Source of the DNA: an uncultured Bacilli bacterium
GTDB lineage: Bacteria > Bacillota_I > Bacilli_A > RF39 > UBA660
DNA: 64,000 bases
Reading direction: 5' to 3'
Assembly: GCA_934162665.1 (NCBI GenBank)
Contig: CAKPJN010000007.1
Coordinates: 2,479-66,478 of the forward strand
Shown: piece after piece, positions 1-64,000 of the stretch
Position numbering within the stretch: position 1 is the stretch's first letter
How the letters are laid out: the number at the start of each line of letters is the position of its first letter
Notes under the pieces: model-generated
What the model saw: only the letters and a program-made list of their open reading frames with translations
What the model was told of the DNA's origin: nothing
Database searches by the model: none
Translations under genes and position numbers: made by a program

Positions 1-1491
1 TTCTATATCTCTAACAAATATAGTATAATCACCAGGATTTCCAAGTTTTTTAGCATCATCTGATAAAGAATACTGTGTTTTTGAAACACAAATAGGAAGA
101 TGAGAATGAGCATCATTTTCTAAAGAATTAATTTTATTCATTGCAGTATCACTATATGAAATATCTTTAGCATGATATATTTCCCTACATAAAATTTCTA
201 TTTTCTCTTTAATAGGCAACTCACTATCATATAAATAATTAAAATTATTTTCTAAATTACAAGCATCAATTACCTTTTCGGCTAAAGATAGCGCTCCCTT
301 TCCACCATCAACATAAGCTGAACTAACCGCAAACTCTATATTATTATTAGAACAGTATTTTGAAACCACATCTATTTCACTAGAAGTATCAGTATTATAC
401 TTATTTAAGCAAACTACTATATTAACTCCAAATTTTTTCAAATTATTAACATGTGCTTCTAAATTAGAAAGACCAATCTTAACAGCTTCTACATTTTCTT
501 TTAAAATATCATCCTTAGAAACAAAAGCATTATATTTCAAAGCCTTAATTGTCGCTACTAAAACAACTACATCAGGAGAAAGATTTCCATTTCGGCATTT
601 AATATCGAAAAATTTCTCAGCTCCAAGATCAGCTCCAAATCCTGCCTCTGTAACAACATAATCAGCTAAAGAAAGCCCAAGTTTTGTCGCAACTAAACTA
701 TTACATCCATGAGCTATATTCGCAAATGGTCCACCATGAACAATAACTGGATTATTTTCAAGAGTTTGTACAAGATTAGGTAAGAAAGCATCTTTTAATA
801 TAACAGTTAAAGCACCCTCAATTTTTAAATCTCTAGCATAGACTTCTTCATTTTTACTATTATATCCTATAACAATATTTCCAAGTCTACGTTTTAAATC
901 ACTTAAAGAATTAGCTAAACAAAATAAAGCCATAATTTCAGATGCAGCAGTTATATTAAACTTTTCTTCTCTATCAGCTAACCTAATATTTCTTAAAGCT
1001 CTATCATTCACATCCAAACATCTATTAAAAACAACTCGCCTAATATCTAATTCATTACCCTGATATATATGATTATCAATAGCTGCAGATAATAAATTAT
1101 TTGCAGAACTAATAGCGTGAAAGTCTCCCGTAAAATGTAAATTAACTTCATCCATAGGAATAATCTGACTATATCCCCCTCCAGTTGCGCCACCTTTCAT
1201 ACCAAAAACAGGTCCCATAGAAGGTTGTCTTAAAACTGCAATAGAATTTTTACCAAGTCTACATAAAGCATCATCAAGTCCAATACTAACAGTTGTCTTT
1301 CCCTCCCCATACGGAGTTGGATTAATAGCGGTAACTAAAATAAGCTTACCATGCTTACTACCATAATTAAGTCTTAACTTTGCTTTATTATCACCATAAG
1401 GAATTAAATCATAAGAACTATCAGATATCTTTTTAAAAATATCACCAATATTTAAAGATTTTGCTAAAGAAGCTATTTCTAAATCTGTCAT
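1..1491 (-). CDS. fhs: Formate--tetrahydrofolate ligase, partial (3' end beyond window start)
   Basis: Minus-strand translation from ATG at 1491 (RBS AAAGGGTGA upstream) reads MTDLEIASLAKSLNIGDIFKK... and contains the FTHFS P-loop PTPYGEGKTT. Absent from the ORF track because the frame is open to the window edge. Confidence 0.8.
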   Translation of the reverse strand, partial: MTDLEIASLAKSLNIGDIFKKISDSSYDLIPYGDNKAKLRLNYGSKHGKLILVTAINPTPYGEGKTTVSIGLDDALCRLGKNSIAVLRQPSMGPVFGMKGGATGGGYSQIIPMDEVNLHFTGDFHAISSANNLLSAAIDNHIYQGNELDIRRVVFNRCLDVNDRALRNIRLADREEKFNITAASEIMALFCLANSLSDLKRRLGNIVIGYNSKNEEVYARDLKIEGALTVILKDAFLPNLVQTLENNPVIVHGGPFANIAHGCNSLVATKLGLSLADYVVTEAGFGADLGAEKFFDIKCRNGNLSPDVVVLVATIKALKYNAFVSKDDILKENVEAVKIGLSNLEAHVNNLKKFGVNIVVCLNKYNTDTSSEIDVVSKYCSNNNIEFAVSSAYVDGGKGALSLAEKVIDACNLENNFNYLYDSELPIKEKIEILCREIYHAKDISYSDTAMNKINSLENDAHSHLPICVSKTQYSLSDDAKKLGNPGDYTIFVRDIE

Positions 1492-1716
1492 AACAATATC
1501 ACCCTTTCATAATAATGATTATACACCTAATAATAAATATTTTCTACTTTTATAAAACTTGTATTTTAAAAACCATTTTTTAAGGAAATTTGTACAATTT
1601 ACTATAAATTTAACAAAATTCAAACATTTTAATAGCTGAATTTTAAAAATTCCTCGTTTGTCATATAACTTATAATTTGTTAACATCTTAAACATTAAGA
1701 AAAAAGGAGGAATTTT

Positions 1717-3174
1717 ATGAAAAAAATATTAATTTTCTTAATAACTATTTTAAGTATAACATTAATACCTACAAAGAATGTATATGCAACTACTACTAAT
1801 TTTTATGAAGGAGAATATATACCAGGAATATGGATGAATAAAGTTAAAAATGGAACTAAATATTATCAAACAGCTAGATTTTTTAGACAACAAATAACTA
1901 ATAACTTTGCCTACTGTATTGAACCATTTGAAATGTTTAATGAAAATTCAACTTATGAATCAACAATATCTCCATACAATCTAACTAATGAACAAAAACA
2001 AAAAATTTCCTTAATTGCTCATTTCGGTTATGGTTATATAAATCATACAGACATTAAATGGTATGCAATAACACAAATGATGATTTGGAAAGAATCAGAT
2101 CCATCAGGCATATATTACTTTTCTGATAGTCTAAATGGAAACAAAATATCAATATATGAAAGTGAAATGAACGAAATAAATAACCTAATAAATAGTTATT
2201 TAATAACCCCATCAATATCTAATCAAACATATAACATAGTAGAAGATGAAGAATTAAATATAATAGATACCAATAACGCTCTAACAAATTACAAATTAAT
2301 AGATAACCTAAATAATAATATAACAATAATTAACAATACATTAAATATCAAAAATCTAAAAGAAGGCACCTATGATATAACCCTAATAAAAAATGATAAT
2401 ATATTTAATAGACCATTAGTTTTCTATCAAGGAATAAATACTCAAAATTTAGTAGAAGCTGGTGACATAGAAACTAATACAAATCTTAAAATAATAGTAA
2501 ATAAAACAAAATTAGAAATTATAAAAATAGATAGTGATACCAAAACAACAATACCAAGTGGTGAAGGCAAGCTTGATGGCGCAATATACGAGTTACTAAA
2601 TGAAAATAAAGAAAAATTAACTGAACTTACAATTGATAAAGATATGCATAGTAAGATTGAAAACTTAAAATATGGAAAATATTATCTAAAAGAAATAAAA
2701 GCAGGAATCGGTTATGAACTAGATCCAAATATATATGAGTTTACGATTGATAAAGAACATACTAATATTGAAATGATATTAGAAAATAAAATTATAAAAA
2801 AAGAAATAGAACTCATAAAAGAATATGGTAATGGGATAGACTCAAATTACGAAGAAAATATATCATTCAATATATATGATAAAAACAATACCTTAGTAAC
2901 AACTATAACAACAGATAATGAAGGTAAAGCAAGTATAACTCTACCATATGGAAATTATACTATAAAACAAGTTAACACAACACCAGGATACAATTTAACC
3001 GATGATTTAAATATTTCAGTTACAACAAATGAAAAAGAAAGCTATAAATTATATGATTATAAAATAAAAGTGCCTAATACAAGAATAAATAATAAAAATA
3101 AAACTTATTTAATAATACTAGTATTACTACCAATTAGTTTAATAATATATGAAAAGAAAAGAATTAATAATTAG
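1717..3174 (+). CDS. Secreted surface protein with N-terminal thioester-domain-like region, two Cna-B/prealbumin-like repeats and C-terminal membrane anchor
   Basis: Strong RBS AAGGAGG 8 nt upstream and a signal peptide. YCIE and TQMMIW motifs match the [YF]C.[DE] / TQxA.W thioester signatures. Two repeat units (GAIYEL..YGKYYLKE..GYEL and ..YGNYTIKQ..TPGYNL) look like Cna-B folds. The C-terminus is a hydrophobic stretch plus a charged tail (LIILVLLPISLIIYEKKR). Confidence 0.55.
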   Translation: MKKILIFLITILSITLIPTKNVYATTTNFYEGEYIPGIWMNKVKNGTKYYQTARFFRQQITNNFAYCIEPFEMFNENSTYESTISPYNLTNEQKQKISLIAHFGYGYINHTDIKWYAITQMMIWKESDPSGIYYFSDSLNGNKISIYESEMNEINNLINSYLITPSISNQTYNIVEDEELNIIDTNNALTNYKLIDNLNNNITIINNTLNIKNLKEGTYDITLIKNDNIFNRPLVFYQGINTQNLVEAGDIETNTNLKIIVNKTKLEIIKIDSDTKTTIPSGEGKLDGAIYELLNENKEKLTELTIDKDMHSKIENLKYGKYYLKEIKAGIGYELDPNIYEFTIDKEHTNIEMILENKIIKKEIELIKEYGNGIDSNYEENISFNIYDKNNTLVTTITTDNEGKASITLPYGNYTIKQVNTTPGYNLTDDLNISVTTNEKESYKLYDYKIKVPNTRINNKNKTYLIILVLLPISLIIYEKKRINN

Positions 3175-3697
3175 TATTAGTATAATTTTATTATATATAA
3201 TATTATGTAATATAATCTATAATAAAAACTATATAATAAAAAAATATACTACTAATAATAATGAAATAAAAATATCATCTGGAAATAAAATAAATAATGA
3301 AATAATTGGTAAAATTATAATTGACAAGTTAAATATATCAAACAATTTATATAATAAAGAAAGTATTCATAATAATGTTAATGAAAATATTACTATTTTA
3401 AAAGAATCTATATCACCAGATAACATCAATAGTATTATGTATATTGCCGCTCATTCTGGTACAGGAAAATTAGCTTACTTTAAAAATTTAGATAAATTAG
3501 AAATCAATGATCAGATAATTTTAATATATAAAAATAAAAAATACACATATCAAGTATATAAAATCTGGGAAGAAAATAAAAATGGCTATATTCATATAAA
3601 TAGCATAAATGAAAAACAATTGATTTTAACAACATGTAGTCCCAACCATAAAAACAAGCAATTAATAATTAGTAGCATATTAAAAGAGTCAAATTAA
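3149..3697 (+). CDS. Sortase-like transpeptidase (divergent; conserved Arg not evident)
   Basis: N-terminal TM anchor, His motif IAAHSGTG and Cys motif LILTTCSP (TLxTC-like). Overlaps the 3' end of the upstream surface-protein gene, suggesting translational coupling. No Arg follows the Cys, which is atypical. Confidence 0.45.
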   Translation: MKRKELIISISIILLYIILCNIIYNKNYIIKKYTTNNNEIKISSGNKINNEIIGKIIIDKLNISNNLYNKESIHNNVNENITILKESISPDNINSIMYIAAHSGTGKLAYFKNLDKLEINDQIILIYKNKKYTYQVYKIWEENKNGYIHINSINEKQLILTTCSPNHKNKQLIISSILKESN

Positions 3698-3703
3698 TTG
3701 ACT

Positions 3704-4987
3704 CTACTTTTTTGTAGTAATTACTTCTAATGCTTTTTGTAATTGATTATCATTTGAATCAATAGGATTATCCCAATAAGAAGAATTAAGTTCTATAACT
3801 TCATCAGGACTAACACCAACTTCATTAATCCAATTTCCCTTAGGTGTTAACCACTTTTGTACTGTAAATTTTAAACTAGAACCACTTGATAATTCATAAG
3901 CTTGTTGAACTGTACCCTTTCCATATGAATTAACACCCACAATAACACTATCCTTATATGACTCCTTAAAACAAGCAGCCATAATTTCAGAAGCAGAAGC
4001 ACTATTAGAATTTATCAAAACAGCAACCTTATAAGTACGCTTTTCATTAGTCAAAGAATAAACTGCTTCCTTCACACCTTTTGTTTCTAATTGATATAAA
4101 ATTTTATTCTTAGGTAAAAACAAAGATAAAATAGATGTGACCTGATTTAAATGACCACCAGGATTATCACGTAAATCAATCACTAAGGAATCAATTTGCT
4201 TTTTCTCTAAACTTTTAAGTTCTTTGTTAAATTGACTATATGTATTAGCTGCAAAAGTAGAAATAATAATATATCCAACCTTCTGATTATTAACTTCAAA
4301 TATCTTACTAGATACAGACGGAATTTCAATATTATCCCTTACTACTTTAACATCAACTGTATCATCACCACGTATAACAGAAATACTTACTGTTGTGCCT
4401 TTTTTACCTTTAATCATATCTGTAACTTTATTAATATCAAAAGAGCTAACATCTTTACCATCTATTGTTTTAAATATATCTCCAACTTTTAACCCAGCCT
4501 TAACAGCGGGAGATTTTGGAAATAACGCAACAATTTGATTTTTACCATTAATATAAGAAACAGTTGCCCCTATACCTGTATATGATCCATCAACTGTTTG
4601 ATTAAATGTTTCAGTTTCAGAAGAATTCATATAAGATGAATAATTATCACCTAAAGAATTTATCATTCCCTCAATCGCAGCATTTAATAACTCTTTTTTA
4701 TCAACTGATTCATAATAATTATTAACAATATTATTATAGGTAGAAATAAATTCATCTAAATTACCAGACTTATTACTAGATGAAATAATGTGTTTATTAG
4801 GATTATAACTATAAGTAATAACTCCCCCTATTATTCCTCCAAATAATATAGAGATAATAATAATGGCGATAACTTCCGCCATATTAAACCCGGTTTTTCT
4901 CTCAACTATAACTTCTCTTATATCATCTTCTTTTAAAGACTCTTTTTCACATTTCTTAACAGCCTGATTTTTATCTTTATAAGCCAT
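3704..4987 (-). CDS. ctpA: S41 family C-terminal processing peptidase (PDZ domain)
   Basis: Motifs DLRDNPGGHL and the PDZ-like GDIFKTIDGKDV, with an N-terminal TM anchor. Confidence 0.8.
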   Translation of the reverse strand: MAYKDKNQAVKKCEKESLKEDDIREVIVERKTGFNMAEVIAIIIISILFGGIIGGVITYSYNPNKHIISSSNKSGNLDEFISTYNNIVNNYYESVDKKELLNAAIEGMINSLGDNYSSYMNSSETETFNQTVDGSYTGIGATVSYINGKNQIVALFPKSPAVKAGLKVGDIFKTIDGKDVSSFDINKVTDMIKGKKGTTVSISVIRGDDTVDVKVVRDNIEIPSVSSKIFEVNNQKVGYIIISTFAANTYSQFNKELKSLEKKQIDSLVIDLRDNPGGHLNQVTSILSLFLPKNKILYQLETKGVKEAVYSLTNEKRTYKVAVLINSNSASASEIMAACFKESYKDSVIVGVNSYGKGTVQQAYELSSGSSLKFTVQKWLTPKGNWINEVGVSPDEVIELNSSYWDNPIDSNDNQLQKALEVITTKK

Positions 4988-5067
4988 ATAATCACCTCAT
5001 ATAATACATTACTATAATATCATATTAACAAAGAAAAAAGAAGATTTATCTTCCCTAAATTACAAAA

Positions 5068-5144
5068 TGGCGCCTCAACTAGGACTTGAACCTAGGACCC
5101 CTTGATTAACAGTTAAATGCTTTAACCAACTTAGCTATTAAGGC
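5068..5144 (-). tRNA. tRNA-Asn (anticodon GUU)
   Basis: Manual fold of the minus strand. Acceptor GCCTTAA/TTGAGGC, discriminator G and encoded CCA; D-arm GCTA-AGTTGGTTA-AAGC; anticodon loop CTGTTAA; T-arm CTAGG-TTCAAGT-CCTAG. Confidence 0.7.
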
Positions 5145-5153
5145 GAAAGAAAA

Positions 5154-5669
5154 CTACTTCAAATAATTTTCTATATCACTTTCTCCCTCTATATAATCAC
5201 TAACTTTTCCTTCTTTAAAATGAATAAGCGTATTATCTTTTACTTTTAAGTCATTAACAGAACTAGGATTAGTATTAGAAGAATCACTAATATATTTTTT
5301 ATTTAATGCACTATTAGTATCTACAATATAAACATTTAAATGACTATCCTTATCTTTATAATTACTAACTAAATTAGTATAACTAGATTTCAAGTCACTA
5401 ATTGAATTATCATAATATAACACTAAATACTCATCACCCATATCAAAACTAGAACTTGCTAAAATAGTTTGATAAGATATAGAAACTTCTCCATTACTAC
5501 TAACATTATTAGAAGTAGTAGTATTCGGTTTATTTAATAAATACACTGTAAGTAAATAAAAAACCACTAATACCACAAGAACAATAACCAAAACTTTTAT
5601 AGTTTTAATAACTTGTTCCCTAAAACTATTATTACTATAATTTTTATTTTTATAAGCTTTGTTTTTCAC
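5154..5669 (-). CDS. Hypothetical single-pass membrane protein
   Basis: ORF with a K/N-rich N-terminus and one TM helix (VLVIVLVVLVVFYLLTVYLL). No recognisable domain. Confidence 0.4.
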   Translation of the reverse strand: MKNKAYKNKNYSNNSFREQVIKTIKVLVIVLVVLVVFYLLTVYLLNKPNTTTSNNVSSNGEVSISYQTILASSSFDMGDEYLVLYYDNSISDLKSSYTNLVSNYKDKDSHLNVYIVDTNSALNKKYISDSSNTNPSSVNDLKVKDNTLIHFKEGKVSDYIEGESDIENYLK

Positions 5670-5693
5670 TATATCACCAAAAAAATTATATCA

Positions 5694-5720
5694 CATTTAA
5701 AAAAAGAGGTAAACCCTCTT
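5694..5720 (-). terminator. Rho-independent terminator downstream of lipoprotein gene
   Basis: On the minus strand the hairpin AAGAGG-GTTTA-CCTCTT is followed by a T7 run, just past the stop at 5727. Confidence 0.55.
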
Positions 5721-5726
5721 TAATGA

Positions 5727-6725
5727 CTACTTCATAGTAGGCAAAACATTAATAGACTGTGCAACATCAATAAGTTCATTTTGATTTAAAATATCACTAA
5801 CTAAATAATACTCAATTCCACCAGTTGTCCAAGATAATGAATTATCAGTCATAACACCAATTGTATCCATTAATCTAAAAGGTTCACCATAAGTTGGAAT
5901 AATAGTTGGTTCATCCTCGATATTAACAGTTTCCTCTACTAATAAGAAAGATTTTTCTCCATCAAAAGTCATAATTATTCTTTCTCCATCATCCTTTTTA
6001 ACCCTTTCTTCATTAGTTAATTTAGTACCGCTAGGTAAAGTTAATGGATAAATAGAATCTTCTAAACTACCTGTTTCTTCTACCAAAGAATTATCAATCG
6101 AAACTTCTTTCATAATTTTATCTAAGTCAAAATAATCTTTTTTAAATGTTGGAGAATAATCTATACTTTTATACTTCATAGTCATAATACCAATATTATT
6201 TTTATCATAAACTGTAACTTTCTTTATATTAAGTTTTTTATTAAGTTCAATTTTTTGAGAAACTAATTTACTATTATTAGGATAATTAACTTTTGTAGTA
6301 AAAGTATATCCATTCTTTGTCTCAGTATACTTTTTTGAATCATCATTTTTTATATCATTTACTAAAGCAGACAATAAATATATTTGAGAATTATCATAAG
6401 GCCAATCACTTTGGAATTTAAAACTCTTATTCAACGACGGAGTTAATAAATAAACACCATCTTTATTTTTCAATATGATTTGTGTATGATCATTAGCCAC
6501 ATTAGTAATACTTACCTTATAATTATTATCCTTCTTATAACTAACTTCAATATTATAATTATAAACATCATCATTATTAACTATTTCTAAAGTACCACTA
6601 ACTTTATAACTAGATAACTTAGTTATCTTCTTTGACAAATCATTGACAACATCTTTATCAGTATATTTTCCACATCCACTAACTAAAAAAAATAAGGAAA
6701 GCAACAGCAAACAGATTTTTTTCAT
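5727..6725 (-). CDS. Lipoprotein (lipobox LVSGC), function unknown
   Basis: Signal peptide MKKICLLLLSLFFLVSGC with a lipobox. Sits downstream of cdaA-cdaR in the same orientation. Confidence 0.5.
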   Translation of the reverse strand: MKKICLLLLSLFFLVSGCGKYTDKDVVNDLSKKITKLSSYKVSGTLEIVNNDDVYNYNIEVSYKKDNNYKVSITNVANDHTQIILKNKDGVYLLTPSLNKSFKFQSDWPYDNSQIYLLSALVNDIKNDDSKKYTETKNGYTFTTKVNYPNNSKLVSQKIELNKKLNIKKVTVYDKNNIGIMTMKYKSIDYSPTFKKDYFDLDKIMKEVSIDNSLVEETGSLEDSIYPLTLPSGTKLTNEERVKKDDGERIIMTFDGEKSFLLVEETVNIEDEPTIIPTYGEPFRLMDTIGVMTDNSLSWTTGGIEYYLVSDILNQNELIDVAQSINVLPTMK

Positions 6726-6801
6726 AATTCACCTCATCAATATCTACTTAATTATATGGATATAAACTTATTTTATTACAAAAAAAGAAATAGTATTTTT
6801 A

Positions 6802-8190
6802 CTATTTCTCAGAAATTTTAACTTTAACCTTTTTAGTCTTAGAAACATATGTTAATTTCAAATCATCACCAGTTACCTTGACTTCGACTTCATGTTCTCC
6901 AACACCATAATCTTTTAAATCAATATATGCCTTAATTGAAGATGTTTCTACTACATTAACTATATCTTCACTACCAGATACAACAACATTTACCTTACTG
7001 TCAGCTTCAGATAATGCTTGAACCTTATATTTTTCATTAAGATTTTCAGTAGAAATTTGAATATTATTAAATTCTTTAGTAATAGAATTATCAATAATTA
7101 CTTTAACAGTCATAGTCTTAGAACTTAATTCCGTAATACCAGCTGGTTTTTTCAATGTAATTGTATAATCTTTATTTTTATCAAGACCTTCTACATCAAT
7201 TTCAGCCTCTATACTATTAACCTTATCCAATGAAGCTTTATCACCATAGATAGTTACTTTAGATAAACTAGCATTAATAGATTTAATAGACTTACCAAAT
7301 GCTAATGATCCCTTTGGAACAACTTTTACTGCTACTTCTTTACTTGGTGATGATATTTGTATTTTAGCATCAACCTTTCCAGGAACAATTTCAACATCAA
7401 CTATTTTTCCATTAGTATCATATGCAACTAAAGGAACATCTTTTAAAGTAAGTTCGCCTGCCTTAGGTTTACTAATACTATTAACATCAACTAAAGCCTT
7501 AACAGTCGCAACTTTCTTTAACTTATAGTCAGCACCCTTAATAATAACATTATCTCTATCAAGTTCTACACTATCTATAGATAACTTACTATCAAGACTA
7601 TCTTGATGTAAAATATCAACTGTTAAACTTCTTGTTTCACTAACCTTTTCATATATTGTAACTGTAATCTGTGAAGGATCAAGTTTATAATCTAATGACT
7701 TCAATCTTTGAGAATATTTCAATTCAACCCTATGATTACCAGGTTTCAATCCAGTTAAATCAACAGTCGCTCCTTTCGAAGGAGATTGCTTAGCTAAGAA
7801 AATATGCCGTCTTTGACCTATTAAAGTTATATCAACTTTTTTTGGAAGGCCTTCAACTACATATAATTCTTCATTATAAACAGCTGTTACAGGTTGATTA
7901 TATAAAATTTCAGCATATTGATCTATCATAACAGTAGATTCATTATCAATGATTATAAATACCCCAAAAGCCAAAATCAAACTAACAACAATCAAAGTAG
8001 ACTTTTTACTAATAAATCTATCTATAGACTTACCATTATCTTTAAAAAAGTCAACAATCTTTAAAATAAATTTAGTTAAAGGAGTAATTAACCATTTATC
8101 AAAGAATGAACCAATACGATGAAAAATTTTACCAATTGTTTTACTTATTTTCTTCATATATATCTTCCTCATCCATTTCATCTTCATCAA
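6802..8190 (-). CDS. cdaR: CdaR, YbbR-domain regulator of diadenylate cyclase
   Basis: N-terminal TM followed by repeated YbbR-like beta-rich modules. Lies immediately after cdaA as in Bacillus. The true start is probably an internal Met (about 8157), because the annotated start overlaps cdaA by 50 nt. Confidence 0.6.
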   Translation of the reverse strand: MMKMKWMRKIYMKKISKTIGKIFHRIGSFFDKWLITPLTKFILKIVDFFKDNGKSIDRFISKKSTLIVVSLILAFGVFIIIDNESTVMIDQYAEILYNQPVTAVYNEELYVVEGLPKKVDITLIGQRRHIFLAKQSPSKGATVDLTGLKPGNHRVELKYSQRLKSLDYKLDPSQITVTIYEKVSETRSLTVDILHQDSLDSKLSIDSVELDRDNVIIKGADYKLKKVATVKALVDVNSISKPKAGELTLKDVPLVAYDTNGKIVDVEIVPGKVDAKIQISSPSKEVAVKVVPKGSLAFGKSIKSINASLSKVTIYGDKASLDKVNSIEAEIDVEGLDKNKDYTITLKKPAGITELSSKTMTVKVIIDNSITKEFNNIQISTENLNEKYKVQALSEADSKVNVVVSGSEDIVNVVETSSIKAYIDLKDYGVGEHEVEVKVTGDDLKLTYVSKTKKVKVKISEK

Positions 8191-8974
8191 AATCTAAATC
8201 TTGTTTAGGTCTCAACTCATCAATTAACATCATTCTAACATCATCTAAAGCTAAGTTATAGAACAATTCACCCTTTACAGCTATTGAAACACGTCCAGTT
8301 TCTTCTGATACAACAACACAAATTGCATCAGTTTCTTCTGCTAACCCTAACGCAGCTCTATGTCTAGTACCTAAACGGCGATTAAGCTTAGGACTACTAC
8401 TAGTAGGGAAAACTGCCCCAGCACAAGTAACTCTATCTCCTTGAATAATAACACCACCATCATGCAAAGGATTACCTTCATAGAAAATAGCAATTAACAA
8501 ATCACTAGATAAATCAGCATAAAGTTTCTTTGCTTTATCAATATAATTACCTAAACTAATATCCCTCTCTAAAACAATTAAAGCACCTATTCTTTCCTTC
8601 TTCATATATTCAATCGAATTCATAAGTTCATAAACAACACGTTCTCTCTCATCAACTGTTAAGACTTTATGTCTTCCAAGTAATTGACTTCTACCAAGTT
8701 GTTCAAGAATAGTTCTAATTTCAGGCTGAAAAATAACAATAAGCGCTATAGGTCCCCACTGAATAATATATTCGAGTAAAACCTCAATAGTAGTAAAACC
8801 ACACCAATCCGCAACAAATTTTAAGATAATTACAAATGCAACTCCCTTAAATAATAAAGAAAGTTTAACATTATTTTTTATATTTTTTAAAATAAAATAA
8901 AATATCAACCACACTAAAGAAATATCAATAATCTTCTTTAGAATAGAAAATACAGTAGTTAAAGTAATTGTCAT
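8141..8974 (-). CDS. cdaA: Diadenylate cyclase CdaA (c-di-AMP synthase)
   Basis: Three N-terminal TM helices, then a DAC domain with HDGGVII, GTRHRAALG and ETGRVS motifs. Confidence 0.85.
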   Translation of the reverse strand: MTITLTTVFSILKKIIDISLVWLIFYFILKNIKNNVKLSLLFKGVAFVIILKFVADWCGFTTIEVLLEYIIQWGPIALIVIFQPEIRTILEQLGRSQLLGRHKVLTVDERERVVYELMNSIEYMKKERIGALIVLERDISLGNYIDKAKKLYADLSSDLLIAIFYEGNPLHDGGVIIQGDRVTCAGAVFPTSSSPKLNRRLGTRHRAALGLAEETDAICVVVSEETGRVSIAVKGELFYNLALDDVRMMLIDELRPKQDLDFDEDEMDEEDIYEENK

Positions 8975-9018
8975 TACATCGTCTCCTTCAAAATTCTCTT
9001 AAATAATTATGCATTTAA

Positions 9019-9201
9019 TTACAATTTCTGATTTTCAGAAACACTTATATCAATATAAGCTTGTTTGTTTTTCTTGTTATTTAAGTAACGTTCACCTAAA
9101 TAACCAATACACGAACATATTAAAATAGAATTAATTATCACAACAGCAATATATAAAGGACCATCCAATATATCTCTAAAAAAAGTAATTATAAAATCCA
9201 A
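9019..9201 (-). CDS. Small membrane protein (60 aa)
   Basis: Short ORF with one hydrophobic helix. Weak support. Confidence 0.25.
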   Translation of the reverse strand: MDFIITFFRDILDGPLYIAVVIINSILICSCIGYLGERYLNNKKNKQAYIDISVSENQKL

Positions 9202-9279
9202 TATATCACCCCTATCTTTACATACTATATCATAACATTTTAATAAAAATTTCGCAACAAATTAAATTCATAATAAAAA

Positions 9280-9355
9280 TGGTGCCGATTAAAGGACTTG
9301 AACCTTCGACCTTTACATTACGAATGCACTGCTCTACCAACTGAGCTAAATCGGC
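9280..9355 (-). tRNA. tRNA-Thr (anticodon CGU)
   Basis: Manual fold of the minus strand. Acceptor GCCGATT/AATCGGC, discriminator A and CCA; D-arm GCTC-AGTTGGTA-GAGC; anticodon loop TTCGTAA; T-arm GAAGG-TTCAAGT-CCTTT. The 27:43 pair is mismatched. Confidence 0.65.
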
Positions 9356-9416
9356 AAATAATCATACATATATTATAAACCAAAAACAACATAAAAAAAA
9401 GACTTAATTAAAAGTC

Positions 9417-9632
9417 TTAGTGGGACTCTATATGATTAAATAGTAGTCCTATATTAATAAGGCCAGCAATACCAACAATAACATAGATAATTGTTGTTAA
9501 AACACTACCATCACCAAATATAGTTGTTACTAGATTAAAATCCAATAGTCCAGTAAGTCCCCAATTGATGGCACCTATAATTGTAAAAACTAATGCCGTT
9601 TTTTGTAAAATTTCCATTTTTATTCCTCCCAT
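9417..9632 (-). CDS. DUF378-family small membrane protein
   Basis: IGAINWGLTGLL...VIVGIAGL pattern typical of DUF378. The likely true start is the internal Met (MEILQK). Confidence 0.5.
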   Translation of the reverse strand: MGGIKMEILQKTALVFTIIGAINWGLTGLLDFNLVTTIFGDGSVLTTIIYVIVGIAGLINIGLLFNHIESH

Positions 9633-9696
9633 TTTTATTGTGTACAGAAATAAATATTTTATAACAAAAAAAATAAAAAAATATAATTAGCTAATA

Positions 9697-10551
9697 TTAC
9701 ATACTCATACTATTAGCATTTATATTTTCATTAACAGAATTACCATCTTGTAACATCTGATTTAATTCTTCTTTAGTATTATTATAAGCAAGCTTAATAT
9801 TATTCTTAATAATAGAAATTTTCTTCATAGAATTTCTCATAAAATTAGTAGATTTCTTAGTAACAATCATAACATTAGCGCCTTTGAAATCAACATTCTT
9901 TTCTTTCATAGTATTAAATATATTAGCTTGATATTCATATTGTTTTTGATAAAATTTACCTTTTATATCATATATTTTGCCTACAACTTTATCTTTAACT
10001 GAGTCCCCCAAATCACTTTTCAAAACACTATTATCATTAATTTTAGCCTCAGTCATTTCCATAGCTGTTTCTCTTTTAGAAAGCATTTCATTTCTTTTAT
10101 TAGTTGTATTTTGCTTTTTCATTAAAATAACACGTTGTCTTTGTTCCAACTTCACTTCTTTTTGTTGTAACTTTTCTAATTTTTGATACTTACTTTCAAT
10201 TTTTTTATCAATCATATTTTTAAAAACATTAGTTTTAAGTACTTCTTTTTTAGCTTCTAATTCTGTTATTTGTTGTTTTACTTCATCTTGAGTATTTAAA
10301 TTATTATCATATTTTTCATTAACCGACTCTAATTTTTGACTATCTTCTGTAATACCGTTATTTAATTTAAATTCATTAATTTGTTCTAATATTTTAGAAC
10401 GTTGCTTTTCTAAAGAAGAAATCTCTAAATTAATTTTATCGTTAATTTCACCTAATTCTTGATGAAGATTATTTATATTTTTAATTGATTCTTCTATACC
10501 TTTTAAACTATTTAACAAAATTTCTGCTTGAATTTTATTAGCATTATTCAT
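9697..10551 (-). CDS. Coiled-coil protein, function unknown
   Basis: Long heptad-like K/E/Q/L-rich sequence with no catalytic motifs. Confidence 0.4.
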   Translation of the reverse strand: MNNANKIQAEILLNSLKGIEESIKNINNLHQELGEINDKINLEISSLEKQRSKILEQINEFKLNNGITEDSQKLESVNEKYDNNLNTQDEVKQQITELEAKKEVLKTNVFKNMIDKKIESKYQKLEKLQQKEVKLEQRQRVILMKKQNTTNKRNEMLSKRETAMEMTEAKINDNSVLKSDLGDSVKDKVVGKIYDIKGKFYQKQYEYQANIFNTMKEKNVDFKGANVMIVTKKSTNFMRNSMKKISIIKNNIKLAYNNTKEELNQMLQDGNSVNENINANSMSM

Positions 10552-10889
10552 TACTGTTCACCACCATCTAAATTACTGCTTTCATTAATAGCTTCTTGAA
10601 CAGCATTCCACTCAGTAGCGTCACTAATTTCTTTTAAATTATAACTATCATTAACTTCTTCTAATATAGAAACATAAACTTTATCATTTTCTTGATCTAC
10701 ACTCTCACCAAATGAATATAAAATATAATCTTTATCATCATATCCTGCCACTTTAAAAATATCTAAAATTTCTGCTTGAAATTTTTGACCATTTTCAGCT
10801 GTAACCGTAATCATATTCCCATTAACTTCGCTATTATTCATAATCATCACTCTCCACATACCTATCCTATTATAATAGTAATTATACAA
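10551..10889 (-). CDS. DUF1292-family protein
   Basis: ITVTAENGQKFQAEILDIF...DKDYILY...VYVSILEEV, with an acidic C-terminus, matches the DUF1292 pattern. Confidence 0.5.
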   Translation of the reverse strand: MYNYYYNRIGMWRVMIMNNSEVNGNMITVTAENGQKFQAEILDIFKVAGYDDKDYILYSFGESVDQENDKVYVSILEEVNDSYNLKEISDATEWNAVQEAINESSNLDGGEQ

Positions 10890-10925
10890 TTAATTATTCA
10901 AATAGTCAATGAAAGAATATATGAT

Positions 10926-11213
10926 TTATCCACTATGAGAAGCTCTATTTCTACGTCTCAACATATTTTCAAATGCAGGAAGTCCATAGCTAGAATTATA
11001 GTAATCAGGGAACTCATTTAGATGAGCTAAAGCTATCTTAGCAGTTTTTTCTAAATCATTATCTGTTACATTAGTCTTAGAATTAACCTTACCATGCTCA
11101 AGCTCAATATTTAACCCAACTACAAAATCATCTAATGAAAATTTATCAAACGATATACCCAACTTCTTAGCAATCATTAATGCATCATCTTTATTAAACA
11201 TCTTTATCACCAT
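10926..11213 (-). CDS. Hypothetical protein (DUF5661-like; motif IALAHLNEFPDYY)
   Basis: ORF with an LEHG...IALAHL..PDYY motif. The family assignment is from memory and not verified. Confidence 0.35.
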   Translation of the reverse strand: MVIKMFNKDDALMIAKKLGISFDKFSLDDFVVGLNIELEHGKVNSKTNVTDNDLEKTAKIALAHLNEFPDYYNSSYGLPAFENMLRRRNRASHSG

Positions 11214-11268
11214 TATATAATATGTAAAAAATTAATGATTTGGAACAAAAAAGAAAGATATAATCTTT

Positions 11269-11586
11269 CTAGCTATTTAAATCTGAAAATTCTTGATTTA
11301 ATGTTTGATATTTTTCTGCTATTTTTTGTTGTTCCGCTTTTTCTAATACATACCAACCTTTTCTAAACATTAATTCATAAGTTTCTCTTTCTAGTGAAGC
11401 ATAATTATCAAACATAGTCTTATATTTTTGATATAATTCTTCATTACTAGCTTCAGTTAAAGCAGTTGCATAATTTTTCTCCATTTCTTTTAAACAACCA
11501 AGTAGTGAATTTATATAATCTTTATCATTTAATTCTTTACCTGTCGGTACCTCTGTTTTTTGATTTTTTATTTGATTATTATTCAT
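11269..11586 (-). CDS. Coat F domain protein (spore-coat-F-like, ferritin-like)
   Basis: DYINSLLGCLKEMEKNYATALTEASNEELY...YELMFRKGWY fits the Coat-F domain pattern ending in GWY. Confidence 0.5.
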   Translation of the reverse strand: MNNNQIKNQKTEVPTGKELNDKDYINSLLGCLKEMEKNYATALTEASNEELYQKYKTMFDNYASLERETYELMFRKGWYVLEKAEQQKIAEKYQTLNQEFSDLNS

Positions 11587-11821
11587 TGTTACCTCCCATA
11601 TTTAAAATACTTAAAACTGTTGTCATAGTGCCATGAAATATATTAGCACTCTTTTCAAGTAACGCTTTAATTTCCATATCAGAAACACTATTGCTAGCAT
11701 TATAAGCACTCTTATATGCACCATAATTCCAGTTAAACATATCACTTAAATAATCTAAATCTTTACCACTAATTATATTAGGTACTTCTTGATAATTTTG
11801 ATTCATATTTTTTCCTCCCAA
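11579..11821 (-). CDS. Small Coat-F-partner-like protein
   Basis: Overlaps the downstream Coat-F gene by 8 nt, consistent with the paired small coat-F-like genes seen in Firmicutes. Weak. Confidence 0.3.
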   Translation of the reverse strand: MGGKNMNQNYQEVPNIISGKDLDYLSDMFNWNYGAYKSAYNASNSVSDMEIKALLEKSANIFHGTMTTVLSILNMGGNNE

Positions 11822-11855
11822 TTTTATTATGATAACTTTCTATTTTTTTATACTA

Positions 11856-12299
11856 CTATAAAAACTTTTTTAAATCTTCTATTGTTTTCTCTTGAAATTT
11901 CATAAAATCTTTAGCAATCTTCAAATAATCTTTATTAACTTCATCATCATAATCTTTAATCTTTTTTTCCATATCTATAGATCCCATAGATATACCTTTA
12001 ATTAACATATCAGCAATAGAAGAATCACTATTATCTTTTTTGACTTCCTTATGAATCCCCATAGAAGACATCATTTTTGCGATAGTACCTTCTTCTTCCA
12101 AAGGTGAACCATTATTTTTAAGTTCATCCTTTGTTTTTGATACAAATTCTTCATATCTTTTTAAAATATCTTCTATCGTACTCTTTATTTTATTATCCTT
12201 TTCTTTTAAATCATTCAACAACTTAGTTAAATTATAAACAGCCATAGAACTATCTTTATAAATATGTTCTATCAATTCAATATTTTCATCCATGTTCAT
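11856..12299 (-). CDS. Hypothetical protein (147 aa, K/E/D-rich)
   Basis: ORF only. Confidence 0.35.
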   Translation of the reverse strand: MNMDENIELIEHIYKDSSMAVYNLTKLLNDLKEKDNKIKSTIEDILKRYEEFVSKTKDELKNNGSPLEEEGTIAKMMSSMGIHKEVKKDNSDSSIADMLIKGISMGSIDMEKKIKDYDDEVNKDYLKIAKDFMKFQEKTIEDLKKFL

Positions 12300-12347
12300 T
12301 CCTCCTATATTATAGTTTTAATAAAAAAAGCGAAATTATTCTCACAA

Positions 12348-13775
12348 TTACTCTTTACCAATATTTTTAATAGCAGGACCTAAAATTATATTTCCATCTA
12401 AATCAAATCTAGAACCATGACAAGGACAATCCCAAGTTTTTTCCTCTCTATTAAAAACAAGACTACATTTCATATGAGGGCAAATCAATTTAACAATGTG
12501 GCGTTCATTATTATCATCTATATAAACGCCATATATAATACCTTTTATTTTAACATAAGAAGGATTATTCTTTTTCCACAAAGCCTGTGCATAAGCTTTT
12601 ACATAATGAAAACTTCCAAGTAAAGAATCAATAAATAACGTAGGATTTTTTCTCTTAGGATCAAATATATTTTTATAAGGGCTATAACCTTTTAATATTA
12701 AATCTGAAATAGTTTTTGCCGCAATAGTCCCATTAGTCATTCCCCACGCATTATAAGCAGTTGCTATATATAGATTCTTATGTATATTCCCAATAAAAGG
12801 CAAATTATCATTAGAGACTATATCTTGATTCATCCACGTATATTCTGGTTCAACTCCAAAATATTTTTTAAAATCTTCTCTACTCTGATTATACATAACT
12901 TTATAATCTATTTTACTAGTCAATCTTTGCTGATTAGAACCATAAATCAAGTAATCCTTATAAAATCTAACAGAATGAAGTTCCTTATCAATATTAACAG
13001 CACTAAAATTACCAATTTTTTCTACTTTAGCAGCATTTACATATTCACGTTTAATATAAGTTTTCAAAGGAATAAAACTAGGTAATAAAAAAAACGGATA
13101 GAAACATGCAATAATTACTTTATTCGCAACAATTATACCCTTATTAGTTTGAACATGATATTTATCATCAACTAATCTAACATCAGTAGCTAAAACTTTT
13201 TCATAAATATTCACACTATCTTCAATTGCTTTTTTCAATCCATCTAAATACTTTAAAGGATTAAAACAATATGTATCACTAACCTTAATACCCTTTTTAA
13301 TTTTAGGATGATCAACATATTTTACATCAATATTCCAAGAAGTTAATAACTTATTTAAATTATTTATCTTAGAAACATCATTATCTAAAGTAGTAAAAAC
13401 TATAGAATCAGTTTTAACTAAATCACAAGATATTTTATTATCAGAAATTATATTTTTAATAATAGATACTGCCTCTACTTGTGAATTTAAATATCTTTTA
13501 GAGATATCTCTACCAAAATTTTTGTCTAACTGATTATAAATATTACCCTGTAAATAAGTAACCTTAGCTGTAGTTTTACTAGTAACTCCGCTACCAATAT
13601 TATCCCTATCTATTAATGTTATGTTTTTTATACTATCACACAAAAAATAAGCAGTAGTTAAACCAGTTATACCACCACCTATTATTAAAACATCAGTATT
13701 AAAATTGTTAGGAATATTTCTAGAAGATTTATGAATATTATTTATCCAAATTGATTTATTTTTTATAAGTATCAC
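12348..13775 (-). CDS. FAD-dependent oxidoreductase fused to C-terminal Rieske [2Fe-2S] domain (YhfW-like)
   Basis: N-terminal dinucleotide motif IIGGGITGLTTAYFL. C-terminal Rieske ligand boxes CPHMKC and CPCHGS. Confidence 0.7.
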   Translation of the reverse strand: MILIKNKSIWINNIHKSSRNIPNNFNTDVLIIGGGITGLTTAYFLCDSIKNITLIDRDNIGSGVTSKTTAKVTYLQGNIYNQLDKNFGRDISKRYLNSQVEAVSIIKNIISDNKISCDLVKTDSIVFTTLDNDVSKINNLNKLLTSWNIDVKYVDHPKIKKGIKVSDTYCFNPLKYLDGLKKAIEDSVNIYEKVLATDVRLVDDKYHVQTNKGIIVANKVIIACFYPFFLLPSFIPLKTYIKREYVNAAKVEKIGNFSAVNIDKELHSVRFYKDYLIYGSNQQRLTSKIDYKVMYNQSREDFKKYFGVEPEYTWMNQDIVSNDNLPFIGNIHKNLYIATAYNAWGMTNGTIAAKTISDLILKGYSPYKNIFDPKRKNPTLFIDSLLGSFHYVKAYAQALWKKNNPSYVKIKGIIYGVYIDDNNERHIVKLICPHMKCSLVFNREEKTWDCPCHGSRFDLDGNIILGPAIKNIGKE

Positions 13776-13844
13776 CTATAGTAGTATGATACAATTTAAA
13801 GAAAAATATTTACATAATATTCTAAACCACTAATATATGACATA

Positions 13845-14120
13845 TTAATGAGATTTATTTTCCATTTTATAAGCTTTTTGAACTTCCTTAAAATATTTAA
13901 AATTTAAAAAAGTATATCCAATTTTTGCATTTGGACAATGCTTATATATATAATTAACAAGATTCTCTACTGTTTCTGCATTTTTAGCATAAATACTAAT
14001 TGTTATTTTTCCATTTTTTGTTACTAAAACAATTTCACGAGTAACTGTTATAAAGTGTTCATAAGTAAACTTTCTTTCATATATACAAATAATTTCTTCA
14101 AATGACGCAATATTTAGCAA
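13845..14120 (-). CDS. Hypothetical protein (91 aa)
   Basis: ORF only. Confidence 0.3.
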   Translation of the reverse strand: MLNIASFEEIICIYERKFTYEHFITVTREIVLVTKNGKITISIYAKNAETVENLVNYIYKHCPNAKIGYTFLNFKYFKEVQKAYKMENKSH

Positions 14121-14227
14121 ATTCTTTTTATTCGCAATAGTATTATTAGAACATATAATAAAATCATCTTCATATATAATGTTATTAAAAACTTAATCAG
14201 CTTGCCTTAATAAATCAGGATTACGTC

Positions 14228-14446
14228 TCAAAATATAGATTTTTTTATACCAAAATTCATAACACCAAATATCATAATTAATAAAGAAACGATAGTTGTT
14301 ACTGTTAAAAAAATCGCCATTCCAAATTCTTGCTCAAAAAAGCCATACAAAGCTAAAGGTACAGAACTAATAAACAATATAAATCCTAATACAAATATTA
14401 AAACCGCTCTTTTTCTAATTTGTTTAATTACTTTTTTACTTCCCAT
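14228..14446 (-). CDS. Small two-helix membrane protein
   Basis: ORF with two hydrophobic segments. Confidence 0.3.
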   Translation of the reverse strand: MGSKKVIKQIRKRAVLIFVLGFILFISSVPLALYGFFEQEFGMAIFLTVTTIVSLLIMIFGVMNFGIKKSIF

Positions 14447-14525
14447 GTAATAAACTCCAATCCCAAAAATTATAAATTAAAATAGATTGACAATTTTAAT
14501 CAATCCATTTCATCATTATATAAAT

Positions 14526-15146
14526 CTACTTATTAAAAACTAAATTTTGCCATTGAATATTAGATACTTCTCCATTTTCATTAAAAGTAAATTTATAGCT
14601 TCTATAAGTTTCTTCAGATTCATATCTATACACTTTTGCTATACTATCAGTAACCATAGAAGGTTCACCAAAAACTTCTTTTACTTTAGCTTCAGATGTA
14701 CCAAGTTTAATTCCTCCATAAACTTCAAAATCAGAAGCCTTAGAATCATTCTTTGCAGTAACATAGCTTAAATCTATACCACCAATAACTGCTTCAGAAA
14801 CCTTAATTGAAGAACCCTTTGTATTAAATGGTGTAACATCAAAGATATTTTTATTATCAGAATTAAGCATATGTCCTGCACCAATCATATACTTGTTAGC
14901 AGGTAATTCTTCATCTTTCTCACTTGCTCTTAAACTATAACCAACTTTTTCTAAAGCTGATATTTTATCTCCAGCATAGAATTTTTTACCATCAATAATA
15001 ATAAAATAAGACTTATTATTATCAATAAAGTTAACTTTTTCACTAGAACCTGTACCATTAGTACTCTCTTTAGAACCACATCCAGTCACTAAACTTAAAG
15101 TTAAAAAAGATACTGCTAAAATAGACATCAAAAATTTATTTTTCAT
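14526..15146 (-). CDS. Lipoprotein (lipobox LVTGC), function unknown
   Basis: Signal peptide plus lipobox; strong RBS AGGAGG upstream. Confidence 0.45.
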   Translation of the reverse strand: MKNKFLMSILAVSFLTLSLVTGCGSKESTNGTGSSEKVNFIDNNKSYFIIIDGKKFYAGDKISALEKVGYSLRASEKDEELPANKYMIGAGHMLNSDNKNIFDVTPFNTKGSSIKVSEAVIGGIDLSYVTAKNDSKASDFEVYGGIKLGTSEAKVKEVFGEPSMVTDSIAKVYRYESEETYRSYKFTFNENGEVSNIQWQNLVFNK

Positions 15147-15232
15147 ATTATTCCTCCTATTTCAGATTACATCAGAAACTAAAGAAATTCAATAATTAAT
15201 TATAGGTTAATAATATGCGCAAATAATTTATA

Positions 15233-16120
15233 TTATATAGATTTTAATATTCTGATAAAGTGATTAGCTTCCCTTAAAACATGATCAGCTAATAATGGAA
15301 TAATAATACTCTTAATTTTACAATTTAAAATTCCTTCTTCACCAGCAACTTTAAATTTTTGAAAATCCATTGTTTCTTTCAAGCTAGCATTTGTTAAAAG
15401 ACTCATATTATTACTATAATTATTAATAATATTTTCATAACTCTTAGCATATTGATCAGCGGTCATAATCAATTCTTTTTCAGTAGGATCTAATAAACCT
15501 CGAATAAATTCTGCATGTTCCTTCATAATAGTATTCCAGAATAATTCTTGTTCATATACATAGTTGGCACTAAATGTTTCTCCACTTTCCAGTTTATTTA
15601 ATAAACTTAAATACATTTTTGCCTCATTCATAATATGAGTAATCAGCAATGGATAATTTGCAGTATATAGCTTACAAGATAATACCTCATTTAAAATATT
15701 ATTTTTAAATGTAATTAAATTTTTAACTATTGGAATTGTTTGTCTATTAATTAATCTAATATTATTTACTAACTGCTGATTCATATTTAAGTTACCACTT
15801 CTTAAACTCGCTTCTTTTCTAGTTAAATTAGTATCAATTCTAATTCCTGATAAATTACTAGTTTGATCCTCAGCAGTTAAAGTATTTTTAGTAACAATTT
15901 CATTTGATGATAAAAATTCCCCACTAACATTCCCGTCAGCTAGGCTAATAACCTTATCTAAAATATTAGCAAAAGTTTTTTGAAAATTATTAGCTGTCAC
16001 TCTCAATTCATTATCCTTAAGCATAAAAGCAGCTTCTAAAAAGAAACTATGTTCTTTCATAATACGATCAAAAAACAAATGAAACTTTAAAGAAAGCCTT
16101 ACATATTCATTATAATTCAT
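15233..16120 (-). CDS. Hypothetical protein with duplicated ..IMKEH..F.. motif (DUF2935-like)
   Basis: Two internal repeats, FFDRIMKEHSFFLEAAF and FWNTIMKEHAEFIRGLLDP. Confidence 0.4.
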   Translation of the reverse strand: MNYNEYVRLSLKFHLFFDRIMKEHSFFLEAAFMLKDNELRVTANNFQKTFANILDKVISLADGNVSGEFLSSNEIVTKNTLTAEDQTSNLSGIRIDTNLTRKEASLRSGNLNMNQQLVNNIRLINRQTIPIVKNLITFKNNILNEVLSCKLYTANYPLLITHIMNEAKMYLSLLNKLESGETFSANYVYEQELFWNTIMKEHAEFIRGLLDPTEKELIMTADQYAKSYENIINNYSNNMSLLTNASLKETMDFQKFKVAGEEGILNCKIKSIIIPLLADHVLREANHFIRILKSI

Positions 16121-16612
16121 TATTCTCCTCCTATAATAAATATATATGTAAGGGGAAAAAATTTATTTATAATCAAATATAATTTTATAACATTATAGGT
16201 AAAACTTATATTTGAAATTCTCATTTGTTTTTATCATATTAATATTTATTTTTTCTTTTAAAATTTAAAATCTTATGCTTATATGACTCCTCTTGCATTT
16301 CATAATAATTATTATAAAACTATCTTGATATTCTTTTAATTCTTCTATATTTAAATCATTTGCCATCATTTTAATGAAATAACAAAAGATATCAGAAAAT
16401 TGAATCTGATATCTTCTATATTTTAATCCCAAATAAAAAGTTCGAGTTTGGTATCAATCTGGTGCCACAAAGGTTGTAGTACAACAACTTTTAAGACAAT
16501 AATTATAGGTAGTAATAAATTACTAACTGATATAAGTATAACACGATAACTATTTTAATGAAAGTCAATCTCAAAATATCGATTAAAAATTTGATATATG
16601 TTAAAATATATT

Positions 16613-16651
16613 TGACAGACAAATAGTAATTTAGTGTTAAAATAAATATTT
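16613..16651 (+). promoter_or_regulatory. Putative sigma-A promoter upstream of tetR-ABC operon
   Basis: TTGACA, 17 nt spacer, then TGTTAAAAT (an extended -10-like element), about 90 nt upstream of the ATG at 16744. Confidence 0.3.
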
Positions 16652-16743
16652 ATAAATAAAAGTTGTAAGATATATTTACAATTTTTATTTTTTATAATAT
16701 AATTACAAGCGTTATATAACTTATGTAATAAAGGAGTGATAAA

Positions 16744-17313
16744 ATGCCACCTAGAGTTAAAATAACAAAAGATGATGTAATAAATGCGACTTTAAATATT
16801 GTTAAAACAGAAGGAATTACTAATATATCCGCAAGAAGAATTGCTAAAGGACTTAAAAGTTCAGTTCAGCCAATATTTACTCATTTTGAATCAATGGAAG
16901 AACTAACAAATGTCGCAACTATGAAAATTTATGAACAATATAAAAATTCTATGATAGAGGCTTCAAAAAAAGAAAAATTACCATATAAAGCAATGGGGAT
17001 GGCATATATAAAATTTGCAAAATACTATCCTGAATATTTTAAAGTATTATTTATGCAAAAATCAGATAAAAGTGCGATGGATTTTATGCTATCTGATAAT
17101 ACTGGAAATAATGTTGTTGAAGTTGGAACAGAAATGTCAGGATTAAGTTTAGAAAAGCAGAAAGAATTTCATATAAAAGTATGGATGTTTACACACGGAA
17201 TTGCAAGTTTAATGGCAACTAAAACTATAGAAATGAGTGATAGTGAAATAGAAGATTTACTTGGAAACACGGTTCGAGAAATGTTAATAGGATTTAAAAA
17301 GGAGGAAATGTAA
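16744..17313 (+). CDS. TetR/AcrR family transcriptional regulator
   Basis: N-terminal HTH pattern ..ISARRIAKGLKSSVQPIFTHFESMEEL. Confidence 0.75.
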   Translation: MPPRVKITKDDVINATLNIVKTEGITNISARRIAKGLKSSVQPIFTHFESMEELTNVATMKIYEQYKNSMIEASKKEKLPYKAMGMAYIKFAKYYPEYFKVLFMQKSDKSAMDFMLSDNTGNNVVEVGTEMSGLSLEKQKEFHIKVWMFTHGIASLMATKTIEMSDSEIEDLLGNTVREMLIGFKKEEM

Positions 17314-18254
17314 TGTCTAAAAATGTTATAGAAGTTAAAAATTTAACAAAAGAATATAAAGAATTAAAAGCAATAGATAATTTATCTTTTGAAGTTAAAG
17401 AGGGAGAAATTTTAGGACTATTAGGTCCTAATGGAAGTGGAAAAACTACAACGATAAATTGTATTTTATCATTACTTAATTTTAAAAGTGGAAGTATTAA
17501 AATATTTGATAAAGAAATGAATCCTAATGCTTATGATATAAAAGCAAATATTGGTGTAGTATTTCAAGAAGTTGCAGTATTTGAAGAATTAACAGTAATA
17601 GATAATATTGATTATTTTTGTGGTTTATATATAAATGATAAAAATACTAGAAAAAAATATGTTGAAGAAGCAATAGAATTAGTTGGGTTAGAAAGTTTTA
17701 AAAAATTTTATCCAAAACAATTATCTGGAGGGCTTTTAAGAAGATTAAATATTGCTTCTGGTATAGCACACAAACCTAAATTAATATTTTTAGATGAGCC
17801 AACAGTTGCAGTAGATCCTCAAAGTAGAAATAATATTTTAGATGGTATAAAAAAGTTAAGAGAAAGTGGTGCAACCATTATATATACAACACATTATATG
17901 GAAGAAGTAGAAATACTATGTGATAGAATTATTATTTTAGATAAAGGTAAAATCCTAGTAAGTGGTACATCTGATGAATTAAAGAGCTTAGCAAATATAG
18001 AAGAAAAAATAACAGTAGAAATTATGGAATTAGATAAGAAATATATTGAAGAAATAAAAACTTTAAAGAATGTTGATGAAGTGATATATACTAATCAAAC
18101 ACTAATAGTTACATATAAAAAAGGCAAAAATAATCTAACTGATTTTATAGATTATTTAAAAAAAGAGAGTATTAAATATAATAAAATTTATTCTGAAAGA
18201 CCAACACTTAACGATGTATTTTTAGAATTAACTGGTAAGGAATTAAGAGATTAG
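17313..18254 (+). CDS. ABC transporter ATP-binding protein
   Basis: Walker A GPNGSGKTTT, signature LSGGLLRRL and Walker B IFLDEPT. The start overlaps the tetR stop. Confidence 0.85.
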   Translation: MSKNVIEVKNLTKEYKELKAIDNLSFEVKEGEILGLLGPNGSGKTTTINCILSLLNFKSGSIKIFDKEMNPNAYDIKANIGVVFQEVAVFEELTVIDNIDYFCGLYINDKNTRKKYVEEAIELVGLESFKKFYPKQLSGGLLRRLNIASGIAHKPKLIFLDEPTVAVDPQSRNNILDGIKKLRESGATIIYTTHYMEEVEILCDRIIILDKGKILVSGTSDELKSLANIEEKITVEIMELDKKYIEEIKTLKNVDEVIYTNQTLIVTYKKGKNNLTDFIDYLKKESIKYNKIYSERPTLNDVFLELTGKELRD

Positions 18255-18255
18255 T

Positions 18256-19434
18256 ATGTTTTGGCATAATTTTAAATATTCCTTAAAAACTCTCTTTAAA
18301 AATAAAATGCTAATATTTTGGACATTTGCCTTTCCAATAATATTAGGAACACTTTTTCAAATGGCTTTTTCAAATATAGAAAATAGTGAAAAATTTGAAG
18401 TGCTGGATGTAGCGATAGTAGAAACTGATGAATTTAATAATAACGAAATATATAAAGAATCATTTAAGGCTTTAAGTGATGAAAATAGTGATAGCAGGTT
18501 ATTTAATATAGAATATGTAACAGAAGATAAAGCAAAATCATTATTAGAAAGTAAGGAAATAGTGGGATACGTTCTAATTACTGATAAAGCAAAAGTGATA
18601 ATAAATTCTAGTGGTACTGATGAAACTATTTTAAAATATGCAGTAGATGAAATTACAAATCAGGAAAAAATTATAAATAATTTAGTAGAAATAGAAACTG
18701 GAAATGTATTACAAGAAAATAAAGTAAGTATAAATTATGAAGAAATTTATAAAAGTGCAATTTCTAAAATAGAAAATACAACATCAAATATTGAAGATAC
18801 ATCTAAATCTAACTTAAGTTATACAATGATAGAATTTTATACTTTGATAGCAATGGCTTGTTTGTATGGTGGAATATTTGGTATGGTATCTATTAACAAT
18901 TGTTTAGCAAATATGTCAAGCAAAGGAAAAAGAGTTGCTGTTAGTCCTACCAAAAAAGGAAAACTTATATTGAGTAGTGTTTTAGCAAGTTATATTACAC
19001 AGATAGTAGGACTATTACTATTATTTCTTTACACAATATTTGTTTTAAAAGTTGATTTTGGAAATAATTTATCAATGATTATATTACTTGCTTTAACTGG
19101 AAGTCTTGCAGGATTATCACTTGGCATATTTGTATCTACATTTATAAAAGCAAATGATAATGCTAAAACAGGAATTTTAATTGCATTTACAATGCTTTGC
19201 TGTTTCTTATCAGGAATGATGGGGATTACTATGAAATATGTAATTGATAAAAATATTCCTATTTTAAATAAGATAAATCCAGCAAATATGATTACAGATG
19301 GTTTTTATGCTTTATATTATAATGATACACTAGATAGATATTATTTTAATGTATTTAGTTTACTTGTATTTTCAGGAATTCTTATCTTACTTTCTATAAT
19401 AAGTTTAAGGAGGCAAAAATATGATAGTATTTAA
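18256..19434 (+). CDS. ABC-2 type transporter permease
   Basis: N-terminal TM, a large extracytoplasmic loop, then 5 C-terminal TMs. Adjacent to the ATPase. Confidence 0.6.
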   Translation: MFWHNFKYSLKTLFKNKMLIFWTFAFPIILGTLFQMAFSNIENSEKFEVLDVAIVETDEFNNNEIYKESFKALSDENSDSRLFNIEYVTEDKAKSLLESKEIVGYVLITDKAKVIINSSGTDETILKYAVDEITNQEKIINNLVEIETGNVLQENKVSINYEEIYKSAISKIENTTSNIEDTSKSNLSYTMIEFYTLIAMACLYGGIFGMVSINNCLANMSSKGKRVAVSPTKKGKLILSSVLASYITQIVGLLLLFLYTIFVLKVDFGNNLSMIILLALTGSLAGLSLGIFVSTFIKANDNAKTGILIAFTMLCCFLSGMMGITMKYVIDKNIPILNKINPANMITDGFYALYYNDTLDRYYFNVFSLLVFSGILILLSIISLRRQKYDSI

Positions 19435-20557
19435 AACATTTTTAAAAGTATTAAATAAGTGTAAAATGCCTGTTATAATGTTTACAATTATGCTTATCAT
19501 ATTCGGAGCATTTAGAACAACAACTAATGAAGATACTGGAAACTTTATAGAAACTAAGCCTGATATTGCTATAGTAAATAATGATGAAAACACAGGAATC
19601 ACAAAAGATTTTATAAATTACTTAAATGAAAATGCCAATGTTAAAGAAGTAGATAACCTAGATGATGCTTTATTTTATAGAGATGTAAGTTATATTGTAT
19701 ATATTCCAGATAATTTTAGAGATGACTTCTTAAATGGTAAAAATCCTAAAATAGAAGTAAAAAGTACAGGAGATTATGAATCAAATTTAGCAGAAATGAT
19801 AATTGATAGATATATTAAAGTAGCAAATATCTATGTAAGCGAAAATCTTTCAGAAGATGAAGTCATCAGAAATATAAATGATACTTTAAATGATAAAACA
19901 GAAGTAGAAATAACATCAAAATTAGATGAAACAGGTATTTCAAAATTAGTCTTTTTCTATAATTTTGCTAATTATTCTCTTTTAGCAGGAGGAATATATG
20001 TTGCATGTTTGATTCTTTCTAGTTTTAAAGAAGAAAAAATTAGAAAAAGAACAATAATTAGTAGTATGAATGATAAGAAATTTAATAGGCAACTATTACT
20101 ATCAAATAGTTCGTTTATGATTTGTTTATGGGCATTTTACTCTTTACTAGGTATAGTTCTTTTGGGAGATATAATGTTTACAAAGCAAGGATTAATTTGT
20201 GTTATAAACTCATTTATATTCAGTATGTGCTGTTTAACGATAGCATTTCTAATAGGAAATATAAGCAGTAATAAAAATGCTATAAATGGAATTATAAATG
20301 TAATTGCACTAGGTTCAAGTTTCTTATGTGGTGCATTTGTTCCAATGGAATGGTTACCAAAATCTATATTATCACTTGCTCATATTCTACCATCATATTA
20401 CTATATTAAAACAAATGAATTATTAAAAGAAATAGAAATATTTAATATAGATACTTTAAAACCTATTATTTTGAATATGATAGTTATAGTGATATTTAGT
20501 GTAATATTTGTTGTAATTACAAATGTTATTTCAAACAAAAATAAAAAGATAGATTAG
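19421..20557 (+). CDS. ABC-2 type transporter permease (second subunit)
   Basis: Same topology as the preceding permease and overlaps it by 14 nt. Confidence 0.6.
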   Translation: MIVFKTFLKVLNKCKMPVIMFTIMLIIFGAFRTTTNEDTGNFIETKPDIAIVNNDENTGITKDFINYLNENANVKEVDNLDDALFYRDVSYIVYIPDNFRDDFLNGKNPKIEVKSTGDYESNLAEMIIDRYIKVANIYVSENLSEDEVIRNINDTLNDKTEVEITSKLDETGISKLVFFYNFANYSLLAGGIYVACLILSSFKEEKIRKRTIISSMNDKKFNRQLLLSNSSFMICLWAFYSLLGIVLLGDIMFTKQGLICVINSFIFSMCCLTIAFLIGNISSNKNAINGIINVIALGSSFLCGAFVPMEWLPKSILSLAHILPSYYYIKTNELLKEIEIFNIDTLKPIILNMIVIVIFSVIFVVITNVISNKNKKID

Positions 20558-20618
20558 TAGTTTAAAAAGTTATAAGTTGTTGTTAGATAAATTACAATTA
20601 ATCGAGCAGATTATAAAA

Positions 20619-20658
20619 GGAATATGAATCTATAAAACTCATATTCCTTTTTCTTTTG
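20619..20658 (+). terminator. Rho-independent terminator of ABC operon
   Basis: Perfect 9-bp inverted repeat GGAATATGA/TCATATTCC around an 11-nt loop, followed by TTTTTCTTTT. It overlaps the stop codon of the convergent RHH gene. Confidence 0.6.
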
Positions 20659-20791
20659 AATCTAACATTTTGATGTAACCCATTTCTAATAACTGAACCA
20701 TCATTTTAGTAGTTGATATACCATAGAACTTTGCCATTAATTTTATTCTATCATATAGTTCTATTGGCAGATAAAAATTAAATCTATGCAT
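20639..20791 (-). CDS. Ribbon-helix-helix (CopG/Arc-type) DNA-binding protein, 50 aa
   Basis: Not in the ORF track (below 60 aa). Strong RBS AGGAGG 8 nt upstream of the ATG. Translation MHRFNFYLPIELYDRIKLMAKFYGISTTKMMVQLLEMGYIKMLDSKEKGI carries the classic RFNFYLP RHH beta-strand. Confidence 0.6.
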   Translation of the reverse strand: MHRFNFYLPIELYDRIKLMAKFYGISTTKMMVQLLEMGYIKMLDSKEKGI

Positions 20792-20820
20792 TATATTTGA
20801 CCTCCTTTATTTATTTTATT

Positions 20821-21070
20821 TAGGATGAAAATAACTAAAACTCTCGTGAAATATGAAACAGCAGGATAAGAAACTTGTGCATCATACCTTATCAATCCCT
20901 TATAAAATAAGGAATTAGGTATGTGCAAGTCTTATTTCGTACTTACGAAATTCATCCTACTTTGTAGGTTGATATAAAGGTTAATCCCTTTTTTATTTCT
21001 TATATTTAGGGACTTTATTGTTTTAGATTTTCATCCTAAATGCTAATTTTTAGTGATTTTTGTAGGATGA
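20821..21070. repeat. Cluster of TAGGATGA / TCATCCTA octamer motifs including a palindromic full site
   Basis: TAGGATGA at 20821-28 and 21063-70; its reverse complement TCATCCTA at 20952-59 and 21031-38. The palindrome TCATCCTA-CTTTG-TAGGTTGA lies at 20952-20972. Confidence 0.5.
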
Positions 21071-22258
21071 TTATGTTTTTTGAGATTCTAATTCATTTTT
21101 GAATTTTTCTTTTAAGTCTTTAAAGATTTTACTATATGTTTCATTACTAATATTTGGAATATTACTTAAATCTAGTGTAATAACTCCTAATTTTAAATTT
21201 TGATTTTTAAACCCTTTATCTGGCTTTATAGAAATTAATCGTATTATTTTTTCTAGATTAATATTAGATGAATATTTTATATCTTTTAAATCATCATCAG
21301 TATCTATTTCATAGTAATTAAATTTATATTCGTTTAATGTACTACATAACTTATCAAAATAATTTTTAACTTCTTCTTTACTTTTTACTTCATGGTTCAT
21401 ATTAAGATAACAACCATATTCATCTTTAAATAATCTTAAGTTAAAAGGTACACTATAATTATTATGGTTATCTATTAAATCTTTCAAATAGGAACTTCTA
21501 AATTCTCCATTTATGATATTGATTTTATTATTCGTTTTTAGAGTGGTTAAGTTATCAATATATTTAGCAATTATTCTTTGTTTTTCCTGTTTTTCTAAAC
21601 CATCCCATTTATAAAAATCTTTTAAGTAGTTGTCGGGTTTGGTAAACATTTCTATTTCTTGCTTATCTTCTAGTATTAGCAAATCATCTAAAGTAAAACT
21701 TAAAATTTCATATTGTTTTTGTTCTTTTTGTTTATTTAATAGTTCTTCTCTTTTAAAATCAATATGTTTTATTTCTTTATTAAAATCAATTTCACTATTA
21801 TCTAATTCAGATTTTATAAATTGTGTATAGTAATCATTTAATAGGTTATCTTGTCTTAATAATTCATTAAATAGTAAGATTAAACTTTCTTCTATATCTT
21901 TTTCAGTATAATATGCTTTACAACCTTTACATTTGTAATAATAGTATTTCTTGCCACTAGGTTTTGTACTAGCACATCCACCTAAGAAACAACCACATTT
22001 AGAACATTTAAGTTTATTAATAAATAGATATGTTGCAGTTCTTTCATAGTGCCTAGCATTTTTTTTTGCTTGTATTTGGCAAGAATCCCATTTTTCTTTA
22101 GATACAATAGGCTCTATAACATTTTCATAGTAAGTTGGATGCTTTGTTCTTTTGCCATGAATAAAATCGCCTTTATAAAGTTGATTTGCTAGTATTTTTT
22201 GTATTGTAGAATCATACCAATTTGTTTTATCTAATAATTTTTCTTCGTTAATGATGTC
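21071..22258 (-). pseudogene. Large serine recombinase, 5'-truncated (lacks N-terminal catalytic resolvase domain)
   Basis: Manual translation shows one continuous frame, with no stop from 22276 down to 21071. It contains the recombinase-domain pattern (WYDSTIQKILANQLYKGDFIHGKRTK..PIVSKEKWDSCQ) and the zinc-ribbon pattern (LKCSKCGCFLGGC...YYYYKCKGC) of large serine recombinases, followed by a coiled-coil tail. No resolvase catalytic domain exists upstream, because the frame runs into the antisense of the integrase fragment. Confidence 0.6.
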
Positions 22259-22262
22259 AGAA

Positions 22263-22391
22263 AATAAAGAATTATATCAAATAAGTAAAAAAATTGGCCA
22301 TAGTGACTACTCTACAACAGTTAATAAATATGGCCACTTATCAAATCAAATTAAAAGAGAAATTGCGGAAATTACAGATAAATATATTTAA
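22263..22391 (+). pseudogene. Tyrosine recombinase/integrase C-terminal fragment (about 42 aa including catalytic Tyr box)
   Basis: The plus frame translates NKELYQISKKIGHSDYSTTVNKYGHLSNQIKREIAEITDKYI*, matching the ..LGHS.I.TT..YTHV.. C-terminal box of phage-type integrases. No integrase sequence lies upstream; that region encodes the serine recombinase on the other strand. Confidence 0.5.
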
Positions 22392-22458
22392 AATGGGAGT
22401 AATTTAAAGAGTAAAAATAATAAAAACCGTTACAGTATAACGATTTGAAAACACAAAA

Positions 22459-22493
22459 TGGTGCCAGTAAGGAGCAGGTCTAACAACTCCTAG
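22459..22493 (-). repeat. tRNA/tmRNA 3'-end-like fragment (T-arm + CCA), putative att remnant
   Basis: Minus-strand reading CTAGGAGTTGTTAGACCTGCTCCTTACTGGCACCA has an AGGAG/CTCCT stem and terminal CACCA. It resembles the tmRNA 3' end at 26105-26136 (GGACAGGAGTTCGATTCTCCTCAGCTCCACCA). Confidence 0.3.
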
Positions 22494-22942
22494 ACAAAAA
22501 GATGATAGTAAGTAATACTTACTAACTAATTACATTATACACATTAGCAAAACAAAAAGAAAGTATTTTATTCTACTTTCTTATTTTCTTTAGTATCGGT
22601 CCTTTTTCTTCATGAATTGCTTAATATAGTTTTTCTCTAGCAATTGATGATTGTGGATTTCTCATTTCTTTTATATTTTCTAAAGCATCTAACAATATTT
22701 TTTCTTTTTTTGAAGCGTTTTCTAATTATACTTTATCAATTGACAGATCAACATACAGATAATTATTCTTTATTGATGTTTTCTATATTTACTTTTATAC
22801 TTTTGGAAATGCCATATCCTAAATTAACAACGATTGAACTTACAAATAATATTCCAAAAAGAATTATGTCTTTTGTTAATAATATAGTAGCAACTGAAAT
22901 TACTCCTCACCAACTAATCTATTTATTGTATTTCTAATAATT

Positions 22943-23320
22943 TTATCTTCTTTTCATTAATTTTAAAGTTTTTGTTTGCTCTTCTAATTTATCAATTTTA
23001 CTATCAATAATTTTTTCTGCTATCTTATATCCTATACTATTTTCATTTAATTTCTCAACTATATATTTAAACTCATTAGGAGCTATATCTAAAAATGTTC
23101 TTAATGCTATTTCAAGTACATACAACTTTTTATCTTCATCGATATCGTAATGTCCGACACCTGTTTTTATAGTCTCAAAAATTTCACCATATCTTATATA
23201 AATAATAGTTTTTTCTTGAAATGTACCTCTTATATCAGATTGTTGCTCTATAATAATAAAATTAGTACCGATTACATCATCATACTCGTCTTTAATATCA
23301 TTATGACTTATATCTGCCAT
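22943..23320 (-). CDS. Hypothetical protein (125 aa), island cargo
   Basis: ORF with no recognisable motif. Confidence 0.4.
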   Translation of the reverse strand: MADISHNDIKDEYDDVIGTNFIIIEQQSDIRGTFQEKTIIYIRYGEIFETIKTGVGHYDIDEDKKLYVLEIALRTFLDIAPNEFKYIVEKLNENSIGYKIAEKIIDSKIDKLEEQTKTLKLMKRR

Positions 23321-23380
23321 TTTTTCATCTCCTTTTTGTAATTGTTTATTATAACATAACTTAATATATATGTGTATATA

Positions 23381-23890
23381 TTAAAAATCCTCATATATTG
23401 TTCTTTCAATTTTCTTTACTTTTACTAAATCAGGTCCAATTTCAATATTCTTTTTACATTGTTCCATATAATATCTGCATAATGGTTTACTCCAATTATA
23501 ATATTTTAAAAATAAATCTGAATAACCATAAACAATATTATTAGCAATACCAATTAATTTTTTCTTATCTTCTAATAATTTTTTTTGTGTTTCTAATTTT
23601 TCTTCTTTGGTATCATTTCTATATGATTTTTGAGCAATTTTAATAAAATAGTATTCTCTAATTAGATTATCTAATGTCATATATTCTTCTTTAGTATATT
23701 TATTATCAGTAATTTCTACTCCCCAACCACATAATTCATTATTAGAAGAATCAAATCCACATGTCATGGAAACATTAAATCCCACTACAAAGCCTCCCCT
23801 CAAATAGTAAAAAATTATACCATATTTTCCCACTTTTATAGCATTTTTATAATCATTATTTATTTTCGATAAAAACTCTATTGTTTTCAT
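23381..23890 (-). CDS. Hypothetical protein (169 aa), island cargo
   Basis: ORF whose start overlaps the end of the KilA-N gene by 35 nt. No recognisable motif. Confidence 0.4.
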   Translation of the reverse strand: MKTIEFLSKINNDYKNAIKVGKYGIIFYYLRGGFVVGFNVSMTCGFDSSNNELCGWGVEITDNKYTKEEYMTLDNLIREYYFIKIAQKSYRNDTKEEKLETQKKLLEDKKKLIGIANNIVYGYSDLFLKYYNWSKPLCRYYMEQCKKNIEIGPDLVKVKKIERTIYEDF

Positions 23891-24776
23891 TTATTCTTTC
23901 TTGTAGTAATTCTAATTCTTTAATACCTTTATTATTTTTTAATATTTCCATTTGGTTTCTAGCAGAATTATTCAAACTAATCAATCTTTCACTCTGTGAC
24001 ATACCTAGTTTTATAAACTCTGCATTTGTATTTTCTAAATTATTTAATATTACTAAATGTAATAAATCAGTATAATCTCTCATATTACCATTTTTTGCTA
24101 ATTTAGGATTATTTTCTCTCCATTCTTTAGCAGTCATTCCAAATAATGCAACATTTAATACATCAGCTTCTTCAGCATATACAAATCTTTTTTGTTCTTC
24201 TGTTAGTGTAGGAACTATATAATTTTTAACTGCATCTGTATGAACCACATAATTTAATTTAGATAATAATCTATTAGCGTGCCATTCAATTTTTTGTTGA
24301 TACATTTCATTACTTTTTAATCTTTCAAATTCTTTTATTAAATAAAGTTTAAATTCAGGACTTAACCAACTGGCAAATTCAAATGCAATATCAGGATGAG
24401 CAAATGTTCCACCATCATATCTTCCAGATTTTGAAACAATTCCAATTGCATTAGTTTCTTTAATCCATTTTTGTGGGGACATTTTAAATTTATTACTGCC
24501 TGCTTCATTTTTAAAGGTAGCGAATTCGCCCCCTTTAAAATTTTTATTATTCATACTTTCCCATAGTCCTAAATAAGAAATAACTTCTTTATTTCTCATC
24601 CAATCTCTAATTGGAAGTCTTGGTTCTTCTGCATCAGCATATCTCGCTAAATCAGTAAGTGATATATAATCTACATCTCCAATTCTCATTATTCCTATTT
24701 TATTATCTATAACATTTATTTCAGTTTTTACTAAATCTTTTGACATATTTTTGCTCCTTTCTAAATAGTTAGACAA
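23856..24776 (-). CDS. KilA-N domain protein with C-terminal coiled-coil
   Basis: GRYDGGTFAHPDIAFEFASWLSPEFKLYL matches the KilA-N/APSES core. Confidence 0.6.
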   Translation of the reverse strand: MSNYLERSKNMSKDLVKTEINVIDNKIGIMRIGDVDYISLTDLARYADAEEPRLPIRDWMRNKEVISYLGLWESMNNKNFKGGEFATFKNEAGSNKFKMSPQKWIKETNAIGIVSKSGRYDGGTFAHPDIAFEFASWLSPEFKLYLIKEFERLKSNEMYQQKIEWHANRLLSKLNYVVHTDAVKNYIVPTLTEEQKRFVYAEEADVLNVALFGMTAKEWRENNPKLAKNGNMRDYTDLLHLVILNNLENTNAEFIKLGMSQSERLISLNNSARNQMEILKNNKGIKELELLQERINENNRVFIENK

Positions 24777-24831
24777 ATCTGACTAATTGTCTTCCTATAT
24801 CAATTTTACCATAAAATTTAGTTGATTATCT

Positions 24832-26091
24832 TTATAATTCAATATCATCATCTTTTTTCTTATTTTCTTTATATTTTTTACTAATAGGTAAATCATATAT
24901 TTTCTTATATTCTTTTTCAGTTATTATATTACTTTCTCTTAAATCATCTGTAATATCCTTATATTTACTTTTTAATATATTACCAAATAATCCTTTAACT
25001 CTTTCAGATATAAAATCTACAATTTCATTAACTCTTTGCTTCCAAGATTCTACTTTTGCTTCAAGTTCAATTATTTTTTTATTTAATGTATTTATTGTAT
25101 TTTTTGAAACCATTAACAATCTTTCTTTTTCTTCTAATTTAACTTTTAAATCTTCATTATCATTTGTTAAATTTCTAATAGTATTATGATTATCTTCTAA
25201 ATCTTTTTTTATATTTTCAAGTGATAAATTATAATTATTAATACTTTTAAAGTTTTTATTATTCTTATCAATATCATTTATATACTCTAATAATTTATCT
25301 TTTTTATCATTAGAAATAATTAAGTTGTTGTTTGATAAAGGTTGTTGTTTTAAACTTTCTAATATTTCTTTAACTTCGTTTGATTTCACATTTATCTTAT
25401 CTACATTTTTATTTATTTCAGTTATTTTCTTATGTTGTTTTTTATAATCATTTTTCAACTTATCATAATTTTTCATTTGTCCAACACGATAATCTTGATT
25501 GCTTCCTTGTTCTTTTTCTTTTAATTTAGCATTCAAGCCATAAACTTTATTAAAATCATTTATACAAGATTCTCTAAGTTTATCTTGAATAATTTTTAAT
25601 AATTCTATTGTAAATACATCAGATTTTCCTACTTGTTTATTCATACCTGTTTTACAATTTTCTTTTACTGGAACACCAACTATATGCAAGTGTAGAGAGT
25701 ATTCATCAAAATGGCAAGTCGCATTTGCTACATAGAAGTCTGGAACTATTTCTTTTAAATCTTTAATTAATATCTTATTACTTAAATTTTCAATATAGAT
25801 ATTTGTTTCATAATTAAATGCAAGAAATGTAATACCTTTAATAATTATTCTATGTGGCTCTACATAAGATAAGTTTGTTCTTTCTATTGTTCTAATTGAA
25901 CCTTTTTGTATTTCACATTTAGTATTGCAGAAACTACATACAAATTCTAGTTTCTTTCTTAATGCTTCTTCAATATCAATTTCTTGCTTAATAATATTTA
26001 CCATTAAATCATCCCTTTCTTTTAAACACAACAAAAAATCAATTCCATTTCTAGAATTGATATTTATTAGTAAAGTTGAACTAATGTTCAA
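24832..26091 (-). CDS. MobV-family relaxase / plasmid recombination enzyme (Mob_Pre) with coiled-coil C-terminus
   Basis: HxDE..HxH motif CHFDEYSLHLHIVGVP sits at residues 127-136, the position of MobM motif III. Followed by a long K/E/N-rich coiled-coil. The start codon is TTG 13 bp from the tmRNA 3' end. Confidence 0.6.
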   Translation of the reverse strand: MNISSTLLININSRNGIDFLLCLKERDDLMVNIIKQEIDIEEALRKKLEFVCSFCNTKCEIQKGSIRTIERTNLSYVEPHRIIIKGITFLAFNYETNIYIENLSNKILIKDLKEIVPDFYVANATCHFDEYSLHLHIVGVPVKENCKTGMNKQVGKSDVFTIELLKIIQDKLRESCINDFNKVYGLNAKLKEKEQGSNQDYRVGQMKNYDKLKNDYKKQHKKITEINKNVDKINVKSNEVKEILESLKQQPLSNNNLIISNDKKDKLLEYINDIDKNNKNFKSINNYNLSLENIKKDLEDNHNTIRNLTNDNEDLKVKLEEKERLLMVSKNTINTLNKKIIELEAKVESWKQRVNEIVDFISERVKGLFGNILKSKYKDITDDLRESNIITEKEYKKIYDLPISKKYKENKKKDDDIEL

Positions 26092-26104
26092 CCAGATTCT
26101 TTAA

Positions 26105-26445
26105 TGGTGGAGCTGAGGAGAATCGAACTCCTGTCCGAAAATAAAGCTACATAAACTTCTACAAGTTTAGTTAACTAATTAAATTCATCTAATTATAAAG
26201 TAGTTAACACCCAGATAATTAGACTAGACTATTAATTTCATTTTAGCTATAGTCATAACTAAAACATAATCTGTTAAAAATTGAACCTCCATATATCTAG
26301 CAGATAAGATATATTTCAGTGCATCCCATTAAATTAAGCGAATGCTAATTGATTTCTGTTTCCAGTTATTTTTAATTTGCTTTAACGTAATGCGTACGAC
26401 TTGCCATTTATGCTCTAATATTCCCGTCGAAACCAAGTCAGCCCC
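26105..26445 (-). ncRNA. ssrA: tmRNA (ssrA)
   Basis: 5' GGGGCTGACTTGGTTTCGACGGG and 3' GGACAGGAGTTCGATTCTCCTCAGCTCCACCA tRNA-like ends. Internal tag frame ..AGC AAA TTA AAA ATA ACT GGA AAC AGA AAT CAA TTA GCA TTC GCT TAA (..NQLAFA*). smpB lies immediately upstream. Confidence 0.8.
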
Positions 26446-26490
26446 ATGCACAAATTATAACATATATACACCATAAAATCTAGAAGTAAA
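26446..26490 (-). promoter_or_regulatory. Putative ssrA promoter
   Basis: An extended -10 TGTTATAAT lies about 8 nt upstream of the mature 5' GGGGC on the minus strand. Confidence 0.3.
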
Positions 26491-26507
26491 ATACTGGTAA
26501 TAAAATA

Positions 26508-26786
26508 TTAAAAATACTTATAGCAATTATTACAATCAGAGCCATAAGCTTTTTCAATTCTTTTAATCATATTTTTATCATATTTATATACTTTATGAAA
26601 ATCATCTGTATGACCAAAATAGCCACAATTAGATAAGGCAACAGTATCTGTTAAATCCCTTATAGCATTTTCTAAACACACATTAAAACTTGAAATATCA
26701 TTAGTATTAACCTTATTTCTACTCTTATTAAAATTACTTTTTTCCAAATAGGAATTTTTTAAAATATATTCTGTAATTTTATCCAT
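26508..26786 (-). CDS. Small Cys-containing hypothetical protein (92 aa)
   Basis: ORF between smpB and ssrA with a CGYFGH...CNNCYKYF Cys pattern. Confidence 0.35.
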   Translation of the reverse strand: MDKITEYILKNSYLEKSNFNKSRNKVNTNDISSFNVCLENAIRDLTDTVALSNCGYFGHTDDFHKVYKYDKNMIKRIEKAYGSDCNNCYKYF

Positions 26787-26794
26787 AAAATCTC

Positions 26795-27232
26795 CTAATA
26801 CTTTTTTAAAGTTTTCAACGCTTCCCTTTTAATATCTCTTTCCTTTATACTCTCTCTTTTATCATATTCTTTTTTACCACGACAAATTCCTAATTGCACC
26901 TTTAACCTATTATCCTTAAAATAAAGCTTTATAGGGATAATAGTATACCCTTTAATATCAATTGCATCTTTTATCTTCAAGATTTCTTTTTTATGAAGCA
27001 ATAACTTTCTAGTCCTAGTTTCATCATGATTAAAAATATTTCCTTCTTTATATTCACCAACATACATATTTAGTAAATATATTTCGTTGTTCTTTATAAT
27101 ACCATAACAATCCTTTATATTGCAACTACCATTTCGAATAGATTTAATTTCTGTTCCAGTAAGTACAATACCAGCTTCATAAGTATCTTCAATAAAATAA
27201 TCATGCTTAGCTTTTCTATTTAAGATTTCCAT
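26795..27232 (-). CDS. smpB: SsrA-binding protein SmpB
   Basis: Conserved SmpB sequence (GIVLTGTEIKSIR...RTRKLLLHKKEI). Confidence 0.9.
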   Translation of the reverse strand: MEILNRKAKHDYFIEDTYEAGIVLTGTEIKSIRNGSCNIKDCYGIIKNNEIYLLNMYVGEYKEGNIFNHDETRTRKLLLHKKEILKIKDAIDIKGYTIIPIKLYFKDNRLKVQLGICRGKKEYDKRESIKERDIKREALKTLKKY

Positions 27233-27236
27233 TCAA

Positions 27237-28433
27237 TCACTCTCCGTTTATACCCCAAACTAATTCAGGATATCTTTCACTAACAACAGCCTTATATTTT
27301 GTATAATAGTTCATATAATTAGGTAAAATAGTGTTATTTAATTGACTATATGGATATACTTTAAAGTTACGCTTACCACCTGCTGATGATTTTGTATATA
27401 AAAGTTCAGCTTTTGGTGACTCAATACTAATTGTAACATTATCATCAATATCTACATTCTTTTTAATCGTCAACTCCATCATCAAACCAGTTAACCTTTC
27501 AATACCAACCTGATCAGATATGTAATTACCTAAAGAATATATTACAAAAGTTCTACCATTATTAATATATTCAACAGGCTCTACAACGTGTGGATGAGAA
27601 CCTATAATAATATCAACACCTAAATTAGATAAGTAATTAGCTATATTAGTTTGAGACTCTGATACTCCTAATGAATATTCATTACCCCAATGCATTGCGA
27701 CAATAACAACATCTACCTTGTCTCTAACTTTTTCTATATCAGCCTTTGCTTTTTCATCAGAATAAACATTATTTAAATATTCTTTACCAACAGGTGTTTC
27801 AAGTCCATTAGTCCATGTAGTATAAGAGAAAAAAGCATAACTAATATTATTAATTTCATATATATTAATCTTATCTCTTTCTTCCTGTGAAGAATATTGT
27901 CCAGCTGTAACAACTCCTGTCTTAGCTTTCCAATAATTAACAGAATTAAGTACTCCTTGTTCACCCTTATCCATCGTATGATTAGTCGCAAGTGATACTA
28001 AATTAAAACCAGAGTCTATAAAAGCATCTCCCACTTCATTAGGAGAATTAAATCTAGGATAGTTAGAATATCCAAAATTAGCTCCTCCTAAAATGGTTTC
28101 TTGATTATAATATACTAAATCATATTTAGAAGTAATTGGCTTAGTCAACTCAAGCATTGGTTTAAAATCATATGTCCCATCACTTTTCTTAGCATCATAG
28201 AAAAGAGAACTGTGTATTAATGCATCTCCTACCATTATCATCCTAGTGCTATATTCCTTAGGTTGTTTTTTTTCTTTATAAACCTTAGGAGTAGGACCAT
28301 TTTTATTATCATTAAGAGAAAAATTAGTAGCTTGTAAATAAATACCTACATCGATTAATAATATAGCAAATAAGAATAATACTAATACTATCCTTGTACT
28401 TTTTTTTGCTTTTCTAACTTTTCTCTTTTTCAT
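27237..28433 (-). CDS. CapA/PgsA-family metallophosphoesterase-like membrane-anchored protein
   Basis: N-terminal TM; MVGDALIH and GSHPHV motifs of the CapA family. Confidence 0.55.
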   Translation of the reverse strand: MKKRKVRKAKKSTRIVLVLFLFAILLIDVGIYLQATNFSLNDNKNGPTPKVYKEKKQPKEYSTRMIMVGDALIHSSLFYDAKKSDGTYDFKPMLELTKPITSKYDLVYYNQETILGGANFGYSNYPRFNSPNEVGDAFIDSGFNLVSLATNHTMDKGEQGVLNSVNYWKAKTGVVTAGQYSSQEERDKINIYEINNISYAFFSYTTWTNGLETPVGKEYLNNVYSDEKAKADIEKVRDKVDVVIVAMHWGNEYSLGVSESQTNIANYLSNLGVDIIIGSHPHVVEPVEYINNGRTFVIYSLGNYISDQVGIERLTGLMMELTIKKNVDIDDNVTISIESPKAELLYTKSSAGGKRNFKVYPYSQLNNTILPNYMNYYTKYKAVVSERYPELVWGINGE

Positions 28434-28434
28434 A

Positions 28435-30564
28435 CTATACTACCTTCCTAACAATCTCAAAATCTATAGTCTTTTCCTCTTTAGAAGCTCTAACAACTTT
28501 AATAACAACCCTCTCACCAATAGTATACTTAATATGAGTTTTCTCACCTGTTAAAGTCATATGTTCTTCATCATAATGGAAAAAGTCTTTCATATCACGT
28601 AATGGAACTAATCCTTCTATTAAATTATCTAATTCTATAAACATTCCAAAACTAGTTACAGAAGAAATCATTCCTTCAAATTCTTCACCAATATGCCCTT
28701 CCATATACTCAGCCATCTTCATATCTTCAACTTCTCGCTCGCAATCAACACTAGCTCTTTCTCGAGCAGATGAATGATCAGCAATATATACTAACTTTTC
28801 TTCCCACTTACGAACAGTTCCTGGATTCAAATCCTTATTAAATAAATATGTTCTTAAAAGACGATGAACAGTAGTATCTGGATAACGTCTAATTGGAGAA
28901 GTAAAATGTGTATAACATTTACTCGCAAGGCCATAATGTCCTAAATTTTCAGGTTTATAAACAGCTTTCTGCATACTTCTAAGTAATAAACTAGAAAGAA
29001 TTTTAAATTCTTTTTTATCTTCCAAAAATTTAAGTAATTTTTGTATAGTTTGAGGTCTTGTATCTTTAATATCTCCAGGTATCTGATAACCTAAACTTCC
29101 AATAAAACCTAAATAACTTCTAATTTTTTCTTCCTTTGGCACCTCATGAATACGATAAATAAATGGTAAATTCATAAAGTAAATATGAGAAGCAACACAC
29201 TCATTAGCCGCAATCATAAAGTCCTCAATAAGCATTTCACCTGCTCCACGTTCCCTTAAAACAACTTCCGTAGGCCTACATTTCTCATCCACTAAAATTT
29301 TAGCTTCATCTACTTCAAAATCTATATATCCTCTTTTTTCCTTCATTTTTCTAAGTATCTTAGCTAATTCTCCCATAGTAGTCAAACTTTTAACATATTC
29401 TTCATATCCTTCAGGAATAACATTTTTTTCTAAAATACTATTAACTTTTTTATAAGTCATCTGAATACGTGATCTAATAACACTAGGAAATATTTCATAA
29501 TCTAATTGATTTCCCAAATTATCAAATTCCATAATACAAGAAATAGCTAAACGATCAACATTAGGATTCAAAGAACAAATACCATTAGATAACTCATGAG
29601 GAATCATTGGTATAACTCTATCTACTAAATAAACACTAGTCCCTCTTTCCATAGCTTCATTATCTAGTGGACTTCCCTCTTTTACATAATAACTAACATC
29701 AGCAATATGAACACCCAATTTATAATGACCATTATTAAGTCTTTCAATAGAAATTGCATCATCAATATCTTTTGTATCATCGCCATCAATAGTAAATATT
29801 TCTACATCTCTTAAATCACGTCTATCTTTTAATTCAGCTTCTGATACAGAATTAGGTATATCTTTAACTTCTTCTTTTACATCATCGGGAAATTCAGTAT
29901 TAATATTATACTTATAAACAATCGATAAAATATCAACCCCTGGATCATTTTTATGTCCAATTACTTCAACAACAACACCCTCATATTTAGTATTAGTAAT
30001 CTTTTTACCAAGTTCAATAACAACCTTATGTCCATCAACAGCATTTAAACTGTTTTCTTTAGATACAATAACTTCTATTTTTACCTTCGAATCATCCAAT
30101 TTTACATGACCCACATTTTTAATAAAATTAATTTCCCCTACATATCTATTAACTTGTCGTTTTAAAATTCTTAAAATTCTACCTTCTAGTCTATCTAAAT
30201 TCATTTTACTAGTAATTTCAACAAGTACTATATCATCATGTATTGCCCCATTAATATTATCCTGAGAAATATATATATCATCATCTAATCCTTCAACTTC
30301 AACAAAACCAAAACCCTTTTTATTAACATGCATTATTCCTTTTTTTAAGTGACTCTTTTCAAGCATCATATATTTATCTTTATTAGAATGATAAACTACT
30401 ACATCTTCTTCTAAAGCTCTAAGTGCTTGACTTAAATTACGAACCTCATCAACAGTTTTTAGGCCTAATTTATCCTGAATATCATAAATACTAAGTGCCT
30501 TATCACTACTTTGTAATATATCAATTATATTGTCTCTCATATTCTTCATAGTATCACCTTCCAA
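28435..30564 (-). CDS. rnr: Ribonuclease R
   Basis: RNB catalytic-domain motifs (IDGDDTKDIDDAIS) and a C-terminal S1 domain, in the smpB-rnr arrangement. Confidence 0.85.
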   Translation of the reverse strand: MEGDTMKNMRDNIIDILQSSDKALSIYDIQDKLGLKTVDEVRNLSQALRALEEDVVVYHSNKDKYMMLEKSHLKKGIMHVNKKGFGFVEVEGLDDDIYISQDNINGAIHDDIVLVEITSKMNLDRLEGRILRILKRQVNRYVGEINFIKNVGHVKLDDSKVKIEVIVSKENSLNAVDGHKVVIELGKKITNTKYEGVVVEVIGHKNDPGVDILSIVYKYNINTEFPDDVKEEVKDIPNSVSEAELKDRRDLRDVEIFTIDGDDTKDIDDAISIERLNNGHYKLGVHIADVSYYVKEGSPLDNEAMERGTSVYLVDRVIPMIPHELSNGICSLNPNVDRLAISCIMEFDNLGNQLDYEIFPSVIRSRIQMTYKKVNSILEKNVIPEGYEEYVKSLTTMGELAKILRKMKEKRGYIDFEVDEAKILVDEKCRPTEVVLRERGAGEMLIEDFMIAANECVASHIYFMNLPFIYRIHEVPKEEKIRSYLGFIGSLGYQIPGDIKDTRPQTIQKLLKFLEDKKEFKILSSLLLRSMQKAVYKPENLGHYGLASKCYTHFTSPIRRYPDTTVHRLLRTYLFNKDLNPGTVRKWEEKLVYIADHSSARERASVDCEREVEDMKMAEYMEGHIGEEFEGMISSVTSFGMFIELDNLIEGLVPLRDMKDFFHYDEEHMTLTGEKTHIKYTIGERVVIKVVRASKEEKTIDFEIVRKVV

Positions 30565-30641
30565 CCTTCTAATATATATTATACTTTATTTTACCCATAT
30601 TAACTAGACTTTTTTTAATAAAAAAAAGAACTATAAAGTTC

Positions 30642-30872
30642 TTAATCAATAAATACAGATACTAAACAAATAATAAAGAAAGAAAGACCAAGTAATAAAG
30701 TCAAACGACTAATAAAAAGTTCAGAACCTCTTTCCTTTCTATTACTAAATAAATCAGAAGTACTACCAGAAAATATTTGAGCAGCACTTTCTGCCTTACT
30801 ACTTTGTAAAAGTACTATAACAATTAATAAAATGGATATAATTAATAATACTGTTTCCATATAACCCTCCAT
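30642..30872 (-). CDS. secG: Preprotein translocase subunit SecG
   Basis: Two-TM small protein with the SecG-like LQSSK..G motif. Confidence 0.55.
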   Translation of the reverse strand: MEGYMETVLLIISILLIVIVLLQSSKAESAAQIFSGSTSDLFSNRKERGSELFISRLTLLLGLSFFIICLVSVFID

Positions 30873-30923
30873 AACAACAATAATATACTAACATAAATCA
30901 ATATAAATTGCAACTTATTGAAG

Positions 30924-32150
30924 CTATATATTTAATTCATCTTCAATTCTCATTAATTGATTATACTTACAAATTCTATCAGTTCTAGACATTGAACCAG
31001 TTTTGATTTGACCTAAATCAAGACCAACGGCTAAATCAGCAATTGTAGTATCTTCTGTTTCACCACTTCTATGAGAAATTACAGTTTTATAACCATGACT
31101 TTTAGCAAGTTCAATAGTCTCTAATGTCTCAGTAATTGTACCAATTTGATTAACTTTTAATAAGATTGCATTACCAGCTTTCATATCAATTCCCTTTTGT
31201 AAACATTCTTTATTCGTTACAAATAAGTCATCACCAACTAATTGAACCTTATCTCCAATTTCTAGAGTAACTTTAGAAAATCCTTCCCAGTCATTTTCAT
31301 CAACAGGATCCTCTATAGAAATAATTGGATAAGTATTAATTAATTCTTTATAATAATCAATTAATTCATCTGTTGTTAAAACTCGGTTTTCACCTTTAAG
31401 TTCATATTTACCATCATTATAAAATTCTGATGCAGCTACATCAATTGCATAACACACATCTTTACCAGGTACATAACCAGCTCTTTCCACAGCTTCTGTG
31501 ATTAATTGAAATCCTTCTTTATTACTTTTTAAATCAGGAGCAAAACCACCTTCATCTCCTACACCAGTTGCATAACCCTTTTCATTTAATACTTTTCTTA
31601 AACTATGAAAAATCTCTGCTCCTACTCTTACACGCTCACGAATACTATCACGTTGTGGAATAATCATATATTCTTGAAAATCAAGACTATTATCAGCATG
31701 AGCTCCACCATTTATAATATTCATCATTGGAACTGGTAAAGTCTTCCCATCACCAATATATTTATAAAGTTCTAAACCCTTACTTTTAGCAGCAGCTTTC
31801 ATTACAGCCATTGAAATACCTAAAATAGCATTTGCCCCATATTTACTTTTTGTCTTAGTACCATCAGCTTGTATCATAGCGTAGTCAACCGCTTTTTGAT
31901 CAAAAGCATCCATTCCAACAACAATATCTTTTAAAGGACCATTAACATTTTTTAAAGCATTCAATACACCTTTACCATTAAAACGACTTCCACCATCACG
32001 CATTTCTAAAGCTTCTCTTTCACCAGTTGATGCTCCGCTTGGCACTGCAGCACGTCCCATAGTTCCATCTTCTAAATAAATATCAACTTCTACTGTTGGA
32101 TTACCTCTAGAATCTAATATTTCACGTCCAATTACATTATTTATTTTCAT
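30924..32150 (-). CDS. eno: Enolase (phosphopyruvate hydratase)
   Basis: Canonical enolase sequence ([15 protein letters not shown]...SHRSGETED). Confidence 0.9.
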
Positions 32151-33516
32151 CTTTTCTTGCCTCCATATTTAAAACATAATTTTTAAATTCTGTACCTCTT
32201 ATTTCACATTCCTTATATTGATCCCATGATGCAGATGCAGGTGAAAGTAAAACAACATCACCACTATCAGAAACATCAACACATTTATCAAATCCATCTT
32301 TTAAAAACTCATAAATAAACGTTGGAATATTAAGAGCTTTTCCAAATTCAAATACTCTATTACGACATTGACCAATCCCAATAATTGTCTTAACATTTTT
32401 CATAAAAGGAGTCAACTCATAAAAATCTTGTCCACGTTCTAAACCACCTAATATTAAAACAATTGGATCCTTAAATGAAGACAAAGCAATTTGTGTACAT
32501 TTAATATTAGTAGCTTCTGTATCATTATAAAATTTAACACCATTAACAGTATCAACATATTCAAGTCTATGTTCAACACCCCTAAAATTCTTTATAATAT
32601 CGACAATTATATCATTTGAAACATCTAATTCCTTACATACCATAATAGCGGCCATACAATTTTCTATATTATGACTACCAGCTATAAATATATCATCTAT
32701 ATCAATAACTTTCTCATCATAATAGTAAATAGCCTCATCCTTTAAATAACAACCATTAATTTCCTTCTTACTAGAAAAATACTTTGTTCTAGATTTAATA
32801 GACTTGCTAGACTCTACTACATCATCATTTTCAATGTTCAAAATAGCTAAATCATCTGCAGTTTGATTCTTAAACAACTTACATTTAACTCTCTTATAAT
32901 TATCATAACTTTTCAAAAAATCAATATGAGCTGGACTTAAATTGGTCATAACCGCAATATTAGGCTTAAACTTATCAAAATTTTCAAGTTGTTGACAAGA
33001 AACTTCCATAACAATAATATCATTAGATTTTAACTCATCTAAAATACTACAAAATGGATAACCAATATTACCAGCTAAATGAACTCTTTCTCCAAATGCT
33101 TTTTTCAAAATATTATAAGTAAGTGTTGTTGTAGTTGTTTTTCCATTAGTACCAGTAATTCCAATCAAAAACACATCATCTGGTAATAAACGAAATGCCA
33201 TCTCTGCCTCATTAATAACCTCTATTCCTAAATCTCTTGCCATCAACACATATTTATGATCAATTGGAACCCCTGGATTTTTAATCAAATAATTAAATGT
33301 ATTATCTAACAAATTATCAGGATGTTCTCCAAATATAAGCTTAACACCCAATTCTCTTAACTCTTTAATTTGAGCAGCATCAAGCTTGCTTTCTTCTTTA
33401 CCATCATTTAATACTACTTCATTACCCCTTTTTACTAAATATTTTGCAGCTGCATACCCGCTTCTAGCCATCCCTAAAATCAAAACTTTTTTATTTTCAA
33501 ACATTATTATCACCAA
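32137..33516 (-). CDS. murD: UDP-N-acetylmuramoylalanine--D-glutamate ligase MurD
   Basis: Mur ligase P-loop [13 protein letters not shown]-terminal Rossmann [12 protein letters not shown]. The likely start is the internal Met (MFENKK). Confidence 0.8.
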
Positions 33517-33627
33517 TATAAGTATACTATAAAAAGATAGTTTTAACTACTAAAAATTAAGAATAATAGATATATTGATAACAGTAAGTAAAAATGATAT
33601 AATTAAAAAGATAGGAAAGGGATTAAT

Positions 33628-34866
33628 ATGAAAATAGTAACATTAAGTCCAAAAAAATTTGATGAATTTGCTAAAACTCATAAATATAGAAATTATTATC
33701 AAACATCTAATTATGGTAATTTAATGATAAAATTCGGATACAATGTTCATTATTTAGGAATATTAGATGAAAGTGATACTTTAATAGGCGCAACTATAAT
33801 TTTATACAAAGAAGTATTTATGGGCAATAAAATAGCTTATGCCCCTCGTGGAATTTTATTTGATTTTGAAAACAAAGAACAAACACTATTACTTAGTGAT
33901 AAATTAAAACAATTACTAGGTAAACAAGGTTTTATGTTACTACGAATGGATCCCTATATTATATCTACTATTCGTGATTCAAAAGGAAATATAATAAATT
34001 TTAATAATCAAGCAAATATAATCCAAGCAAATTTAGAAAGTGCTAACTTTAATTATAAAGGAAAAACACTATATTTTGAAAATGAAAAACCACGTTGGGA
34101 AAGTCTAGTATTACTAAACAAACATACAGATATTTTATACAAAGAATTAGATAAAAGAACAAGACACAAAATAAAAAAAGCTACTATATCAGGGGTAGAA
34201 ATAATTAAAGATAATGACACTGATCTTAATAAGATATATAGTTTCATAAAAAATAAAAATCATAAACCATTAAGATATTATAAAGAATTAATCAACAACT
34301 ATAATTGTGATATATATATAGCTAAATTAAATACTGAAACATTTGTAATAAATAGTAGAAAGTTATATGAAAACGAAATGAATAGAAACGATATTTTAGC
34401 CAAAAAGATTCAAAGTCCAAATACAAAAGGAGTCGCAAAAAGAACTATATTAAATGCTAAAATGGAATCAGATAAACTATTAAATATCTATAAAAACAAT
34501 CTAGTTTTAGCTACTAAATTATTAAAAGAAAATCCATCTGGATTAATAGTAGGTGGAGGAATAGTTCTAAATTATGACAATGCTGCTTATTTAATAATTG
34601 AAGGATTTGATAAAACATATTCGTTCCTTAATTCTAATTATTTATTAAAGTGGCAAATGATTTCAGATTACAAACAAAAAAATTACAAATATTTAAATTT
34701 AAATGCAGTAGTAGGAGAATTTGAAAAAGATAACCAATATAAAGGATTAAACGAAATGAAATTAGGATACAAATCTTTAATTACAGAATACATTGGAGAA
34801 TTTGATATAATTTTAAATAACTTTACATATGGTATTTATAAAAACTTTAGTAAAAACAAAAAATAG
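33628..34866 (+). CDS. FemAB-family peptidoglycan interpeptide-bridge aminoacyltransferase
   Basis: Size and N-terminal pattern of FemABX proteins. Confidence 0.6.
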   Translation: MKIVTLSPKKFDEFAKTHKYRNYYQTSNYGNLMIKFGYNVHYLGILDESDTLIGATIILYKEVFMGNKIAYAPRGILFDFENKEQTLLLSDKLKQLLGKQGFMLLRMDPYIISTIRDSKGNIINFNNQANIIQANLESANFNYKGKTLYFENEKPRWESLVLLNKHTDILYKELDKRTRHKIKKATISGVEIIKDNDTDLNKIYSFIKNKNHKPLRYYKELINNYNCDIYIAKLNTETFVINSRKLYENEMNRNDILAKKIQSPNTKGVAKRTILNAKMESDKLLNIYKNNLVLATKLLKENPSGLIVGGGIVLNYDNAAYLIIEGFDKTYSFLNSNYLLKWQMISDYKQKNYKYLNLNAVVGEFEKDNQYKGLNEMKLGYKSLITEYIGEFDIILNNFTYGIYKNFSKNKK

Positions 34867-34891
34867 ATTATGGAAAATGATCTATTTTTTT
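34864..34891 (+). terminator. Terminator of femAB-family gene
   Basis: Hairpin TAGATTAT-GGAAA-ATGATCTA followed by T7. Confidence 0.5.
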
Positions 34892-34892
34892 A

Positions 34893-34927
34893 TACAAACA
34901 AAAGAAAAAGTCGATATAATCGACTTT
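34893..34927 (-). terminator. Terminator downstream of tuf
   Basis: On the minus strand, hairpin AAAGTCGAT-TAT-ATCGACTTT followed by TTCTTTTGTTTG. Confidence 0.55.
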
Positions 34928-34935
34928 TAATTTTA

Positions 34936-36120
34936 TTATTCAATGATATCAGTAACATTACCAGCACCAACAGTACGTCCACCTTCACGAATAGAGAATT
35001 TAGTACCTTGTTCAAGTGCTATAGAATGGATTAAATCAACATCCATATTAATGTTATCACCTGGCATTACCATTTCAGTTCCTTCTGGTAAAGTAATTAC
35101 ACCTGTAACATCAGTAGTTCTGAAATAGAATTGAGGACGATAGTTGTTGAAGAATGGAGTATGACGTCCACCTTCTTCTTTGCTTAATACATAAACAGCA
35201 GCTTTGAATTTATGATGAGGTGTAACACTTCCTGGTTTAGCAAGAACTTGTCCACGTTCAACATCTTCACGAGAAATACCACGTAATAATACTCCAGCAT
35301 TATCTCCTGCTTCAGCAAAGTCTAATTGCTTACGGAACATTTCAATTCCAGTAGCAACAGTTTTTTGAGTATCTTTAATACCAACGATTTCAACTTCATC
35401 ATTAAGTTTTAATGTACCACGTTCAACACGACCAGTAACAACTGTACCACGTCCAGTGATAGTAAATACATCTTCAATACTCATTAAGAATGGTTTATCA
35501 TTATCTCTCTCAGGAGTTGGAATCCATTCATCAACAGCATCCATTAATTCATTAATCTTACCAACCCAAGCAGGATCTCCTTCAAGAGCCTTAAGAGCTG
35601 ATCCACGGATAATTGGAGTATTATCTCCATCATATCCATATTCGTTTAATAAGTCACGAATTTCCATTTCAACTAAGTCTAATAATTCTTCATCGTCTAC
35701 CATATCACATTTATTTAGGAATACAACCATTCTTGGTACTCCAACTTGACGAGCAAGTAAGATATGTTCACGAGTTTGAGCCATTGGACCATCAGTAGCA
35801 GCAATAACTAAGATTGCTCCATCCATTTGAGCTGCACCAGTAATCATGTTTTTAACATAGTCAGCATGTCCTGGACAGTCTACGTGTGCATAATGTCTCT
35901 TATCAGTACTGTATTCAACATGAGCAGTATTGATAGTAATTCCACGTTCTCTTTCTTCTGGTGCTTTATCGATATTAGCGAAATCAACAGCTTCATTACC
36001 ATTTTTTCCAGCTAAACATTTAGTAATAGCAGCAGTAGTAGTAGTTTTTCCATGATCTACGTGTCCAATTGTACCAATGTTAACATGTGGTTTTGAACGA
36101 TCAAATTTTTGTTTTGCCAT
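34936..36120 (-). CDS. tuf: Elongation factor Tu
   Basis: Canonical EF-Tu ([21 protein letters not shown]). Confidence 0.95.
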
Positions 36121-36200
36121 AATTTAATTTCCTCCTTTTAATTACAATATTTATTTTATCTAATAATTGAATAAAATTCAACTATTTTGATACGATTTTA

Positions 36201-38270
36201 TTAATTTCCACTCTTTTTAATTATTTCTTCAGCAATATTTTTTGGAACTTCTTCATAATGATCTGGGAACATTACGAATGTTGCTCTACCTTGTGTATTA
36301 GAACGTAGGTTAGTAGCATAACCAAACATTTCTGAAAGTGGAACCATAGCGCTTAATTTAACAGCATTACCTTGCGCTTCTTGACCAAGTGGTTTACCAC
36401 GTCTTGAAGTCAAATCACCCATTACATTTCCAAAATATTCTTCTGGAGTAGTAACATCAACTTTCATAATTGGTTCAAGTAAAACAGGTCTACATTTATT
36501 CTTAGCTTCTTTAAGTGCTAAACTAGCAGCTACTTTAAATGCCATTTCGTTAGAGTCTACTTCATGATATGAACCATCATGTAATGTAGCCTTAACATCA
36601 ATCATAGGATATCCAGCAATAATACCTGTTTGCATTGCTTCTTGTAATCCCTTATCAACAACTGGAATGTATTCACGAGGAACAACACCACCAACTACTT
36701 GATCGATAAATTCATATCCTTTATCTGGATTAGGTTCAAATTTAATCCAAACATGTCCATATTGTCCACGTCCACCAGATTGTTTAATATATTTACCTTC
36801 ACAGTCTCCCTCTTGCTTAATAGTTTCACGATAAGCAACTTGAGGAGCACCAACATTAGCTTCAACATTGAATTCACGTTTCATACGATCAACTAATACA
36901 TCAAGGTGTAACTCACCCATACCAGCAATAACTGTTTGACCAGTTTCATGATCAGTATGAACTTTAAATGTAGGATCTTCTTCAGCTAACTTTTGAAGTG
37001 CTATAGCCATTTTATCTTGATCTGCCTTTGATTTTGGTTCAACAGCAAGTTGAATAACTGGTTCTGGAACTACTAAGCTTTCAAGAATAATAGGTTTCTT
37101 TTCATCACATAAAGTATCTCCAGTAGTTGTATTTTTAAGTCCAACTGCAGCAGCAATATCTCCTGTATAAACATCACTAATTTCCTTACGGTTATTGGCA
37201 TGCATTTGAAGAATACGTCCAATTCTTTCCTTAGAACCTTTAGTAGAATTTAATACATAACTACCACTAGATAAATGTCCAGAATAAACTCTAAAGAATG
37301 TTAAACGTCCAACAAATGGATCTGTCATAACTTTAAATGCCAATGCACTAAATGGTTCAGAATCACTAGGATGACGAACATCTTCATCACCATTTAAATC
37401 AGTTCCTTTAACAGATTCAATATCTAAAGGACTTGGTAAATAATCAACAACAGCATCTAATAATAATTTGATACCTTTGTTACCTAAAGCAGTTCCACAC
37501 ATAACTGGGAAAAATTCTGCTTTTAAAGTACCTTTTCTAATAGCAGCTTTAATCATTTCAATAGTTACTTCTCCACCATCAAGATAAGTCATCATCATTT
37601 CATCATCGAATTCAGCAACTGCATCAATTAATTCAGCACGCTTTTCTTCTGCGATATCTTTTAAATCAGCAGGAACTTCAATTTCTTCTGCATTTTCTTG
37701 TTGTTGACCATCATAATGATAAGCTTTCATAGTAACTAAATCAATAACACCATTAAAGTCAGCTTCAGCACCAATTGGCCATTCAATAGGTTTAGCATTA
37801 ACTCCTAAACGGTCTTTAATTGTTTTTAAACTATATTCGAAATTAGCACCCATTTTATCCATTTTATTTGCGAAAATAATTCTTGGAACTTTAAATTCAG
37901 ATGCTTGTCTCCAAACAGTTTCAGTTTGTGGTTCAACTCCAGCTTGTGCATCAAGTAATGCAACTGCACCATCAAGAACACGAAGACTACGAGAAACCTC
38001 AATAGTAAAATCAACGTGACCTGGGGTATCGATAATATTAAAACGATGTCCCTTCCAATGAGCAGTAGTAGCAGCAGAAGTAATTGTAATACCACGTTCT
38101 TGTTCTTGAGCCATCCAATCCATTTGGCTTTCCCCATCATGAGTTTCACCAATTTTATGAGTTACTCCTGTATGGAATAATACACGCTCAGTAGTTGTTG
38201 TTTTACCAGCATCAATATGAGCCATGATTCCAATATTTCTTGTCTTTTCTAAAGACGTATCTCTTGCCAT
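36201..38270 (-). CDS. fusA: Elongation factor G
   Basis: Canonical EF-G (AHIDAGKTT..). Confidence 0.95.
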
Positions 38271-38285
38271 AATATGACTCCCTTC

Positions 38286-38753
38286 CTACCATCTATAATG
38301 TGCAAAAGCTTTATTAGCTTCAGCCATTCTATGAGTATCTTCACGTTTCTTAACTGCTGCACCTGTACCATTAGATGCATCAATAAGTTCATTGGCTAAA
38401 TTATCTGCCATTCCTTTACCACCACGTTCACGAGAATACTTTGTTAACCATCTAAGAGCTAACGCTTGACTTCTTGCAGGTGTTACTTCTATAGGTACTT
38501 GATAATTAGATCCACCAACACGACGAGATTTTACTTCAAGTTGTGGCTTAATATTTTCCATAGCAGCATTAAATACTTCTAATGGATCTTTACCAGTTTT
38601 TGTTTTTACTTGTTCAAATGCTTCATAAACTATTGATTGAGCAATTCCTTTTTTACCATCTAACATAATAGTATTTACTAATTTAGTAACAACTTTTGAT
38701 TTATATATTGGATCTGGTAAAACATCTCTTTTAACTGCACGTCTCTTACGCAT
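38286..38753 (-). CDS. rpsG: 30S ribosomal protein S7
   Basis: Canonical sequence and str-operon position. Confidence 0.95.
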
Positions 38754-38786
38754 TTTTAAATCCTCCCTTCACTATATTTATAAAAA

Positions 38787-39200
38787 TTACTTTTTAGGTT
38801 TTTTAGCACCGTATTTACTACGTCCTTGCATACGATCTTTAACACCAGCTGTATCTAATGTTCCACGAACAATATGATAACGAACTCCGATTAGATCCTT
38901 AACACGACCACCACGAATTAATACAACACTATGTTCTTGTAAATTATGTCCGATACCAGGAATATAAGTATCTACTTCTTTTCCATTAGATAAACGAACA
39001 CGAGCATATTTACGTAGAGCAGAGTTTGGTTTCTTAGGTGTCTTTGTTCCAACACGAGTACATACTCCACGTTTTTGTGGTGATTTAGTATCTGTAGTTT
39101 TCTTCTTTATTGTATTTAAACCAACACCAAGAACTGGAGCTTTACTCTTTCTTGTTTTATCACTACGATTTTTACGAACTAATTGATTGATTGTAGGCAT
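38787..39200 (-). CDS. rpsL: 30S ribosomal protein S12
   Basis: Canonical sequence (PTINQLVRK...). Confidence 0.95.
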
Positions 39201-39284
39201 AAAATATATCTCCTTTCTTTACACATATCCAGGTGTATCATTTTTCTTTTTAAATAAAACTTTGCATAAGCAAAGAACATTTAA

Positions 39285-39324
39285 ACAGTGTAACTAATAT
39301 ATCATTATACTATGCTAAAGTCAA
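39285..39324 (-). promoter_or_regulatory. Putative promoter of rpsL-rpsG-fusA-tuf operon
   Basis: Minus strand carries TTGACT, a 17 nt spacer and TATATT about 100 nt upstream of the rpsL ATG. Confidence 0.3.
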
Positions 39325-39338
39325 TAGTTTTATAACAA

Positions 39339-39509
39339 TTATTCTTCTATTTTTTGTGTATTATTAGTATTATATATTGGATTTTTTGAATCTTTTTCTA
39401 TTCCCATTTTATAAGATAATATAGCGATTACTAATATAAATAATAACATAACAACGAGAAAAATAATCATTGTATTTAATCCCCAGCCTTTATTATCAAG
39501 CTTTTTCAT
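39339..39509 (-). CDS. Small membrane protein (56 aa)
   Basis: Not in the ORF track. Strong RBS GGGAGG 9 nt upstream of the ATG. Translation MKKLDNKGWGLNTMIIFLVVMLLFILVIAILSYKMGIEKDSKNPIYNTNNTQKIEE has a single TM helix. Confidence 0.35.
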   Translation of the reverse strand: MKKLDNKGWGLNTMIIFLVVMLLFILVIAILSYKMGIEKDSKNPIYNTNNTQKIEE

Positions 39510-39559
39510 ATATATTACCTCCCAGCAATCTATTACAATTTTATATCAAATAAATATTT

Positions 39560-39591
39560 TTGTAAAGAAAAAAGAGTAAGTCTCCTTACTC
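39560..39591 (-). terminator. Terminator overlapping rpoC stop
   Basis: Minus-strand hairpin GAGTAAG-GAGA-CTTACTC followed by TTTTTTCTTT. The stem includes the TAA stop of rpoC. Confidence 0.5.
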
Positions 39592-42500
39592 CATAAATTG
39601 ATCTTCTAGTTTTTCTAGAGGTTCTTCATCTATAAATTGATTTTCTAATTCGAAATCAACATCTCTATATTGTTTACTACCAGTACCTGCAGGTATTAAT
39701 TTACCAATAATTACATTTTCCTTTAGGCCAGCTAATGGATCAACTTTTCCTCTTATTGCGGCATCTGTTAAGATACGAGTTGTTTCTTGGAATGATGCTG
39801 CTGATAAGAATGAATCAGTTTCAAGTGCAGCCTTTGTAATACCAAGAAGAATAGGTTTACCAAGTGCTGGTTTTTTACCCTTAATAACTGTTTCTTTATT
39901 TTCATCTGTAAATTCACGGAAATTAACAAGTGCTCCTGGAATAAGTTTAGTATCTCCACCATCAACTATTCTAATCTTAGAAATCATTCTACGTGCAATA
40001 ATTTCAACGTGCTTATCAGATATATCAACACCTTGAGAACGATAAGTATATTGTACTTCTTTTAGAATATATTCTTGAGTAGTAATAGGATCAGTAACAG
40101 CAAGTAATTCTTTAGGAGAAATAGCTCCTTCAGTTAATTTTTGACCACAAACTACTTCTTGTCCCTTTTCTACACAAATCTTAGCTCCATAATTAGAAAC
40201 ATGTTCTTTAGTCTCTAACTTATTAGTAATACTAATCTTATATTTACCATGATCTTCTTTAATCTTACTTACAGTACCATCAATTTCAGCAATTGTTGCT
40301 TTTCCTTTAGGATTACGTGCTTCGAATAATTCTTGAACACGTGGAAGACCTTGAGTAATATCTTCTCCGCCAGCAACTCCACCAGTATGGAATGTACGCA
40401 TTGTAAGCTGAGTACCAGGCTCACCAATAGATTGAGCAGCCATAACACCAACAGCTTCTCCAATCTCAACTAAGTTACCAGTAGCTAAGTTTCTACCATA
40501 ACATTTTTGACAAACACCATTTTGTGTTGCACAAGTTAAAATTGTACGAATTTCTACTTCTTTAATACCAGCTGCAATAATCTTTTCAGCCATAGACTCT
40601 GTAATCATTTGAAGTTTATCAACAATAACTTCTTTTGTCTCAGGATTAATAATCTTCTTATTAGCATATCTACCAACAATACGATCATATAATTTTTCAA
40701 TTACTGCTCCTGTTTTTTCATTAACAAAGTCACGAACAACAACACCTTGATCTGTACCACAGTCTTCTTCTCTAACTATCATATCTTGACTAACATCAAC
40801 TAAACGACGAGTTAAGTAACCAGAATCTGCAGTCTTTAATGCTGTATCTGCAAGACCTTTACGAGTACCATGTGTAGATAAGAAGAATTCAGAAACTGAA
40901 AGTCCTTCTTTAAATGAAGATAATACTGGAATTTCTACTGACTCACCATTAGGCTTTGCCATAATACCACGCATACCAGCAACTTGTGTAAAGTTTGAAA
41001 TATTACCACGAGCTTTAGAATGCATCATCATAAAGATTGGGTTATCTTCATCACTATTAGCAATTTCCTCAAGTTCAGCTTGAACTTTATCTTTTGCTCC
41101 ATTCCATGTTTCAATTACTTTAGAATATCTTTCTTCTTCAGTAATTAAACCACGTTTATATTGTTTATTAATTTTATCAACTACTTTTTGAGCTTCTTCT
41201 ACAATTTCATTTTTATGTTTACTAGTTTCAACATCAGAAAGTGAAATAGTAATACCAGCAATAGTAGAATATTTAAATCCTAAATCTTTTAAGTTATCTA
41301 ACATTGTAGAAGTTTCTGTAGTTTTATATCTTTTAAATACTTGAGCAATTATTTTCTCTAATGTATTTTTAACAAAAGGTTTAACTAAAGGCATTTCCTT
41401 AATAGCTTCAGGTATATTTACACCTTTTTCTAAGAAATATTTATTAGGTGTAATATTTTGAATATTATCATCTGTTGGTTCATTAATAAATGCAAACGAA
41501 TCAGGAAGAATTTCATTAAATTTAATTTTTCCAACAGTAGTAACTAAATATTTACCTTTTTGAGTCTCAGTAAATAATTTATGTTTGAAAGAATCAACTG
41601 GAATAGCAATACGAGTATGTAATGTTAATTCACGTCTTTCATAAGCCATTAACGCTTCATTAGTATTTTTAAATACACGACCTTCTCCATCTTCTCCAGA
41701 TTTTTCCATTGTAATGTAATAGTTACCTAAAACCATATCTTGAGAAGGTGTAACAATAGGATCACCACTCTTTGGATGTAAGATGTTATTAGACCCAAGC
41801 ATTAAAAGTCTAGCTTCAGCTTGAGCTTCTTCTGATAAAGGAACGTGAACAGCCATTTGATCTCCATCGAAATCTGCATTAAAAGCAGGGCAAACTAATG
41901 GATGTAATCTAATAGCCTTACCACCAACTAAAATTGGTTCAAATGCTTGAATACCAAGTCTATGTAAAGTTGGTGCACGGTTCAACATAACAGGATGTTC
42001 TTTAATAACTTCTTCAACAATATCCCAAACAACAGGATCTTGATTATCTATAAGTCTTTTAGCAGCTTTAATATTATGTGCAATATCTTTACTAACTAAT
42101 CCATTTATAACATGTGGTTTGAAAAGTTCAAGTGCCATTTCTTTAGGAATACCACATTGATACATTTTTAAAGATGGCCCAACAACGATAACAGAACGAC
42201 CAGAATAGTCAACACGTTTTCCTAATAAGTTCTGACGGAAACGTCCTTGTTTACCCTTTAACATGCTAGAAAGTGATTTCAAAGCACGATTCCCGGCACC
42301 AGTAACACTTCTTCCACGACGTCCATTATCAAATAATGCATCCACTGCTTCTTGTAACATACGTTTTTCATTTTGAATAATAATACCAGGAGCACCTAAA
42401 TCAATAAGTTTTTTCAAACGATTATTACGATTTATTACACGTCTATATAAATCATTCAAATCACTTGTTGCAAATCTACCACCATCAAGTTGAATCATTG

Positions 42501-43218
42501 GACGAAGTTCAGGTGGAATAACAGGAATACAATCAAGAATCATCCATTCAGGTTTATTTCCAGACTTATAAAAAGCATCTAAAACATCAAGTCTCTTTAA
42601 TAAACGAGTTCTTTTTTGACCTTGAGCATTTTCTAATTCTTTAGTAATTTCATCAATATCAGCTTTAAGATCAACTTTCTTTAAAAGTTCTTTAATCGCT
42701 TCAGCTCCCATACCTACTTTGAATCCATTACCATATTTTTCATAATATGCACGATATTCTTTTTCAGATAAAGTTTGTTTATTTTCTAAAGGCGCATTAC
42801 CCTTATCGATAACAACATAACTAACGAAGTATAATACTTCTTCCAAATCTCTTGGACTCATATCAAGTACAAGACCCATACGAGATGGAACACCTTTAAA
42901 GAACCAAATATGAGAAACAGGAGAAGCTAACTCAATATGTCCCATACGTTCACGACGAACTTTAGAACGAGTAACTTCAACTCCACATCTATCACATACT
43001 ATATTTTTATAACGTACACGTTTATATTTACCACATGCACATTCAAAATCTTTTGTAGGTCCAAATATTTTCTCACAAAATAATCCATCACGTTCAGGCC
43101 TAAGAGTACGATAATTAATAGTTTCAGGTTTTTTTACTTCTCCATAAGACCATTCACGTATTTTTTCAGGAGAAGCTATACCAATTTTTAATGCTTCAAA
43201 CTTATTTACTTCTATCAT
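39586..43218 (-). CDS. rpoC: DNA-directed RNA polymerase subunit beta'
   Basis: Canonical ([12 protein letters not shown], zinc-binding cysteines). Confidence 0.95.
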
Positions 43219-46200
43219 TAAATATCAGCTCCTTCCTCTATATCTTCATCTTCCATAAATTCATAATCATCATCGAACTCATCAGGTTCTTCATCTAATT
43301 CTTCATCATCCATTTCATCATCAAAATCATATTCAAGTTGAGAATTAGAATTTTCTTTACTATCTAAATTATTTTTATCAGCAGGAGCATCTAACTCATC
43401 AATAGATAATTTAATATCTTCTTTATCTTCTGCTTCTTCTATTTCTTTAAGTTCTAAAGCTTGTCCTTCATTATTAATGATAGAAACATCAAGTCCTAAT
43501 GCTTGGAACTCTTTCATAAGAACTCTAAATGATTCTGGAACACCAGCTTGATCAATTTCTTGACCTTTAATAATTGATTCGTAAACTTTAACACGTCCAA
43601 CTACATCATCAGACTTAACAGTAAGTATTTCTTGTAATGTATGAGCTGCACCATAAGCATATAATGCCCAAACTTCCATTTCTCCAAATCTTTGTCCACC
43701 AAATTGAGCTTTACCACCAAGTGGTTGTTGTGTAACTAAAGAGTAAGGACCTGTAGAACGTGCGTGTAATTTATCATCAACCATGTGATGTAGTTTAATC
43801 ATATACATTACACCAACTGATATACGATTATCGAATGGTTCACCAGTACGACCATCATATAAAACAGTCTTACCATCTTCATCCATTCCAGCTTCTTTCA
43901 TCATATCTTGAATATCATCTATATGAGCACCATCAAATACTGGAGTAGCAATATGTACACCTAATTTTTTAGCAGCCATACCCATATGAATTTCAAGAAT
44001 TTGACCTAAGTTCATACGAGAAGGAACACCTTGTGGATTAAGCATAATATCAACTGGAGTACCATCAGGCATATATGGCATATCTTCTTGTGGAAGAATA
44101 AGTGAAATAACACCCTTATTACCATGACGTCCAGACATCTTATCTCCAACTTGGATTTTACGTTTTTGAATTATATAAACACGAATTACTTTTGAAACAC
44201 CTGCTGGTAATTCATCATTATCTTTTCTTGTATAAATTTTAATATCATGAACAATACCATCTCCACCGTGTGGAACACGAAGTGATGTATCACGAACTTC
44301 ACGAGTCTTCTCTCCAAAAATAGCATGTAATAATTTTTCTTCAGAAGTAAGTTCAGCCATTCCCTTAGGAGTTACTTTTCCTACTAAAATGTCTCCCTCT
44401 TTAACTTCTGTTCCAATTGTTATAATACCATTTTCATCCAAATTGCGACGAGCTTCTTCACTAACATTAGGTATATCTCTAGTAATTTCTTCAGGGCCAA
44501 GTTTAGTCTCGCGACATTGCATCTCATAATCTTCTAAGTGAAGTGATGTAAATTTATCATCTTTAACTAAATTTTCATTTAAGATAACAGCATCTTCATA
44601 GTTATAACCATTAAATGTCATAAATGCAACTGTCATATTTTTACCTAAAGCAAGTTCACCTTTATCAGTTGAGTTTCCATCAGCTAAAATTGTCTTATCG
44701 GCAATAACTTTATCACCAACATGAACAATTGGTCTTTGATGTGAACAAATACTAGAGTTAGCTAATTCAAAGTTAGATAAGTAGTAAGTATCTCTATCTT
44801 TTGCATTTTTAACAACAATTTTCTTAGCATCAACGTATTCAACAATACCATCAGCTTTAGCAACTATTTCAACACCAGAATCCTTAGCTGCAATAAATTC
44901 AACACCAGTTCCAATAAATGGAGCTTCTGTTTTAATTAAAGGCATAGCTTGACGTTGCATGTTTGCTCCCATTGAAGCACGAGTAGCGTCATCATGTTCC
45001 AAGAATGGAATACAACTTGTTGTTACAGATACAACTTGTTGTGGAGATACGTCAATATAGTCAACTTGTTCTGGTTTAGCTAAAATGTTTTCACCACGGA
45101 AACGTGCATTAACATTTTCATCAATAATAACATTTGATTCATCAGTATTAACAGTAGATTGAGAAATGATATAATCTAATTCTTCATCTGCTGTTAAATA
45201 ATGTACTTCATCTGTAATTTGTGAATTAACAACTTTACGATATGGAGTTTGAACAAATCCATATTCATCTATTCTTGCATAACTTGCAAGAGAAGTAATA
45301 AGACCTATATTTGGACCTTCAGGAGATTCAATAGGACAAATTCTACCATAATGTGATGAATTAACATCACGAACTTCAACACCAGCTCTATCACGAGAAA
45401 GTCCACCTGGACCTAAAGCTGATAAACGACGTTTGTTAGTAAGTTCTGCAATAGGGTTAGTTTGATCCATGAATTGTGAAAGTTGTGAACTACCAAAGAA
45501 TTCTTTCATAGCAGCAGTAACAGGGCGAATATTAATTAAAGTCTTTGGAGTAACTTCTTCCATCTCTTGAGTAGTCATTCTTTCACGAATAACACGTTCC
45601 ATACGAGAAACACCAATTCTAAATTGATTTTGTAAAAGCTCACCAACTTGACGAATACGTCTATTTCCTAAATGATCGATTTCATCAAAGTTACCAACAC
45701 CATGTAATAAATTTAAATAATATGAAACAGAAGCATAAACATCTGAAATTGTAAGTCTCTTAACATCAATGTCTTGATCATTACCAATAACGATAATCTT
45801 TTTCTTTTTATCACTAGGATCAACAATTTTAATTTCTTGAACTTTATTATAACTATCTAATTCTTCATTAACAGTAAGCTCTTTTAAACCATAACCCTTA
45901 GATAAAATATCTTTTAATTGTTCTAAATTAGCTTTAGTAATAACAGTTCCTTTTTCAAAAACTACATTATCACCATCTTTAATATCTTCAGCTAATGTTT
46001 GATTTAATAAACGAGATACAACATTTAATTTACGATTAAACTTATATCTACCAACTTTAGCTAAATCATATCTAAATTCATCAAAAAATCTAGTAATAAT
46101 TTGATTCTTTGAAGAATCTAAAGTAGCTGGCTCTCCAGGTCTTAATTTTTCATAAATTTCAATTAATGCTTCATCTGTATTCTTAGTAGAATCTTTCGCA

Positions 46201-46883
46201 ATTGTATTCTTTAAATAATCATCTTCACCAAAAGTCTTAAGAATATCTTCATCACTAGATAATCCAAATGCTCTAAGTAAAGTAGTTAAAGTTACTTTTC
46301 TAGTACGATCAATTCTAACATACAAAACGTCTCTTGCATCAGTTTCAAATTCTAACCAGGTTCCACGATTTGGAATTATTTGAGAAGTTATCAATTCACG
46401 TCCATTTTTATCAATTTCATGATTAAAATAAACACTAGGTGAACGAACTAATTGAGAAACAATAACACGTTCAGCACCATTAATGATAAAAGTTCCACTA
46501 TCTGTCATTATAGGCATATCACCCATAAATATTTCTTGTTCTTTAACTTCACCAGATTCACGGTTAAATAAACGAACATCAACTTTTAAAGGAGCAGAAT
46601 AAGTTGATTCTCTATCTTTACTTTCTTTAATTGAAAATCTAGGTTCATCAAAATGATAATCACCAAATTCAAGCGATAAAGTTCCAGAGAAATTTTCTAC
46701 TGGAAATAAGTCATCAAATACTTCTTTAATACCGTTTTCAATAAACCAATTGTAAGACTTTTTCTGAATTTCAAGTAAGCCTTTTAACTCATAAGTATTT
46801 TTAATTCTTGAGAAATTTCTTCTCTCTCTGTAGTCACCATATTTTACTGTTTTATATGCCACTATACATTCACCCCTATACAT
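43218..46883 (-). CDS. rpoB: DNA-directed RNA polymerase subunit beta (with long acidic C-terminal tail)
   Basis: Canonical rpoB. The last ~80 aa are D/E-rich (..[36 protein letters not shown]). Confidence 0.95.
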
Positions 46884-46961
46884 AATAATAATTCAAAGAA
46901 TATATCTATAAAAAATACATCGCCAATTTATATTAATAGCATAAATCTAGCAATTAGTCAA

Positions 46962-47546
46962 TTATAAACTACATTTAATTATAAAAAATCCTTTGCTTTT
47001 TTCAAGTACTTCTACAGTATACTGTTTTTTTAAGTCGATTATTAGCGATTTAGCTCCTTGCTCCTTACGAATGACTAAAAAAAGTTTGCCATCAGTATCT
47101 AAATAATTTTTCGCATTCATCACTATTTCATAAACGATTTTTTTACCAGCCCTTATTGGAGGATTAGTAACAATTGAGGAATATTTAGAGGAAACATTTT
47201 CATAACAATTACTTTCAAAAACACAAGCATCATCAACATGATTTTCAACTAAATTTCTCTTTGCTAAATGCAAAGCACGAAGATTAACATCAACCATATC
47301 AACATGAGCTTTAGTAATCTTGCCTAGAACAACACCAAATACTCCATAGCCGCAACCCATATCTAGAATTTTGCCTCCAACTTCTTCAAGCGGGATTGCA
47401 TCAAGAAGAAGTCTACTGCCAAAATCCAAACCATCTTTCGAAAATACTCCATTATCAGTAAAGAATGTAAATTTACACCCTCTTACAAAGCATTCAGTCT
47501 TTCTAACATTACTAGGTAAATCATCATTAGTAAAATATTGCCCCAT
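46962..47546 (-). CDS. Class I SAM-dependent methyltransferase (YbxB/RsmC-like)
   Basis: SAM motif ILDMGCGYGVFGVV and NPPI motif VTNPPIRAG. Lies between rplL and rpoB, as ybxB does in Bacillus. Confidence 0.7.
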   Translation of the reverse strand: MGQYFTNDDLPSNVRKTECFVRGCKFTFFTDNGVFSKDGLDFGSRLLLDAIPLEEVGGKILDMGCGYGVFGVVLGKITKAHVDMVDVNLRALHLAKRNLVENHVDDACVFESNCYENVSSKYSSIVTNPPIRAGKKIVYEIVMNAKNYLDTDGKLFLVIRKEQGAKSLIIDLKKQYTVEVLEKSKGFFIIKCSL

Positions 47547-47669
47547 TTTATCGCCTCAAAAATAAAAAGAAAGAGAAAACTAAACAAAAATTATTAGTTT
47601 TCTCCCTTTCGTAAACATATAATACACGAAATTGTTTAATATGTCAAACATTTTTTTAATTTTTTTCAA

Positions 47670-47705
47670 TATAAATAAAAAAAAGAAGTTAATTACTTAA
47701 CTTCT
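47670..47705 (-). terminator. Hairpin/terminator at rplL 3' end
   Basis: Minus-strand hairpin AGAAGTTAA-GTAA-TTAACTTCT followed by T8. The loop includes the rplL stop codon. Confidence 0.5.
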
Positions 47706-48061
47706 ACAGTAGCTCCAGCTTCTTCTAGCTTAGCTTTAATTTCATCAGCTTCACTAGCAGGAATATTTTCCTTAACTGCGCCATTATTATCAACGATATC
47801 TTTAGATTCTTTTAATCCTAAACCAGTAATTTCTTTAACAACCTTAATAACTGCAACTTTAGCAGCTCCAGCATCAGCGATTGATACAGTAACTGTACTA
47901 GGAGCAGCATCAGCACTTCCAGCAGCTGGTGCAGCAGCAACAGCTACAGCTGAAGGATCAACTCCAAATTCCTCCTTCATTGCATCTACTAATTCTTTAA
48001 TTTCTAATAAATTCATTTCTTTTAAACTACTGATAAAATCTTCTTTTGTTAATTTAGCCAT
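47693..48061 (-). CDS. rplL: 50S ribosomal protein L7/L12
   Basis: Canonical sequence. Confidence 0.9.
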   Translation of the reverse strand: MAKLTKEDFISSLKEMNLLEIKELVDAMKEEFGVDPSAVAVAAAPAAGSADAAPSTVTVSIADAGAAKVAVIKVVKEITGLGLKESKDIVDNNGAVKENIPASEADEIKAKLEEAGATVEVK

Positions 48062-48088
48062 TTTCTAATCCTCCTTATTTTTTAATAA

Positions 48089-48580
48089 TTAATTTTCTTT
48101 TTGTTGACTATATAAGTCTAAGCAAATTGATAAGTCTCTTGCTATTCCAATCATACCGCCAGCAAGCATAGTAAGTAATCCATCTCTTGATGGTATTGTA
48201 GCATATTCTGCAAGTTTAGCTTGATCTGCCTTTGCTCCATCTACAATCCCTACTTTTAAAACTAATGCTGGGTGATCTTTAGCAAAATCTGATAAAACCT
48301 TAATTGGTGCTATTTGATCTTCACCATAAGCTAAAGCACTTGGACCAGCTAAAGCTTCATTAAGATCAATATTTAAATCGTTAAAAGCTCGAGTCATTAA
48401 AGTATTTTTGTATACTTTATAATCAGAACTAGATTCTCTTAACTTACAACGTAATTCTTTTGCTTCACTATCAGTGATACCACGATAATCAAACAAAACA
48501 ATAGTATTAGCATTATTAACGCGATCTTTGATCTCATCAATAACAGCTTGTTTTTGCTTTAAGATTTTCTCACTTGCCAT
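48089..48580 (-). CDS. rplJ: 50S ribosomal protein L10
   Basis: Canonical L10. The start was moved to the internal ATG (MASEK..), which is preceded by RBS GAGGAGG. The track's longer N-terminus (MKVLVSICKDF..) lacks an RBS. Confidence 0.85.
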   Translation of the reverse strand: MASEKILKQKQAVIDEIKDRVNNANTIVLFDYRGITDSEAKELRCKLRESSSDYKVYKNTLMTRAFNDLNIDLNEALAGPSALAYGEDQIAPIKVLSDFAKDHPALVLKVGIVDGAKADQAKLAEYATIPSRDGLLTMLAGGMIGIARDLSICLDLYSQQKEN

Positions 48581-48732
48581 AACACACCTCCTCATATATT
48601 TAGGGATGCCATATAAAAAGTCCTTGCATATAGACACAAGAACTTTCAATTACTACTAAGTCCTCGGTAGGATTTACATTTACCTACTGTCTATGGCACC
48701 AATAAATTGTCTTTATTATATACTATAAAATT
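48581..48732 (-). promoter_or_regulatory. rplJ 5' leader (likely L10(L12)4 autoregulatory leader)
   Basis: 152-nt untranslated gap between rplA and rplJ at the conserved position of the L10 leader. No structure was computed. Confidence 0.3.
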
Positions 48733-49428
48733 TTATTTGTCAAAATTATTTTCAATTTTAATTCCAGGACCCATAGTAGAAGCTATTGAAATATTTTTAA
48801 CATATTCCCCTTTTACAGTTGCAGGTTTAATTTTAATAATTGTAGAAACAAATGCATTTAAGTTTTCTAATAAGTCTTCTTCAGAGAAAGAAACCTTACC
48901 AATAACGCCATGTACGTTTCCAAAACTATCTGTTCTATATTCAACACGACCAGCTTTTACTTCTGAAACTGCTTTTGCAACATCCATAGTAACAGTACCT
49001 GTTTTAGGGTTTGGCATTAAACCTTTTGGTCCTAAAACACGACCTAATTTACCAAGAAGTGGCATCATATCAGGAGTAGCTATCATTGTATCAAAATCAA
49101 ACCAATTTTCTTTTTCTATTTTCTCAAGCATATCAGTATCACCAACAAAGTCAGCACCTGCATCTTTTGCTTCTTGAGCTTTTGGACCTCTAGCAATAAC
49201 TAGTACTCTATTAACTTTACCAGTTCCCTTTGGAAGTGTAATTGCACCTCTTAATTGTTGATCAGCCTTTTTAGTATCAAGATTTAATCTCATAGCTATT
49301 TCAACTGATCCATCAAAAGAACTAGTAGAAGTTTCTTTAACTAATTTAACTGCTTCTTCTCTTGAATATAATTTATTCTTTTCAATTTTAGAAACAGCGT
49401 TAGTATATTTTTTACTTCTTCTTTTCAT
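48733..49428 (-). CDS. rplA: 50S ribosomal protein L1
   Basis: Canonical sequence. Confidence 0.95.
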
Positions 49429-49498
49429 TTTAATTCCTCCTTATGTGGTATATAGCGGATTATTCCTTCCACATAGGTAAAACCTATATGTTAAATAA

Positions 49499-50029
49499 TT
49501 ATTCAGAAACTTCTTCATTAGAAGAACTATCATCAGCATTTGCTTCTTCTAACCTAGCTTCTTTTTCTGCTTCTTGAGCATGTTCAGACATTTCTGCATC
49601 ATTAACACCCTTAACAGCAATACCCATATTTCTTGCAGTACCTTCAACAATTTTCATTGCTTCTTCTACTGTATAAGCATTTAAGTCAGGTAACTTAATT
49701 TCAGCAATTTCTTTAACTTGAGCTTTTGTTAAAGTAGCAACAATATCATTTGCTCCCTTAACAGATCCTTTATTTATCTTAGCATACTTCTTTAACAAGA
49801 AACTTGTAGGTGGAGTTTTAATTATAAAATCAAAACTTCTATCATCGTATATTGATATTTCTACAGGTAAAACATCACCCATTCTATCTCTAGTAGCATC
49901 ATTATACTTAGTACAAAATTCTTGTAAATTGATTCCTGCAGGTCCTAAAACAGTTCCAACTGGTGGAGCTGGTGTAGCTTTTCCTGCTTGAATAGCTAAC
50001 TTAATTTTCTTAACTGCTTCCTTTGCCAC
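49499..50029 (-). CDS. rplK: 50S ribosomal protein L11 with ~35-aa acidic C-terminal extension
   Basis: Canonical L11 core ([20 protein letters not shown]). The start was moved to the second GTG (VAKEAVKK), which is preceded by AGGAGG at 8 nt. In-frame C-terminal tail [32 protein letters not shown]. Confidence 0.85.
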
Positions 50030-50038
50030 GAAAAACAC

Positions 50039-50178
50039 CTCCTATTTTTTAGTTTTCGCGAGTGGTACAAATAGCTTGATTCCCGCTTTCATAAATGCAA
50101 ACCTTGCTTCCCACTAAATCTATATTAAATAATATAGCCCTTAAATAATAACATAAACATCTTTTTTTTGCAACTATT
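50039..50178 (-). promoter_or_regulatory. rplK-rplA leader (possible L1-binding autoregulatory site)
   Basis: 140-nt leader between nusG and rplK containing GGGAAGCAAGG..GAAAGCGGGAATCAAGC. Assigned by position only. Confidence 0.25.
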
Positions 50179-50712
50179 TTATGCTTTTTCTATTTGATTT
50201 ATTTCAACTTCAACAGAAGTTTCTTGTCCAAATAAATCTACAAGTAACATAACTTTTTGATTTGGTAAATCCATAGAGTCAACTTTTCCATACATTCCAT
50301 TAAATGGTCCAGCAACAATTTTAACCTTTGCACCAACTTTAAGATCTTCATCAACATTAATTCTACTAATGCCCATACCATTAAGTATTTTATCAACTTC
50401 TTGAGGTTGTAAAGGTGTAGGTTTAGCCCCTTTCCCACTAGAACCAATGAATCCTGTAACTCCAGGTGTATTACGAACAGCATACCAAGCTTCATCAGTC
50501 ATAACCATCTCTACTAATATATAACCAGGAAACATTTTCTTAACTTTTTCCTTAGTAACTCCATCTTTTACTTCAACAACTTTTTCCTCAGGAATAACAA
50601 CTCTACAAATATAATCTTTCATATCCATAGATTCAGCCTTCATTTCGAGCTTTTCTTTTACGTTGTTTTCATGACCAGAATAAGTGTTAACTACATACCA
50701 TTGTTTATCCAT
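50179..50712 (-). CDS. nusG: Transcription termination/antitermination factor NusG
   Basis: NGN and KOW domains (VNTYSGHENNV...GAKVKIVAGPFNGMYGKV). Confidence 0.9.
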   Translation of the reverse strand: MDKQWYVVNTYSGHENNVKEKLEMKAESMDMKDYICRVVIPEEKVVEVKDGVTKEKVKKMFPGYILVEMVMTDEAWYAVRNTPGVTGFIGSSGKGAKPTPLQPQEVDKILNGMGISRINVDEDLKVGAKVKIVAGPFNGMYGKVDSMDLPNQKVMLLVDLFGQETSVEVEINQIEKA

Positions 50713-50724
50713 AATATATACCTC

Positions 50725-51051
50725 CTACGCAAATAATGATTGAACAAAAGCAAATATAACATTAATTAAAAAGAAAAATATTGAACAAAATATAATAAAA
50801 AATATTGTCGCAATAGAATATTTAACCATATCATTTTTACCAGTCCAATGAACTCGTTTTGTTTCACTTCTAACACCATGACAAAATATTCTAAATTTTG
50901 TCCATAAAGATTTTTTTTCTTGATCTTCATTTACTTTTTTCTTAGGTTGTTCCTTCTTAACTTTTTCTTCTTTCTTAGGTTGCCTTTTTTCTTCTAAATT
51001 GTTTATTTTATACTCTTTAGCATTTGTTTTTTTCTTTACTACTTCAGCCAT
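50725..51051 (-). CDS. secE: Preprotein translocase subunit SecE (with K/E-rich N-terminal extension)
   Basis: C-terminal 58 aa match the SecE core (FRIFCHGVRSETKRVHWTGKNDMVKYSIATIFFII..). The preceding ~50 aa are lysine/glutamate-rich. Confidence 0.7.
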   Translation of the reverse strand: MAEVVKKKTNAKEYKINNLEEKRQPKKEEKVKKEQPKKKVNEDQEKKSLWTKFRIFCHGVRSETKRVHWTGKNDMVKYSIATIFFIIFCSIFFFLINVIFAFVQSLFA

Positions 51052-51136
51052 TTTTTCACCTATTTTCTATCAAAATAAAAACACCATTTCGTGTTCATCT
51101 ATAAATTAGCACAAACAAAAGAAAATGTCAATTATT

Positions 51137-51847
51137 TTATGACATTTTACCAAATAAAACCATAATAGCAATAACAATTCCCAAAATAACCAAAATAGTA
51201 GGAAAAATCATAAATCCAATAAACGCTGCATCCTTCTTAGTATTTAACTGTCTATAAATAGTATCATTAATCCTATTATTAATATCAACTACATTATTAG
51301 AAGAATCAGCTTTAAAATGACCATTACTTTTTACTAAACTCTTATTTGATGTATTATTTAAAGAGCCTTCTGAATCCATTTGACTATTCATAGAACTAAT
51401 ATCTCTTTTTCTTTTCTCTAAAACATAATCACTAAAATAAATATTAGCGCCTCTTTCAATAATTCCACGATAATATGGAACATCCCCTTCAGGTAAAAAA
51501 GTTGCGAAATTATCAAAATGTTCTTTTAAAAACTGTGGCTTCATATATTGCAAACACTTAGTATAAATACCAACTTGTAAAAAAGCTGAATTATATATAT
51601 CCTCATGAATAAGTTCATTATCAACAGAAAAATCATTAGGTAACTTAAGTAAAGTGTCAAATTTAATTTGTTTAGGCGAATTATTAAGTACTTTTATTTC
51701 ATCTAAATTAAATGACTTAACACAATATCCTTTTTCATGAATGTATTTCATAGTTAAATCCATATTAAAAAATAACTCACGCATTTCCTCATCAGTCTTA
51801 CTACGTAACCATTCATTTAAAGTTGTAGAATAATTATTATTATCCAT
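51137..51847 (-). CDS. Hypothetical tail-anchored membrane protein (236 aa)
   Basis: Soluble N-terminal domain and a single C-terminal TM (AAFIGFMIFPTILVILGIVIAIMVLF). Sits between sigH-like and secE. Confidence 0.4.
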   Translation of the reverse strand: MDNNNYSTTLNEWLRSKTDEEMRELFFNMDLTMKYIHEKGYCVKSFNLDEIKVLNNSPKQIKFDTLLKLPNDFSVDNELIHEDIYNSAFLQVGIYTKCLQYMKPQFLKEHFDNFATFLPEGDVPYYRGIIERGANIYFSDYVLEKRKRDISSMNSQMDSEGSLNNTSNKSLVKSNGHFKADSSNNVVDINNRINDTIYRQLNTKKDAAFIGFMIFPTILVILGIVIAIMVLFGKMS

Positions 51848-51902
51848 ACCCAGTCACCCTATTATCATTCTATAACATATTTATAAAAAAGACAAATCAA
51901 AT

Positions 51903-52478
51903 TTAATTTTTAAGCTCATTTCTTAATATTTTTCTAATTCTACACAATCTACTATCAACAGTATTTACCGAAACATCAAGCAATTTACTTATCTCTTGAT
52001 AACTAAAGCCATTATATCTAAGTTCAAATACAGTACTATTTTTAAGAGAAAATAAATTTTTATAATAAGAAAAAATTTCTTCTGTAAAAAAATCATCTTC
52101 AATAGATATAAAAGATGGATAATTTTCCATTACTTTATCATAATCTGCCAACAATGCCTGATTTAATATCTCATTTTTATATACGCCTATACTCTTACAA
52201 AATGTCTTTATTTGTCTCTCAACACAAAGACAAGCAAATGTATAAAAAGTACAATCCATATTTTCCTTAAAAGAACTTATTGCGCCATTAAAACCAATAT
52301 ATCCTTCCTGAACTAAATCTTCAAATTCTACTCCCTTTTCTTTTGCATATAAAAAGTATTTAGAAGCAATTTTCTTAATAAGATAATAATATTTTTTAAA
52401 TAAGAAATTATTATTATCCTCATCATTTTCTCTTACCATATAGATAAGTTCATAATCATTAACATCTTTATAATTCAT
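51903..52478 (-). CDS. sigH: Sigma-H-like RNA polymerase sigma factor
   Basis: Region-2 motif DLVQEGYIGF..ISSFKEN..FYTFACLCVERQIKTF and a C-terminal region-4 HTH (SYQEISKLLDVSVNTVDSRLCRIRKIL). Position matches Bacillus sigH. Confidence 0.7.
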   Translation of the reverse strand: MNYKDVNDYELIYMVRENDEDNNNFLFKKYYYLIKKIASKYFLYAKEKGVEFEDLVQEGYIGFNGAISSFKENMDCTFYTFACLCVERQIKTFCKSIGVYKNEILNQALLADYDKVMENYPSFISIEDDFFTEEIFSYYKNLFSLKNSTVFELRYNGFSYQEISKLLDVSVNTVDSRLCRIRKILRNELKN

Positions 52479-52484
52479 AGAAAC

Positions 52485-53183
52485 CTACTTTCTATGACGT
52501 ACTACCTCATAGATCATAATTCCACTCGCAACTGATGCATTAAGACTATTTGTTTTACCATACATAGGTATTTTAGCGACAAAGTCACATGACTTTCTAA
52601 CAATCTGAGAAATTCCATTACCCTCATTTCCAATTACTAATCCAATTTTTCCTGAATAATCTATACTTCTATAATCAACACTATCTTCAAGCGCTGTTCC
52701 AACTATCCAAAAGCCATTATCTTTTAACTTATTTATTGTATTAACTAAATTAGAAACCGAAACTATCCTTACATTATCCAAAGTTCCAACACTAGTCTTC
52801 ATAACAGTTGAATTAACTTGGACTTGTCTATCTTTAGGTATAATAATCGCATCAACTGAAGCAGCTTCACAGGTTCTAATAATTGCACCTAAATTATGAG
52901 GATCCTCCAAATGATCTAAAATAACAATAAATTTAGGATCAGTTCTTAAAACTTGATCAAGATCTACATACTTGTAATCGTCAATGTATAGTAGTATACC
53001 TTGATGAAGTCCATTTGCCAAACGGTCAATTTCTTGTTTTGACTTATAAATAACATTCAAATTTGCACTTTTTATAGCTGAATTTAAATTTTTATCATCA
53101 AATCCTTCCTGCAAAATAACTTTTTGCACTTTTTTAGGATTTTTTAAAATTTCTTTCGCAACATTTCTACCATAAACTAACAT
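52485..53183 (-). CDS. rlmB: TrmH/SpoU-family 23S rRNA 2'-O-methyltransferase (RlmB/YacO-like)
   Basis: SpoU motifs (LDHLEDPHNLGAIIRT, LVIGNEGNGIS) and conserved position. Confidence 0.75.
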   Translation of the reverse strand: MLVYGRNVAKEILKNPKKVQKVILQEGFDDKNLNSAIKSANLNVIYKSKQEIDRLANGLHQGILLYIDDYKYVDLDQVLRTDPKFIVILDHLEDPHNLGAIIRTCEAASVDAIIIPKDRQVQVNSTVMKTSVGTLDNVRIVSVSNLVNTINKLKDNGFWIVGTALEDSVDYRSIDYSGKIGLVIGNEGNGISQIVRKSCDFVAKIPMYGKTNSLNASVASGIMIYEVVRHRK

Positions 53184-53187
53184 TATA

Positions 53188-53568
53188 TTACCCTAAGATA
53201 AAATTCATAATTTCATCTATTCTTTCTTTTTTATTTTCCAAATCCAAATAACCAATTAAAGCTTCAAGTCCAGTAGCTAACTTATAAGTAATAATATCAC
53301 AGTTTTTAGGATGTGACGTAGTCTTATAATTTCTAGCCCTCATAATAACAGACATCTCATCATCTGTAAAAAAAGCTACATCAATCATTTCTTGCAAAAA
53401 TTTTGCCTGACTCTTAGCGCTTACAAATTTAACAGCTGAAGATTGTAAATCATTAACATTACCAATTCCCGAATTTACTAAATATCTTCTAACATAATTT
53501 TCATAAATTGTATCTCCTAAATAAGCAAGTACCAAAGAATTAATCTCTATCGTTTTCAAATAAATCAC
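53188..53568 (-). CDS. mrnC: Mini-ribonuclease 3 (Mini-III)
   Basis: LAYLGDTIYE motif, ~126 aa, located between cysS and rlmB as in Bacillus. Confidence 0.7.
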   Translation of the reverse strand: MIYLKTIEINSLVLAYLGDTIYENYVRRYLVNSGIGNVNDLQSSAVKFVSAKSQAKFLQEMIDVAFFTDDEMSVIMRARNYKTTSHPKNCDIITYKLATGLEALIGYLDLENKKERIDEIMNFILG

Positions 53569-53592
53569 CCCTACTAAAAAAGGACAAAAGCC

Positions 53593-54999
53593 CTAAATCA
53601 ATTCATATGTTGTTCCATCTCTAGTATCAATAAGCTTAATACCTTTTGCCAAAAGTTCATCCCTAATACTATCCGCAACAGCAAAATCTTTATTTTCCTT
53701 AGCTATTTTTCTTTCATTAATTTTAGTTAAAATTTCAGACTCTAATTCCTTAGATATATTAACATCTTCACAAACAGTTAAGTCTAAAGATAACACTTCA
53801 TCAAACTTCCCTATTATTTTAAACTTAGTCCCATCTGTTAATTCATCATCTTTTAACACATCATATACTAATGTAATCATATTAGAAGTATTTAAGTCAT
53901 CTTCTATTTCTTTTTTAAATTTATTAATATACTTATCATATTTCTCTAAATCAACACTATCCTGTTTTAATCTAGAAACTTTATTTTTTAACTTCATATA
54001 AGCATTTTGAGCTCCATCTAAAATATCATAACTAAATGTTAATTGACTATGATAATAAGAATTTAAACATAAATAACGATAACTTAAAGGATTATAGCCT
54101 TTTTCTTCAAGTAACGAAACCGTTAAAAATTCACCCTTAGATTTACTCATTTTACCACTTTCATCATTTAGAAAACCAAAATGTAACCAATAATTACACC
54201 ATTTATGTCCAAGATATGCTTCACTTTGCGCAATCTCATTTGTATGATGTGGAAAAATAGCATCCTCTGCTCCACAATGAATATCAAGATACTCACCTAA
54301 ATTCTTTATAGAAATTCCCGAACACTCTATATGCCAACCAGGATAGCCTCTTCCCCAAGGAGAATCCCATTGTAACTCTTGATTATTAAACTTCGAATTA
54401 GTAAACCATAACCCAAAATCAAAAGGATTATGTTTAGCGGTATCTTCTTTTATATCATCACGTACCGCTACCATCAAATCATCACTATTACGGCCAGATA
54501 ATTCATAATAATTTTTAAACTTTGATGTATCAAAATAAACATTACCATCTGAAATATAAGCCTGTTCATTATCTAACATCTTAGATATCATCTTTATATA
54601 TATATCAACATTATCAGTAGCTTTTGATACAATATCTGGCTTTCTAATATTTAATTTGCGACAATCATCAAAAAAACAATCTGTATAATATTTAGCTATT
54701 TCAATAGATGTCTTATTCTCTCTCTTAGCCGCTACAAGCATCTTATCTTCTCCAGAGTCTCCATCACCAACCATATGACCAACATCCGTAATATTCATTG
54801 CTCTTAAAACATCATAACCTAAAAACTTAAGTCCTTTTTCCAAAACATCTTCAGAAATATAAGTACGCAAATTACCAATATGTGCAAAATGATATACAGT
54901 AGGTCCACAAGTATACATTTTAACTTTTCCTGAAACATTAGGAATAAACTCCTCAACTTTTTTTGTTAATGTATTATATAATTTCATATTATCACCCAT
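53593..54999 (-). CDS. cysS: Cysteine--tRNA ligase
   Basis: HIGN and KMSKS motifs. The likely start is the internal Met (MKLYNTLTKK). Confidence 0.9.
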   Translation of the reverse strand: MGDNMKLYNTLTKKVEEFIPNVSGKVKMYTCGPTVYHFAHIGNLRTYISEDVLEKGLKFLGYDVLRAMNITDVGHMVGDGDSGEDKMLVAAKRENKTSIEIAKYYTDCFFDDCRKLNIRKPDIVSKATDNVDIYIKMISKMLDNEQAYISDGNVYFDTSKFKNYYELSGRNSDDLMVAVRDDIKEDTAKHNPFDFGLWFTNSKFNNQELQWDSPWGRGYPGWHIECSGISIKNLGEYLDIHCGAEDAIFPHHTNEIAQSEAYLGHKWCNYWLHFGFLNDESGKMSKSKGEFLTVSLLEEKGYNPLSYRYLCLNSYYHSQLTFSYDILDGAQNAYMKLKNKVSRLKQDSVDLEKYDKYINKFKKEIEDDLNTSNMITLVYDVLKDDELTDGTKFKIIGKFDEVLSLDLTVCEDVNISKELESEILTKINERKIAKENKDFAVADSIRDELLAKGIKLIDTRDGTTYELI

Positions 55000-55069
55000 T
55001 CATCTATAAGTTATTATATCAAGAAAATATAATAAAATCTATAAAATAATAGAAACAAAAAGAGTACTA

Positions 55070-57316
55070 TTATTTAGTAATAAGTACCCTATTTTTAATT
55101 TCTTTTTCTATAACTTTATCCACACGTCTCGCCCCAAATTTTTTATATTCACACAAATTTTTTATTTTATCCACAAAATCTGGGGATAAAAGTTTTTTAT
55201 CATTAAACTTAGTAACGTATTTTTCTAGTTTATTTTTTATAATCTTTTCAATCACCTTAGAAGAAATACTATCAAACATAATTACCTCATCAATCCTATT
55301 AATAAACTCTATATCTAAAAAATCATTTATCTTATCTAAAATAACCTGTTTTTTATTATCAATAAAGCCTATACTCTTAGAATCACACCCTAAATTAGAT
55401 GTCATAAAAATAATCGTATTACTAAAATCAATTTGTTCTCCATAAGAATTAGTCATATATCCATCATCAAGAACCTGTAAAAAAAGTTTCAAAACACTAC
55501 GATCAGCTTTTTCTATTTCATCAAGTAAAATAATAGAATAAGGATTATACTTAATTCTATCTAACACAGAATTTTTATCGTCATAACCAACATAACCTGG
55601 AGGAGAGCCTATTATCTTACTAATAGAATGACTCTCTTTATATTCGCTCATATCTATTCTAATTAAAGATTCTTTACTATATAATAATTTAGCATATTCT
55701 TTAACGAATAAAGTTTTACCAATCCCAGTACTACCAACAATCAAAAATGATGAAGGTATTTTTCTATCAAAAATCTGCCTATTAGAAATAACATCTATAA
55801 TTTTCTTTATCTCATCATCCTGGCCCAAAATCTTACTTTTCAATTTATTATATATCTGAGTAGTATTCATATTATCAATATCATAAACCGGAATCTTTGT
55901 TCTAGCATAAATAATATCATATAATATTTTTAATGTAATATTCTTAGCATGCGACACTCTAGCATTTTTAATATCTAATCTATTTATTTTATTAGTTAAC
56001 TCCAATTCTTCGTTTTTAAGGAGTGAAGCCCTCTTATAATCTTGATTAATTATACACTCATTTTTTTCATTCGATAACTTATGCAACTTAGCCTTCATAG
56101 TCTTAATCTTCTTATCATAATCGTTATCTATTAAGCTAGTTTTACAACAAGCTTCATCTAAAATATCAATGGCTTTATCTGGTTGTCTATTATTAGGCAT
56201 ATATCTATCAGTTAAATCAACAATAGATTTTAATATCTCATCACTAATCTTAACCCCATGAAATTCTTCATATATATTTCTAATCTTAAATAGTATATTC
56301 AAAGTATCAACACTATTAGGTTCCTCAATAAATACTTTTTGAAATCTTCTATCAAGAGCTTTATCCTGTTCAAAAAATTTAGAATATTCGGCTTTTGTAG
56401 TTGCCCCTATAATCTTTATTTTTCCACGAGCTAAATAAGGCTTTAAAATATTAGAAGCATCTATTGCCCCCTCTGCACCACCAGCACCTACTAAAGTATG
56501 AATTTCATCAATAAAAAGTATTATCTCATCATGACTTTCTAACTCACTAATAATATGGTTAATTCTCTCCTCAAATTCACCACGATACTTAGTACCCGCA
56601 ACTAATGAAGCAGTAGATACACCTAAAATTCTTTTATTTAATAATTGATCGGGAACCTCACCATTTACTATTCTTGTTGATAATTCCTCTATAATAGCCG
56701 TTTTACCAACGCCAGCATCTCCTATCAATAATGGATTATTTTTAGTACGCCTTAATAATATCTCAATAACACGATTAATTTTCTCATCTCTACCGATTAC
56801 CGGATCAAATTCACCATTTAAACTTTTCTCATTAAAATCAACCGCAAAATCGTCTATTAATAATTTAGTATGAACATTTGCTTTTTTATAAATAAATCTA
56901 TCAGTAAATTTTTCATATAAAGCATCTATATCAATATCCATACCCATTAAAGTTCTAATCGCAACACCATCGCCTTCTTCTAAAAGAGAAATAAATACTC
57001 GCTCAATAGTAACCTCTTTAATATTTTCTTCCTTGCATTCTAAAATTGCATTCTCTAAAACTCTTTTAAGTAATGGTGTATACAAAAACCAATTATTAGA
57101 AATATTACCCTTCCCTATAACCTTAATTATTTCATCTCTATAGTTATTATAATTAATATTATACTCATTTAATATTTTAGTAACAGTTAAATTATCATTA
57201 TGAAGAATTGAAAGCAATAGATGTTCACTACCAACATAAGGGTGTTTTAACATTGCCATTTCTTTCTTTGCCATAATTAGTACTTTTTGTGTTTCTTCAC
57301 TAAATTTTGAAAACAT
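55070..57316 (-). CDS. clpC: ATP-dependent Clp protease ATP-binding subunit ClpC-like (two AAA+ modules)
   Basis: Clp-N repeats. Walker A GDAGVGKTA and GSTGIGKT. Confidence 0.8.
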   Translation of the reverse strand: MFSKFSEETQKVLIMAKKEMAMLKHPYVGSEHLLLSILHNDNLTVTKILNEYNINYNNYRDEIIKVIGKGNISNNWFLYTPLLKRVLENAILECKEENIKEVTIERVFISLLEEGDGVAIRTLMGMDIDIDALYEKFTDRFIYKKANVHTKLLIDDFAVDFNEKSLNGEFDPVIGRDEKINRVIEILLRRTKNNPLLIGDAGVGKTAIIEELSTRIVNGEVPDQLLNKRILGVSTASLVAGTKYRGEFEERINHIISELESHDEIILFIDEIHTLVGAGGAEGAIDASNILKPYLARGKIKIIGATTKAEYSKFFEQDKALDRRFQKVFIEEPNSVDTLNILFKIRNIYEEFHGVKISDEILKSIVDLTDRYMPNNRQPDKAIDILDEACCKTSLIDNDYDKKIKTMKAKLHKLSNEKNECIINQDYKRASLLKNEELELTNKINRLDIKNARVSHAKNITLKILYDIIYARTKIPVYDIDNMNTTQIYNKLKSKILGQDDEIKKIIDVISNRQIFDRKIPSSFLIVGSTGIGKTLFVKEYAKLLYSKESLIRIDMSEYKESHSISKIIGSPPGYVGYDDKNSVLDRIKYNPYSIILLDEIEKADRSVLKLFLQVLDDGYMTNSYGEQIDFSNTIIFMTSNLGCDSKSIGFIDNKKQVILDKINDFLDIEFINRIDEVIMFDSISSKVIEKIIKNKLEKYVTKFNDKKLLSPDFVDKIKNLCEYKKFGARRVDKVIEKEIKNRVLITK

Positions 57317-57438
57317 TAAAATCTCATCTCCCTACAATAATATTCTATGTTTAGTTTATGATATAAAGCAATAAAATATGTTCCCAAAATACTGACAAAA
57401 AAAGCAAAAAAAGAAGCATAAGTATGCTTCCTTAATAT

Positions 57439-58986
57439 CTAAATTAAAACTAATATAATGAATATAATAGCTAAAACAACTACTAATTCAAGTAATAATT
57501 TCCAAATAGATTTTACCCAATCTTTATAAGGAATATCTAAATAAGATAATACTCCCATTAATATCATACTAGTTGGAGCAATTAACATAGTTGCACCATA
57601 TAGTGATTGGAACATAACTCCAATAACAGAATAAACTGTTGAATCAGTAACAACACTAGCTAAATAAGGTAGAGAACTGTTAAATGCATAAGCAGGATCT
57701 ACATTAAAGAAACTAGCTAAGATTGCTACAAGACTTGAAGTTAATACATTAAATCCTTTAGTAATTCCTAATATAGCTTTATAAATAACTAATTGGAATG
57801 GATGATATGTAACAATAACTAAACAAGTATATAGTAATAATACTATAATAGCTGGTTTTATTGCTTTCTTTGCACCATCTTTGATTCCATCAATCATATC
57901 ATCAAAACTAACTTTATAAATTAGTGATAATAATAACATTGCAATCATTAATACAACTGACATTTCAGCTACTGTCCAGTTACCAAAATCTTTTACAGTT
58001 CCAAGTATTTTTCCAAATAACTCAAAACCAAATAATTTAAATTCAGTAACAGAAGCAGTTACATCAGTAAATACAGTATTATTAAATGCACCAGTCCAAG
58101 ATATAAATGCAAGAACTAATACTACAAATATCATTCCTAAAATTATAGTTAAAGGAACTATACTATGTTTCTTGCCCTTTACTTCATTAGGAACAAATTC
58201 ATCTAATTCATCCTTAACAGCAACAACAATTTTTTCTTCTGACTTTGCTGCAGCTTTAACAGAAGATTTAGCAGCTGTTTTTGTTGTCTTAGTAGTCTTT
58301 GTTGTTTTACTAGTTTTAGTTTTAGAAGTTTTTTCTTCTTTAGCAACTTCAACTTTCTTTGTTGATTTTTTCTTACTATCTAATTTTTTAATATATAATA
58401 GTGTATTAAAAATAAGTAAGATTAAACCTATTACTAAAATAACTATCTTAGTAATAATTTCTGAATCAATCTTTAATGATAAAACTCCCATAATAAGACT
58501 AGTATTTCCATAACCATAAGTTGAACCAGCCATACCAATCATAGTTGAACCAACAACTGTAAGTGCAGCAACCATCTTATCATATCCCATAAGTAAAATT
58601 AAAGAAATTACCATAGGGAAAAATACTATTAGGCCTACTTGTAATCCACATACAGATGTTAATACAGCGAATAATACCATAATAACTGAAATTACTATTT
58701 TTTCTTTACCTTTAAAACATTTAACCATCTTATCAAGTAAGCTACGATAAGCTCCTATTTTATTTAAAACACCATAGAAAGCACCAACTACTAATACAAA
58801 TATAGCTAAATATCCAAAGTAAGATAAAACAGTTGATGGATAACTAAATAAATCAAATAGTCCCATTTGAATGCGTCCTTGATCAACATATCCACCTGAA
58901 TAATATGCAGCAGGTAATATCCAAGTTAGTAATAATAATACTAAAATTATTATAAGAACGACTTTTAATGTATTATGTTTTTTCAT
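57439..58986 (-). CDS. Polytopic membrane transporter (YfcC/DcuC-superfamily-like) with K/T-rich cytoplasmic insert
   Basis: About 12 TM segments. The central low-complexity insert KKSTKKVEVAKEEKTSKTKTSKTTKTTKTTKTAAKSSVKAAAKSEE is in frame. Confidence 0.4.
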   Translation of the reverse strand: MKKHNTLKVVLIIILVLLLLTWILPAAYYSGGYVDQGRIQMGLFDLFSYPSTVLSYFGYLAIFVLVVGAFYGVLNKIGAYRSLLDKMVKCFKGKEKIVISVIMVLFAVLTSVCGLQVGLIVFFPMVISLILLMGYDKMVAALTVVGSTMIGMAGSTYGYGNTSLIMGVLSLKIDSEIITKIVILVIGLILLIFNTLLYIKKLDSKKKSTKKVEVAKEEKTSKTKTSKTTKTTKTTKTAAKSSVKAAAKSEEKIVVAVKDELDEFVPNEVKGKKHSIVPLTIILGMIFVVLVLAFISWTGAFNNTVFTDVTASVTEFKLFGFELFGKILGTVKDFGNWTVAEMSVVLMIAMLLLSLIYKVSFDDMIDGIKDGAKKAIKPAIIVLLLYTCLVIVTYHPFQLVIYKAILGITKGFNVLTSSLVAILASFFNVDPAYAFNSSLPYLASVVTDSTVYSVIGVMFQSLYGATMLIAPTSMILMGVLSYLDIPYKDWVKSIWKLLLELVVVLAIIFIILVLI

Positions 58987-59088
58987 AATTAACCTCCCAT
59001 TATCATTATACTACATTAACCATATTTTACAAGCTTTTGAATATGTTTTTTATGAAATTATTGGAAAAAAAAAGAGTAAATAATCACT

Positions 59089-60576
59089 CTAATTTTCATT
59101 ATCAGATGTATCTAGTGGCTTCATTAAAGGAAACATTACTACATCTTTTATATTACAACTATTAGTAAGAAGCTGAACCATTCTATCAATACCCATTCCC
59201 CAACCAGAAATAGGAGGCATACCATATTCCATAGCCGAAATATAATCATAATCCATATCCATAGCCTCTAAATCTCCAGCCTCCTTTAATTTTGCCTGAT
59301 CTAAAAGCTTTTCTTCTTGCTCTACTGGATTAACAAGTTCTGAATATCCATTAACAATTTCTGCACCATTAACTACTAACTGAAAACGATCTGATATTTC
59401 AGGATTTAAATCATTAGTACGAGCTAAAGGAGATAAACTAACAGGATGTTCTGTTAAATAAATAGGTCCAACCAAAAATGGTCTAGCAACTTTCTTATAT
59501 AAAACATCTACTAAGTTTCCAAATCCTAAATCTTCAATAGGTGTTTCACTCTCTAATTCAATTTTATCTTCTTTAATTTTAGCAAGTAATAACTCTTTAG
59601 TATTATACTCATTAATATCAATATTTGCATATTTAACAATCAAATCTCTAAATGATACAATAGGCCATTCACCGCTCATATCAACTTCCCTATCATCTAT
59701 ATTAACTTTAAGAGTACCAAAAATATTTTGAATAATTGTTTGTAACATATTTTGAATTAATTTCATATTATCTTTATAATTATAATATGCATGATAACAT
59801 TCAATCATAGTAAAGTCTTGTAAATGAGTTTGATCAATTCCTTCATTTCTAAAACATCTACCAACTTCATATACCTTAGGAATACCAGCCACTACTGCTC
59901 TTTTCATATAAGTTTCAGGAGCAATTCGTAAATAAACATCCATATCTAAAGCATTATGATGAGACTTAAATGGTCTTGCAGATGCCCCACTTGCTTTATT
60001 ATTTAAAATAGGAGTTTCTATTTCAATATAACCTAAATTATCTAAATAATTTCTTAATTCTTTAATAAATTTAAATCTAATAAGAAATCTATCACGAGTT
60101 TCTTGATTCATAATTAAATCAACATATCTTTGTCTATAACAAGCTTCTTGATCAGTCAATCCATGAAATTTTTCTGGTAATGGTTTTAAAGCTTTTCCTA
60201 AAAATTCAAAATTATCAACTCTAATTGTTTTTTCACCGGTATGAGTAGTAAATACTTCTCCACTTGCACCAATAAAATCTCCAATATCAAAATTATCTTT
60301 AAAGAATTTATAGTTTTCTTCACCAACCATATCAATTTTAATAGATAATTGAATTTTTCCCTTTATATCTCTAATAGTAAGAAAACTCATCTTACCCATT
60401 TTTCTCATAAATACTATTCTACCAGCTACTCTAACATCAGTTGTACCATCTTCTAAGTCTTTAACAGCATCTATTTCATAATTTACATCATATCTATCAG
60501 GATATGGATTACATACTTCTCTAATTTTTTCTACTTTTTCTCTACGAACTAATTCTTGTTCACTAAAATTTCTCAT
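59089..60576 (-). CDS. lysS: Lysine--tRNA ligase (class II)
   Basis: Canonical LysRS N-terminal OB and class II motifs. Confidence 0.9.
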   Translation of the reverse strand: MRNFSEQELVRREKVEKIREVCNPYPDRYDVNYEIDAVKDLEDGTTDVRVAGRIVFMRKMGKMSFLTIRDIKGKIQLSIKIDMVGEENYKFFKDNFDIGDFIGASGEVFTTHTGEKTIRVDNFEFLGKALKPLPEKFHGLTDQEACYRQRYVDLIMNQETRDRFLIRFKFIKELRNYLDNLGYIEIETPILNNKASGASARPFKSHHNALDMDVYLRIAPETYMKRAVVAGIPKVYEVGRCFRNEGIDQTHLQDFTMIECYHAYYNYKDNMKLIQNMLQTIIQNIFGTLKVNIDDREVDMSGEWPIVSFRDLIVKYANIDINEYNTKELLLAKIKEDKIELESETPIEDLGFGNLVDVLYKKVARPFLVGPIYLTEHPVSLSPLARTNDLNPEISDRFQLVVNGAEIVNGYSELVNPVEQEEKLLDQAKLKEAGDLEAMDMDYDYISAMEYGMPPISGWGMGIDRMVQLLTNSCNIKDVVMFPLMKPLDTSDNEN

Positions 60577-60586
60577 ACTAACACTC

Positions 60587-61189
60587 CTAATCTACATTAA
60601 CTACTCTTGTGTGAGATAATCTATCATGAATACCTCTACATTCTCTACCACATAAAATCATAAATATTGAAACAATAATTACCAAATATTGAAATCCCAT
60701 AAATATTGAAGTTGCATAAAAATAAACATCTTTACTTGCGAAAATAGTAAATGCTAAAACAAGCATATCTACTAAAATAAAATTAACAATTAATGAACGT
60801 ATAATAAGATTATTCATAGTCAAATCTGATGAATCATTTGTAACAACCCTAATCTTCATTAATTTTTTACCTAAAGTTTGACCATTATTATAAAGCTGAT
60901 AAACAACAAAATATAAAATTAACATAATTACTTCTATAATAGTAGCTATTCCATTAGCTCTTGATATTTCATAACTAATATCTGCACTTTGATTTAAAAA
61001 TGTTTTTAAATCAATTTTTCCAGCTATATATTGATCAGCAACTTTATTACTTTCTACTGATAATTTTTCTATAGACGAAGTCTTTACAAATGGAGTAGAT
61101 AATAAACCAGAAACTATTCCGACAATCATCATATCAATAATAAAAGCTATTACTCTCTGAAAACAATATGCACTTTCTTTCTTTTCCAT
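60587..61189 (-). CDS. RDD-family membrane protein
   Basis: N-terminal RVIAFIIDMMIV and C-terminal GIHDRLSHTRVV motifs; 3-4 TM segments. Confidence 0.5.
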   Translation of the reverse strand: MEKKESAYCFQRVIAFIIDMMIVGIVSGLLSTPFVKTSSIEKLSVESNKVADQYIAGKIDLKTFLNQSADISYEISRANGIATIIEVIMLILYFVVYQLYNNGQTLGKKLMKIRVVTNDSSDLTMNNLIIRSLIVNFILVDMLVLAFTIFASKDVYFYATSIFMGFQYLVIIVSIFMILCGRECRGIHDRLSHTRVVNVD

Positions 61190-62164
61190 TTAATTTTCCT
61201 CCCTAAATTTCTCTAATATCATGATTATATCATGAATATTATTAGTTTGATATACTTTATTTTTAATTTCACTTGCCCCTTTAACTGATTTTAAGTACCA
61301 ACCTATATGATTTCTTATTTCAAGCGAAGCTAACTTCTCATCTTTAATATCTCTTAAATATTCTAAATGTTTTAAGCACATATCAATTTTAAGAGTAAGA
61401 GAAATATCATTATTATAAAAACCTTTCTCTAAATAATCAATAGTATTTTTTATTAACCAAGGATTTCCCAAAACACCTCTACCAATCATTACCGCATCAC
61501 ACCCAGTTTCATCAAGCATTCTTTTAGCATCCTCAGGACTCTTAATATCACCATTACCTATAACTGGTATATTAACACTCTCTTTAACTTTTTTTATTAT
61601 ACTCCAATCAGCTTTTCCACTATATCCCTGATTTCTTGTCCTAGGATGAATACATATAGCACTAGCACCAGCTTTTTCAATAACTTTAGCTATCTCTACT
61701 GCATTAATATTATTACTATCCCAGCCACTACGAATTTTAACTGTAACAGGTATATTAACCGCTTCCTTAACCGCTTTCACAATCTCATATACTTTATCAG
61801 GTGACTTTAATAGTGCTGAACCTGCCTGAGCTCTAACTGCAACTTTTGGTACAGGACATCCCATATTAATATCAATAATATCTGGTTTCATTTCTTGTTC
61901 TATATATTTAGCCGCAGTAACAAAAGAATCTTTATCACTTCCAAAAATTTGTTGTGAAATAGGCCTTTCAAAATCAGTCATATAAAGCATATCGATAGTC
62001 TTTTCATTTTGATAAGTAATTGCCTTATCACTAACCATTTCAGCATAAATTAATCCACAACCCATTTCTTTACAAATACGTCTAAATGCTGAATTACAAA
62101 TACCAGCCATTGGCGCTAAAACAACTTGATTTTTAATTTTAACATTTCCAATTTTCCACTCCAT
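61190..62164 (-). CDS. dusB: tRNA-dihydrouridine synthase
   Basis: [16 protein letters not shown] Dus N-terminal motif and TIM-barrel pattern, next to lysS as in Bacillus. Confidence 0.85.
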
Positions 62165-62264
62165 AATCTCTCCCCTTAATAAAGCAATGATAGTATACTA
62201 TAAAATAAACTTTTTTTCAAACTAAAAGAATTAATCAACATTAATTCCTCTTTTATATCTATTT

Positions 62265-62693
62265 CTATTTACTCTTTTTCTTTTTTAATAAATCCCTTAT
62301 TTCTTCTAAAAGTAATACCTCATCACTCTTTTTAGGCTTTTCCTTTTTAGGTTCTTCTTTCTTTTTAAATTTCTCTAACACTTTAATCATCATAAATATT
62401 GAACAAGAAATTATTAAAAAGTCAATAATAGTTTGAATGAACAGACCATACTTTACAACAGCATCTCCAACCTTTATACTCAAATTACTAAAATTCAAAC
62501 CACCTAACAACACTCCAATAACAGGCATTAAAATATCATTAACTAAACTAGATACAATCTTACCAAAAGCACCACCTATAATAACACCTACTGCCATATC
62601 AACAACATTTCCACGAGAAATAAAGGCTTTAAATTGTGACACTTCATTAGTTAATTTATTTAACTGTTTATTTGCTTTTTTATCTTTACTCAT
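62265..62693 (-). CDS. mscL: Large-conductance mechanosensitive channel MscL (with ~20-aa N-terminal extension)
   Basis: [37 protein letters not shown] is the MscL core. Confidence 0.75.
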
Positions 62694-62758
62694 AAGTACC
62701 TCCTGATAAATATTATAATGATTATCAAATATTTTTCAAAAAAAAAGAGCTATCTCTT

Positions 62759-64000
62759 TTATTTAGAATCTAACTCTTTTAATAATTCAGCTTTACTCAT
62801 TTTAGAATAATTCTTAACACCTTTTTCTTTTGCCATTTCTCTTAGCTTTGTTAAAGACATATTTTCAAGTCCATCATTTTCATTTGCCTCAGGCATTTTT
62901 CCATTCTTAACTAAATAATCAATTTGTTCTTTAGTTAATGTTTCATATTCTAATAAAGTCTCAGCAATAAGTTTTAATAAATCTTTATTACCTTTAATTA
63001 TTTTTGTTGCTTTAGCATGGCACTCATCAATAATCTTTCGCATTTCCATATCTATTTCATTAGCAACTTCATTAGAGAAGTGTTGTGTTTTATTATAATC
63101 TCTACCTAAGAAAACACTACCTTCTTGTTGTTCAAATTGAAGTGGTCCTAAATCACTCATTCCATACTCACAAACCATAGCGCGAACAATTTTTGTTGCT
63201 TTTTCAAAATCGTTATGAGCTCCTGTTGTTATTTCACCAAAAACAATTTCTTCAGCTGTACGTCCACCAAGTAATCCTGTAATTTCTTCTAACAAATCAG
63301 TCTTTGTAGAACAAAGCTTTTCTTCATTAGGAACCATCATATTATATCCACCAGCTGATCCACGTGGAATAATAGTAACTTTTTGAACATCATTAGCATT
63401 ATCAAGTTTTAACCCTATAACAGCATGTCCTGCTTCATGATATGCAACTAACTTACGATCTGCTTCACTATATTTATGAGATGTTTTAGCAGGTCCCATT
63501 AAAACTCTATCAGTAGCTTCATCTACTTCACTCATTGTAATTTTTTCTTTATTACGTCTAACTGCAAGAAGTGCAGCTTCATTAAGTAAATTTTCAAGAT
63601 CAGCACCACTAAATCCAGGTGTTCTCTTAGCTAAGTTATCTAAAGTTACGCCATTAGCAAGAATTTTATTCTTAGCATGAACTGCAAGTATTTCTTCACG
63701 ACCCTTTACATCTGGTAAATTAACAGTAACTTGACGGTCAAATCTACCCGGTCTTAAAAGTGCAGGATCTAATACATCTGGTCTATTAGTAGCAGCTATT
63801 ATAATGATACCTTCATTTTCACCAAAGCCATCCATTTCAGTAAGTAATTGATTAAGTGTTTGTTCACGTTCATCATGTCCACCACCAAGACCTGTTCCTC
63901 TTTGTCTACCAACAGCATCTATTTCATCAATAAATATTAAACAAGGAGCATTTCTCTTTGCTTGTTGGAACATATCTCTAACACGACTAGCACCAACACC
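62759..64000 (-). CDS. ftsH: ATP-dependent zinc metalloprotease FtsH, partial (5' end beyond window)
   Basis: AAA+ Walker B / SRH and the HEAGHA zinc motif. The frame is open to the window end. The C-terminal ~45 aa form a SAP/Rho-N-like tail. Confidence 0.9.

Follow-up and report, generated by a model that had tools for sequence, protein, structure and literature searches.

The stretch of DNA analysed here (hereafter the window, 64,000 nucleotides) holds a two-gene operon of an uncultured gut bacterium that encodes an adhesin together with a sortase proposed to anchor it. The adhesin gene (positions 1717-3174, forward strand) codes for 485 amino acids organised as a signal peptide, a class II thioester domain (TED), two CnaB/SpaA domains, and a C-terminal VPNTR signal. 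The sortase gene (3149-3697, forward strand) codes for 182 amino acids, comprising an N-terminal membrane anchor and a catalytic domain. The two reading frames share 26 nt, and this overlap implies translational coupling. Direct reading of the sequence places a Shine-Dalgarno element, AAGGAGGA (1704-1711, forward strand), 5-6 nt before the ATG of the adhesin. The promoter-like site found 5' of the operon (TTGTCA-17-TAACAT with a TG upstream; 1658-1686, forward strand) is a weak candidate, since the promoter scan counted no more such sites here than in shuffled sequence. At the other end, a terminator-like hairpin that reads on both strands (3685-3705) covers the stop codon of the sortase and the end of a convergent gene for an S41 peptidase; the terminator scan found 3 sites of this kind, for 0.2 expected in shuffles.

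The adhesin begins with a Sec signal peptide, MKKILIFLITILSITLIPTKNVYA (residues 1-24; 1717-1788, forward strand), which has a helix at residues 2-16 in the structural model and ends with an Ala24 that is invariant in the family. The class II TED that follows (residues ~25-262; 1789-2502, forward strand) associates the thioester fold with an extra beta-sandwich, and the model is rich in beta structure at residues 171-262. An earlier note on this DNA, written from the letters and their translations, had proposed a secreted thioester-domain adhesin with Cna-B-type repeats, and the three kinds of evidence that we gathered agree with it. First, Pfam identifies TED (PF08341, E=1.4e-10) and two copies of SpaA, a CnaB-type prealbumin fold (PF17802, E=1.6e-23). 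Second, a profile search of the PDB retrieves BaTIE (6fwv, E=6e-33) and, over positions 53-275, SaTIE-TED (6fx6, E=1.4e-15). Finally, the high-confidence AF2 model (pLDDT 91.8) has as its best Foldseek match the Bacillus anthracis TIE protein 6fwv (E=2e-25), and matches 6fx6 with a TMt of 0.67.

The signatures of the thioester are well conserved. The YCIE and TQMMIW motifs, which had been read as the Cys-Gln pair, lie in AYCIEP (Cys67, 1915-1917) and ITQMMIW (Gln120, 2074-2076), and the PDB profile search aligns AYCIEP and ITQxMIW with FCIEP and ATQMLIW of SaTIE-TED 6fx6. In 99 sequences of the family, C67, Q120, W124, P453, and T455 are invariant, and Cys67 is the sole cysteine of the window adhesin. 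We thus predict, from these motifs, that Cys67 and Gln120 form the thioester. The two domains beyond the TED both have a prealbumin-like fold. In the first CnaB/SpaA domain (residues ~263-358; 2503-2790, forward strand; Pfam SpaA at 266-358), K270 and E326 are invariant and N357 nearly so, which makes them a candidate isopeptide triad. In the second (residues ~359-449; 2791-3063, forward strand), delimited by Pfam, the PDB profile search, and the model, no variation occurs at K368, E379, or Q418 and almost none at D447, with Gln418 replacing the Glu326 of the first domain.

The C-terminus of the window adhesin has the classical tripartite topology of a sorting signal. The VPNTR motif (residues 452-456; 3070-3084, forward strand) starts three residues after the end of the last beta strand, and is followed by the hydrophobic membrane segment YLIILVLLPISLIIY and the positively charged tail EKKRINN (together 3106-3171, forward strand; a helix at 460-484 in the model). 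This is what had been read previously, including the lack of LPXTG, which we also failed to find in the window protein. The peptide ...DYKIKVPNTRINN..., with its VPNT motif, is a candidate sortase substrate, with a predicted cleavage after Thr455, between Thr455 and Arg456. The signal is not peculiar to the window: the adhesins end with [VI]P[NDEY]T-x in 77 of the 78 orthologous loci, where it takes the form VPNT (55), VPDT (16), IPNT (3), VPET (1), IPDT (1), or IPYT (1). The fifth residue, after the Thr, is free; it is His in 25 adhesins, Lys in 20, Asn in 7, Ser in 7, Arg in 6, and Tyr in 6, the others having Glu, Ala, Phe, or Gln, and only one of the 77 having Gly. When compared with LPXTG, LPNTA, and LPXTA, the signal of this family, [VI]P[ND]T-x (VPNA-x in a sub-clade), differs by the lack of Gly and by a P1' that is not fixed. 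The tails after the Thr are mostly very short (median of 19 aa), and the extreme C-terminus is basic in only 19 of the 77 orthologous adhesins, which sets them apart from classical signals for cell-wall sorting.

The overlapping gene had been described as sortase-like on account of its His and LILTTCSP motifs, and its product does match the Pfam family Sortase (PF04203, E=3.9e-14), so that TED, SpaA, and Sortase were all matched in the HMM searches. The membrane anchor (3161-3220) precedes a catalytic domain at residues ~50-182, for which the AF2 model (pLDDT 87) predicts a complete barrel. Foldseek superimposes this model, over ~133 columns and with an rmsd of 2.6 Å, on 3tbe, 4d7w, and 7d6t, which belong to classes C and A (probability 1.00). 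The alignment of homologues locates the catalytic His102 (3452-3454) in an AAHSG motif (3446-3460, forward strand), where Ala100 occupies the position His-2, and the nucleophile Cys163 (3635-3637) in LILTTCSP (3620-3643, forward strand), just after the invariant Thr162. More precisely, 87 sequences with an overall identity of ~50% all share H102, T161, T162, C163, Q171, and L172.

The earlier note had observed that no conserved Arg follows the Cys. This is correct, and it extends beyond the window: the sole Arg of the window sortase is R3, in the cytoplasmic N-terminus, which leaves the catalytic domain devoid of Arg; beta8 never starts with an Arg among the 150 top-scoring cluster representatives, and only 2 of the 87 members have one at 14 residues or less past the Cys, in both cases in the loop. 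The start of beta8 reads KQLII (3656-3670, forward strand), with Gln171 (3659-3661) at the canonical position of the Arg or one residue past it. The register of this strand is ambiguous by one residue, since the Arg falls opposite K170 both in the BLASTP alignment with a Bacillus class D sortase and in that of HMMER with 4d70; the hhalign alignments with Staphylococcus aureus SrtA and with the Bacillus class D sortase end short of beta8. We tentatively favour Q171 as the residue at the Arg position, because the pattern R-h-h-h-polar fits the Q-L-I-I-N of this strand and because of the co-variation described below. The end of the protein, which had seemed short, is indeed only 19 residues away from the Cys, but this is a normal distance: S. 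aureus SrtA ends 22 residues past its Cys, and beta8 is complete in the model, where it covers residues 170-181. A truncated C-terminus is therefore ruled out. Similarly, the term "minimal" used for this sortase is only partly apt, as the size of its catalytic domain is usual for a class A-like barrel.

We identified 493 homologues of the sortase. In a separate search of sequences clustered at 50% identity, 291 clusters scored E<1e-30. Hits with E<1e-10 numbered 1096, and the gene is carried by 171 species-level MAGs of gut "Bacilli/Tenericutes". A TED adhesin gene lies immediately upstream in 78 of 80 species-level loci, usually with an overlap of 4-56 nt. Even the distant sortases P0343 and P0386 are overlapped by TED/SpaA adhesins that end with EVPNT-x, a transmembrane segment, and a KKK tail. 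The pair occupies one syntenic chromosomal slot, between the gene for FTHFS and the CtpB-YbbR-CdaA genes, in ~72-75 of 79 loci, which rules out an adhesin of a mobile or conjugative element like the TIE protein of pLS20. The plasmid search returned only remote class D sortases of Bacillus, identical at 38% of positions in alignments that cover 37% of the query.

These data bear on the proposal, made in the earlier note as one of two options, that the sortase has decayed. If it were a catalytically dead relic, the adhesin would stay in the membrane by its C-terminal helix, and one would expect both the absence of Arg from the catalytic domain and the large distance to the NCBIfam class models (~46 bits for cut-offs of 140-165). 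However, the frame is intact and the fold complete, the His, the Thr-Thr-Cys, and the Gln-Leu are invariant in at least 87 sequences despite the ~50% overall identity, there are hundreds of diverged cluster representatives, the gene is retained beside its substrate in nearly all species loci, and residues adjoining the active site co-vary with the signal. We regard decay as highly improbable: the retention of the same pair by considerably more than a hundred relatives at the species level points to a working variant instead.

The co-variation was assessed on 97 distinct pairs, 96 from the loci and the one of the window. Sortase residue 171 and position 4 of the signal combine as Gln with Thr in 83 pairs, Asn with Thr in 1, Tyr with Ala in 11, Phe with Ala in 1, and Tyr with Thr in 1. 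VPNA signals go with a sub-clade whose sortases have Tyr or Phe as residue 171 and Gly in place of Ala at His-2, and the only sortase columns that separate the two types of substrate are 100 (His-2) and 171. The counts should not be taken as independent events, because the Tyr/Ala clade may result from a single evolutionary switch. In SpySrtA, the P1 Thr packs on the His-2 residue, A140 (PMC9520033). The first reading of this DNA had missed the invariant Gln, the family-wide VPNT-x in which the fifth residue is free, and the way in which the enzyme co-varies with its signal.

It could be argued that VPNT belongs to the structure of the last CnaB domain instead of being a sorting signal, the sortase then serving proteins encoded elsewhere in the genome, as the motif begins so close to the last beta strand and the DYKIK upstream is conserved too. 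We find this very unlikely. In the adhesin model, residues 451-460 around the motif form a low-confidence linker outside the domain (pLDDT ~58); the fourth residue changes from Thr to Ala in step with sortase residues 100 and 171; the overlap of the genes implies coupled translation; and we found no other candidate substrate in the 64 kb window nor among the 865 ORFs of 80 flanking regions of 10 kb. The operon linkage and the co-variation lead us to infer that the sortase acts as a transpeptidase on the C-terminal signal. In line with the other option of the earlier note, a non-canonical sortase-substrate pair, the linkage in 78 of the 80 loci, the family-wide signal, and the co-variation make it likely that the pair is a functional and dedicated operon of this kind.

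The class of the sortase is less easily assigned. It passes the generic sortase model TIGR01076 (40.1 for a cut-off of 39.35), and falls below the cut-offs of the NCBIfam models of class C (46.8 for 160), class D (45.5 for 165), SrtD (46.6 for 140), class E (30.4 for 160), and class GN (19.3 for 158); the models of classes A, B, and F are absent among its matches. It shares with the class D and C/A sortases (PF04203, MEROPS C60; B. anthracis SrtD 2LN7, Clostridium perfringens SrtD 4D70, Streptococcus agalactiae SrtC1 4D7W) the eight-stranded barrel, the N-terminal anchor, the His of beta4, the TLxTC-type Cys of beta7 placed after a Thr, the short beta7/beta8 loop, and the position of the gene beside that of a substrate with a C-terminal signal. 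It differs from them by a catalytic domain without Arg, the invariant Gln at the start of beta8, the AAHSG motif of the His, and the lack of the class C lid.

Adhesins with a TED, such as Cpa, are tip proteins of pili, and a Val at the first position of the motif is found in pilins. Together with the class C sortases that head the Foldseek matches, and with a motif that directly adjoins a CnaB domain, like that of pilins, this could suggest a class C-like pilus polymerase. Such an enzyme would use a Lys side chain to link one adhesin to the next, or to a pilin whose gene lies elsewhere, and not use lipid II. Yet, there is no lid (DPW/DPF/DPY) between the anchor and beta1, where residues 30-48 are short and disordered in the model, and class A sortases have Foldseek scores almost equal to those of class C. 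The score for the NCBIfam class C model, given above, is far below its cut-off. Furthermore, a scan for [YFW]PK[NDGST] revealed no YPKN-like pilin motif in the adhesin, and neither the window nor the 80 flanking regions have a second gene for a substrate or a pilin. We consider polymerisation of this sort improbable.

If the pair works as a dedicated sortase and substrate, the adhesin would be exported by the Sec pathway, after which the hydrophobic segment near its C-terminus would keep it in the membrane. The co-translated sortase, itself anchored in the membrane, would read VPNT just past the last CnaB strand, and Cys163, with the help of His102, would attack the carbonyl of Thr455 and cut between Thr455 and Arg456. 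An amine, most likely that of m-DAP in lipid II, would then resolve the acyl-enzyme, and the adhesin would thereby become attached to peptidoglycan. The two CnaB domains would hold the class II TED outward from the surface, where the Cys67-Gln120 thioester could form a covalent amide with an amine of a host or microbial target.

The identity of the acceptor is the step for which our preference is slighter: we lean towards peptidoglycan. Alternatively, an enzyme without Arg might mainly release the adhesin by hydrolysis, or use an acceptor other than peptidoglycan, e.g., an amine of a membrane or wall glycopolymer, as might be fitting in a lineage undergoing wall reduction. The short and often uncharged tails, unlike those of classical signals, would agree with it, as would the incomplete peptidoglycan pathways of related orders (PMC10868615). 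There is also a precedent in another transpeptidase fold, as DpaA, a homologue of LD-transpeptidases, reportedly frees Braun's lipoprotein from peptidoglycan. On the other hand, the window encodes a MurD-like ligase, most lineages of the RF39 type are predicted to have a wall, with peptidoglycan of the m-DAP kind (PMC10868615), the topology of the window signal is the classical one, and an adhesin on a CnaB stalk would be of most use if fixed to the cell. Release or transfer to another acceptor is thus unlikely, and we retain attachment to peptidoglycan as the somewhat better supported outcome. Against wall anchoring, we placed the lineage of the window solely by its neighbours, and peptidoglycan is missing in some related lineages.

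How such an enzyme would work without the canonical Arg is a matter for more caution. The Cys-His-Arg triad has been described as ubiquitous in sortases, and the role of the Arg is debated between the stabilisation of the oxyanion and the positioning of the substrate (PMC9520033). Canonical sortases mutated at this Arg (R216A, R197) are reported to have essentially no activity (PMC9520033; Marraffini 2004, via PMC11231552), so that activity without Arg is here an assumption that rests on conservation. Nevertheless, an SrtA of S. aureus evolved in the laboratory to recognise LMVGG, in which the Arg became Ser, is still an efficient transpeptidase, and the Thr at Cys-1 has been suggested to be the residue of the oxyanion hole (PMC9520033). 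That enzyme is likewise free of Arg and has an altered motif, but it is engineered and heavily mutated, whereas the sortase of the window belongs to a natural, ancient, and widespread clade that has Gln (or Tyr, Phe, Asn) at this place. In the window sortase, Gln171 of beta8 and Ala100 at His-2 would shape the site of the P1 Thr, with an oxyanion hole made of the hydroxyl of Thr162 and backbone amides. We tentatively propose, as a possibility that we would not yet put ahead of its negation, that these proteins form a natural and ancient class of sortases capable of transpeptidation without Arg, in which the residue at the start of beta8 and that at His-2 set P1 (Gln and Ala for Thr; Tyr or Phe and Gly for Ala) and P1' is unconstrained.

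Our literature searches found no paper mentioning both "sortase" and "VPNT", and nothing on natural sortases lacking the Arg nor on the combination of sortase, Tenericutes, and sorting motif. If the proposal is true, this clade provides a natural answer to the question of whether the Arg of sortases is catalytic or merely positions the substrate. Since the clade has long lacked the Arg, has a changed motif, and co-varies with it at two positions near the active site, the role of the Arg becomes directly testable in natural proteins. The pair could also give an orthogonal ligation tag and its enzyme, because VPNT-x requires no Gly.

With the class II TED adhesins of the TIE type (BaTIE 6FWV of B. 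anthracis, SaTIE 6FX6 of S. aureus, and the TIE protein of pLS20, PMC8092201) the adhesin shares the signal peptide, the TED with its beta-sandwich, the xCIEP and TQxxIW motifs, and the CnaB stalk. At 485 aa, with no more than two CnaB domains, it is a far smaller protein, and it is chromosomal and syntenic across the lineage instead of being part of a mobile element. BaTIE, SaTIE, and EfmTIE86 were reported to be attached by sortases, and TIEpLS20 to have no sorting signal at all; the window adhesin differs in having a VPNT-x signal and a private sortase as its proposed means of anchoring. Among the abundant, uncultured gut Bacilli with reduced genomes (RF39-like "Tenericutes" MAGs), this covalent-adhesin locus seems to belong to the core of the whole lineage, which makes it a candidate for the means by which these bacteria attach to surfaces of the host or of partners. 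At present, annotation pipelines name the proteins only in generic terms.

The window has a G+C content of about 25%, and its coding is mostly on the minus strand apart from the plus-strand pair formed by the adhesin gene (ORF A, 1717-3174, 485 aa) and the sortase gene (ORF B, 3149-3697, 182 aa). A strong Shine-Dalgarno sequence lies upstream of ORF A. ORF B starts 26 nt ahead of the ORF A stop codon and ends at a terminator-like hairpin, present on both strands and common to a convergent S41 peptidase gene. The sortase ATG (window 3149) falls inside the adhesin tail codons and lacks a recognisable Shine-Dalgarno sequence; for most species, the overlap of the two genes is 4 or 7 nt. This arrangement suggests translational coupling, which would possibly fix the enzyme-to-substrate ratio.

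Scanning one genome per species, we found the sortase in 171 genomes, all of them uncultured gut MAGs labelled Bacilli, Tenericutes, Mollicutes or Erysipelotrichaceae, including Candidatus Faecimonas. Of the 80 loci retrieved, 78 encode an adhesin with a thioester domain (TED) directly upstream of the sortase and in the same orientation, mostly with an overlap of 4-56 nt; of the other two loci, one is cut by the contig end and one has no callable sortase ORF. In about 72-75 of 79 loci the pair is flanked by the formate-tetrahydrofolate ligase gene on one side and the S41 peptidase/YdcC/YbbR/CdaA genes on the other, a constancy that marks it as core chromosome and not as a mobile element. Judging from gene order and distribution, the pair is inherited vertically, as one unit, throughout the lineage. 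Two distant sortases of the family, P0343 and P0386, are also overlapped by TED/SpaA adhesins (one of 1168 aa), both with EVPNT-x, then a TM segment and a KK-rich tail, at the C-terminus. In one cluster representative, P0262 (623 aa), an adhesin C-terminus (...DYKIDVPNTSKNSLIKDLLSFIKNIFKK...) runs in-frame into a sortase domain that lacks a membrane anchor of its own; the fusion may be natural, or the overlapping genes may have been joined by an assembly or frameshift artefact.

The earlier note described a thioester-type adhesin with Cna-B repeats next to a sortase-like gene, and the Pfam matches bear this out: TED (E=1.4e-10) and two SpaA/CnaB domains (E=1.6e-23) in ORF A, Sortase (E=3.9e-14) in ORF B. 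ORF A has a signal peptide (residues 1-24) and the motifs AYC67IEP and ITQ120MMIW. A profile of 99 adhesin homologues matched the TIE protein 6fwv of B. anthracis (E=6e-33) and the TIE thioester domain 6fx6 of S. aureus (E=1.4e-15), with the Cys and Gln motifs aligned to FCIEP and ATQMLIW. The AF2 model of the adhesin is confident (pLDDT 91.8); its best Foldseek match is again 6fwv (480 columns, E=2e-25), and 6fx6 gives a TMt of 0.67. Class II TEDs have an extra beta-sandwich (PMC8092201), in keeping with the richness in beta structure of model residues ~171-262. C67, Q120 and W124 do not vary across the 99 sequences, and the adhesin has no Cys besides C67. Profile and model thus identify a class II TED (TIE) protein, whose thioester bond is itself a prediction. 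The second CnaB domain has an invariant Gln418 (window 2968-2970, Y-x-I-K-Q) where the first has a conserved Glu326 (2692-2694, Y-x-L-K-E), and E379, invariant, and D447, nearly so, lie close to it; given these residues, its isopeptide may be formed differently or be absent.

ORF B begins with a membrane helix, followed by AAH102SG and LILTTC163SP. Structure prediction, by which the earlier note had proposed to check the sortase fold, gives a full barrel (beta7 157-163, beta8 170-181) with a pLDDT of 87, above 90 across the catalytic domain, and ~133 residues superpose at 2.6 A on sortases of classes C and A (Foldseek). The protein ends 19 residues past Cys163, a normal length; S. aureus SrtA has 22 residues after its Cys. 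The lack of a conserved Arg after the Cys, noted earlier, is confirmed; the barrel is complete including beta8. Apart from R3, on the cytoplasmic side, the protein contains no Arg. The family is large, with 493 matches in 90% identity clusters, and 3344, 1096 and 291 in 50% identity clusters at E<1e-3, E<1e-10 and E<1e-30, respectively. In 87 aligned sortases H102, S103, G104, Q157, L158, L160, T161, T162, C163, Q171 and L172 are invariant. Among the best 150 cluster representatives, all sequences reaching beta8 have TC-x(5-7)-Q-[LIV], a few with Y or N for the Q and none with R. That the gene is a dead relic is at odds with this conservation and hardly credible; from alignment and model, the sortase is complete and under selection, though without Arg. 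Curated NCBIfam class models do not capture the clade: for ORF B none comes near its cut-off and only the generic sortase model passes.

Which residue stands at the Arg position is ambiguous by one residue in the beta8 register. Two alignments put Arg opposite K170: pairwise BLASTP with a class D sortase from a Bacillus plasmid, and HMMER with 4d70, the SrtD of C. perfringens. On the other hand, the canonical Arg followed by three hydrophobic residues and a polar one (RLLVR, RIIVK, RYIIE) matches Q171-L-I-I-N, C+8 is the distance both from C163 to Q171 and, in S. pyogenes SrtA, from Cys to Arg (C208 to R216), and position 170 (K56, Y20, T9, M2 in the 87 sortases) is too variable for a catalytic role. 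In either register the sequence lacks the Cys-His-Arg triad termed "ubiquitous" in sortases (PMC9520033). By analogy, catalysis without Arg is plausible, since in recent sortase structures the Arg contacts the P4 and P3 carbonyls, not the oxyanion, the oxyanion hole is proposed to consist of Thr(Cys-1) and backbone amides, and an evolved SrtA with Arg changed to Ser is still efficient (PMC9520033). Here Thr(Cys-1) is the invariant T162.

The window adhesin ends in ...DYKIKVPNTR-INNKNKT-YLIILVLLPISLIIY-EKKRINN, and VPNTR, initially only the nearest candidate for a sorting signal, gains from comparison: [VI]P[NDEY]T occurs near the C-terminus of 77 of 78 orthologous adhesins (VPNT 55, VPDT 16, IPNT 3, VPET 1, IPDT 1, IPYT 1). 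In these 77 the residue after the Thr is unconstrained (H25, K20, N7, S7, R6, Y6, E2, G1, A1, F1, Q1), the tail past it is short (16-31 aa, median 19) and only 19 have a basic end, the window's protein having the most classical layout. The AF2 model places VPNTR in a low-confidence linker between the last CnaB strand (441-449) and helix 460-484. In 25 of the 77, Cys is the very last residue, preceded by a short hydrophobic stretch that has no basic residues (...LLLIIC, ...ILC; e.g. loci L024, L025, L035-L037, L056-L058).

Rare sortases with Tyr or Phe at 171 were traced by contig look-ups and a metagenome scan. Across 97 distinct pairs (96 from loci plus the window), sortase residue 171 and signal position 4 combine as Q/T 83, N/T 1, Y/A 11, F/A 1 and Y/T 1, counts that are not independent events, as the Tyr/Ala clade may stem from one or few switches. 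Signals with Ala (A-type) include EVPNA-G, EVPNA-Y and EVPNA-S. Just two sortase columns combine conservation of at least 90% in pairs with Thr (T-type) and of at least 80% in A-type pairs with a difference between the two groups: 171 (Q vs Y/F) and 100 (A vs G), the latter two residues before the catalytic His. In SpySrtA the Thr at P1 is packed against A140, the residue at His-2 (PMC9520033). Columns 171 and 100 are thus where the pocket holding the cleaved residue would be expected. This co-variation supports VPNT/VPNA as a real recognition motif, read by the neighbouring sortase, with residue 171 facing the active site; it is at odds with a purely structural role of VPNT, which we consider very improbable. 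At the metagenome loci L102 and L103, Tyr-variant sortases are paired with TFNT-S and VFNA-S, so the signal Pro is not absolute in this clade.

Sec would export the adhesin, with the C-terminal segment retaining it in the membrane. Beyond export, we infer that Cys163, helped by His102, attacks the Thr455 carbonyl and that an amine resolves the acyl-enzyme, the m-DAP amine of lipid II being the most probable one. For RF39-type orders, a cell wall with m-DAP peptidoglycan is predicted in most cases (PMC10868615). The short uncharged adhesin tails hint at a releasing hydrolase or at an acceptor other than peptidoglycan, a reading that is unlikely but conceivable. A pilus polymerase is improbable: the AF2 sortase model has no class C-type lid, the adhesin no pilin motif, and the flanking loci searched no partner pilin. 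A MurD-like Mur ligase (32137-33516, minus strand) and a PGA_cap protein (CapA-type, poly-gamma-glutamate capsule synthesis family; 27237-28433, minus strand) bear on the type of envelope to which the adhesin attaches.

The components are of known kinds (sortase, class II TED adhesin, CnaB domains). Their combination appears undescribed: a natural and widespread clade of Arg-less sortases in which a Gln is invariant, each enzyme has a single substrate of its own with a [VI]P[ND]T-x signal, and specificity has switched. Full-text literature searches turned up no paper combining "sortase" and "VPNT" and none on naturally Arg-less sortases.

Elsewhere in the window, a 475-aa protein (12348-13775, minus strand) joins an FAD-dependent oxidoreductase (DAO) domain to a C-terminal Rieske [2Fe-2S] domain, an unusual pairing in a reduced-genome gut anaerobe. 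Conserved ORFs without a Pfam family lie at 5154-5669 (-), 9697-10551 and 24832-26091 (-). One of these encodes a 171-aa membrane protein and keeps synteny with the S41 peptidase/YdcC/YbbR/CdaA genes at 70 of the 79 loci.

Follow-up and report, generated by a model that had tools for sequence, protein, structure and literature searches.

The question raised by this locus is what occupies the DNA 3' of its tmRNA gene (ssrA), and how far that material extends. The source is an uncultured gut bacterium with a genome of 25% GC, and the window is the whole 64,000-nucleotide stretch of DNA that was analysed. A sequence-only reading had proposed a composite, decayed mobile-element array of 5.5 kb (20619-26104) at the 3' end of the tmRNA gene. 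This core idea was supported by intact relatives of the elements (loci L063, L095, L105, L109 and L110), while the length of the array was revised to 9.6 kb (16460-26104). Our reading, to which we give a probability of about 0.8, is that 16460-26104 was built up by accretion, with at least three elements integrated in tandem at the ssrA 3' end, and that deletions have disabled all of them. The array is of the decayed IME/CIME type, a known kind of structure and an ordinary genome scar of modest interest; the element family of its units A and B appears to be undescribed. The tmRNA gene and the unit next to it consist of the following features.

26105-26445, minus strand: ssrA (tmRNA), found by ARAGORN and by Rfam (RF00023, 151 bits, model positions 1-374)
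22459-26104: unit A, with near arm, chimeric ORF, KilA-N gene and two further cargo genes, and far arm
26005-26104, minus strand: near end of unit A, a "type 2 P-prime" arm, TTAAAGAATCTGGTTGAAC..., from junction alignment
24832-26004, minus strand: chimeric ORF of 390 aa, a fusion of a small att-proximal gene with the C-terminal part of a MobV gene
23856-24746, minus strand: cargo, KilA-N domain protein (Pfam KilA-N, 2.8e-20; phrog_2657, 2.6e-52)
23381-23785, minus strand: cargo, 134-aa protein (the mechanical ORF extends to 23890)
22943-23320, minus strand: cargo, 125-aa protein (ORF)
22459-22567, minus strand: far-end attachment region of unit A, "P arm" (attR), ending ...AGGAGTTGTTAGACCTGCTCCTTACTGGCACCA, by homology to L063

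The tmRNA gene is genuine and full-length, with the CCA encoded, according to both ARAGORN and Rfam. The core common to all junctions is CACCA on the minus strand (26105-26109). A hairpin search of the near-end arm revealed two hairpins, at 26075-26092 and at 26038-26061, the latter with a T run, which are predicted to terminate tmRNA transcripts. The same type of arm is found 3' of tmRNA in L027, L019, L032 and many other relatives. In one strain (L083), identity with the window ends at 26109, right after TGGTG, and different DNA is joined exactly at the att core. One 6.7-kb element is found next to tmRNA in L109 and, 99.9% identical, next to tRNA-Arg in L110; the two loci become identical immediately 3' of the CACCA that they have in common. 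In L105, the far arm ends in CGCCA and the tRNA in CACCA. Beyond CACCA, the tmRNA 3' end is not directly repeated; the internal piece is a look-alike arm.

The intact relatives examined (L063, L095, L105, L109/L110 and L117-L124) reveal the order from which the window departs. A tRNA or tmRNA gene ending in CCA is followed by a terminator-bearing near-end arm, a gene of ~90 aa and a serine recombinase gene of ~620-645 aa; downstream of the recombinase come either a MobV relaxase gene and a candidate oriT (A-type) or an RHH gene (B-type), then variable cargo, and finally a far-end arm of ~110 nt ending in ...GGCACCA. B-type elements carry no relaxase gene, and the IME label is therefore not justified for them. 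Units A and B very probably descend from such serine-recombinase elements, inserting at the CCA end of tmRNA or tRNA genes. Finding the same genes away from tmRNA had been named beforehand as evidence against the array; relatives do lie at tRNA-Arg, tRNA-Phe and tRNA-Thr genes, which we read as mobility of the elements rather than as refutation.

In the proposed integration, the recombinase would link the attP of the element to a tRNA-type gene at its CCA end. This gene would be left intact, with a new terminator supplied by the element, and the far-end arm, a look-alike of the T-arm and acceptor 3' strand, would land beside the former downstream DNA of the RNA gene. Accretion would follow as each newcomer re-inserts at the CCA end and pushes older units outward. 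Canonical large serine integrases do not recombine attP with attL. The arrays imply insertion beside a resident near arm, against this rule, so that either the near arms double as attB-type half-sites or the directionality rules differ in this family.

The piece at 22459-22493, which resembles a tRNA 3' end and had been taken as an internal repeat that splits the array, is not a chance match: its 33-mer has a single occurrence in the window, against an expectation of 0 from 100 shuffles, and is exact in L063 and exact or nearly so in L102 and L109. The P arm of unit A as a whole resembles the tmRNA T-arm and acceptor 3' strand. Its last 71 nt are 97% identical to positions 17502-17572 of L063, the far end of an intact element; the same arm type is present in L102, L109 and L113, and the DNA beyond CACCA is different in every case. 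The piece appears to lie within the far-end attachment arm of unit A, and the division of the array that it marks stands.

The gene listed earlier as a MobV relaxase turned out to be a chimeric remnant. Residues 1 to ~84 of the 390-aa ORF come from the small att-proximal gene (orf90 family), and the rest, fused in frame, corresponds to the last ~300 aa of a MobV relaxase; of the relaxase motifs, motif I (HxxR) is missing and motif III has the degenerate form HFDEYSLHLH. The ORF falls below every MobV model threshold in Pfam and NCBIfam: a Pfam search returned no match at E < 0.1 and no Mob_Pre, and the NCBIfam MobV model scored 21.8 bits against a cut-off of 100, over residues 93-148 only. Its best homologues are PF01076 proteins of 457-459 aa that cover only 75-82% of the query, the closest full-length ones having no counterpart to its first ~20%. 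L063, L036 and L027 have a separate gene for each part, with a recombinase gene between the two (a 627-aa serine recombinase in L063). The N part belongs to type 2 and shares 61% identity with the small gene in the second unit of L102, while MobV proteins of type-1 elements (L063, L102-L104) match the C part at 81-87% identity. With a type-2 N part, but a C part and a far arm like those of type-1 elements, unit A itself appears to have arisen by deletion across two elements. It has lost the recombinase, the candidate oriT and the catalytic N-terminus of the relaxase, and the window contains no copy of the candidate oriT spacer that intact elements have. A deletion at a ~9-nt microhomology, fusing the small gene of unit A to the middle of the relaxase gene, would account for these losses. 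Similar deletion derivatives or tandem arrays are seen in the second unit of L102, in L019, in P0065, in a 573-aa fusion in L109 and in L101/P0047.

The last of these bears on whether the fusion might be a maintained gene of a non-autonomous lineage, composed of near arm, fusion gene, cargo and far arm, that borrows the recombinases of its relatives. We consider this unlikely. P0047, from L101, has the same junction (LKDLERLVPSF versus IKDLKEIVPDF) and lies in a 3.1-kb unit likewise ending in a P arm; it is otherwise 75% identical in the N part, 59% in the relaxase remnant and 38% in the coiled coil (50% overall), both ORFs are intact, and 75 sequences belong to the P0047 cluster. Together with the chimeric ORF (390 codons) and the recombinase remnant of unit B (391 codons) being still open at 25% GC, this would allow the fusion to be a maintained gene. 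However, the window copy has lost conserved relaxase residues (HFDESSPHLH to HFDEYSLHLH, PSFK to PDFY), its C part is much closer to intact relaxases than to P0047, which suggests an independent or recombined origin, and other deletion derivatives (L102 unit 2, L019/P0065, P0091) have different junctions. We know of no function for a relaxase without motif I. Decay by deletion remains our preferred reading of unit A.

The KilA-N gene, also listed earlier, was confirmed by Pfam, and its product matches PDC-S22, a candidate defence family in PADLOC (3.5e-120, 398 bits, profile positions 5-275 of 281). The 134-aa protein matched nothing in Pfam, PHROG, NCBIfam, PADLOC or PDB; only 8 representatives were found among 1.84 billion proteins, and some homologues form the C-terminal domain of ~250-aa proteins. 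The 125-aa protein has no family match in Pfam, PHROG, NCBIfam or PADLOC and ten homologues in 5.8 billion clusters. Homologues of both genes occur together in L125.

Beyond the core of unit A lie traces of a different element, which we call T.

22420-22445, minus strand: intrinsic-terminator-like hairpin directly after the unit A core, read from the sequence
22251-22391, plus strand: tyrosine-recombinase stub, last 46 codons, ...GHSDYSTTVNKYGH... (phrog_7685, 4.5e-7; phrog_1, 0.002)

The stub aligns to the C-terminal ends of both PHROG profiles, which bears out the tyrosine-integrase fragment recognised earlier. It points to the tmRNA side and abuts unit B, and is the relic of a third and different element; no relative was found in the loci compared. 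The hairpin, which resembles short tmRNA flanks of L055 and L023, is flank DNA of this earlier occupant.

The remainder of the array is made up of unit B and the flank after its core.

16460-22251: unit B, with truncated serine recombinase, RHH gene, TetR-ABC cargo and second attachment arm
21071-22246, minus strand: large serine recombinase pseudogene, open frame of 391 codons (Pfam, PHROG)
20639-20791, minus strand: probable ribbon-helix-helix protein, 50 aa (RHH_5, E = 0.009; phrog_795, 6.5e-4)
20587-20655, no strand assigned: bidirectional terminator hairpin (20619-20655, read from the sequence) and end of the recombinase-RHH block
16744-20557, plus strand: cargo, TetR regulator, ABC ATPase and two ABC-2 permeases, convergent with the RHH gene
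16460-16633, minus strand: far-end attachment region of unit B, ...AAAAGTTGTTGTACTACAACCTTTGTGGCACCA, the second P arm, where the recognisable array ends
16382-16459, minus strand: flank after the last core, GATTGATACCAAACTCGAAC, with terminator hairpin 16382-16419 (terminator scan)

The serine recombinase is N-terminally truncated, as had been recognised. Its first ~210 aa (the catalytic resolvase domain) are missing and no Resolvase domain was found by Pfam; there is also an in-frame internal deletion of 84 nt. The remnant matches phrog_95 (1.7e-31) and, over profile positions 37-101 only, Pfam Recombinase (2.5e-9). At the nucleotide level it is 92-94% identical to intact genes for 621-634-aa proteins in L095 and L105 (P0121, of 621 aa, has PF00239 and PF07508), and these alignments end at 22251. 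No intact recombinase was found within the array region, in agreement with the sequence-only reading. The RHH regulator named there is a probable RHH protein, with the reservation that the RHH_5 match is weak and fails the cut-off. Its gene is always 280 nt downstream of the recombinase in B-type elements; L095 encodes an identical protein at this spacing, and L105 has a 50-aa gene at the same spacing.

The outer boundary decides between our reading and one in which a decayed composite island of 5.5 kb and classical type (20619-26104) lies between ssrA and an ABC operon of the chromosome, and in which the internal piece duplicates the tmRNA 3' end. All the gene relics listed for that island exist, the tyrosine-integrase stub adjoins the internal piece, and ssrA is a well-known integration hotspot (PMC3146451). 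Against this, the internal piece has only CACCA and scattered positions in common with the tmRNA end. Across the recombinase-RHH block the window is 92-94% identical to L095 and L105; this homology stops at 20589 with L095 and at 20587 with L105, the cargo lying to the left of 20587, so that the recombinase-RHH-terminator block reaches to 30 nt from the ABC stop codon. The TetR-ABC operon is located between this block and the second P arm, which is 88% identical to positions 6939-7141 of L105, the far end of an intact B-type element that carries a different type of TetR and ABC exporter in the same slot. GC skew is inverted across 16744-20557. Among 80 relatives, none had these ABC permease genes within 10 kb of smpB/ssrA. 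The 5.5-kb island is therefore very unlikely, and the operon, taken earlier as chromosomal flank, appears to be unit B cargo. Because a second attachment arm lies beyond it at 16460, the array measures 9.6 kb, and the proposed empty site with the ABC operon next to ssrA, which was not found in the 80 relatives, cannot exist if the operon is cargo.

The P arms of units A and B are 63% identical over 108 nt, with the same conserved blocks. Both could in principle be small tRNA-like RNA genes, each a minihelix with an ACCA end and its own promoter and terminator, that serve as integration targets or have an RNA function. A conserved TGnTATAAT/TATACT box ~8 nt upstream of the conserved block, two predicted hairpins per variant, an ACCA end followed by a terminator, and conservation of 97% over 71 nt, against 82-86% in neighbouring DNA, agree with this. 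It is nevertheless highly improbable: there was no Rfam match at E <= 1 and ARAGORN found nothing there; the alignment fold gave -0.16 kcal/mol with 0 compensatory pairs, single-sequence folds were no better than shuffles (z -0.07 to -1.86), and the register of the second hairpin differs between variants. The piece is always at the far end of an element, with unrelated DNA past CACCA between hosts, as an element end predicts. The flank beyond the second arm (16382-16459) resembles "type 1" near-end arms and contains a 20-mer that in L106-L108, from other organisms, is also present 3' of tmRNA or tRNA-Phe. Either this flank followed the tmRNA gene before any insertion, or it is what remains, as a near-end arm, of an older and otherwise vanished element.

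The arrival order and both deletion events are reconstructions. Unit B, with its TetR-regulated ABC exporter, would have arrived first, followed by the tyrosine-recombinase element T and then by unit A with its KilA-N candidate defence gene. One deletion would have joined the T integrase stub head-to-head with the truncated unit B recombinase; the other would be the fusion event within unit A described above. In related genomes, homologues of window genes from 6802-13775 lie within 3-10 kb of ssrA, and none from 13845-26104 do. The array had been called fixed. More than 20 contigs of the same species were found; the array is unchanged in at least 12 of these, does not vary among the contigs that span all or part of it, and is incapable of autonomous movement, but the term is too strong, as DNA differs at the att core in L083 and unit A retains both attachment sites; unit A is therefore CIME-like and could move in trans. 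Neither an empty site nor an excision junction turned up for this species, and the case for mobility here comes from relatives only.

The decay and accretion of IMEs into CIMEs has been reviewed by Guedon et al. 2017 (PMC5704250). Like IMEs, the intact relatives combine a site-specific recombinase, a MobV relaxase with candidate oriT and variable cargo, with no mating-pore genes; B-type units differ in carrying the RHH gene and no relaxase. Tandem arrays formed by repeated integration at one target, with older units losing integration and transfer genes but keeping att sites, as in the three-step scheme of that review, correspond to what is seen here. The streptococcal tRNA-inserted example given there relies on tyrosine integrases, whereas this family uses a large serine recombinase and has no duplicated target segment beyond CACCA. 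The Tn4451 relaxase is likewise assigned to MobV (PMC5704250).

Tn4451/Tn4453 of Clostridium perfringens and C. difficile, also small mobilizable elements of low-GC Firmicutes, have the same pair of enzyme families, the large serine recombinase TnpX and the MobV (Mob/Pre) relaxase TnpZ. The N-terminal domain of the family recombinase matches in PDB the TnpX catalytic domain (2mhc, 2.7e-6) and the TP901-1 integrase (5.9e-19). Tn4451 inserts at many end-like sites, around a GA dinucleotide, and is not known to be tied to tRNA-type genes. Compared with Tn4451, the present family is distinguished by its small att-proximal gene, its look-alike arm of a tRNA end and its CCA-end target. Classical tyrosine-integrase islands and prophages at ssrA use the same hotspot, and the stub at 22251-22391, with its 3' end toward the RNA gene, fits their usual int-att arrangement; however, only this stub is left here, and both reconstructable units are serine-recombinase elements without a duplicated 3' end of tmRNA type.

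Serine-recombinase islands in tandem at ssrA are known from Dehalococcoides (McMurdie et al. 2011, PMC3146451). As in our array, they are stacked 3' of a single-copy tmRNA gene, the integration module lies beside attL, and units without recombinases occur that are regarded as cis-mobilizable or fixed. The Dehalococcoides islands encode a CcrB-like DsiB and a second small recombinase, DsiA, whereas the family described here has a single recombinase, crosses over at the CCA end, and also uses ordinary tRNA genes, one and the same element lying at tRNA-Arg in L110.

The DNA acquired next to ssrA amounts to ca. 9.6 kb; a candidate anti-phage gene is part of it, and so is an ABC exporter under TetR control. 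A sequence-only reading of this stretch had described a decayed mobile-element array at the tmRNA gene; the array is real and the gist of the description was right, but it needs correction as to where the array ends, what its 'relaxase' is, how the ABC operon is to be classed, and which type of recombination was at work. The ORFs named in it were all present in the window ORF list, and three assignments were borne out: a KilA-N gene (Pfam, 2.8e-20), a truncated serine recombinase (Pfam Recombinase, 2.5e-9 over profile positions 37-101; phrog_95, 1.7e-31; no catalytic domain), and a tyrosine-integrase fragment consisting of a 46-codon C-terminus (phrog_7685, 4.5e-7). The array does not occupy 20619-26104, as had been proposed, but 16460-26104, with a second far arm (the attachment arm at the end of an element away from the tRNA or tmRNA gene) at 16460. 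It is made up of the tmRNA-proximal unit A (22459-26104), the distal unit B (16460-22251), and a short relic, element T, between them. The features are as follows:

13845-16120, genes for a 91-aa protein, a 72-aa membrane protein, a 206-aa lipoprotein, and a 295-aa DUF2935 protein
16744-20557, TetR-ABC-2 operon
21071-22246, serine recombinase remnant of unit B, without the catalytic domain
22251-22391, tyrosine-recombinase stub of 46 codons (element T)
24832-26004, chimeric ORF of 390 aa, a small gene fused in frame to a relaxase tail
26105-26445, minus strand, tmRNA gene (ssrA), complete and with an encoded CCA according to both ARAGORN and Rfam
26795-27232, smpB, upstream of the tmRNA gene
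28435-30564, RNase R gene, upstream of the tmRNA gene

The tmRNA gene matched the full RF00023 covariance model with 151.2 bits (gathering score 47), and its tag peptide, as given by ARAGORN, is GNRNQLAFA. At 341 nt it is shorter than in most relatives (376-385 nt), and its pseudoknot regions are shortened in the Rfam alignment. The window belongs to an uncultured bacterium of the gut and has a base composition of ca. 25% G+C; the best identity of its SmpB, 83%, was to proteins of 'Mycoplasma sp. CAG:877' and many 'Bacilli bacterium' MAGs.

Window proteins were compared with the smpB-ssrA neighbourhoods of 80 related species. Residues 1 to ca. 84 encoded by ORF 24832-26004, which had been taken for a MobV relaxase gene, matched a small gene (orf90 family, ca. 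90 aa) located directly after tmRNA in three comparison loci (L063, L036, and L027), and residues ca. 81-375 matched a separate gene 2.7 kb further on in the same loci, with a serine recombinase gene sitting between the two. In a protein search, the closest homologues were PF01076 proteins of 457-459 aa, covering only the C-terminal 75-82% of the chimeric product. The relaxase remnant lacks the N-terminal ca. 150-165 aa, the HxxR motif included, and an orf90-type N-terminus stands in place of the motif I region; motif III reads HFDEYSLHLH, with a Pro to Leu change, versus HFDESSPHLH in all close intact homologues. The ORF fails every family threshold: there was no match to Pfam Mob_Pre at E < 0.1, and the NCBIfam MobV model NF041497 gave 21.8 bits (cut-off 100) over residues 93-148 only, while the intact MobV of L063 scored 52.3 bits against Mob_Pre (cut-off 25.5). 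Since full-length relaxase homologues exist and the two genes are separate in L063, we conclude that the window ORF is an in-frame fusion of the small gene and a relaxase tail, made by deletion. The deletion would have eliminated the recombinase gene in full and the spacer, together with the end of the small gene on one side and the first ca. 150-165 relaxase codons on the other. The junction lies at a short microhomology, GAnTTAnAA (protein ...KDLKEIVPDF...). The N-terminal part of the fusion belongs to the 'type 2' lineage of small genes and near arms (the arms beside the tRNA or tmRNA CCA), while the C-terminal part and the far arm belong to 'type 1', as in L063 and L102, which suggests that unit A is probably the product of a deletion spanning two neighbouring elements.

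Of the domains of the unit B recombinase, all that survives is the second half of PF07508 (profile positions 37-101), with a weak zinc ribbon; PF00239 is absent, whereas intact relatives have all three domains, Resolvase, recombinase, and zinc ribbon. Ca. 210 N-terminal residues are missing, and there is an in-frame deletion of 84 nt. Next to it, a 50-aa ribbon-helix-helix (RHH) candidate matched weakly (RHH_5, E = 0.009, its 16.1 bits lying below the cut-off of 26; phrog_795, 6.5e-4), with a beta-strand and two-helix pattern visible in its sequence. The same 50-aa protein is encoded in another organism (L095), where its gene lies 280 nt downstream of an intact serine recombinase of 634 aa, in the order tmRNA 3' end, near arm, 94-aa small gene, recombinase, and RHH. 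A whole B-type element was found in L105: a tRNA gene, near arm, 91-aa gene, 621-aa recombinase, RHH, ABC module, and far arm, with a convergent MacB-type ABC exporter and a TetR gene in the cargo slot. Three blocks of the window match L105, 20587-21788 (93.8% identity), 21767-22251 (92.2%), and 16431-16633 (88.2%), and the window's own TetR-ABC-2 operon lies between them. Given this position and the arm at 16460, the ABC operon is not the chromosomal flank that it had been taken for, but cargo of unit B, between the recombinase-RHH block and the far arm, and the array reaches 16460. The inverted GC skew over 16.5-20.5 kb fits an acquired ABC operon, and window ABC permeases were found near ssrA in none of the 80 relatives. 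An empty site with the ABC operon directly beside ssrA, which the sequence-only reading would lead one to expect, was sought in the smpB loci of the 80 species; the arrangement was not conserved.

On the other side of 16460, relatives have the window genes of 6802-13775 within 3-10 kb of ssrA, which fits a boundary at this position. A larger island, comprising the whole stretch up to the tRNA-Thr gene at 9280, is ruled out by this synteny. The window tRNA-Thr gene (9280-9355) lies 16.7 kb downstream of the tmRNA gene, in the same orientation; in L061 a tRNA-Thr gene (10868-10947) begins 5 nt after the tmRNA gene. Orthologues of the four genes at 13845-16120 were found near ssrA in none of the 80 relatives, and these genes also carry no mobile-element marks; they may be older cargo or species-specific chromosome.

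The tyrosine stub is the relic of a third element. It comprises only the last 46 residues (the box II His and Tyr region), PHROG integrase profiles align to it at their C-terminal ends, and the catalytic set R-K-H-R-H/W-Y is incomplete. The truncated unit B recombinase meets it head to head at 22251, and the 3' end of the stub faces a terminator and the unit A core. No relatives of the stub were found among the fetched loci. A trace of something older may also be present to the left of unit B: the 20 nt past 16460 (GATTGATACCAAACTCGAAC) and the terminator at 16382-16419 resemble 'type 1' near arms, and the same 20-mer follows tmRNA (L106) or tRNA-Phe (L107/L108) in other organisms. Motifs of this kind come after most of the clade's tmRNA genes. 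The DNA past 16460 may be a former flank of the tmRNA gene, or what is left of an older element; beyond the 20 nt and the terminator, nothing left of 16460 matched a further serine-recombinase unit. Two recurrent flank types, GATTGATAGGAAACTCGAAC... and TTGACGAATCTGTTCGAAC..., were observed at the tmRNA 3' end in most relatives (L001-L080), after the CCA and even with no recombinase nearby. Relics of the element family appear to be present at ssrA almost throughout the clade.

The piece at 22459, which resembles a tRNA end, was compared with both the tmRNA gene and intact elements. In common with the 3' end of tmRNA it has CACCA and the T-stem (AGGAG...CTCCT), 13 of the last 19 positions agreeing by our own count; it does not duplicate that end. 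Its 33-mer (22459-22491) was found a single time in the window, against a chance expectation of zero, and has an exact copy in L063. Window and L063 are 97% identical over the last 71 nt before ...GGCACCA and 82% identical over a wider 171 nt. In L063, L102, L109, and L113, an intact element has this piece at its far end, and the DNA past the CACCA is unrelated between hosts: in some it is a terminator, in others the near end of a following element. The 22459 piece has the properties of a far attachment arm, on the P side of attR, belonging to a serine-recombinase element. The far arm of unit B at 16460 (...CCTTTGTGGCACCA) has the same conserved blocks, and all near and far arms of the window are homologous to arms of intact relatives. 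The possibility that the far arms are small RNA genes was dismissed: there was no Rfam match, their alignment contained no compensatory pairs, and they folded no better than shuffled sequences. An extended -10-like box (TGnTATAAT / TGTTATACT) was observed ca. 8 nt before a conserved far-arm block, AGTTAGTAA, at window positions 22530-22545 and 16530-16545 and at the same positions in L063, L102, L105, and L118. It is directed outward across the att core, and in a circular form would face the small gene and the recombinase; in this it is reminiscent of the joint promoter of Tn4451. No homologue was found for non-coding 22568-22942.

Measured against an integrative and mobilizable element (IME), the array has flanking attachment sites at a specific target, namely the near arm at the tmRNA CCA and the far arms at 22459-22567 and 16460-16633. 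It has no site-specific recombinase of its own, only the serine recombinase without a catalytic domain and the 46-codon tyrosine stub; L063, L095, L105, L109, and L110 each have one. It also has neither a relaxase nor an oriT of its own, and the inverted-repeat spacer that lies between recombinase and mobV genes in intact elements (a candidate oriT) has no counterpart in the window. Unit A, having lost integration and transfer genes and kept attL and attR, both arms identified by sequence, has the make-up of a cis-mobilizable element (CIME); unit B has lost its near arm and does not. The 'relaxase' and 'recombinase' genes of the array are dead, and the array is a real but ordinary kind of genome scar, in which decay and tandem accretion are textbook.

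The intact layout is illustrated by L063: tmRNA, a 93-aa ORF, a 627-aa recombinase with Resolvase, Recombinase, and zinc-ribbon domains, a 458-aa MobV with an HxxR-type motif and HFDESSPHLH, three cargo genes, and a short conserved piece. Its spacer at 13380-13450 contains a conserved long inverted repeat (CTCCCATATCTTGA...TCAAGATATCTAGGGAG) after CTAAGG-n-CCTTAG, and an inverted-repeat spacer between recombinase and mobV was also seen in L109, L102, and L110. By analogy with pMV158-type MobV systems, the spacer is the likely oriT for the MobV relaxase of the family. Deletions that remove the recombinase recur across the clade. In unit 2 of L102, an intact small gene is followed by a relaxase tail of 248 aa; recombinase::relaxase fusions were found in L019, in protein P0065, and in a 573-aa protein of L109; and a diverged protein, P0047 of L101, has the same junction as the chimeric ORF, in a unit of 3.1 kb that likewise has a far arm at its end. 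Separately, an IS110-family transposase pair (11154-12331) takes the place of the cargo of an L109-type element in L112, and in L117 an island with a tyrosine integrase, tRNA-Leu, and an OLD-family (AAA_21 + TOPRIM) nuclease (4178-9153) directly precedes another family element.

Exact-protein look-ups with the window ABC permease and the RHH protein returned more than 20 contigs carrying one or the other (20 and 23 contigs read), with the same arrangement in this species and, in another organism, L095. At least 12 same-species contigs from several cohorts were collinear with the array at 99.6-100%, each spanning all or part of it. No empty site was found in same-species contigs or through these look-ups; a metagenome scan for a junction of the tmRNA end with the 16459 flank matched only other organisms, the flank motif at 16459 not being species-specific (it follows tmRNA in L106 and tRNA-Phe in L107/L108). 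One same-species contig, L083, is identical to the window over 16727-26109 and then departs: at its positions 9379-10271, a different T-arm-like arm (GGGTTCGGTATCTACCCACTCAAGGCACCA, tmRNA-sense strand) and a gene for a 169-aa membrane protein replace the tmRNA body. Since L083 departs exactly at the core, something else recombined there in another strain; either ssrA and unit A are separated by a further element, or the array was relocated. Five short Logan contigs from independent runs (L084, L085, L086, L088, and L090) all end at window position 20959, 168 nt past the RHH start codon, within a spacer shared with elements of other species at 94-97% identity. This shared stop is likely due to assembly-graph branching on shared mobile DNA.

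Among the cargo, the KilA-N protein matched PADLOC family PDC-S22 (3.5e-120, 398 bits, profile positions 5-275 of 281). PDC-S22 is a candidate defence family only, and the gene is thus a candidate anti-phage gene; a literature search found no functional study of the family. The 134-aa and 125-aa cargo proteins have very few homologues, and for them no family, PDB relative, or informative context was found. Homologues of the two genes co-occur once, 1.8 kb apart, in a mobile-looking contig (L125, 2026-4651), with nucleotide identities of 84% and 73%, respectively. L125 is full of small ORFs with no assignment; at its end lie an HTH gene and a serine recombinase of 594 aa.

The point of exchange is best seen in a single 6.7-kb element, 99.9% identical in two loci (7373-14080 in both), which follows tmRNA in L109 and tRNA-Arg in L110. 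It carries the small gene, recombinase, MobV, an MFS transporter, an amidotransferase, and a nucleotidase; identity between the loci begins immediately past the common CACCA, and in both a second, different family element comes next. Close relatives occupy other targets: tRNA-Phe (L102), tRNA-Thr (L124), and, in L105, a tRNA with a long variable arm, probably tRNA-Leu. The far arm of L105 ends in CGCCA and its tRNA in CACCA, which places the exchange in or just after CCA. A more far-reaching reading, to which we assign a probability of ca. 0.45, is that these elements form an apparently undescribed, widespread family in uncultured gut Bacilli (RF39-like). Its large serine recombinase would insert exactly at the encoded CCA of many tRNA-type genes (tmRNA and tRNA-Arg for one element; tRNA-Phe, -Thr, and probable -Leu for close relatives), using an attP arm that imitates the T-arm and the acceptor 3' strand. 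The elements would stack beside resident copies, although attP x attL reactions are forbidden by the canonical rules for serine integrases, and would repeatedly shed the recombinase by deletion. In-frame fusions of the 'small gene::relaxase tail' kind could result, and elements that are not autonomous may retain these as genes.

For the window, the main outcome is a corrected annotation, and any novelty rests on properties of the family rather than on the window array. The comparison reveals an active element family in poorly known uncultured gut Bacilli, whose members carry exporters, metabolic genes, and candidate defence genes from one species to another. A CCA-targeting serine recombinase with many tRNA-type genes as targets would interest the field of integrase specificity and directionality, and could serve as a tool, since serine integrases need no host factors.

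In a limited check of the literature, the family was not found described. Its intact members have the same enzyme pair as Tn4451 (TnpX and a MobV relaxase). The anatomy and history of the array fit the published IME scheme of integration, decay to a CIME, and new integration at the same target (PMC5704250). In location and stacking, the array is similar to the serine-recombinase ssrA islands of Dehalococcoides, which insert in the T-loop and leave a 20-bp repeat (PMC3146451). Crossover at the CCA end, many tRNA-type targets for one element, and an arm that looks like a tRNA end appear to be particular to the family.

Follow-up and report, generated by a model that had tools for sequence, protein, structure and literature searches.

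In a 64-kb stretch of DNA (64,000 nucleotides, called the window below) from an uncultured Bacilli bacterium, the remains of two unrelated recombinase genes meet head to head. One, on the minus strand, has kept the C-terminal two-thirds of its product, a large serine recombinase (LSR), and is written 'LSR; the other, on the plus strand, is the C-terminal end of a tyrosine integrase, written int'. Their junction is probably, at a rough probability of 0.78, a scar without function. It would stem from one illegitimate deletion, of the microhomology type, in a tandem array of integrated mobile elements that is decaying at the 3' end of ssrA.

A preliminary description of this place had read it as the scar of one element inserting into another recombinase gene or deleting part of it. 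The comparisons below support such a scar and favour deletion: both 5' parts are lost, the missing halves do not occur in the window, and the joint shows a microhomology of 2 nt.

The two gene remnants and their joint

The recombinase pseudogene 'LSR spans 21071..22251 on the minus strand; its DNA homology to loci with an intact gene (L001, L007) stops at 22251. The open frame is slightly longer. It runs from 22276 to 21071 for 402 codons without a stop, with a stop codon immediately 5' of 22276 and the recombinase's own stop codon at 21071-21073. Codons ~1-8 (22276-22252) do not belong to the recombinase and read the integrase fragment in antisense. The remainder corresponds to residues ~201-621 of homologues of 620-622 aa, at 84-86% identity and a database E of 1e-231; the best LSR match among GTDB species representatives is 86%. 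With the 621-aa homologue P0001 the identity is 84%, and the alignment begins at about residue 197-201 and reaches the end of P0001.

These alignments confirm the earlier claim of a 5'-truncated serine recombinase, and the claim that it lacks its catalytic domain also holds. Pfam detects the Recombinase domain in 'LSR (PF07508, E 8.9e-10, profile positions 28-101 of 102 only) and gives no match to the Resolvase catalytic domain (PF00239), which holds the nucleophilic serine and the motif YxRVSTxxQ. The closest full-length homologues, from a large protein collection that returned thousands, are 620-622 aa long and have both domains; in P0001 the catalytic motif reads IYKRVSTLDQ. These homologues are LSRs, and the idea that the minus-strand frame might be a complete non-recombinase protein is not borne out. 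The N-terminal 200 residues of P0001 give no tblastn match in the 64-kb window.

After PF07508, 'LSR continues with a zinc ribbon and a coiled coil. The Pfam match of the zinc ribbon is weak (Zn_ribbon_recom, E 0.0047, below the cut-off), and the cysteine motifs CSKCG...YKCKGC are present. The coiled coil is 28 aa shorter than in all homologues. Alignment to relatives places an in-frame deletion of 84 nt (28 codons) at 21767..21788 on the minus strand; the absent residues are 361-388 of P0001. This deletion is flanked by imperfect direct repeats of ~20 nt (GATTTTrATAAAGArATAAAA), both of which are present in intact relatives, and the 84 nt are kept in every fetched relative with a match across the deletion point. 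The coiled coil of LSRs is required for synapsis.

No complete LSR gene that could be translated is found here; 'LSR is a gene remnant. There is no ATG, GTG or TTG among the first 198 codons of the recombinase frame. The earliest possible start is the TTG at 21682, which gives 203 aa, the longest ORF with a start codon there. With its nucleophile domain gone, the serine fragment is predicted to be unable to act as a recombinase. Between 'LSR and intact relatives dN/dS is 0.17-0.22, as against 0.10 for two intact genes compared with each other, and a three-taxon split of the counts assigns ~0.3 to the window branch and ~0.1 to each of the other two. This modest rise suggests that most of the divergence is older than the inactivation, or that the decay is recent.

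The integrase remnant int' occupies 22252..22391 on the plus strand, as defined by homology to the integrase P0137 and its relatives. Its ORF (22251..22391) starts with the ATG at 22251 and encodes 46 aa, MMSENKELYQISKKIGHSDYSTTVNKYGHLSNQIKREIAEITDKYI. All 46 residues align to residues 331-376 of the 376-aa P0137 with 61% identity (pairwise E 9e-19). Database E values for the integrase part are 1e-17 to 1e-22, and chance similarity is thereby ruled out. On its own the 46-aa ORF is too short for an integrase match in Pfam. Relatives reaching further upstream have the YDLRHTYVATMM box and match PF00589, as does the 76-aa relative P0127 over profile positions 112-170 of 172. An exhaustive HMMER search from one longer relative leads to full-length integrases of 376-393 aa, and it is to the C-terminal end of such proteins that int' is homologous. 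The preliminary description was right about the family and about the box with GHS and the tyrosine; its extent is revised here, from ~42 aa starting at 22263 to 46 aa starting at 22250-22252. Protein and HMM searches confirm both families and map the truncations to ~201 of 621 and to 331 of 376 residues.

The catalytic residues of tyrosine integrases are R-K-H-R-H/W-Y, and int' has only the last two: the histidine of GHS (IGHS) and the tyrosine nucleophile of KYGH (NKYGHL). Arg-I, Lys and the (Y/H)xLRH (HxxR) box fall upstream of the break, in residues 1-330 of P0137. A fragment from which four of the six catalytic residues are gone would not be able to act as a recombinase. No Shine-Dalgarno sequence was seen before the 46-aa ORF.

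The 67 nt behind int' (22392..22458, plus strand, from alignment with relatives) are the integrase gene's native 3' flank and contain a terminator-like hairpin. This flank is conserved in relatives up to the CCA end of their tRNA gene. In L004 and L005 the integrase family is found ~70 nt from a tRNA-Glu(CTC) gene, convergent with it, and these copies are pseudogenes with several frameshifts. In L107-L110 the integrase is cut at ~residue 328 and adjoins another tRNA, and in L111 it appears intact over the stretch covered by the contig. Judging from these loci, the family seems to decay independently at tRNA 3' ends in L004/L005 and in L107-L110. In the window the flank adjoins the CACCA end of a motif (motif B, described below), as the family adjoins tRNAs elsewhere.

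The serine and tyrosine homologies meet at 22250/22251, where 2 nt (AA, 22250..22251) belong to both parental sequences; each gene is indeed cut where the other begins. On the LSR side, DNA homology to the intact loci L001, L007 and L008 extends from ~20587 to 22251 at 92-96% identity. On the integrase side, homology to L003, L004 and L005 extends from 22250, past the stop codon, to 22458. The joint shows nothing att-like and is unlike the CACCA core found where the island ends. A tblastn search with full-length P0001, P0137, P0139 and P0144 finds no further piece of either gene in the 64-kb window.

The 46-aa ORF is present on 15 contigs. Ten of them, from independent runs of several projects, were fetched; their identity to the window across the joint is 99.9-100%, and the junction itself is 100% identical in all ten. 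The whole region, the joint included, is also covered by single contigs of 20 kb. In L090 (same contig as L002), one extra T in the run 22058-22067 shifts the recombinase frame.

The island at ssrA

The preliminary description gave no context for the joint, which lies in a strain-variable island of 9.64 kb at the 3' end of ssrA. The organism, assigned through its neighbours L053 and L080 to a gut lineage of uncultured Bacilli, has a low GC content of 24%. The ssrA (tmRNA) gene is at 26105..26445 on the minus strand, with smpB upstream; the gene's CCA 3' end bounds the island on the left. The island, window 26104-16465 (9,640 bp), is inserted at this CCA end and has the pentamer CACCA at both of its own ends. 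From 16464 downward follows chromosome common to strains in which the site is empty.

The states of the site were read from contigs encoding an identical SmpB protein. The window arrangement, with the composite island downstream of ssrA spanned whole, is found in L098, L099 and L101. In L097 and L105 the site is empty: window 26105 is joined to 16464, with flanks 100% and 99.95-100% identical. Compared with the window, these two show a presence/absence polymorphism with precise ends at one target. In L100 a different element, with an intact LSR of 592 aa, begins at the same CCA end. Every fetched island-bearing contig has this same island. A duplication of the ssrA 3' end, the classical att arrangement of tyrosine integrases, was looked for, and the island contains no copy beyond the gene itself.

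The island seems to consist of two mobilizable elements of the LSR type, arranged in tandem and separated by the tyrosine-integrase remnant. The unit beside ssrA, E1 (26104-22459, minus strand), would consist of a 419-aa ORF, a KilA-N gene, two unknown ORFs and the right-end motif B. The outer unit, E2 (22458-16465), would consist of int', 'LSR, a ribbon-helix-helix (RHH) gene, a TetR/ABC-2 operon and the right-end motif A. Motifs A and B are in direct orientation, both on the minus strand. Generic repeat searches gave low-complexity matches only and missed this gapped pair. Among the fetched same-species contigs no intermediate strain, one in which the integrase island or E2 is still intact, was found.

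The E1 segment resembles L053, L071 and L078, where a 91-aa ORF, an LSR, a Mob relaxase, KilA-N and motif B are found. Its 419-aa ORF (24832..26091, minus strand) is a chimera. The first ~109 residues resemble the 91-aa ORF of LSR elements; the rest, residues 109-419, aligns at 80% identity to positions 148-458 of the relaxase in L053, a complete Mob_Pre (MobV) protein of 458 aa (PF01076, E 8.6e-14). The chimera is thus a second deletion scar, at which E1 has lost its own LSR and the N-terminus (first 147 residues) of its relaxase. The 419-aa ORF was also considered as an uninterrupted target gene, that is, as the empty site of an LSR-RHH mini-element, and this was rejected: the L053 homologue is complete and has 147 residues more.

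The cargo of E1 (22943..24776) comprises the KilA-N protein (23856-24776, minus strand), with homologues at the same position in L071 and L078, and the two unknown ORFs (23381-23890 and 22943-23320, minus strand). Motif B (22459..22540, minus strand), ~70-80 nt long and ending ...CTCCTTACTGGCACCA, is presumably the end of E1. Its identity is 93-100% with the motif in L053 and L071, and 88-91% with that in L083. Its 3' end (..TTACTGGCACCA) has no match to ssrA beyond CACCA.

The segment 22251-16465 follows the layout of L001 (91-aa ORF, LSR, RHH, TetR/ABC, motif A) with the left part absent. The 50-aa RHH gene (20639-20791, minus strand) comes after the LSR in the closest relatives, and DNA homology to L001 stops at 20587 (feature span 20587..20791). 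E2 and L001 share the LSR-RHH module at 92-94% identity and motif A at 94%; in place of E2's cargo, a TetR regulator and ABC-2 transporter operon (16744..20557, plus strand), L001 has a different TetR/ABC set. Motif A (...CCTTTGTGGCACCA) is at 16462..16541 on the minus strand, with the island end at 16465.

Two further candidates did not hold. Motifs A and B were examined as hidden tRNAs or known RNAs: ARAGORN and Rfam give no match, and RNAalifold finds no consensus structure in 17 diverse copies. They are therefore treated as DNA end motifs. A 147-aa ORF elsewhere in the window (11856-12299) gives a weak Pfam match suggestive of a recombinase remnant; it has no similarity to P0001.

Compared with intact relatives, the serine element is short of ~1.2 kb, comprising the left end as well as the 91-aa ORF and the first 200 codons of the recombinase. 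The tyrosine-integrase element is missing essentially whole. The island holds at least two deletion scars beside the joint, and the three visible deletions lie at a 2-nt microhomology, apparently at a short similarity (KDL), and at 20-nt repeats. Intact integrase and relaxase genes are absent: both LSRs are lost or truncated, and the Mob protein is without its first 147 residues. As far as its gene content tells, the island would be at best a decayed, cis-mobilizable remnant that its own enzymes cannot move. Its decay appears to be ongoing, to judge from the 84-nt repeat deletion, the poly-T frameshift in one sample and the raised dN/dS.

Origin of the scar

The present arrangement can be explained if elements entered in series at the CCA end of ssrA. 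E2 would have come first, then a tyrosine-integrase island, and then E1, each new element moving those before it further from ssrA. The integrase gene, directed toward ssrA, and the E2 LSR, directed away from it, would thus have become divergent neighbours. A single deletion, from about codon 330 of the integrase to about codon 200 of the LSR, would then account for the loss of the integrase island's body, of E2's left end and of the 91-aa ORF. Two 3' portions would have been left head to head. Both the order of events and a single deletion, as against several, are what we infer.

The position of the 3' flank of int' beside the CACCA of motif B is expected if the integrase island sat at the ssrA CCA when E1 integrated. 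The microhomology of 2 nt and the lack of likeness to CACCA fit illegitimate, not site-specific, recombination. Because the 3' end of motif B differs from ssrA beyond CACCA, the integrase remnant may also have been acquired at another tRNA-like site before its arrival.

An insertion, in which one element split the recombinase gene of the other and the rest was lost later, would likewise leave a precise abutment of two fragments, and LSR-type elements often integrate within genes (PMC5704250). However, a simple insertion cuts one gene only, whose second half should then follow beyond the insert. Here both genes are 5'-truncated, no complementary half is present in the 64-kb window, and at least two more deletions would be needed. 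The joint also lies inside both coding sequences and is unlike the CACCA att core, and an insertion scar is improbable. The joining of unrelated reads by an assembly chimera or sequencing artefact might be suspected in DNA from an uncultured organism, since many related contigs are short and broken at repeats. It is refuted, as nearly as can be, by the same joint in contigs from 10 independent runs and in the 20-kb contigs that span the island.

It is also conceivable that the fragments have been domesticated, with 'LSR or the 46-aa peptide in a new role, such as regulation or the inhibition of newly arriving LSR elements. In favour of this are a 1.2-kb frame without stops, a dN/dS below 1 in comparison with intact relatives, and an island conserved at ~100% among sampled strains. 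Against this stand the missing start in the first 198 codons and the lack of a visible Shine-Dalgarno sequence before the short ORF, together with the 28-aa deletion in the coiled coil and the frameshifted sample. The low dN/dS is explained by divergence before inactivation, and the near-identity of strains reflects recent common ancestry, not constraint. A new role for either fragment is very improbable. A better candidate, if still an unlikely one, is that the composite island came in one step and already scarred, as a cis-mobilizable unit moved by an LSR acting in trans, the deletion having taken place in another host. Besides the unrelated L100 element, only the empty site and the full composite have been sampled, the composite ends (ssrA-CACCA and motif A-CACCA) are intact, and composites in which decayed and intact elements are combined are documented to transfer (PMC5704250). 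Such an arrival would alter the place of the deletion but not the nature of the junction.

With deletion in a tandem array as the preferred reading, the junction is one more, ordinary case of a process already known. In Firmicutes it is common and well described that integrative mobilizable elements (IMEs) accumulate in tandem and then decay to remnants without a recombinase (Guedon et al. 2017, PMC5704250). A passage of that paper cites Pavlovic et al. (2004) for the accretion of IMEs and CIMEs at a single att site. As in IME/CIME arrays, the elements of the window are stacked at one place, the ssrA 3' end; the older units have no integrase or relaxase genes, by deletion, and keep their end sequences; and the site varies between strains (empty, composite or other element). 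Unlike in those arrays, the scar fuses two unrelated recombinase families head to head, and the elements belong to an uncharacterized LSR family of uncultured low-GC gut Bacilli.

The integrase remnant can be compared with another kind of island. Islands with a tyrosine integrase are said, with reference to Williams in 2002 and to the Islander database, to lie at tRNA/tmRNA 3' ends, the integrase gene adjoining the RNA gene. In one passage, PMC12884075 cites Williams 2002 and the Islander database for such genomic islands. The int' family is similar in lying ~70 nt from tRNA 3' ends, convergent with them, and in a decay that leaves the tRNA-proximal part of the integrase. Unlike these, the remnant in the window adjoins the CACCA of the end motif of an LSR element, not a real tRNA or tmRNA.

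The scar offers a clean, well-bounded case of the inactivation of elements stacked at one att site. For annotation, it means that neither ORF should be labelled a recombinase.

The serine recombinase elements in other genomes

The LSR family is common in metagenome-assembled genomes labelled Bacilli, Tenericutes or Mollicutes. The intact layout is a tRNA or tmRNA gene, an ORF of 91-93 aa, the LSR, often a 50-aa RHH gene, cargo, and the right-end motif. In relatives this motif is conserved, ~70-80 nt long, and ends in GCACCA. In 39 of the 53 evaluable loci, the LSR start codon comes 419-621 nt after the end of a tRNA or tmRNA gene on the same strand. The RNA genes in these 39 loci are those for Thr (15), Gly (7), Leu (6), Phe (2), Lys (1) and Arg (1), and tmRNA (7). 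Tandem arrays exist among relatives, with up to four units (L054). In some relatives, such as L053, a Mob_Pre relaxase follows the LSR, and the elements are therefore regarded as small IMEs.

Elements of the Tn4451/Tn4453 type in Clostridia carry the LSR TnpX and the Mob/Pre relaxase TnpZ, and Tn4451 has low target specificity. In gene content the intact relatives are like them, pairing an LSR with Mob_Pre (PF01076) and small cargo in a unit of 3-7 kb. Unlike Tn4451, the LSR family of the window sits directly 3' of tRNA/tmRNA genes. This position may be unusual: IMEs with a serine recombinase usually interrupt genes, and tRNA gene ends are used by tyrosine integrases (PMC5704250).

Tentatively, the relatives could represent an undescribed, widespread LSR family of 3-7-kb mobilizable elements in low-GC gut Bacilli, which inserts exactly at the CCA ends of many different tRNA genes and of tmRNA without damage, has a right-end motif ending in GCACCA, and forms tandem arrays. 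Serine integrases are otherwise generally reported from within protein-coding genes, and the 3' ends of tRNA and tmRNA genes are classical sites of tyrosine integrases. If confirmed, such a family would add to the targets known for serine integrases and supply natural attB/attP pairs that spare genes. For an LSR family at tmRNA/tRNA 3' ends, a pair of occupied and empty sites with exact ends is now given. From it, the predicted attB joint is ssrA-CACCA-GATTGATACC, and the predicted attP joint is motif A-CACCA-TTAAAGAATC. A search of JGI metagenomes for the attP joint of an excised circle gave 0 matches, and a control joint also gave 0, the organism being absent from that collection.

The flank of ssrA at the 'empty' site (GATTGATACCAAACTCGAAC...) is very similar to the left ends that LSR elements have in other genomes. 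This resemblance suggests that even the empty ssrA site may hold the fossil of an older element.

States of the ssrA site

The 9.64-kb segment at 26104-16465, a decayed mobile island at the CCA end of ssrA, varies between strains as a whole. Two contigs of the same species (L097 and L105) have position 26105 joined straight to 16464, with a shared CACCA. Another contig of the species (L100) carries, at the same ssrA CCA end, an unrelated element with an intact large serine recombinase (LSR) of 592 aa, an SNF2 helicase and a DNA methylase.

In the 'empty' strains, ssrA is flanked on the chromosome by a sequence (GATTGATACCAAACTCGAAC...; 16417-16464 in the window, 11129-11175 in L097) that matches, at 86% identity across 50 nt, the left ends of certain LSR elements of other genomes (L055, L057 and L067), which sit 3' of tRNA-Thr and tRNA-Leu genes. 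The left ends found 3' of ssrA in L053, L014 and L080 open with the same 20 nt or so. The empty ssrA site may itself contain the fossil of an older element. Window 16464-10917, with genes for DUF2935, DAO/Rieske, CotF and DUF5661 proteins, is extra relative to the syntenic L080.

The ssrA gene (26105-26445) is predicted by ARAGORN to specify a tag peptide of 9 residues, GNRNQLAFA; the predicted tags in the related genomes L053, L080 and L014 have 20-21.

Landing sites and right ends of the LSR family

Among the evaluable loci drawn from L007-L086, 39 of 53 have the LSR starting 419-621 nt past a tRNA or tmRNA gene on the same strand; the tRNAs are of the Thr, Gly, Leu, Phe, Lys and Arg types. 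The 3' side of tRNA and tmRNA genes is possibly an unusual class of target for serine integrases. Tandem arrays reach four units (L054). A more distant LSR subgroup (L015, L020, L070 and L079), 41-47% identical to the C-terminal part of the full-length homologue P0001, is flanked by an ORF of the 91-aa type and a Mob-like gene. Because its elements stand in tandem with those of the close family, the arrangement suggests that several LSR lineages share landing sites.

The distal ends are marked by a motif of about 70-80 nt, AGTTAGTAA..TTATTACT..GTTGTT..GCACCA, lying 2-5 kb 3' of the LSR genes and conserved in about 25 related loci. The window holds two copies on the minus strand, at 22459-22540 and 16462-16541. 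A TATAAT/TATACT-like box precedes the motif, and its 3' end resembles a tRNA acceptor end; ARAGORN, Rfam and RNAalifold gave no support for an RNA identity.

Fused and broken genes

Adjoining ssrA is a chimeric 419-aa ORF (24832-26091). Its N-terminus resembles the 91-aa ORF that precedes the LSR in intact elements, and the rest corresponds to residues 148-458 of a Mob_Pre relaxase. The joint, near 25765, apparently fell at a short KDL similarity, and the fusion cost the element its LSR together with the relaxase N-terminus.

P0134, a 728-aa relative of the tyrosine integrase whose C-terminal remnant lies at 22252-22391 on the plus strand, has its catalytic region in the last 240 or so residues, behind a long unrelated N-terminal part; the fusion is real or else a product of gene calling.

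Within the recombinase fragment, the run of ten T at 22058-22067 differs in length among samples. The contig L090/L002 has eleven T, which shifts the recombinase frame, and in P0002, the protein called from this contig, two stop codons were rendered as Q by the gene caller.

Follow-up and report, generated by a model that had tools for sequence, protein, structure and literature searches.

The reading frame and leader beside the tmRNA gene

The window, a stretch of 64,000 nucleotides, contains a tmRNA gene (ssrA) on the minus strand at 26105–26445, called by ARAGORN and matched over its full length by Rfam RF00023 (151 bits). Beyond its CCA end there is a 419-codon open reading frame, also on the minus strand, which runs from 26091 to 24832 and opens with a TTG exactly 13 nt from the tmRNA. 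The first-pass annotation had described this frame as a full-length MobV-family relaxase gene starting at the TTG and lacking room for a promoter. The frame and the 13-nt gap are confirmed, and the lack of promoter room is borne out as well: no promoter-like site was found on the minus strand of the segment that follows the tmRNA.

The start of the coding sequence is, however, likely to be the ATG at 26004, as judged from several sequence features. This codon lies in frame 87 nt downstream of the TTG, leaving a normal 100-bp spacer to the tmRNA, an arrangement which the annotation itself had named as speaking against its reading. It is preceded by a ribosome-binding site AAAGGGA (26012–26018, minus strand) and coincides with the position at which over 7,500 homologues of s90, a 90-aa protein described below, begin. 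The TTG is located within the stem of a conserved hairpin (26075–26092), and a frame-breaking 2-nt indel distinguishes the window from its close relatives in this region. In public records, a 390-aa product is present on at least 11 contigs, while no public record of a 419-aa product was found.

The segment between the ATG and the tmRNA gene (26005–26104, minus strand) represents a non-coding leader, defined by its homology to the leaders of related elements and by its fold z-score of −3.74. In addition to the hairpin and the ribosome-binding site, it includes an intrinsic terminator composed of a stem and a T-run (26033–26061, minus strand), in which the T-run is invariant and 3 of the 6 stem pairs are kept via compensatory changes. 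Homologues of the leader come after tRNA-Leu, tRNA-Thr, tRNA-Phe, and tmRNA genes and after the right ends of other elements; this comparison identifies the leader as the left end of elements belonging to one mobile family. The tmRNA transcript would be ended by the leader terminator, and the downstream frame would be expressed only via read-through because it has no promoter of its own and the terminator follows the tmRNA.

The 390-aa product (24832–26004, minus strand) was resolved by tblastn and alignment into two parts, and we designate its gene s90::mob'. Residues 1–83 (25756–26004, minus strand) are 94–97% identical to free-standing proteins of 90 or 104 aa, while residues 84–390 (24832–25755, minus strand) correspond approximately to residues 150–458 of intact MobV relaxases of 457–459 aa, with 81–86% identity. 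In the tblastn search the frame is split into s90 residues 1–87 (94% identity) and Mob residues 148–442 (86%). The closest homologues (457–459 aa, PF01076) align to the C-terminal 76–80% only, and the N-terminus is unrelated to them; its first 100 aa gave 2,342 matches, nearly all of them free-standing 90/104-aa proteins with up to 95–97% identity. The joint lies at a short stretch common to both genes (ATTTA / GATTTAGAA), representing a microhomology. Here s90 loses the terminal portion of its last helix, according to the AF2 model of s90 and the junction codons, and the family-invariant residues of s90 are all kept except for E84. The MobV/Mob_Pre identity proposed by the first-pass annotation is therefore valid in part: the C-terminal 307 residues, by their sequence, are descended from such a relaxase, and the rest is an unrelated s90. 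We also considered s90 as a diverged copy of the Mob N-terminus, with the fusion restoring the relaxase fold, and this idea was rejected by hhalign (probability 0.1%).

The mob-derived part retains some relaxase features and lacks others. It shares with MobM of pMV158 (MOBV1 / PF01076; PDB 4LVI) the C-terminal coiled coil and motif III, in which the HxDE..HxH metal site noticed previously is indeed kept (HFDEYSLHLH, H98 to H107 with H105 between, 25684–25713), while nearly invariant S and P residues are replaced by Y and L. The window protein deviates at 4 of the 60 columns which are at least 97% conserved (K91Y, I97C, P104L, and R168S), the mean of the other proteins being 0.52, and three of these deviations lie within or beside motif III. 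No match to Pfam Mob_Pre was obtained at E ≤ 0.1, and the NCBIfam MobV model covered no more than 56 residues and scored 21.8 bits, the cut-off being 100; apart from this sub-threshold match, the Pfam, NCBIfam, PHROG, and PADLOC searches returned coiled-coil noise, and a PDB sequence search with the chimera gave no relevant match.

The motif stands at an apparently expected position by chance. Counted from the TTG, its first histidine is residue 127, close to H126 of MobM, only because 29 spurious codons and the 83 contributed by an unrelated gene together have a comparable length; in the intact relatives motif III starts at H166. These relatives share the fold of MobM: their member P0001 scores 45.9 bits on Pfam Mob_Pre, the profile of the family matches MobM 4lvi (E 4e-5), and for the AF2 model of the intact domain (pLDDT 82.5) the top six Foldseek matches are MobM structures (probability 1.00, target-normalised TM-score 0.60–0.68). 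In the window protein the front end is missing: everything before approximately MobM residue 112, including the nucleophile histidine H22, is replaced by the unrelated 83-residue domain. Motif I (HxxR) is absent and s90 sequence stands in its place, whereas H49-N50-x-R52 is invariant in the intact relatives. Judging from the sequence pattern and the whole-domain fold match rather than a residue-level alignment, H49 is probably the equivalent of MobM H22, and the H22A substitution in MobM abolishes relaxation (PMC13436267). Of the strands modelled in the intact domain (7–11, 61–65, 116–123, 158–166, 173–183, and 191–193), the first three are missing in the window, where the protein is kept from about residue 150 on. 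In a complete relaxase, N-terminal strands and those of motif III together form the central sheet. Therefore, the frame is not a full-length relaxase as claimed: besides motif I, about three core beta-strands are lost. As predicted from the sequence and the models, the chimera would be unable to nick DNA, with no oriT left to nick.

The tandem island and its borders

The chimeric gene is part of a 9,645-bp island on the minus strand (16460–26104, including one CACCA at 16460–16464), which was delimited by blastn of two empty-site loci, L092 and L100. These loci match the window over 37232–26105 and then from 16464 onward, with a 5-nt overlap, L092 showing 100% identity up to 26105; the island is thereby seen to be absent from near-identical strains. 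It is flanked by the 5-bp repeat CACCA at 26105–26109 and 16460–16464, the left copy (attL core) being formed by the last five nucleotides of the tmRNA. With up to three mismatches allowed, the 3' 34-mer of the tmRNA occurs in the window only in the tmRNA itself; the repeat, of only 5 nt, came to light solely through the empty-site strains. The empty attB is expected to read ...CTCCACCA|GATTGATACC.

The island represents a tandem of two decayed units, A (22457–26104) and B (16460–22456). The right end of unit A (22457–22539, minus strand), ending with ...CTTACTGGCACCA, was identified by blastn of L002 14000–14082 at 94% identity. The right end of unit B, which is also that of the whole island (16460–16540, minus strand), ends with ...AAGTTGTTGTACTACAACCTTTGTGGCACCA and is followed by the native tmRNA flank GATTGATACCAAACTCGAAC, as defined by the sequence itself, the empty site, and the blastn breakpoints; the own left end of unit B is lost. 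If excised as a circle, the whole island is expected to give the junction ...CTTTGTGGCACCA|TTAAAGAATCTGGTTGAAC, and unit A alone ...CTTACTGGCACCA|TTAAAGAATC.

Downstream of the chimeric gene, unit A carries a gene with a KilA-N domain (23856–24776, minus strand; Pfam 2.8e-20, PHROG 2657), which matches the candidate defence family PDC-S22 (PADLOC 3.5e-120) and alone has relatives in the phage collection. Two small minus-strand cargo frames come next, one called as 134 aa in public records (23381–23890) and the other of 125 aa (22943–23320); their order is conserved in strain-level relatives, and neither (22943–23890) has a family match in Pfam, NCBIfam, PHROG, or PADLOC. In unit B there is a 5'-truncated large serine recombinase gene (21071–22276, minus strand; tblastn 49% identity, E 4e-108) comprising residues 197–618 only. 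Its frame is open but lacks a start codon, and the catalytic Resolvase domain is missing; Pfam detects a partial Recombinase domain and a weak Zn_ribbon_recom. Of a large serine recombinase, the window contains this fragment only. A TetR-family regulator and three ABC-transporter genes (16744–20557, plus strand), recognised as frames and from the Pfam labels of identical genes in L093, L094, and L096, form the remaining cargo of unit B and lie within the segment missing from the empty-site strains. A 45-aa plus-strand frame at 22254–22391 resembles an integrase C-terminus by eye and has no Pfam match.

The 9.6-kb island is unable to move by itself because its second unit is also devoid of the recombinase N-terminus. 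Nevertheless, it is present, absent, or replaced in backgrounds which are 99.9–100% identical, with two alleles, L090 and L095, found in one sample (ERZ27287826). Since both att ends are kept and this polymorphism exists among near-identical strains, the island probably still moves, or moved very recently, as a cis-mobilizable element served by a related recombinase in trans.

The intact element family

The intact relatives, about 6.7 kb long, follow a common order: the CCA end of a tRNA or tmRNA gene, the 100-bp leader, s90, a large serine recombinase, oriT, mob, cargo, and a right end finishing with ...GC(A/T)CCA. They are hosted by uncultured low-GC gut Bacilli and "Mollicutes"-like MAGs. 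In six loci (L002, L004, L005, L008, L011, and L012), the tmRNA is followed by s90, a 627-aa recombinase with Resolvase, Recombinase, and Zn_ribbon domains, and Mob; in L008 the recombinase gene lies at 5508–7388. Among 74 copies, s90 is located 96–139 bp after the tRNA/tmRNA end in 42, and a recombinase N-terminus follows s90 in 45. Our att compilation, with 38 tRNA/tmRNA-to-leader and 26 right-end-to-leader junctions, places all of them at C(A/T)CCA. The action of the serine recombinase at the CCA end is suggested by this association. The fold of s90 itself, for which the AF2 model is confident, has no match in PDB (best E 0.56) or BFVD (best E 0.28). A two-cysteine zinc finger in s90 is not supported across the wider family: the cysteines, invariant among closer homologues, vary in the locus-derived alignment.

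An inverted-repeat region is conserved just upstream of mob in about 40 elements (...CAAGATATCTAGGGAG/TTATACATCTTG), as the first-pass annotation had proposed to look for, and represents the candidate oriT of the family. In this respect the intact relatives are similar to pMV158, the oriT of which consists of overlapping inverted repeats just upstream of mob (PMC5863519). An nhmmer profile of this region gave 54 matches in the relatives, while in the whole window its best match had E = 1, lay 36 kb away, and was not significant; pattern and blastn searches of the window were also negative. The inverted repeats of the island include only AT-rich palindromes, leader hairpins, and a right-end palindrome, none of them similar to the family oriT. 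Thus, the absence of an oriT repeat, noted at first for the vicinity of the start, applies to the entire window.

Based on these data, we propose, with somewhat less than even confidence, a broader view of the island as a relic of a very abundant large-serine-recombinase IME family, which is undescribed as far as we could find. Each element of this family would be led by the orphan-fold 90-aa s90 behind a terminator, and the generic 3' end of tRNA/tmRNA genes would serve as attB, this site comprising the T-loop GTTCRA, a 5-bp N-CCA core with which the gene ends, and a TYGAAC half-site that comes from either the element or the native flank. The recombinase-less relics would be gained and lost precisely in near-identical strains via sister recombinases acting in trans.

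Origin of the chimeric gene and comparison with known elements

We consider that the "relaxase gene" is a chimeric relic within a decayed IME and an ordinary product of decay, with a probability of about 0.85. Judging from the anatomy of the family, an internal deletion of about 2.7 kb would have joined codon 83 of s90 in frame to approximately codon 150 of mob, with the loss of the recombinase gene, of the oriT together with the region of the mob promoter, and of the N-terminal half of the relaxase, including the motif I histidine. The element is decayed rather than equipped with a working relaxase because this deletion took the integrase gene, the oriT, and the catalytic front end. The loss of the oriT and control region, attributed previously to integration, would thus be explained by a deletion between the first gene of the element and mob. 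Other deletion fusions with different junctions are found in the family (L022, L029, P0167, L002, L028, L047, and L063).

The original reading, a full-length divergent relaxase translated from the TTG which lost its oriT or promoter on integration, could be upheld by the histidine at residue 127 and the weak NCBIfam match, but we find it highly improbable: motif I and the Pfam match are missing, the N-terminus is almost identical to an unrelated free-standing protein, the TTG falls into a non-coding hairpin of a leader with frame-breaking indels in close relatives, and the 419-aa product is not on record. Equally improbable is the second suggestion of the first-pass annotation, that Mob/Pre itself acted at the tmRNA site, here taken as catalysis of the insertion by site-specific recombination of the Pre type. 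The gene does adjoin the junction, and the Mob_Pre proteins were originally reported as enzymes of plasmid recombination acting at RS_A/oriT. However, about 2.6 kb separates mob from the junction in the intact relatives, where the junction is adjoined by s90 and then by the large serine recombinase; elements without a detectable mob (e.g., L095) are inserted at the same point; and the junction CACCA|TTAAAGAATC does not resemble the family oriT. The same leader is found at the CCA ends of many tRNA and tmRNA genes in elements with an intact large serine recombinase, and this anatomy suggests that the integration into the tmRNA was performed by the serine recombinase, not by Mob/Pre. An assembly artefact yielding a chimeric contig has a negligible probability in our opinion: the relatives are metagenome assemblies, in which repeated elements can be mis-assembled, but at least 11 contigs, independent in sample and assembler, share the junction at 100% identity, and similar junctions exist in L001 and L009.

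The likeliest of the alternatives, although still improbable in our view, is a chimera maintained by selection as a functional protein other than a relaxase, for example, with the s90 activity tethered to the Mob coiled coil, or with the protein acting on incoming relaxases as a dominant-negative partner or a regulator. All 390 codons remain open despite the AT-rich genome, and the product is identical in at least 11 assemblies from several samples. This identity is uninformative on selection because the island contigs are 99.93–100% identical to the window overall; among the island-bearing strains the chimera shows no mismatch, which is too little variation for testing selection. The s90 part, with its invariant residues largely kept, has a dN/dS of 0.06 versus L086, and its function may have been preserved. 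In a second lineage (P0047, L001), s90 is joined at this same position to a Mob of different parentage, which could be interpreted as selection for the fusion. On the other hand, the many fusions of the family have arbitrary junctions, the window copy is devoid of a promoter, and its last s90 helix is cut. Moreover, 7 nt separate the sister chimera of L009 from L001, the copy closest to it, all 7 changes being non-synonymous and one of them converting E within HFDE into a stop. For the mob part, dN/dS versus the intact relatives is 0.25–0.28, while intact close pairs show 0.15–0.20, which is not clearly lower, so that relaxed selection on the window copy is not established.

The chimeric relic and its intact relatives may be placed among known mobile elements. 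The relatives are similar to Tn4451/Tn4453 and other Firmicute IMEs (PMC5704250) in their small size and in combining a single large serine recombinase and cargo with a MobV relaxase preceded by an oriT. Their flanking repeats are likewise very short, and they are found together with decayed copies in tandem arrays. The differences are the target (a tRNA/tmRNA CCA end instead of GA dinucleotides or sites within genes), the leader with a terminator and s90 preceding the recombinase, and, for the window copy, the lack of recombinase and relaxase functions. Of the IME features, the window island retains defined ends with a very short repeat on either side, and relatives show the empty site; a complete integrase of its own, a complete relaxase, and an oriT are absent. 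It resembles a CIME, the cis-mobilizable type recognised among decayed ICEs and IMEs (PMC5704250), since it lost the recombination and transfer genes, kept the att ends, and is tandem and strain-polymorphic: the left-end leader and two family right ends are combined with no intact recombinase, relaxase, or oriT. Here, however, the own left end of unit B is lost and mobilization in cis or trans is putative.

The Dehalococcoides ssrA islands, with the CcrB-like DsiB, are also tmRNA-specific serine-recombinase islands arranged in tandem downstream of ssrA, and some of them are devoid of integration genes and have been classed as cis-mobilizable elements (PMC3146451). However, these islands are inserted into the T-loop with a 20-bp direct repeat and possess a six-gene reverse-strand integration module without a MobV relaxase (PMC3146451), whereas the family considered here is inserted at the CCA end with a 5-bp repeat and uses many tRNA genes as well. 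The location at a tRNA/tmRNA 3' end with an intact target gene is shared with the tyrosine-integrase islands compiled by Islander, and according to that paper tRNA genes had not been known as targets of serine integrases (PMC4383910). In the window, the only candidate trace of a tyrosine integrase is the 45-aa frame mentioned above, and there is no displaced tDNA fragment of at least 15 nt, only CACCA being repeated.

For annotation, these data imply that the appropriate label for the frame is a relic or fusion pseudogene belonging to a decayed element without oriT, not a relaxase. Relying on the motif or on the weak similarity, one would call a relaxase and consequently count the island as mobilizable. 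The family is of broader interest since it joins a large serine recombinase and a MobV relaxase with the CCA-end target of many tRNA genes and tmRNA. It is common in uncultured gut Bacilli, where its elements form tandem arrays, have given rise to many in-frame chimeras by deletion, and carry cargo with a candidate role in defence. The occurrence of three alleles among near-identical strains (empty, relic, and another element) offers a natural system for asking whether recombinase-less relics move in trans.

The reading frame beside the tmRNA gene

The tmRNA gene occupies minus-strand positions 26105-26445 (ARAGORN; Rfam RF00023, 151 bits, full length). Behind it, on this strand, an ORF of 419 codons opens with a TTG at 26091 and reaches its stop at 24832. 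The first-pass annotation, which read it as a full-length MobV relaxase, gave these coordinates and the 13 nt between the CCA end and the TTG correctly. However, the TTG is situated within a hairpin stem, and we prefer as start the ATG at 26004, where homologues of s90 (the 90-aa first-gene protein of a mobile-element family) begin with M-V-N-I-I-K and which is preceded by the ribosome-binding site AAAGGGA. The exact 390-aa product is recorded on at least 11 public contigs, and the look-up of records found the 419-aa product on none.

The 100-bp stretch from the CCA end to this ATG is non-coding because it represents a conserved left-end leader with frame-breaking indels relative to close relatives and a two-hairpin fold (z-score -3.74). 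The leader is found near-identical after tRNA-Leu, tRNA-Thr, tRNA-Phe, other tmRNA genes and the right ends of other elements. Its first hairpin (26075-26092, minus strand) includes the TTG in the stem. The second (26033-26061, minus strand) is a terminator-like structure, which we consider an intrinsic terminator since an invariant T-run follows and compensatory changes across the 17 leaders compared preserve three of the six pairs. No sigma-70-like site was found in the leader on the ORF strand. Presumably, the terminator would end tmRNA transcription, and s90 would be expressed by read-through only.

The protein cannot be a relaxase. The Pfam search of the ORF did not detect Mob_Pre at E<=0.1, and NCBIfam MobV aligns with only 56 residues near the metal-binding motif, scoring 21.8 bits where the cut-off is 100. 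Close relatives from a search of 5.8 billion proteins (80-86% identity, 457-459 aa, with PF01076) cover just the C-terminal 76-80% of the window protein; their N-terminal ~150 residues bear an invariant H-N-x-R, and the window protein is unrelated there. The metal-binding motif announced earlier does exist (H-F-D-E-Y-S-L-H-L-H), but its “expected position” is a coincidence of length: H127 counted from the TTG, against H126 in MobM, the pMV158 prototype, and H166 in the intact relatives. What was first described as a relaxase thus dissolves into a pseudo-relaxase.

When the genes of an intact relative are used in tblastn, the ORF divides into two minus-strand pieces: 26004-25744, matching the free-standing 90-aa protein, and 25767-24883, matching residues 148-442 of the intact relaxase (Mob) with 86% identity. 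The N-terminal 100 residues used as a query matched 2,342 proteins, nearly all of 90-104 aa and the best 95-97% identical. Homology of s90 to the N-terminus of Mob was ruled out by hhalign (probability 0.1%).

The s90 genes end in ...ATT AAA GAT TTA GAA GAA TAT ATT AAA AGT ATT TAA, and mob reads either ...GAT TTA GAA AAA CTT ATC CCA TCA TTT... or ...TAT TTA AAA GAA TTA GTT CCC GAC TTT... Comparison of these codons with the window (...ATT AAA GAT TTA/AAA GAA ATA GTT CCA GAC TTC...) therefore places the joint in a 5-9-nt microhomology, past s90 codon 83 and at about codon 150 of mob; the deletion may have arisen via microhomology-mediated recombination. On the model of the intact domain, the joint maps to the end of helix 140-154; the chimera retains strands 158-166, 173-183 and 191-193 with the coiled-coil tail, and lacks strands 7-11, 61-65 and 116-123 together with H49-N-x-R52. 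In MobM, H22 is the active-site histidine, and relaxation is abolished in H22A (PMC13436267); H49 would be its counterpart, judging from the sequence pattern and the whole-domain fold match. The recombinase gene, oriT and motif I have been lost.

Intact relatives, their relaxase and target sites

Loci of the relatives, obtained via a full-length homologue and from 185,579 species genomes, come from MAGs of uncultured gut Bacilli, “Tenericutes” and Erysipelotrichaceae; 87 were included in the systematic map. Their canonical order is: 3' end of a tRNA or tmRNA gene, a leader of 96-139 bp, s90, a large serine recombinase (627 aa when intact; Resolvase, Recombinase and Zn_ribbon_recom domains), ~160-750 bp of non-coding DNA, Mob, cargo, and a right end finishing in ...GC(A/T)CCA. 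For 42 of the 74 s90 copies, the gene in front is that of a tRNA or tmRNA (tmRNA 13, Leu 10, Gly 10, Thr 6, Phe, Met and Arg 1 each), while a further 31 (26 checked by eye) come after a C(A/T)CCA motif like the family right ends, which indicates tandem arrays. The recombinase N-terminus comes next after s90 in 45 of the 74.

All 38 distinct junctions between a tRNA or tmRNA gene and a leader lie exactly after CCA. In the att compilation (64 junctions, loci L003-L087), the sequence of the repeated core goes with the target: tRNA-Gly elements have CTCCA at both ends, and elements at Leu, Thr, Phe, Arg and tmRNA have CACCA. Leader subtypes change along with the core (TAAGGAAATACGCTCGAAC vs TTAAAGAATCTGGTTGAAC), which points to subfamily-specific recombinase specificity. 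The serine recombinase would catalyse insertion at the CCA end, and its putative half-sites would be GTTCRA of the T-loop, 18 nt short of that end, and TYGAAC ~14 nt beyond it. The window tRNA-Thr(CGT) gene (9280-9355, minus strand) ends in GGCACCA/TT and is unoccupied; the same gene is an occupied target in loci L035, L020 and L015.

In these relatives, Mob is a true MobV relaxase. It scores 45.9 bits on Pfam Mob_Pre, its family profile matches MobM (4lvi) at E 4e-5, and MobM accounts for each of the six best PDB matches of its AF2 model (pLDDT 82.5), with a probability of 1.00 and target-normalised TM-scores of 0.60-0.68. The nearest annotated plasmid genes, of Fusobacterium and Leptotrichia plasmids, encode a “plasmid recombination protein” with 35-41% identity. 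The region 5' of mob is conserved in ~40 elements (ACGGATTCTAAGGTG..CCTTAGCTCCC-ATATCTTG..CAAGATAT-xTAGGGAGTTATACATCTTG) and has covarying stems; in location and overlapping inverted repeats this candidate oriT recalls that of pMV158 (PMC5863519), and the nick would fall at GGGAG/TTATAC. The profile of the region finds 54 sites in relatives. In the window, profile (best E=1, at 61.9 kb), exact-pattern and blastn searches were negative, which bears out the earlier remark that oriT is missing; it is absent because the whole segment from the recombinase through oriT to the 5' part of mob is gone.

The s90 protein (window 25756-26004, minus strand; L086 4289-4558; P0129) belongs to a very large unnamed family of 90-104 aa, with >7,500 proteins found by profile search, and its gene always comes first in these elements. 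The TN..Y.EPH motif is invariant, and AF2 models the protein with confidence (pLDDT 89.8: strand, helix, seven strands, helix); it matched nothing in Pfam, PHROG or PADLOC, nor its fold anything in PDB and BFVD. A role in recombination directionality or regulation is only a guess.

Tn4451 is a known serine-recombinase IME (integrative mobilizable element) with a MobV relaxase (PMC5704250). The Dehalococcoides ssrA islands also use a serine recombinase, but their repeat is 20 bp long and lies in the T-loop, and their gene set differs (PMC3146451). According to the Islander paper (PMC4383910), tRNA genes were not known as serine-integrase targets. A family combining a serine recombinase with MobV, targeting many tRNA genes and tmRNA at the CCA end and led by an orphan-fold protein, appears to be a new variation on such elements; the searchable literature yielded no description of it, which is weak evidence of novelty.

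Island borders, site alleles and the status of the chimera

Near-identical strains, retrieved via the window's SmpB protein, represent three alleles at the tmRNA site. The empty-site loci L092 and L100 are 100% identical to window 37232-26105 and then resume at 16464 with a 5-nt overlap; because they skip this segment, the island is limited to 16460-26104 (9,645 bp with one CACCA counted in); its insertion point is exactly behind the CCA, and CACCA lies on either side. The window allele occurs in L093, L094, L096 and L088-L091. In L095 (11130-18988), a different family member occupies the same point as window 26104 and encodes a distant s90 (98 aa), a 70-aa ORF, a 592-aa serine recombinase, an SNF2 helicase and a DNA methylase; no mob was detected in the sequenced part examined. 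L095 and the island-bearing L090 are from the same sample, and the L095 element could be a source of recombinase in trans.

The island is composed of two units. Unit A (22457-26104) carries the leader, the chimera, the KilA-N gene and two small ORFs, and its right end shares 94% identity with those of intact relatives. Unit B (16460-22456) lacks leader and s90 and comprises a recombinase fragment (residues 197-618, without Resolvase domain and start codon), a small RHH-like ORF, ABC-transporter/TetR cargo and a family right end. Neither unit can excise itself; in terms of the IME literature (PMC5704250), the two are decayed IMEs in tandem, or cis-mobilizable elements. Presence, absence and replacement in 99.9-100% identical backgrounds suggest recent gain or precise loss, for which a recombinase-less relic would depend on recombinase in trans or on flank recombination; we suppose that the relic is moved in trans.

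The window chimera is most likely a relic, and we give about 85% to its being a chimeric relic in a decayed IME. That its s90 moiety keeps a residual role is improbable. Not favouring a relic, dN/dS is 0.06 for the s90 part, and the 0.25-0.28 of the mob part is not clearly raised (the island-bearing strains, 99.93-100% alike, are too similar for a selection test). In favour of a relic, the mob part deviates at 4 of 60 columns conserved to >=97% among 84 full-length relatives, where the others deviate at 0.52 on average; three of the four sit in or beside motif III. A second chimera (P0047, locus L001) has the same joint position with a different Mob parent; the fusions probably arose independently, since the window halves are 94-97% and 86% identical to unfused genes and 71% and 46% to the other chimera. 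Its copy in L009 differs from L001 by seven nucleotides, all non-synonymous, one turning the E of HFDE into a stop codon.

Moreover, in-frame deletion products at other joints litter the family: s90[1-12]::Mob[~168-] (L022 7959-8849), s90[1-70]::Mob[196-] (L029), s90[1-80] joined to the extreme C-terminus of Mob (P0167), recombinase::Mob fusions (L002 14662-16383, L028 652-1503, L047, L063) and internal Mob deletions (L027, L052). We therefore regard the flagged ORF as an ordinary product of decay. An s90 tandem duplication (P0121) is also among the family chimeras, several of which gene callers and Pfam label as Resolvase+Mob_Pre “fusion proteins”.

Native flank and cargo of the island

The native tmRNA flank of empty-site strains (L092 11129-11210, equal to window 16380-16459, minus strand: GATTGATACCAAACTCGAAC...GATATCAGATTCAATTTTCTGATATCTTTTG) has its own terminator and resembles element leaders, e.g., GATTGATAGGAAACTCGGAC of L002; the elements may mimic this flank, or else the “empty” site retains the leader of a still older element.

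Between the unit A right end and the truncated recombinase, a 45-aa ORF (22254-22391, plus strand; MSENKELYQISKKIGHSDYSTTVNKYGHLSNQIKREIAEITDKYI) looks by eye like a tyrosine-recombinase C-terminus, with no support from Pfam; it may have been left by an older island or may be a chance resemblance. The 50-aa ORF at 20639-20791 (minus strand) has a weak RHH_5/Arc-like match (E 0.009); the ~280 bp of non-coding DNA upstream of it (region 20639-21070, minus strand) contain recurring TAGGATGA / TCATCCTA motifs, possibly operator sites.

A full-length match (E 3.5e-120) links the KilA-N cargo gene (23856-24776, minus strand) to PDC-S22, a candidate defence family of PADLOC; related genes occur in Staphylococcus phage EW and in Streptococcus satellite phages. 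In strains that are otherwise identical, mismatches are concentrated within this gene (12 within 24065-24116 in L094; 7 within 24372-24555 in L088), a pattern suggestive of gene-conversion tracts or of diversifying change.
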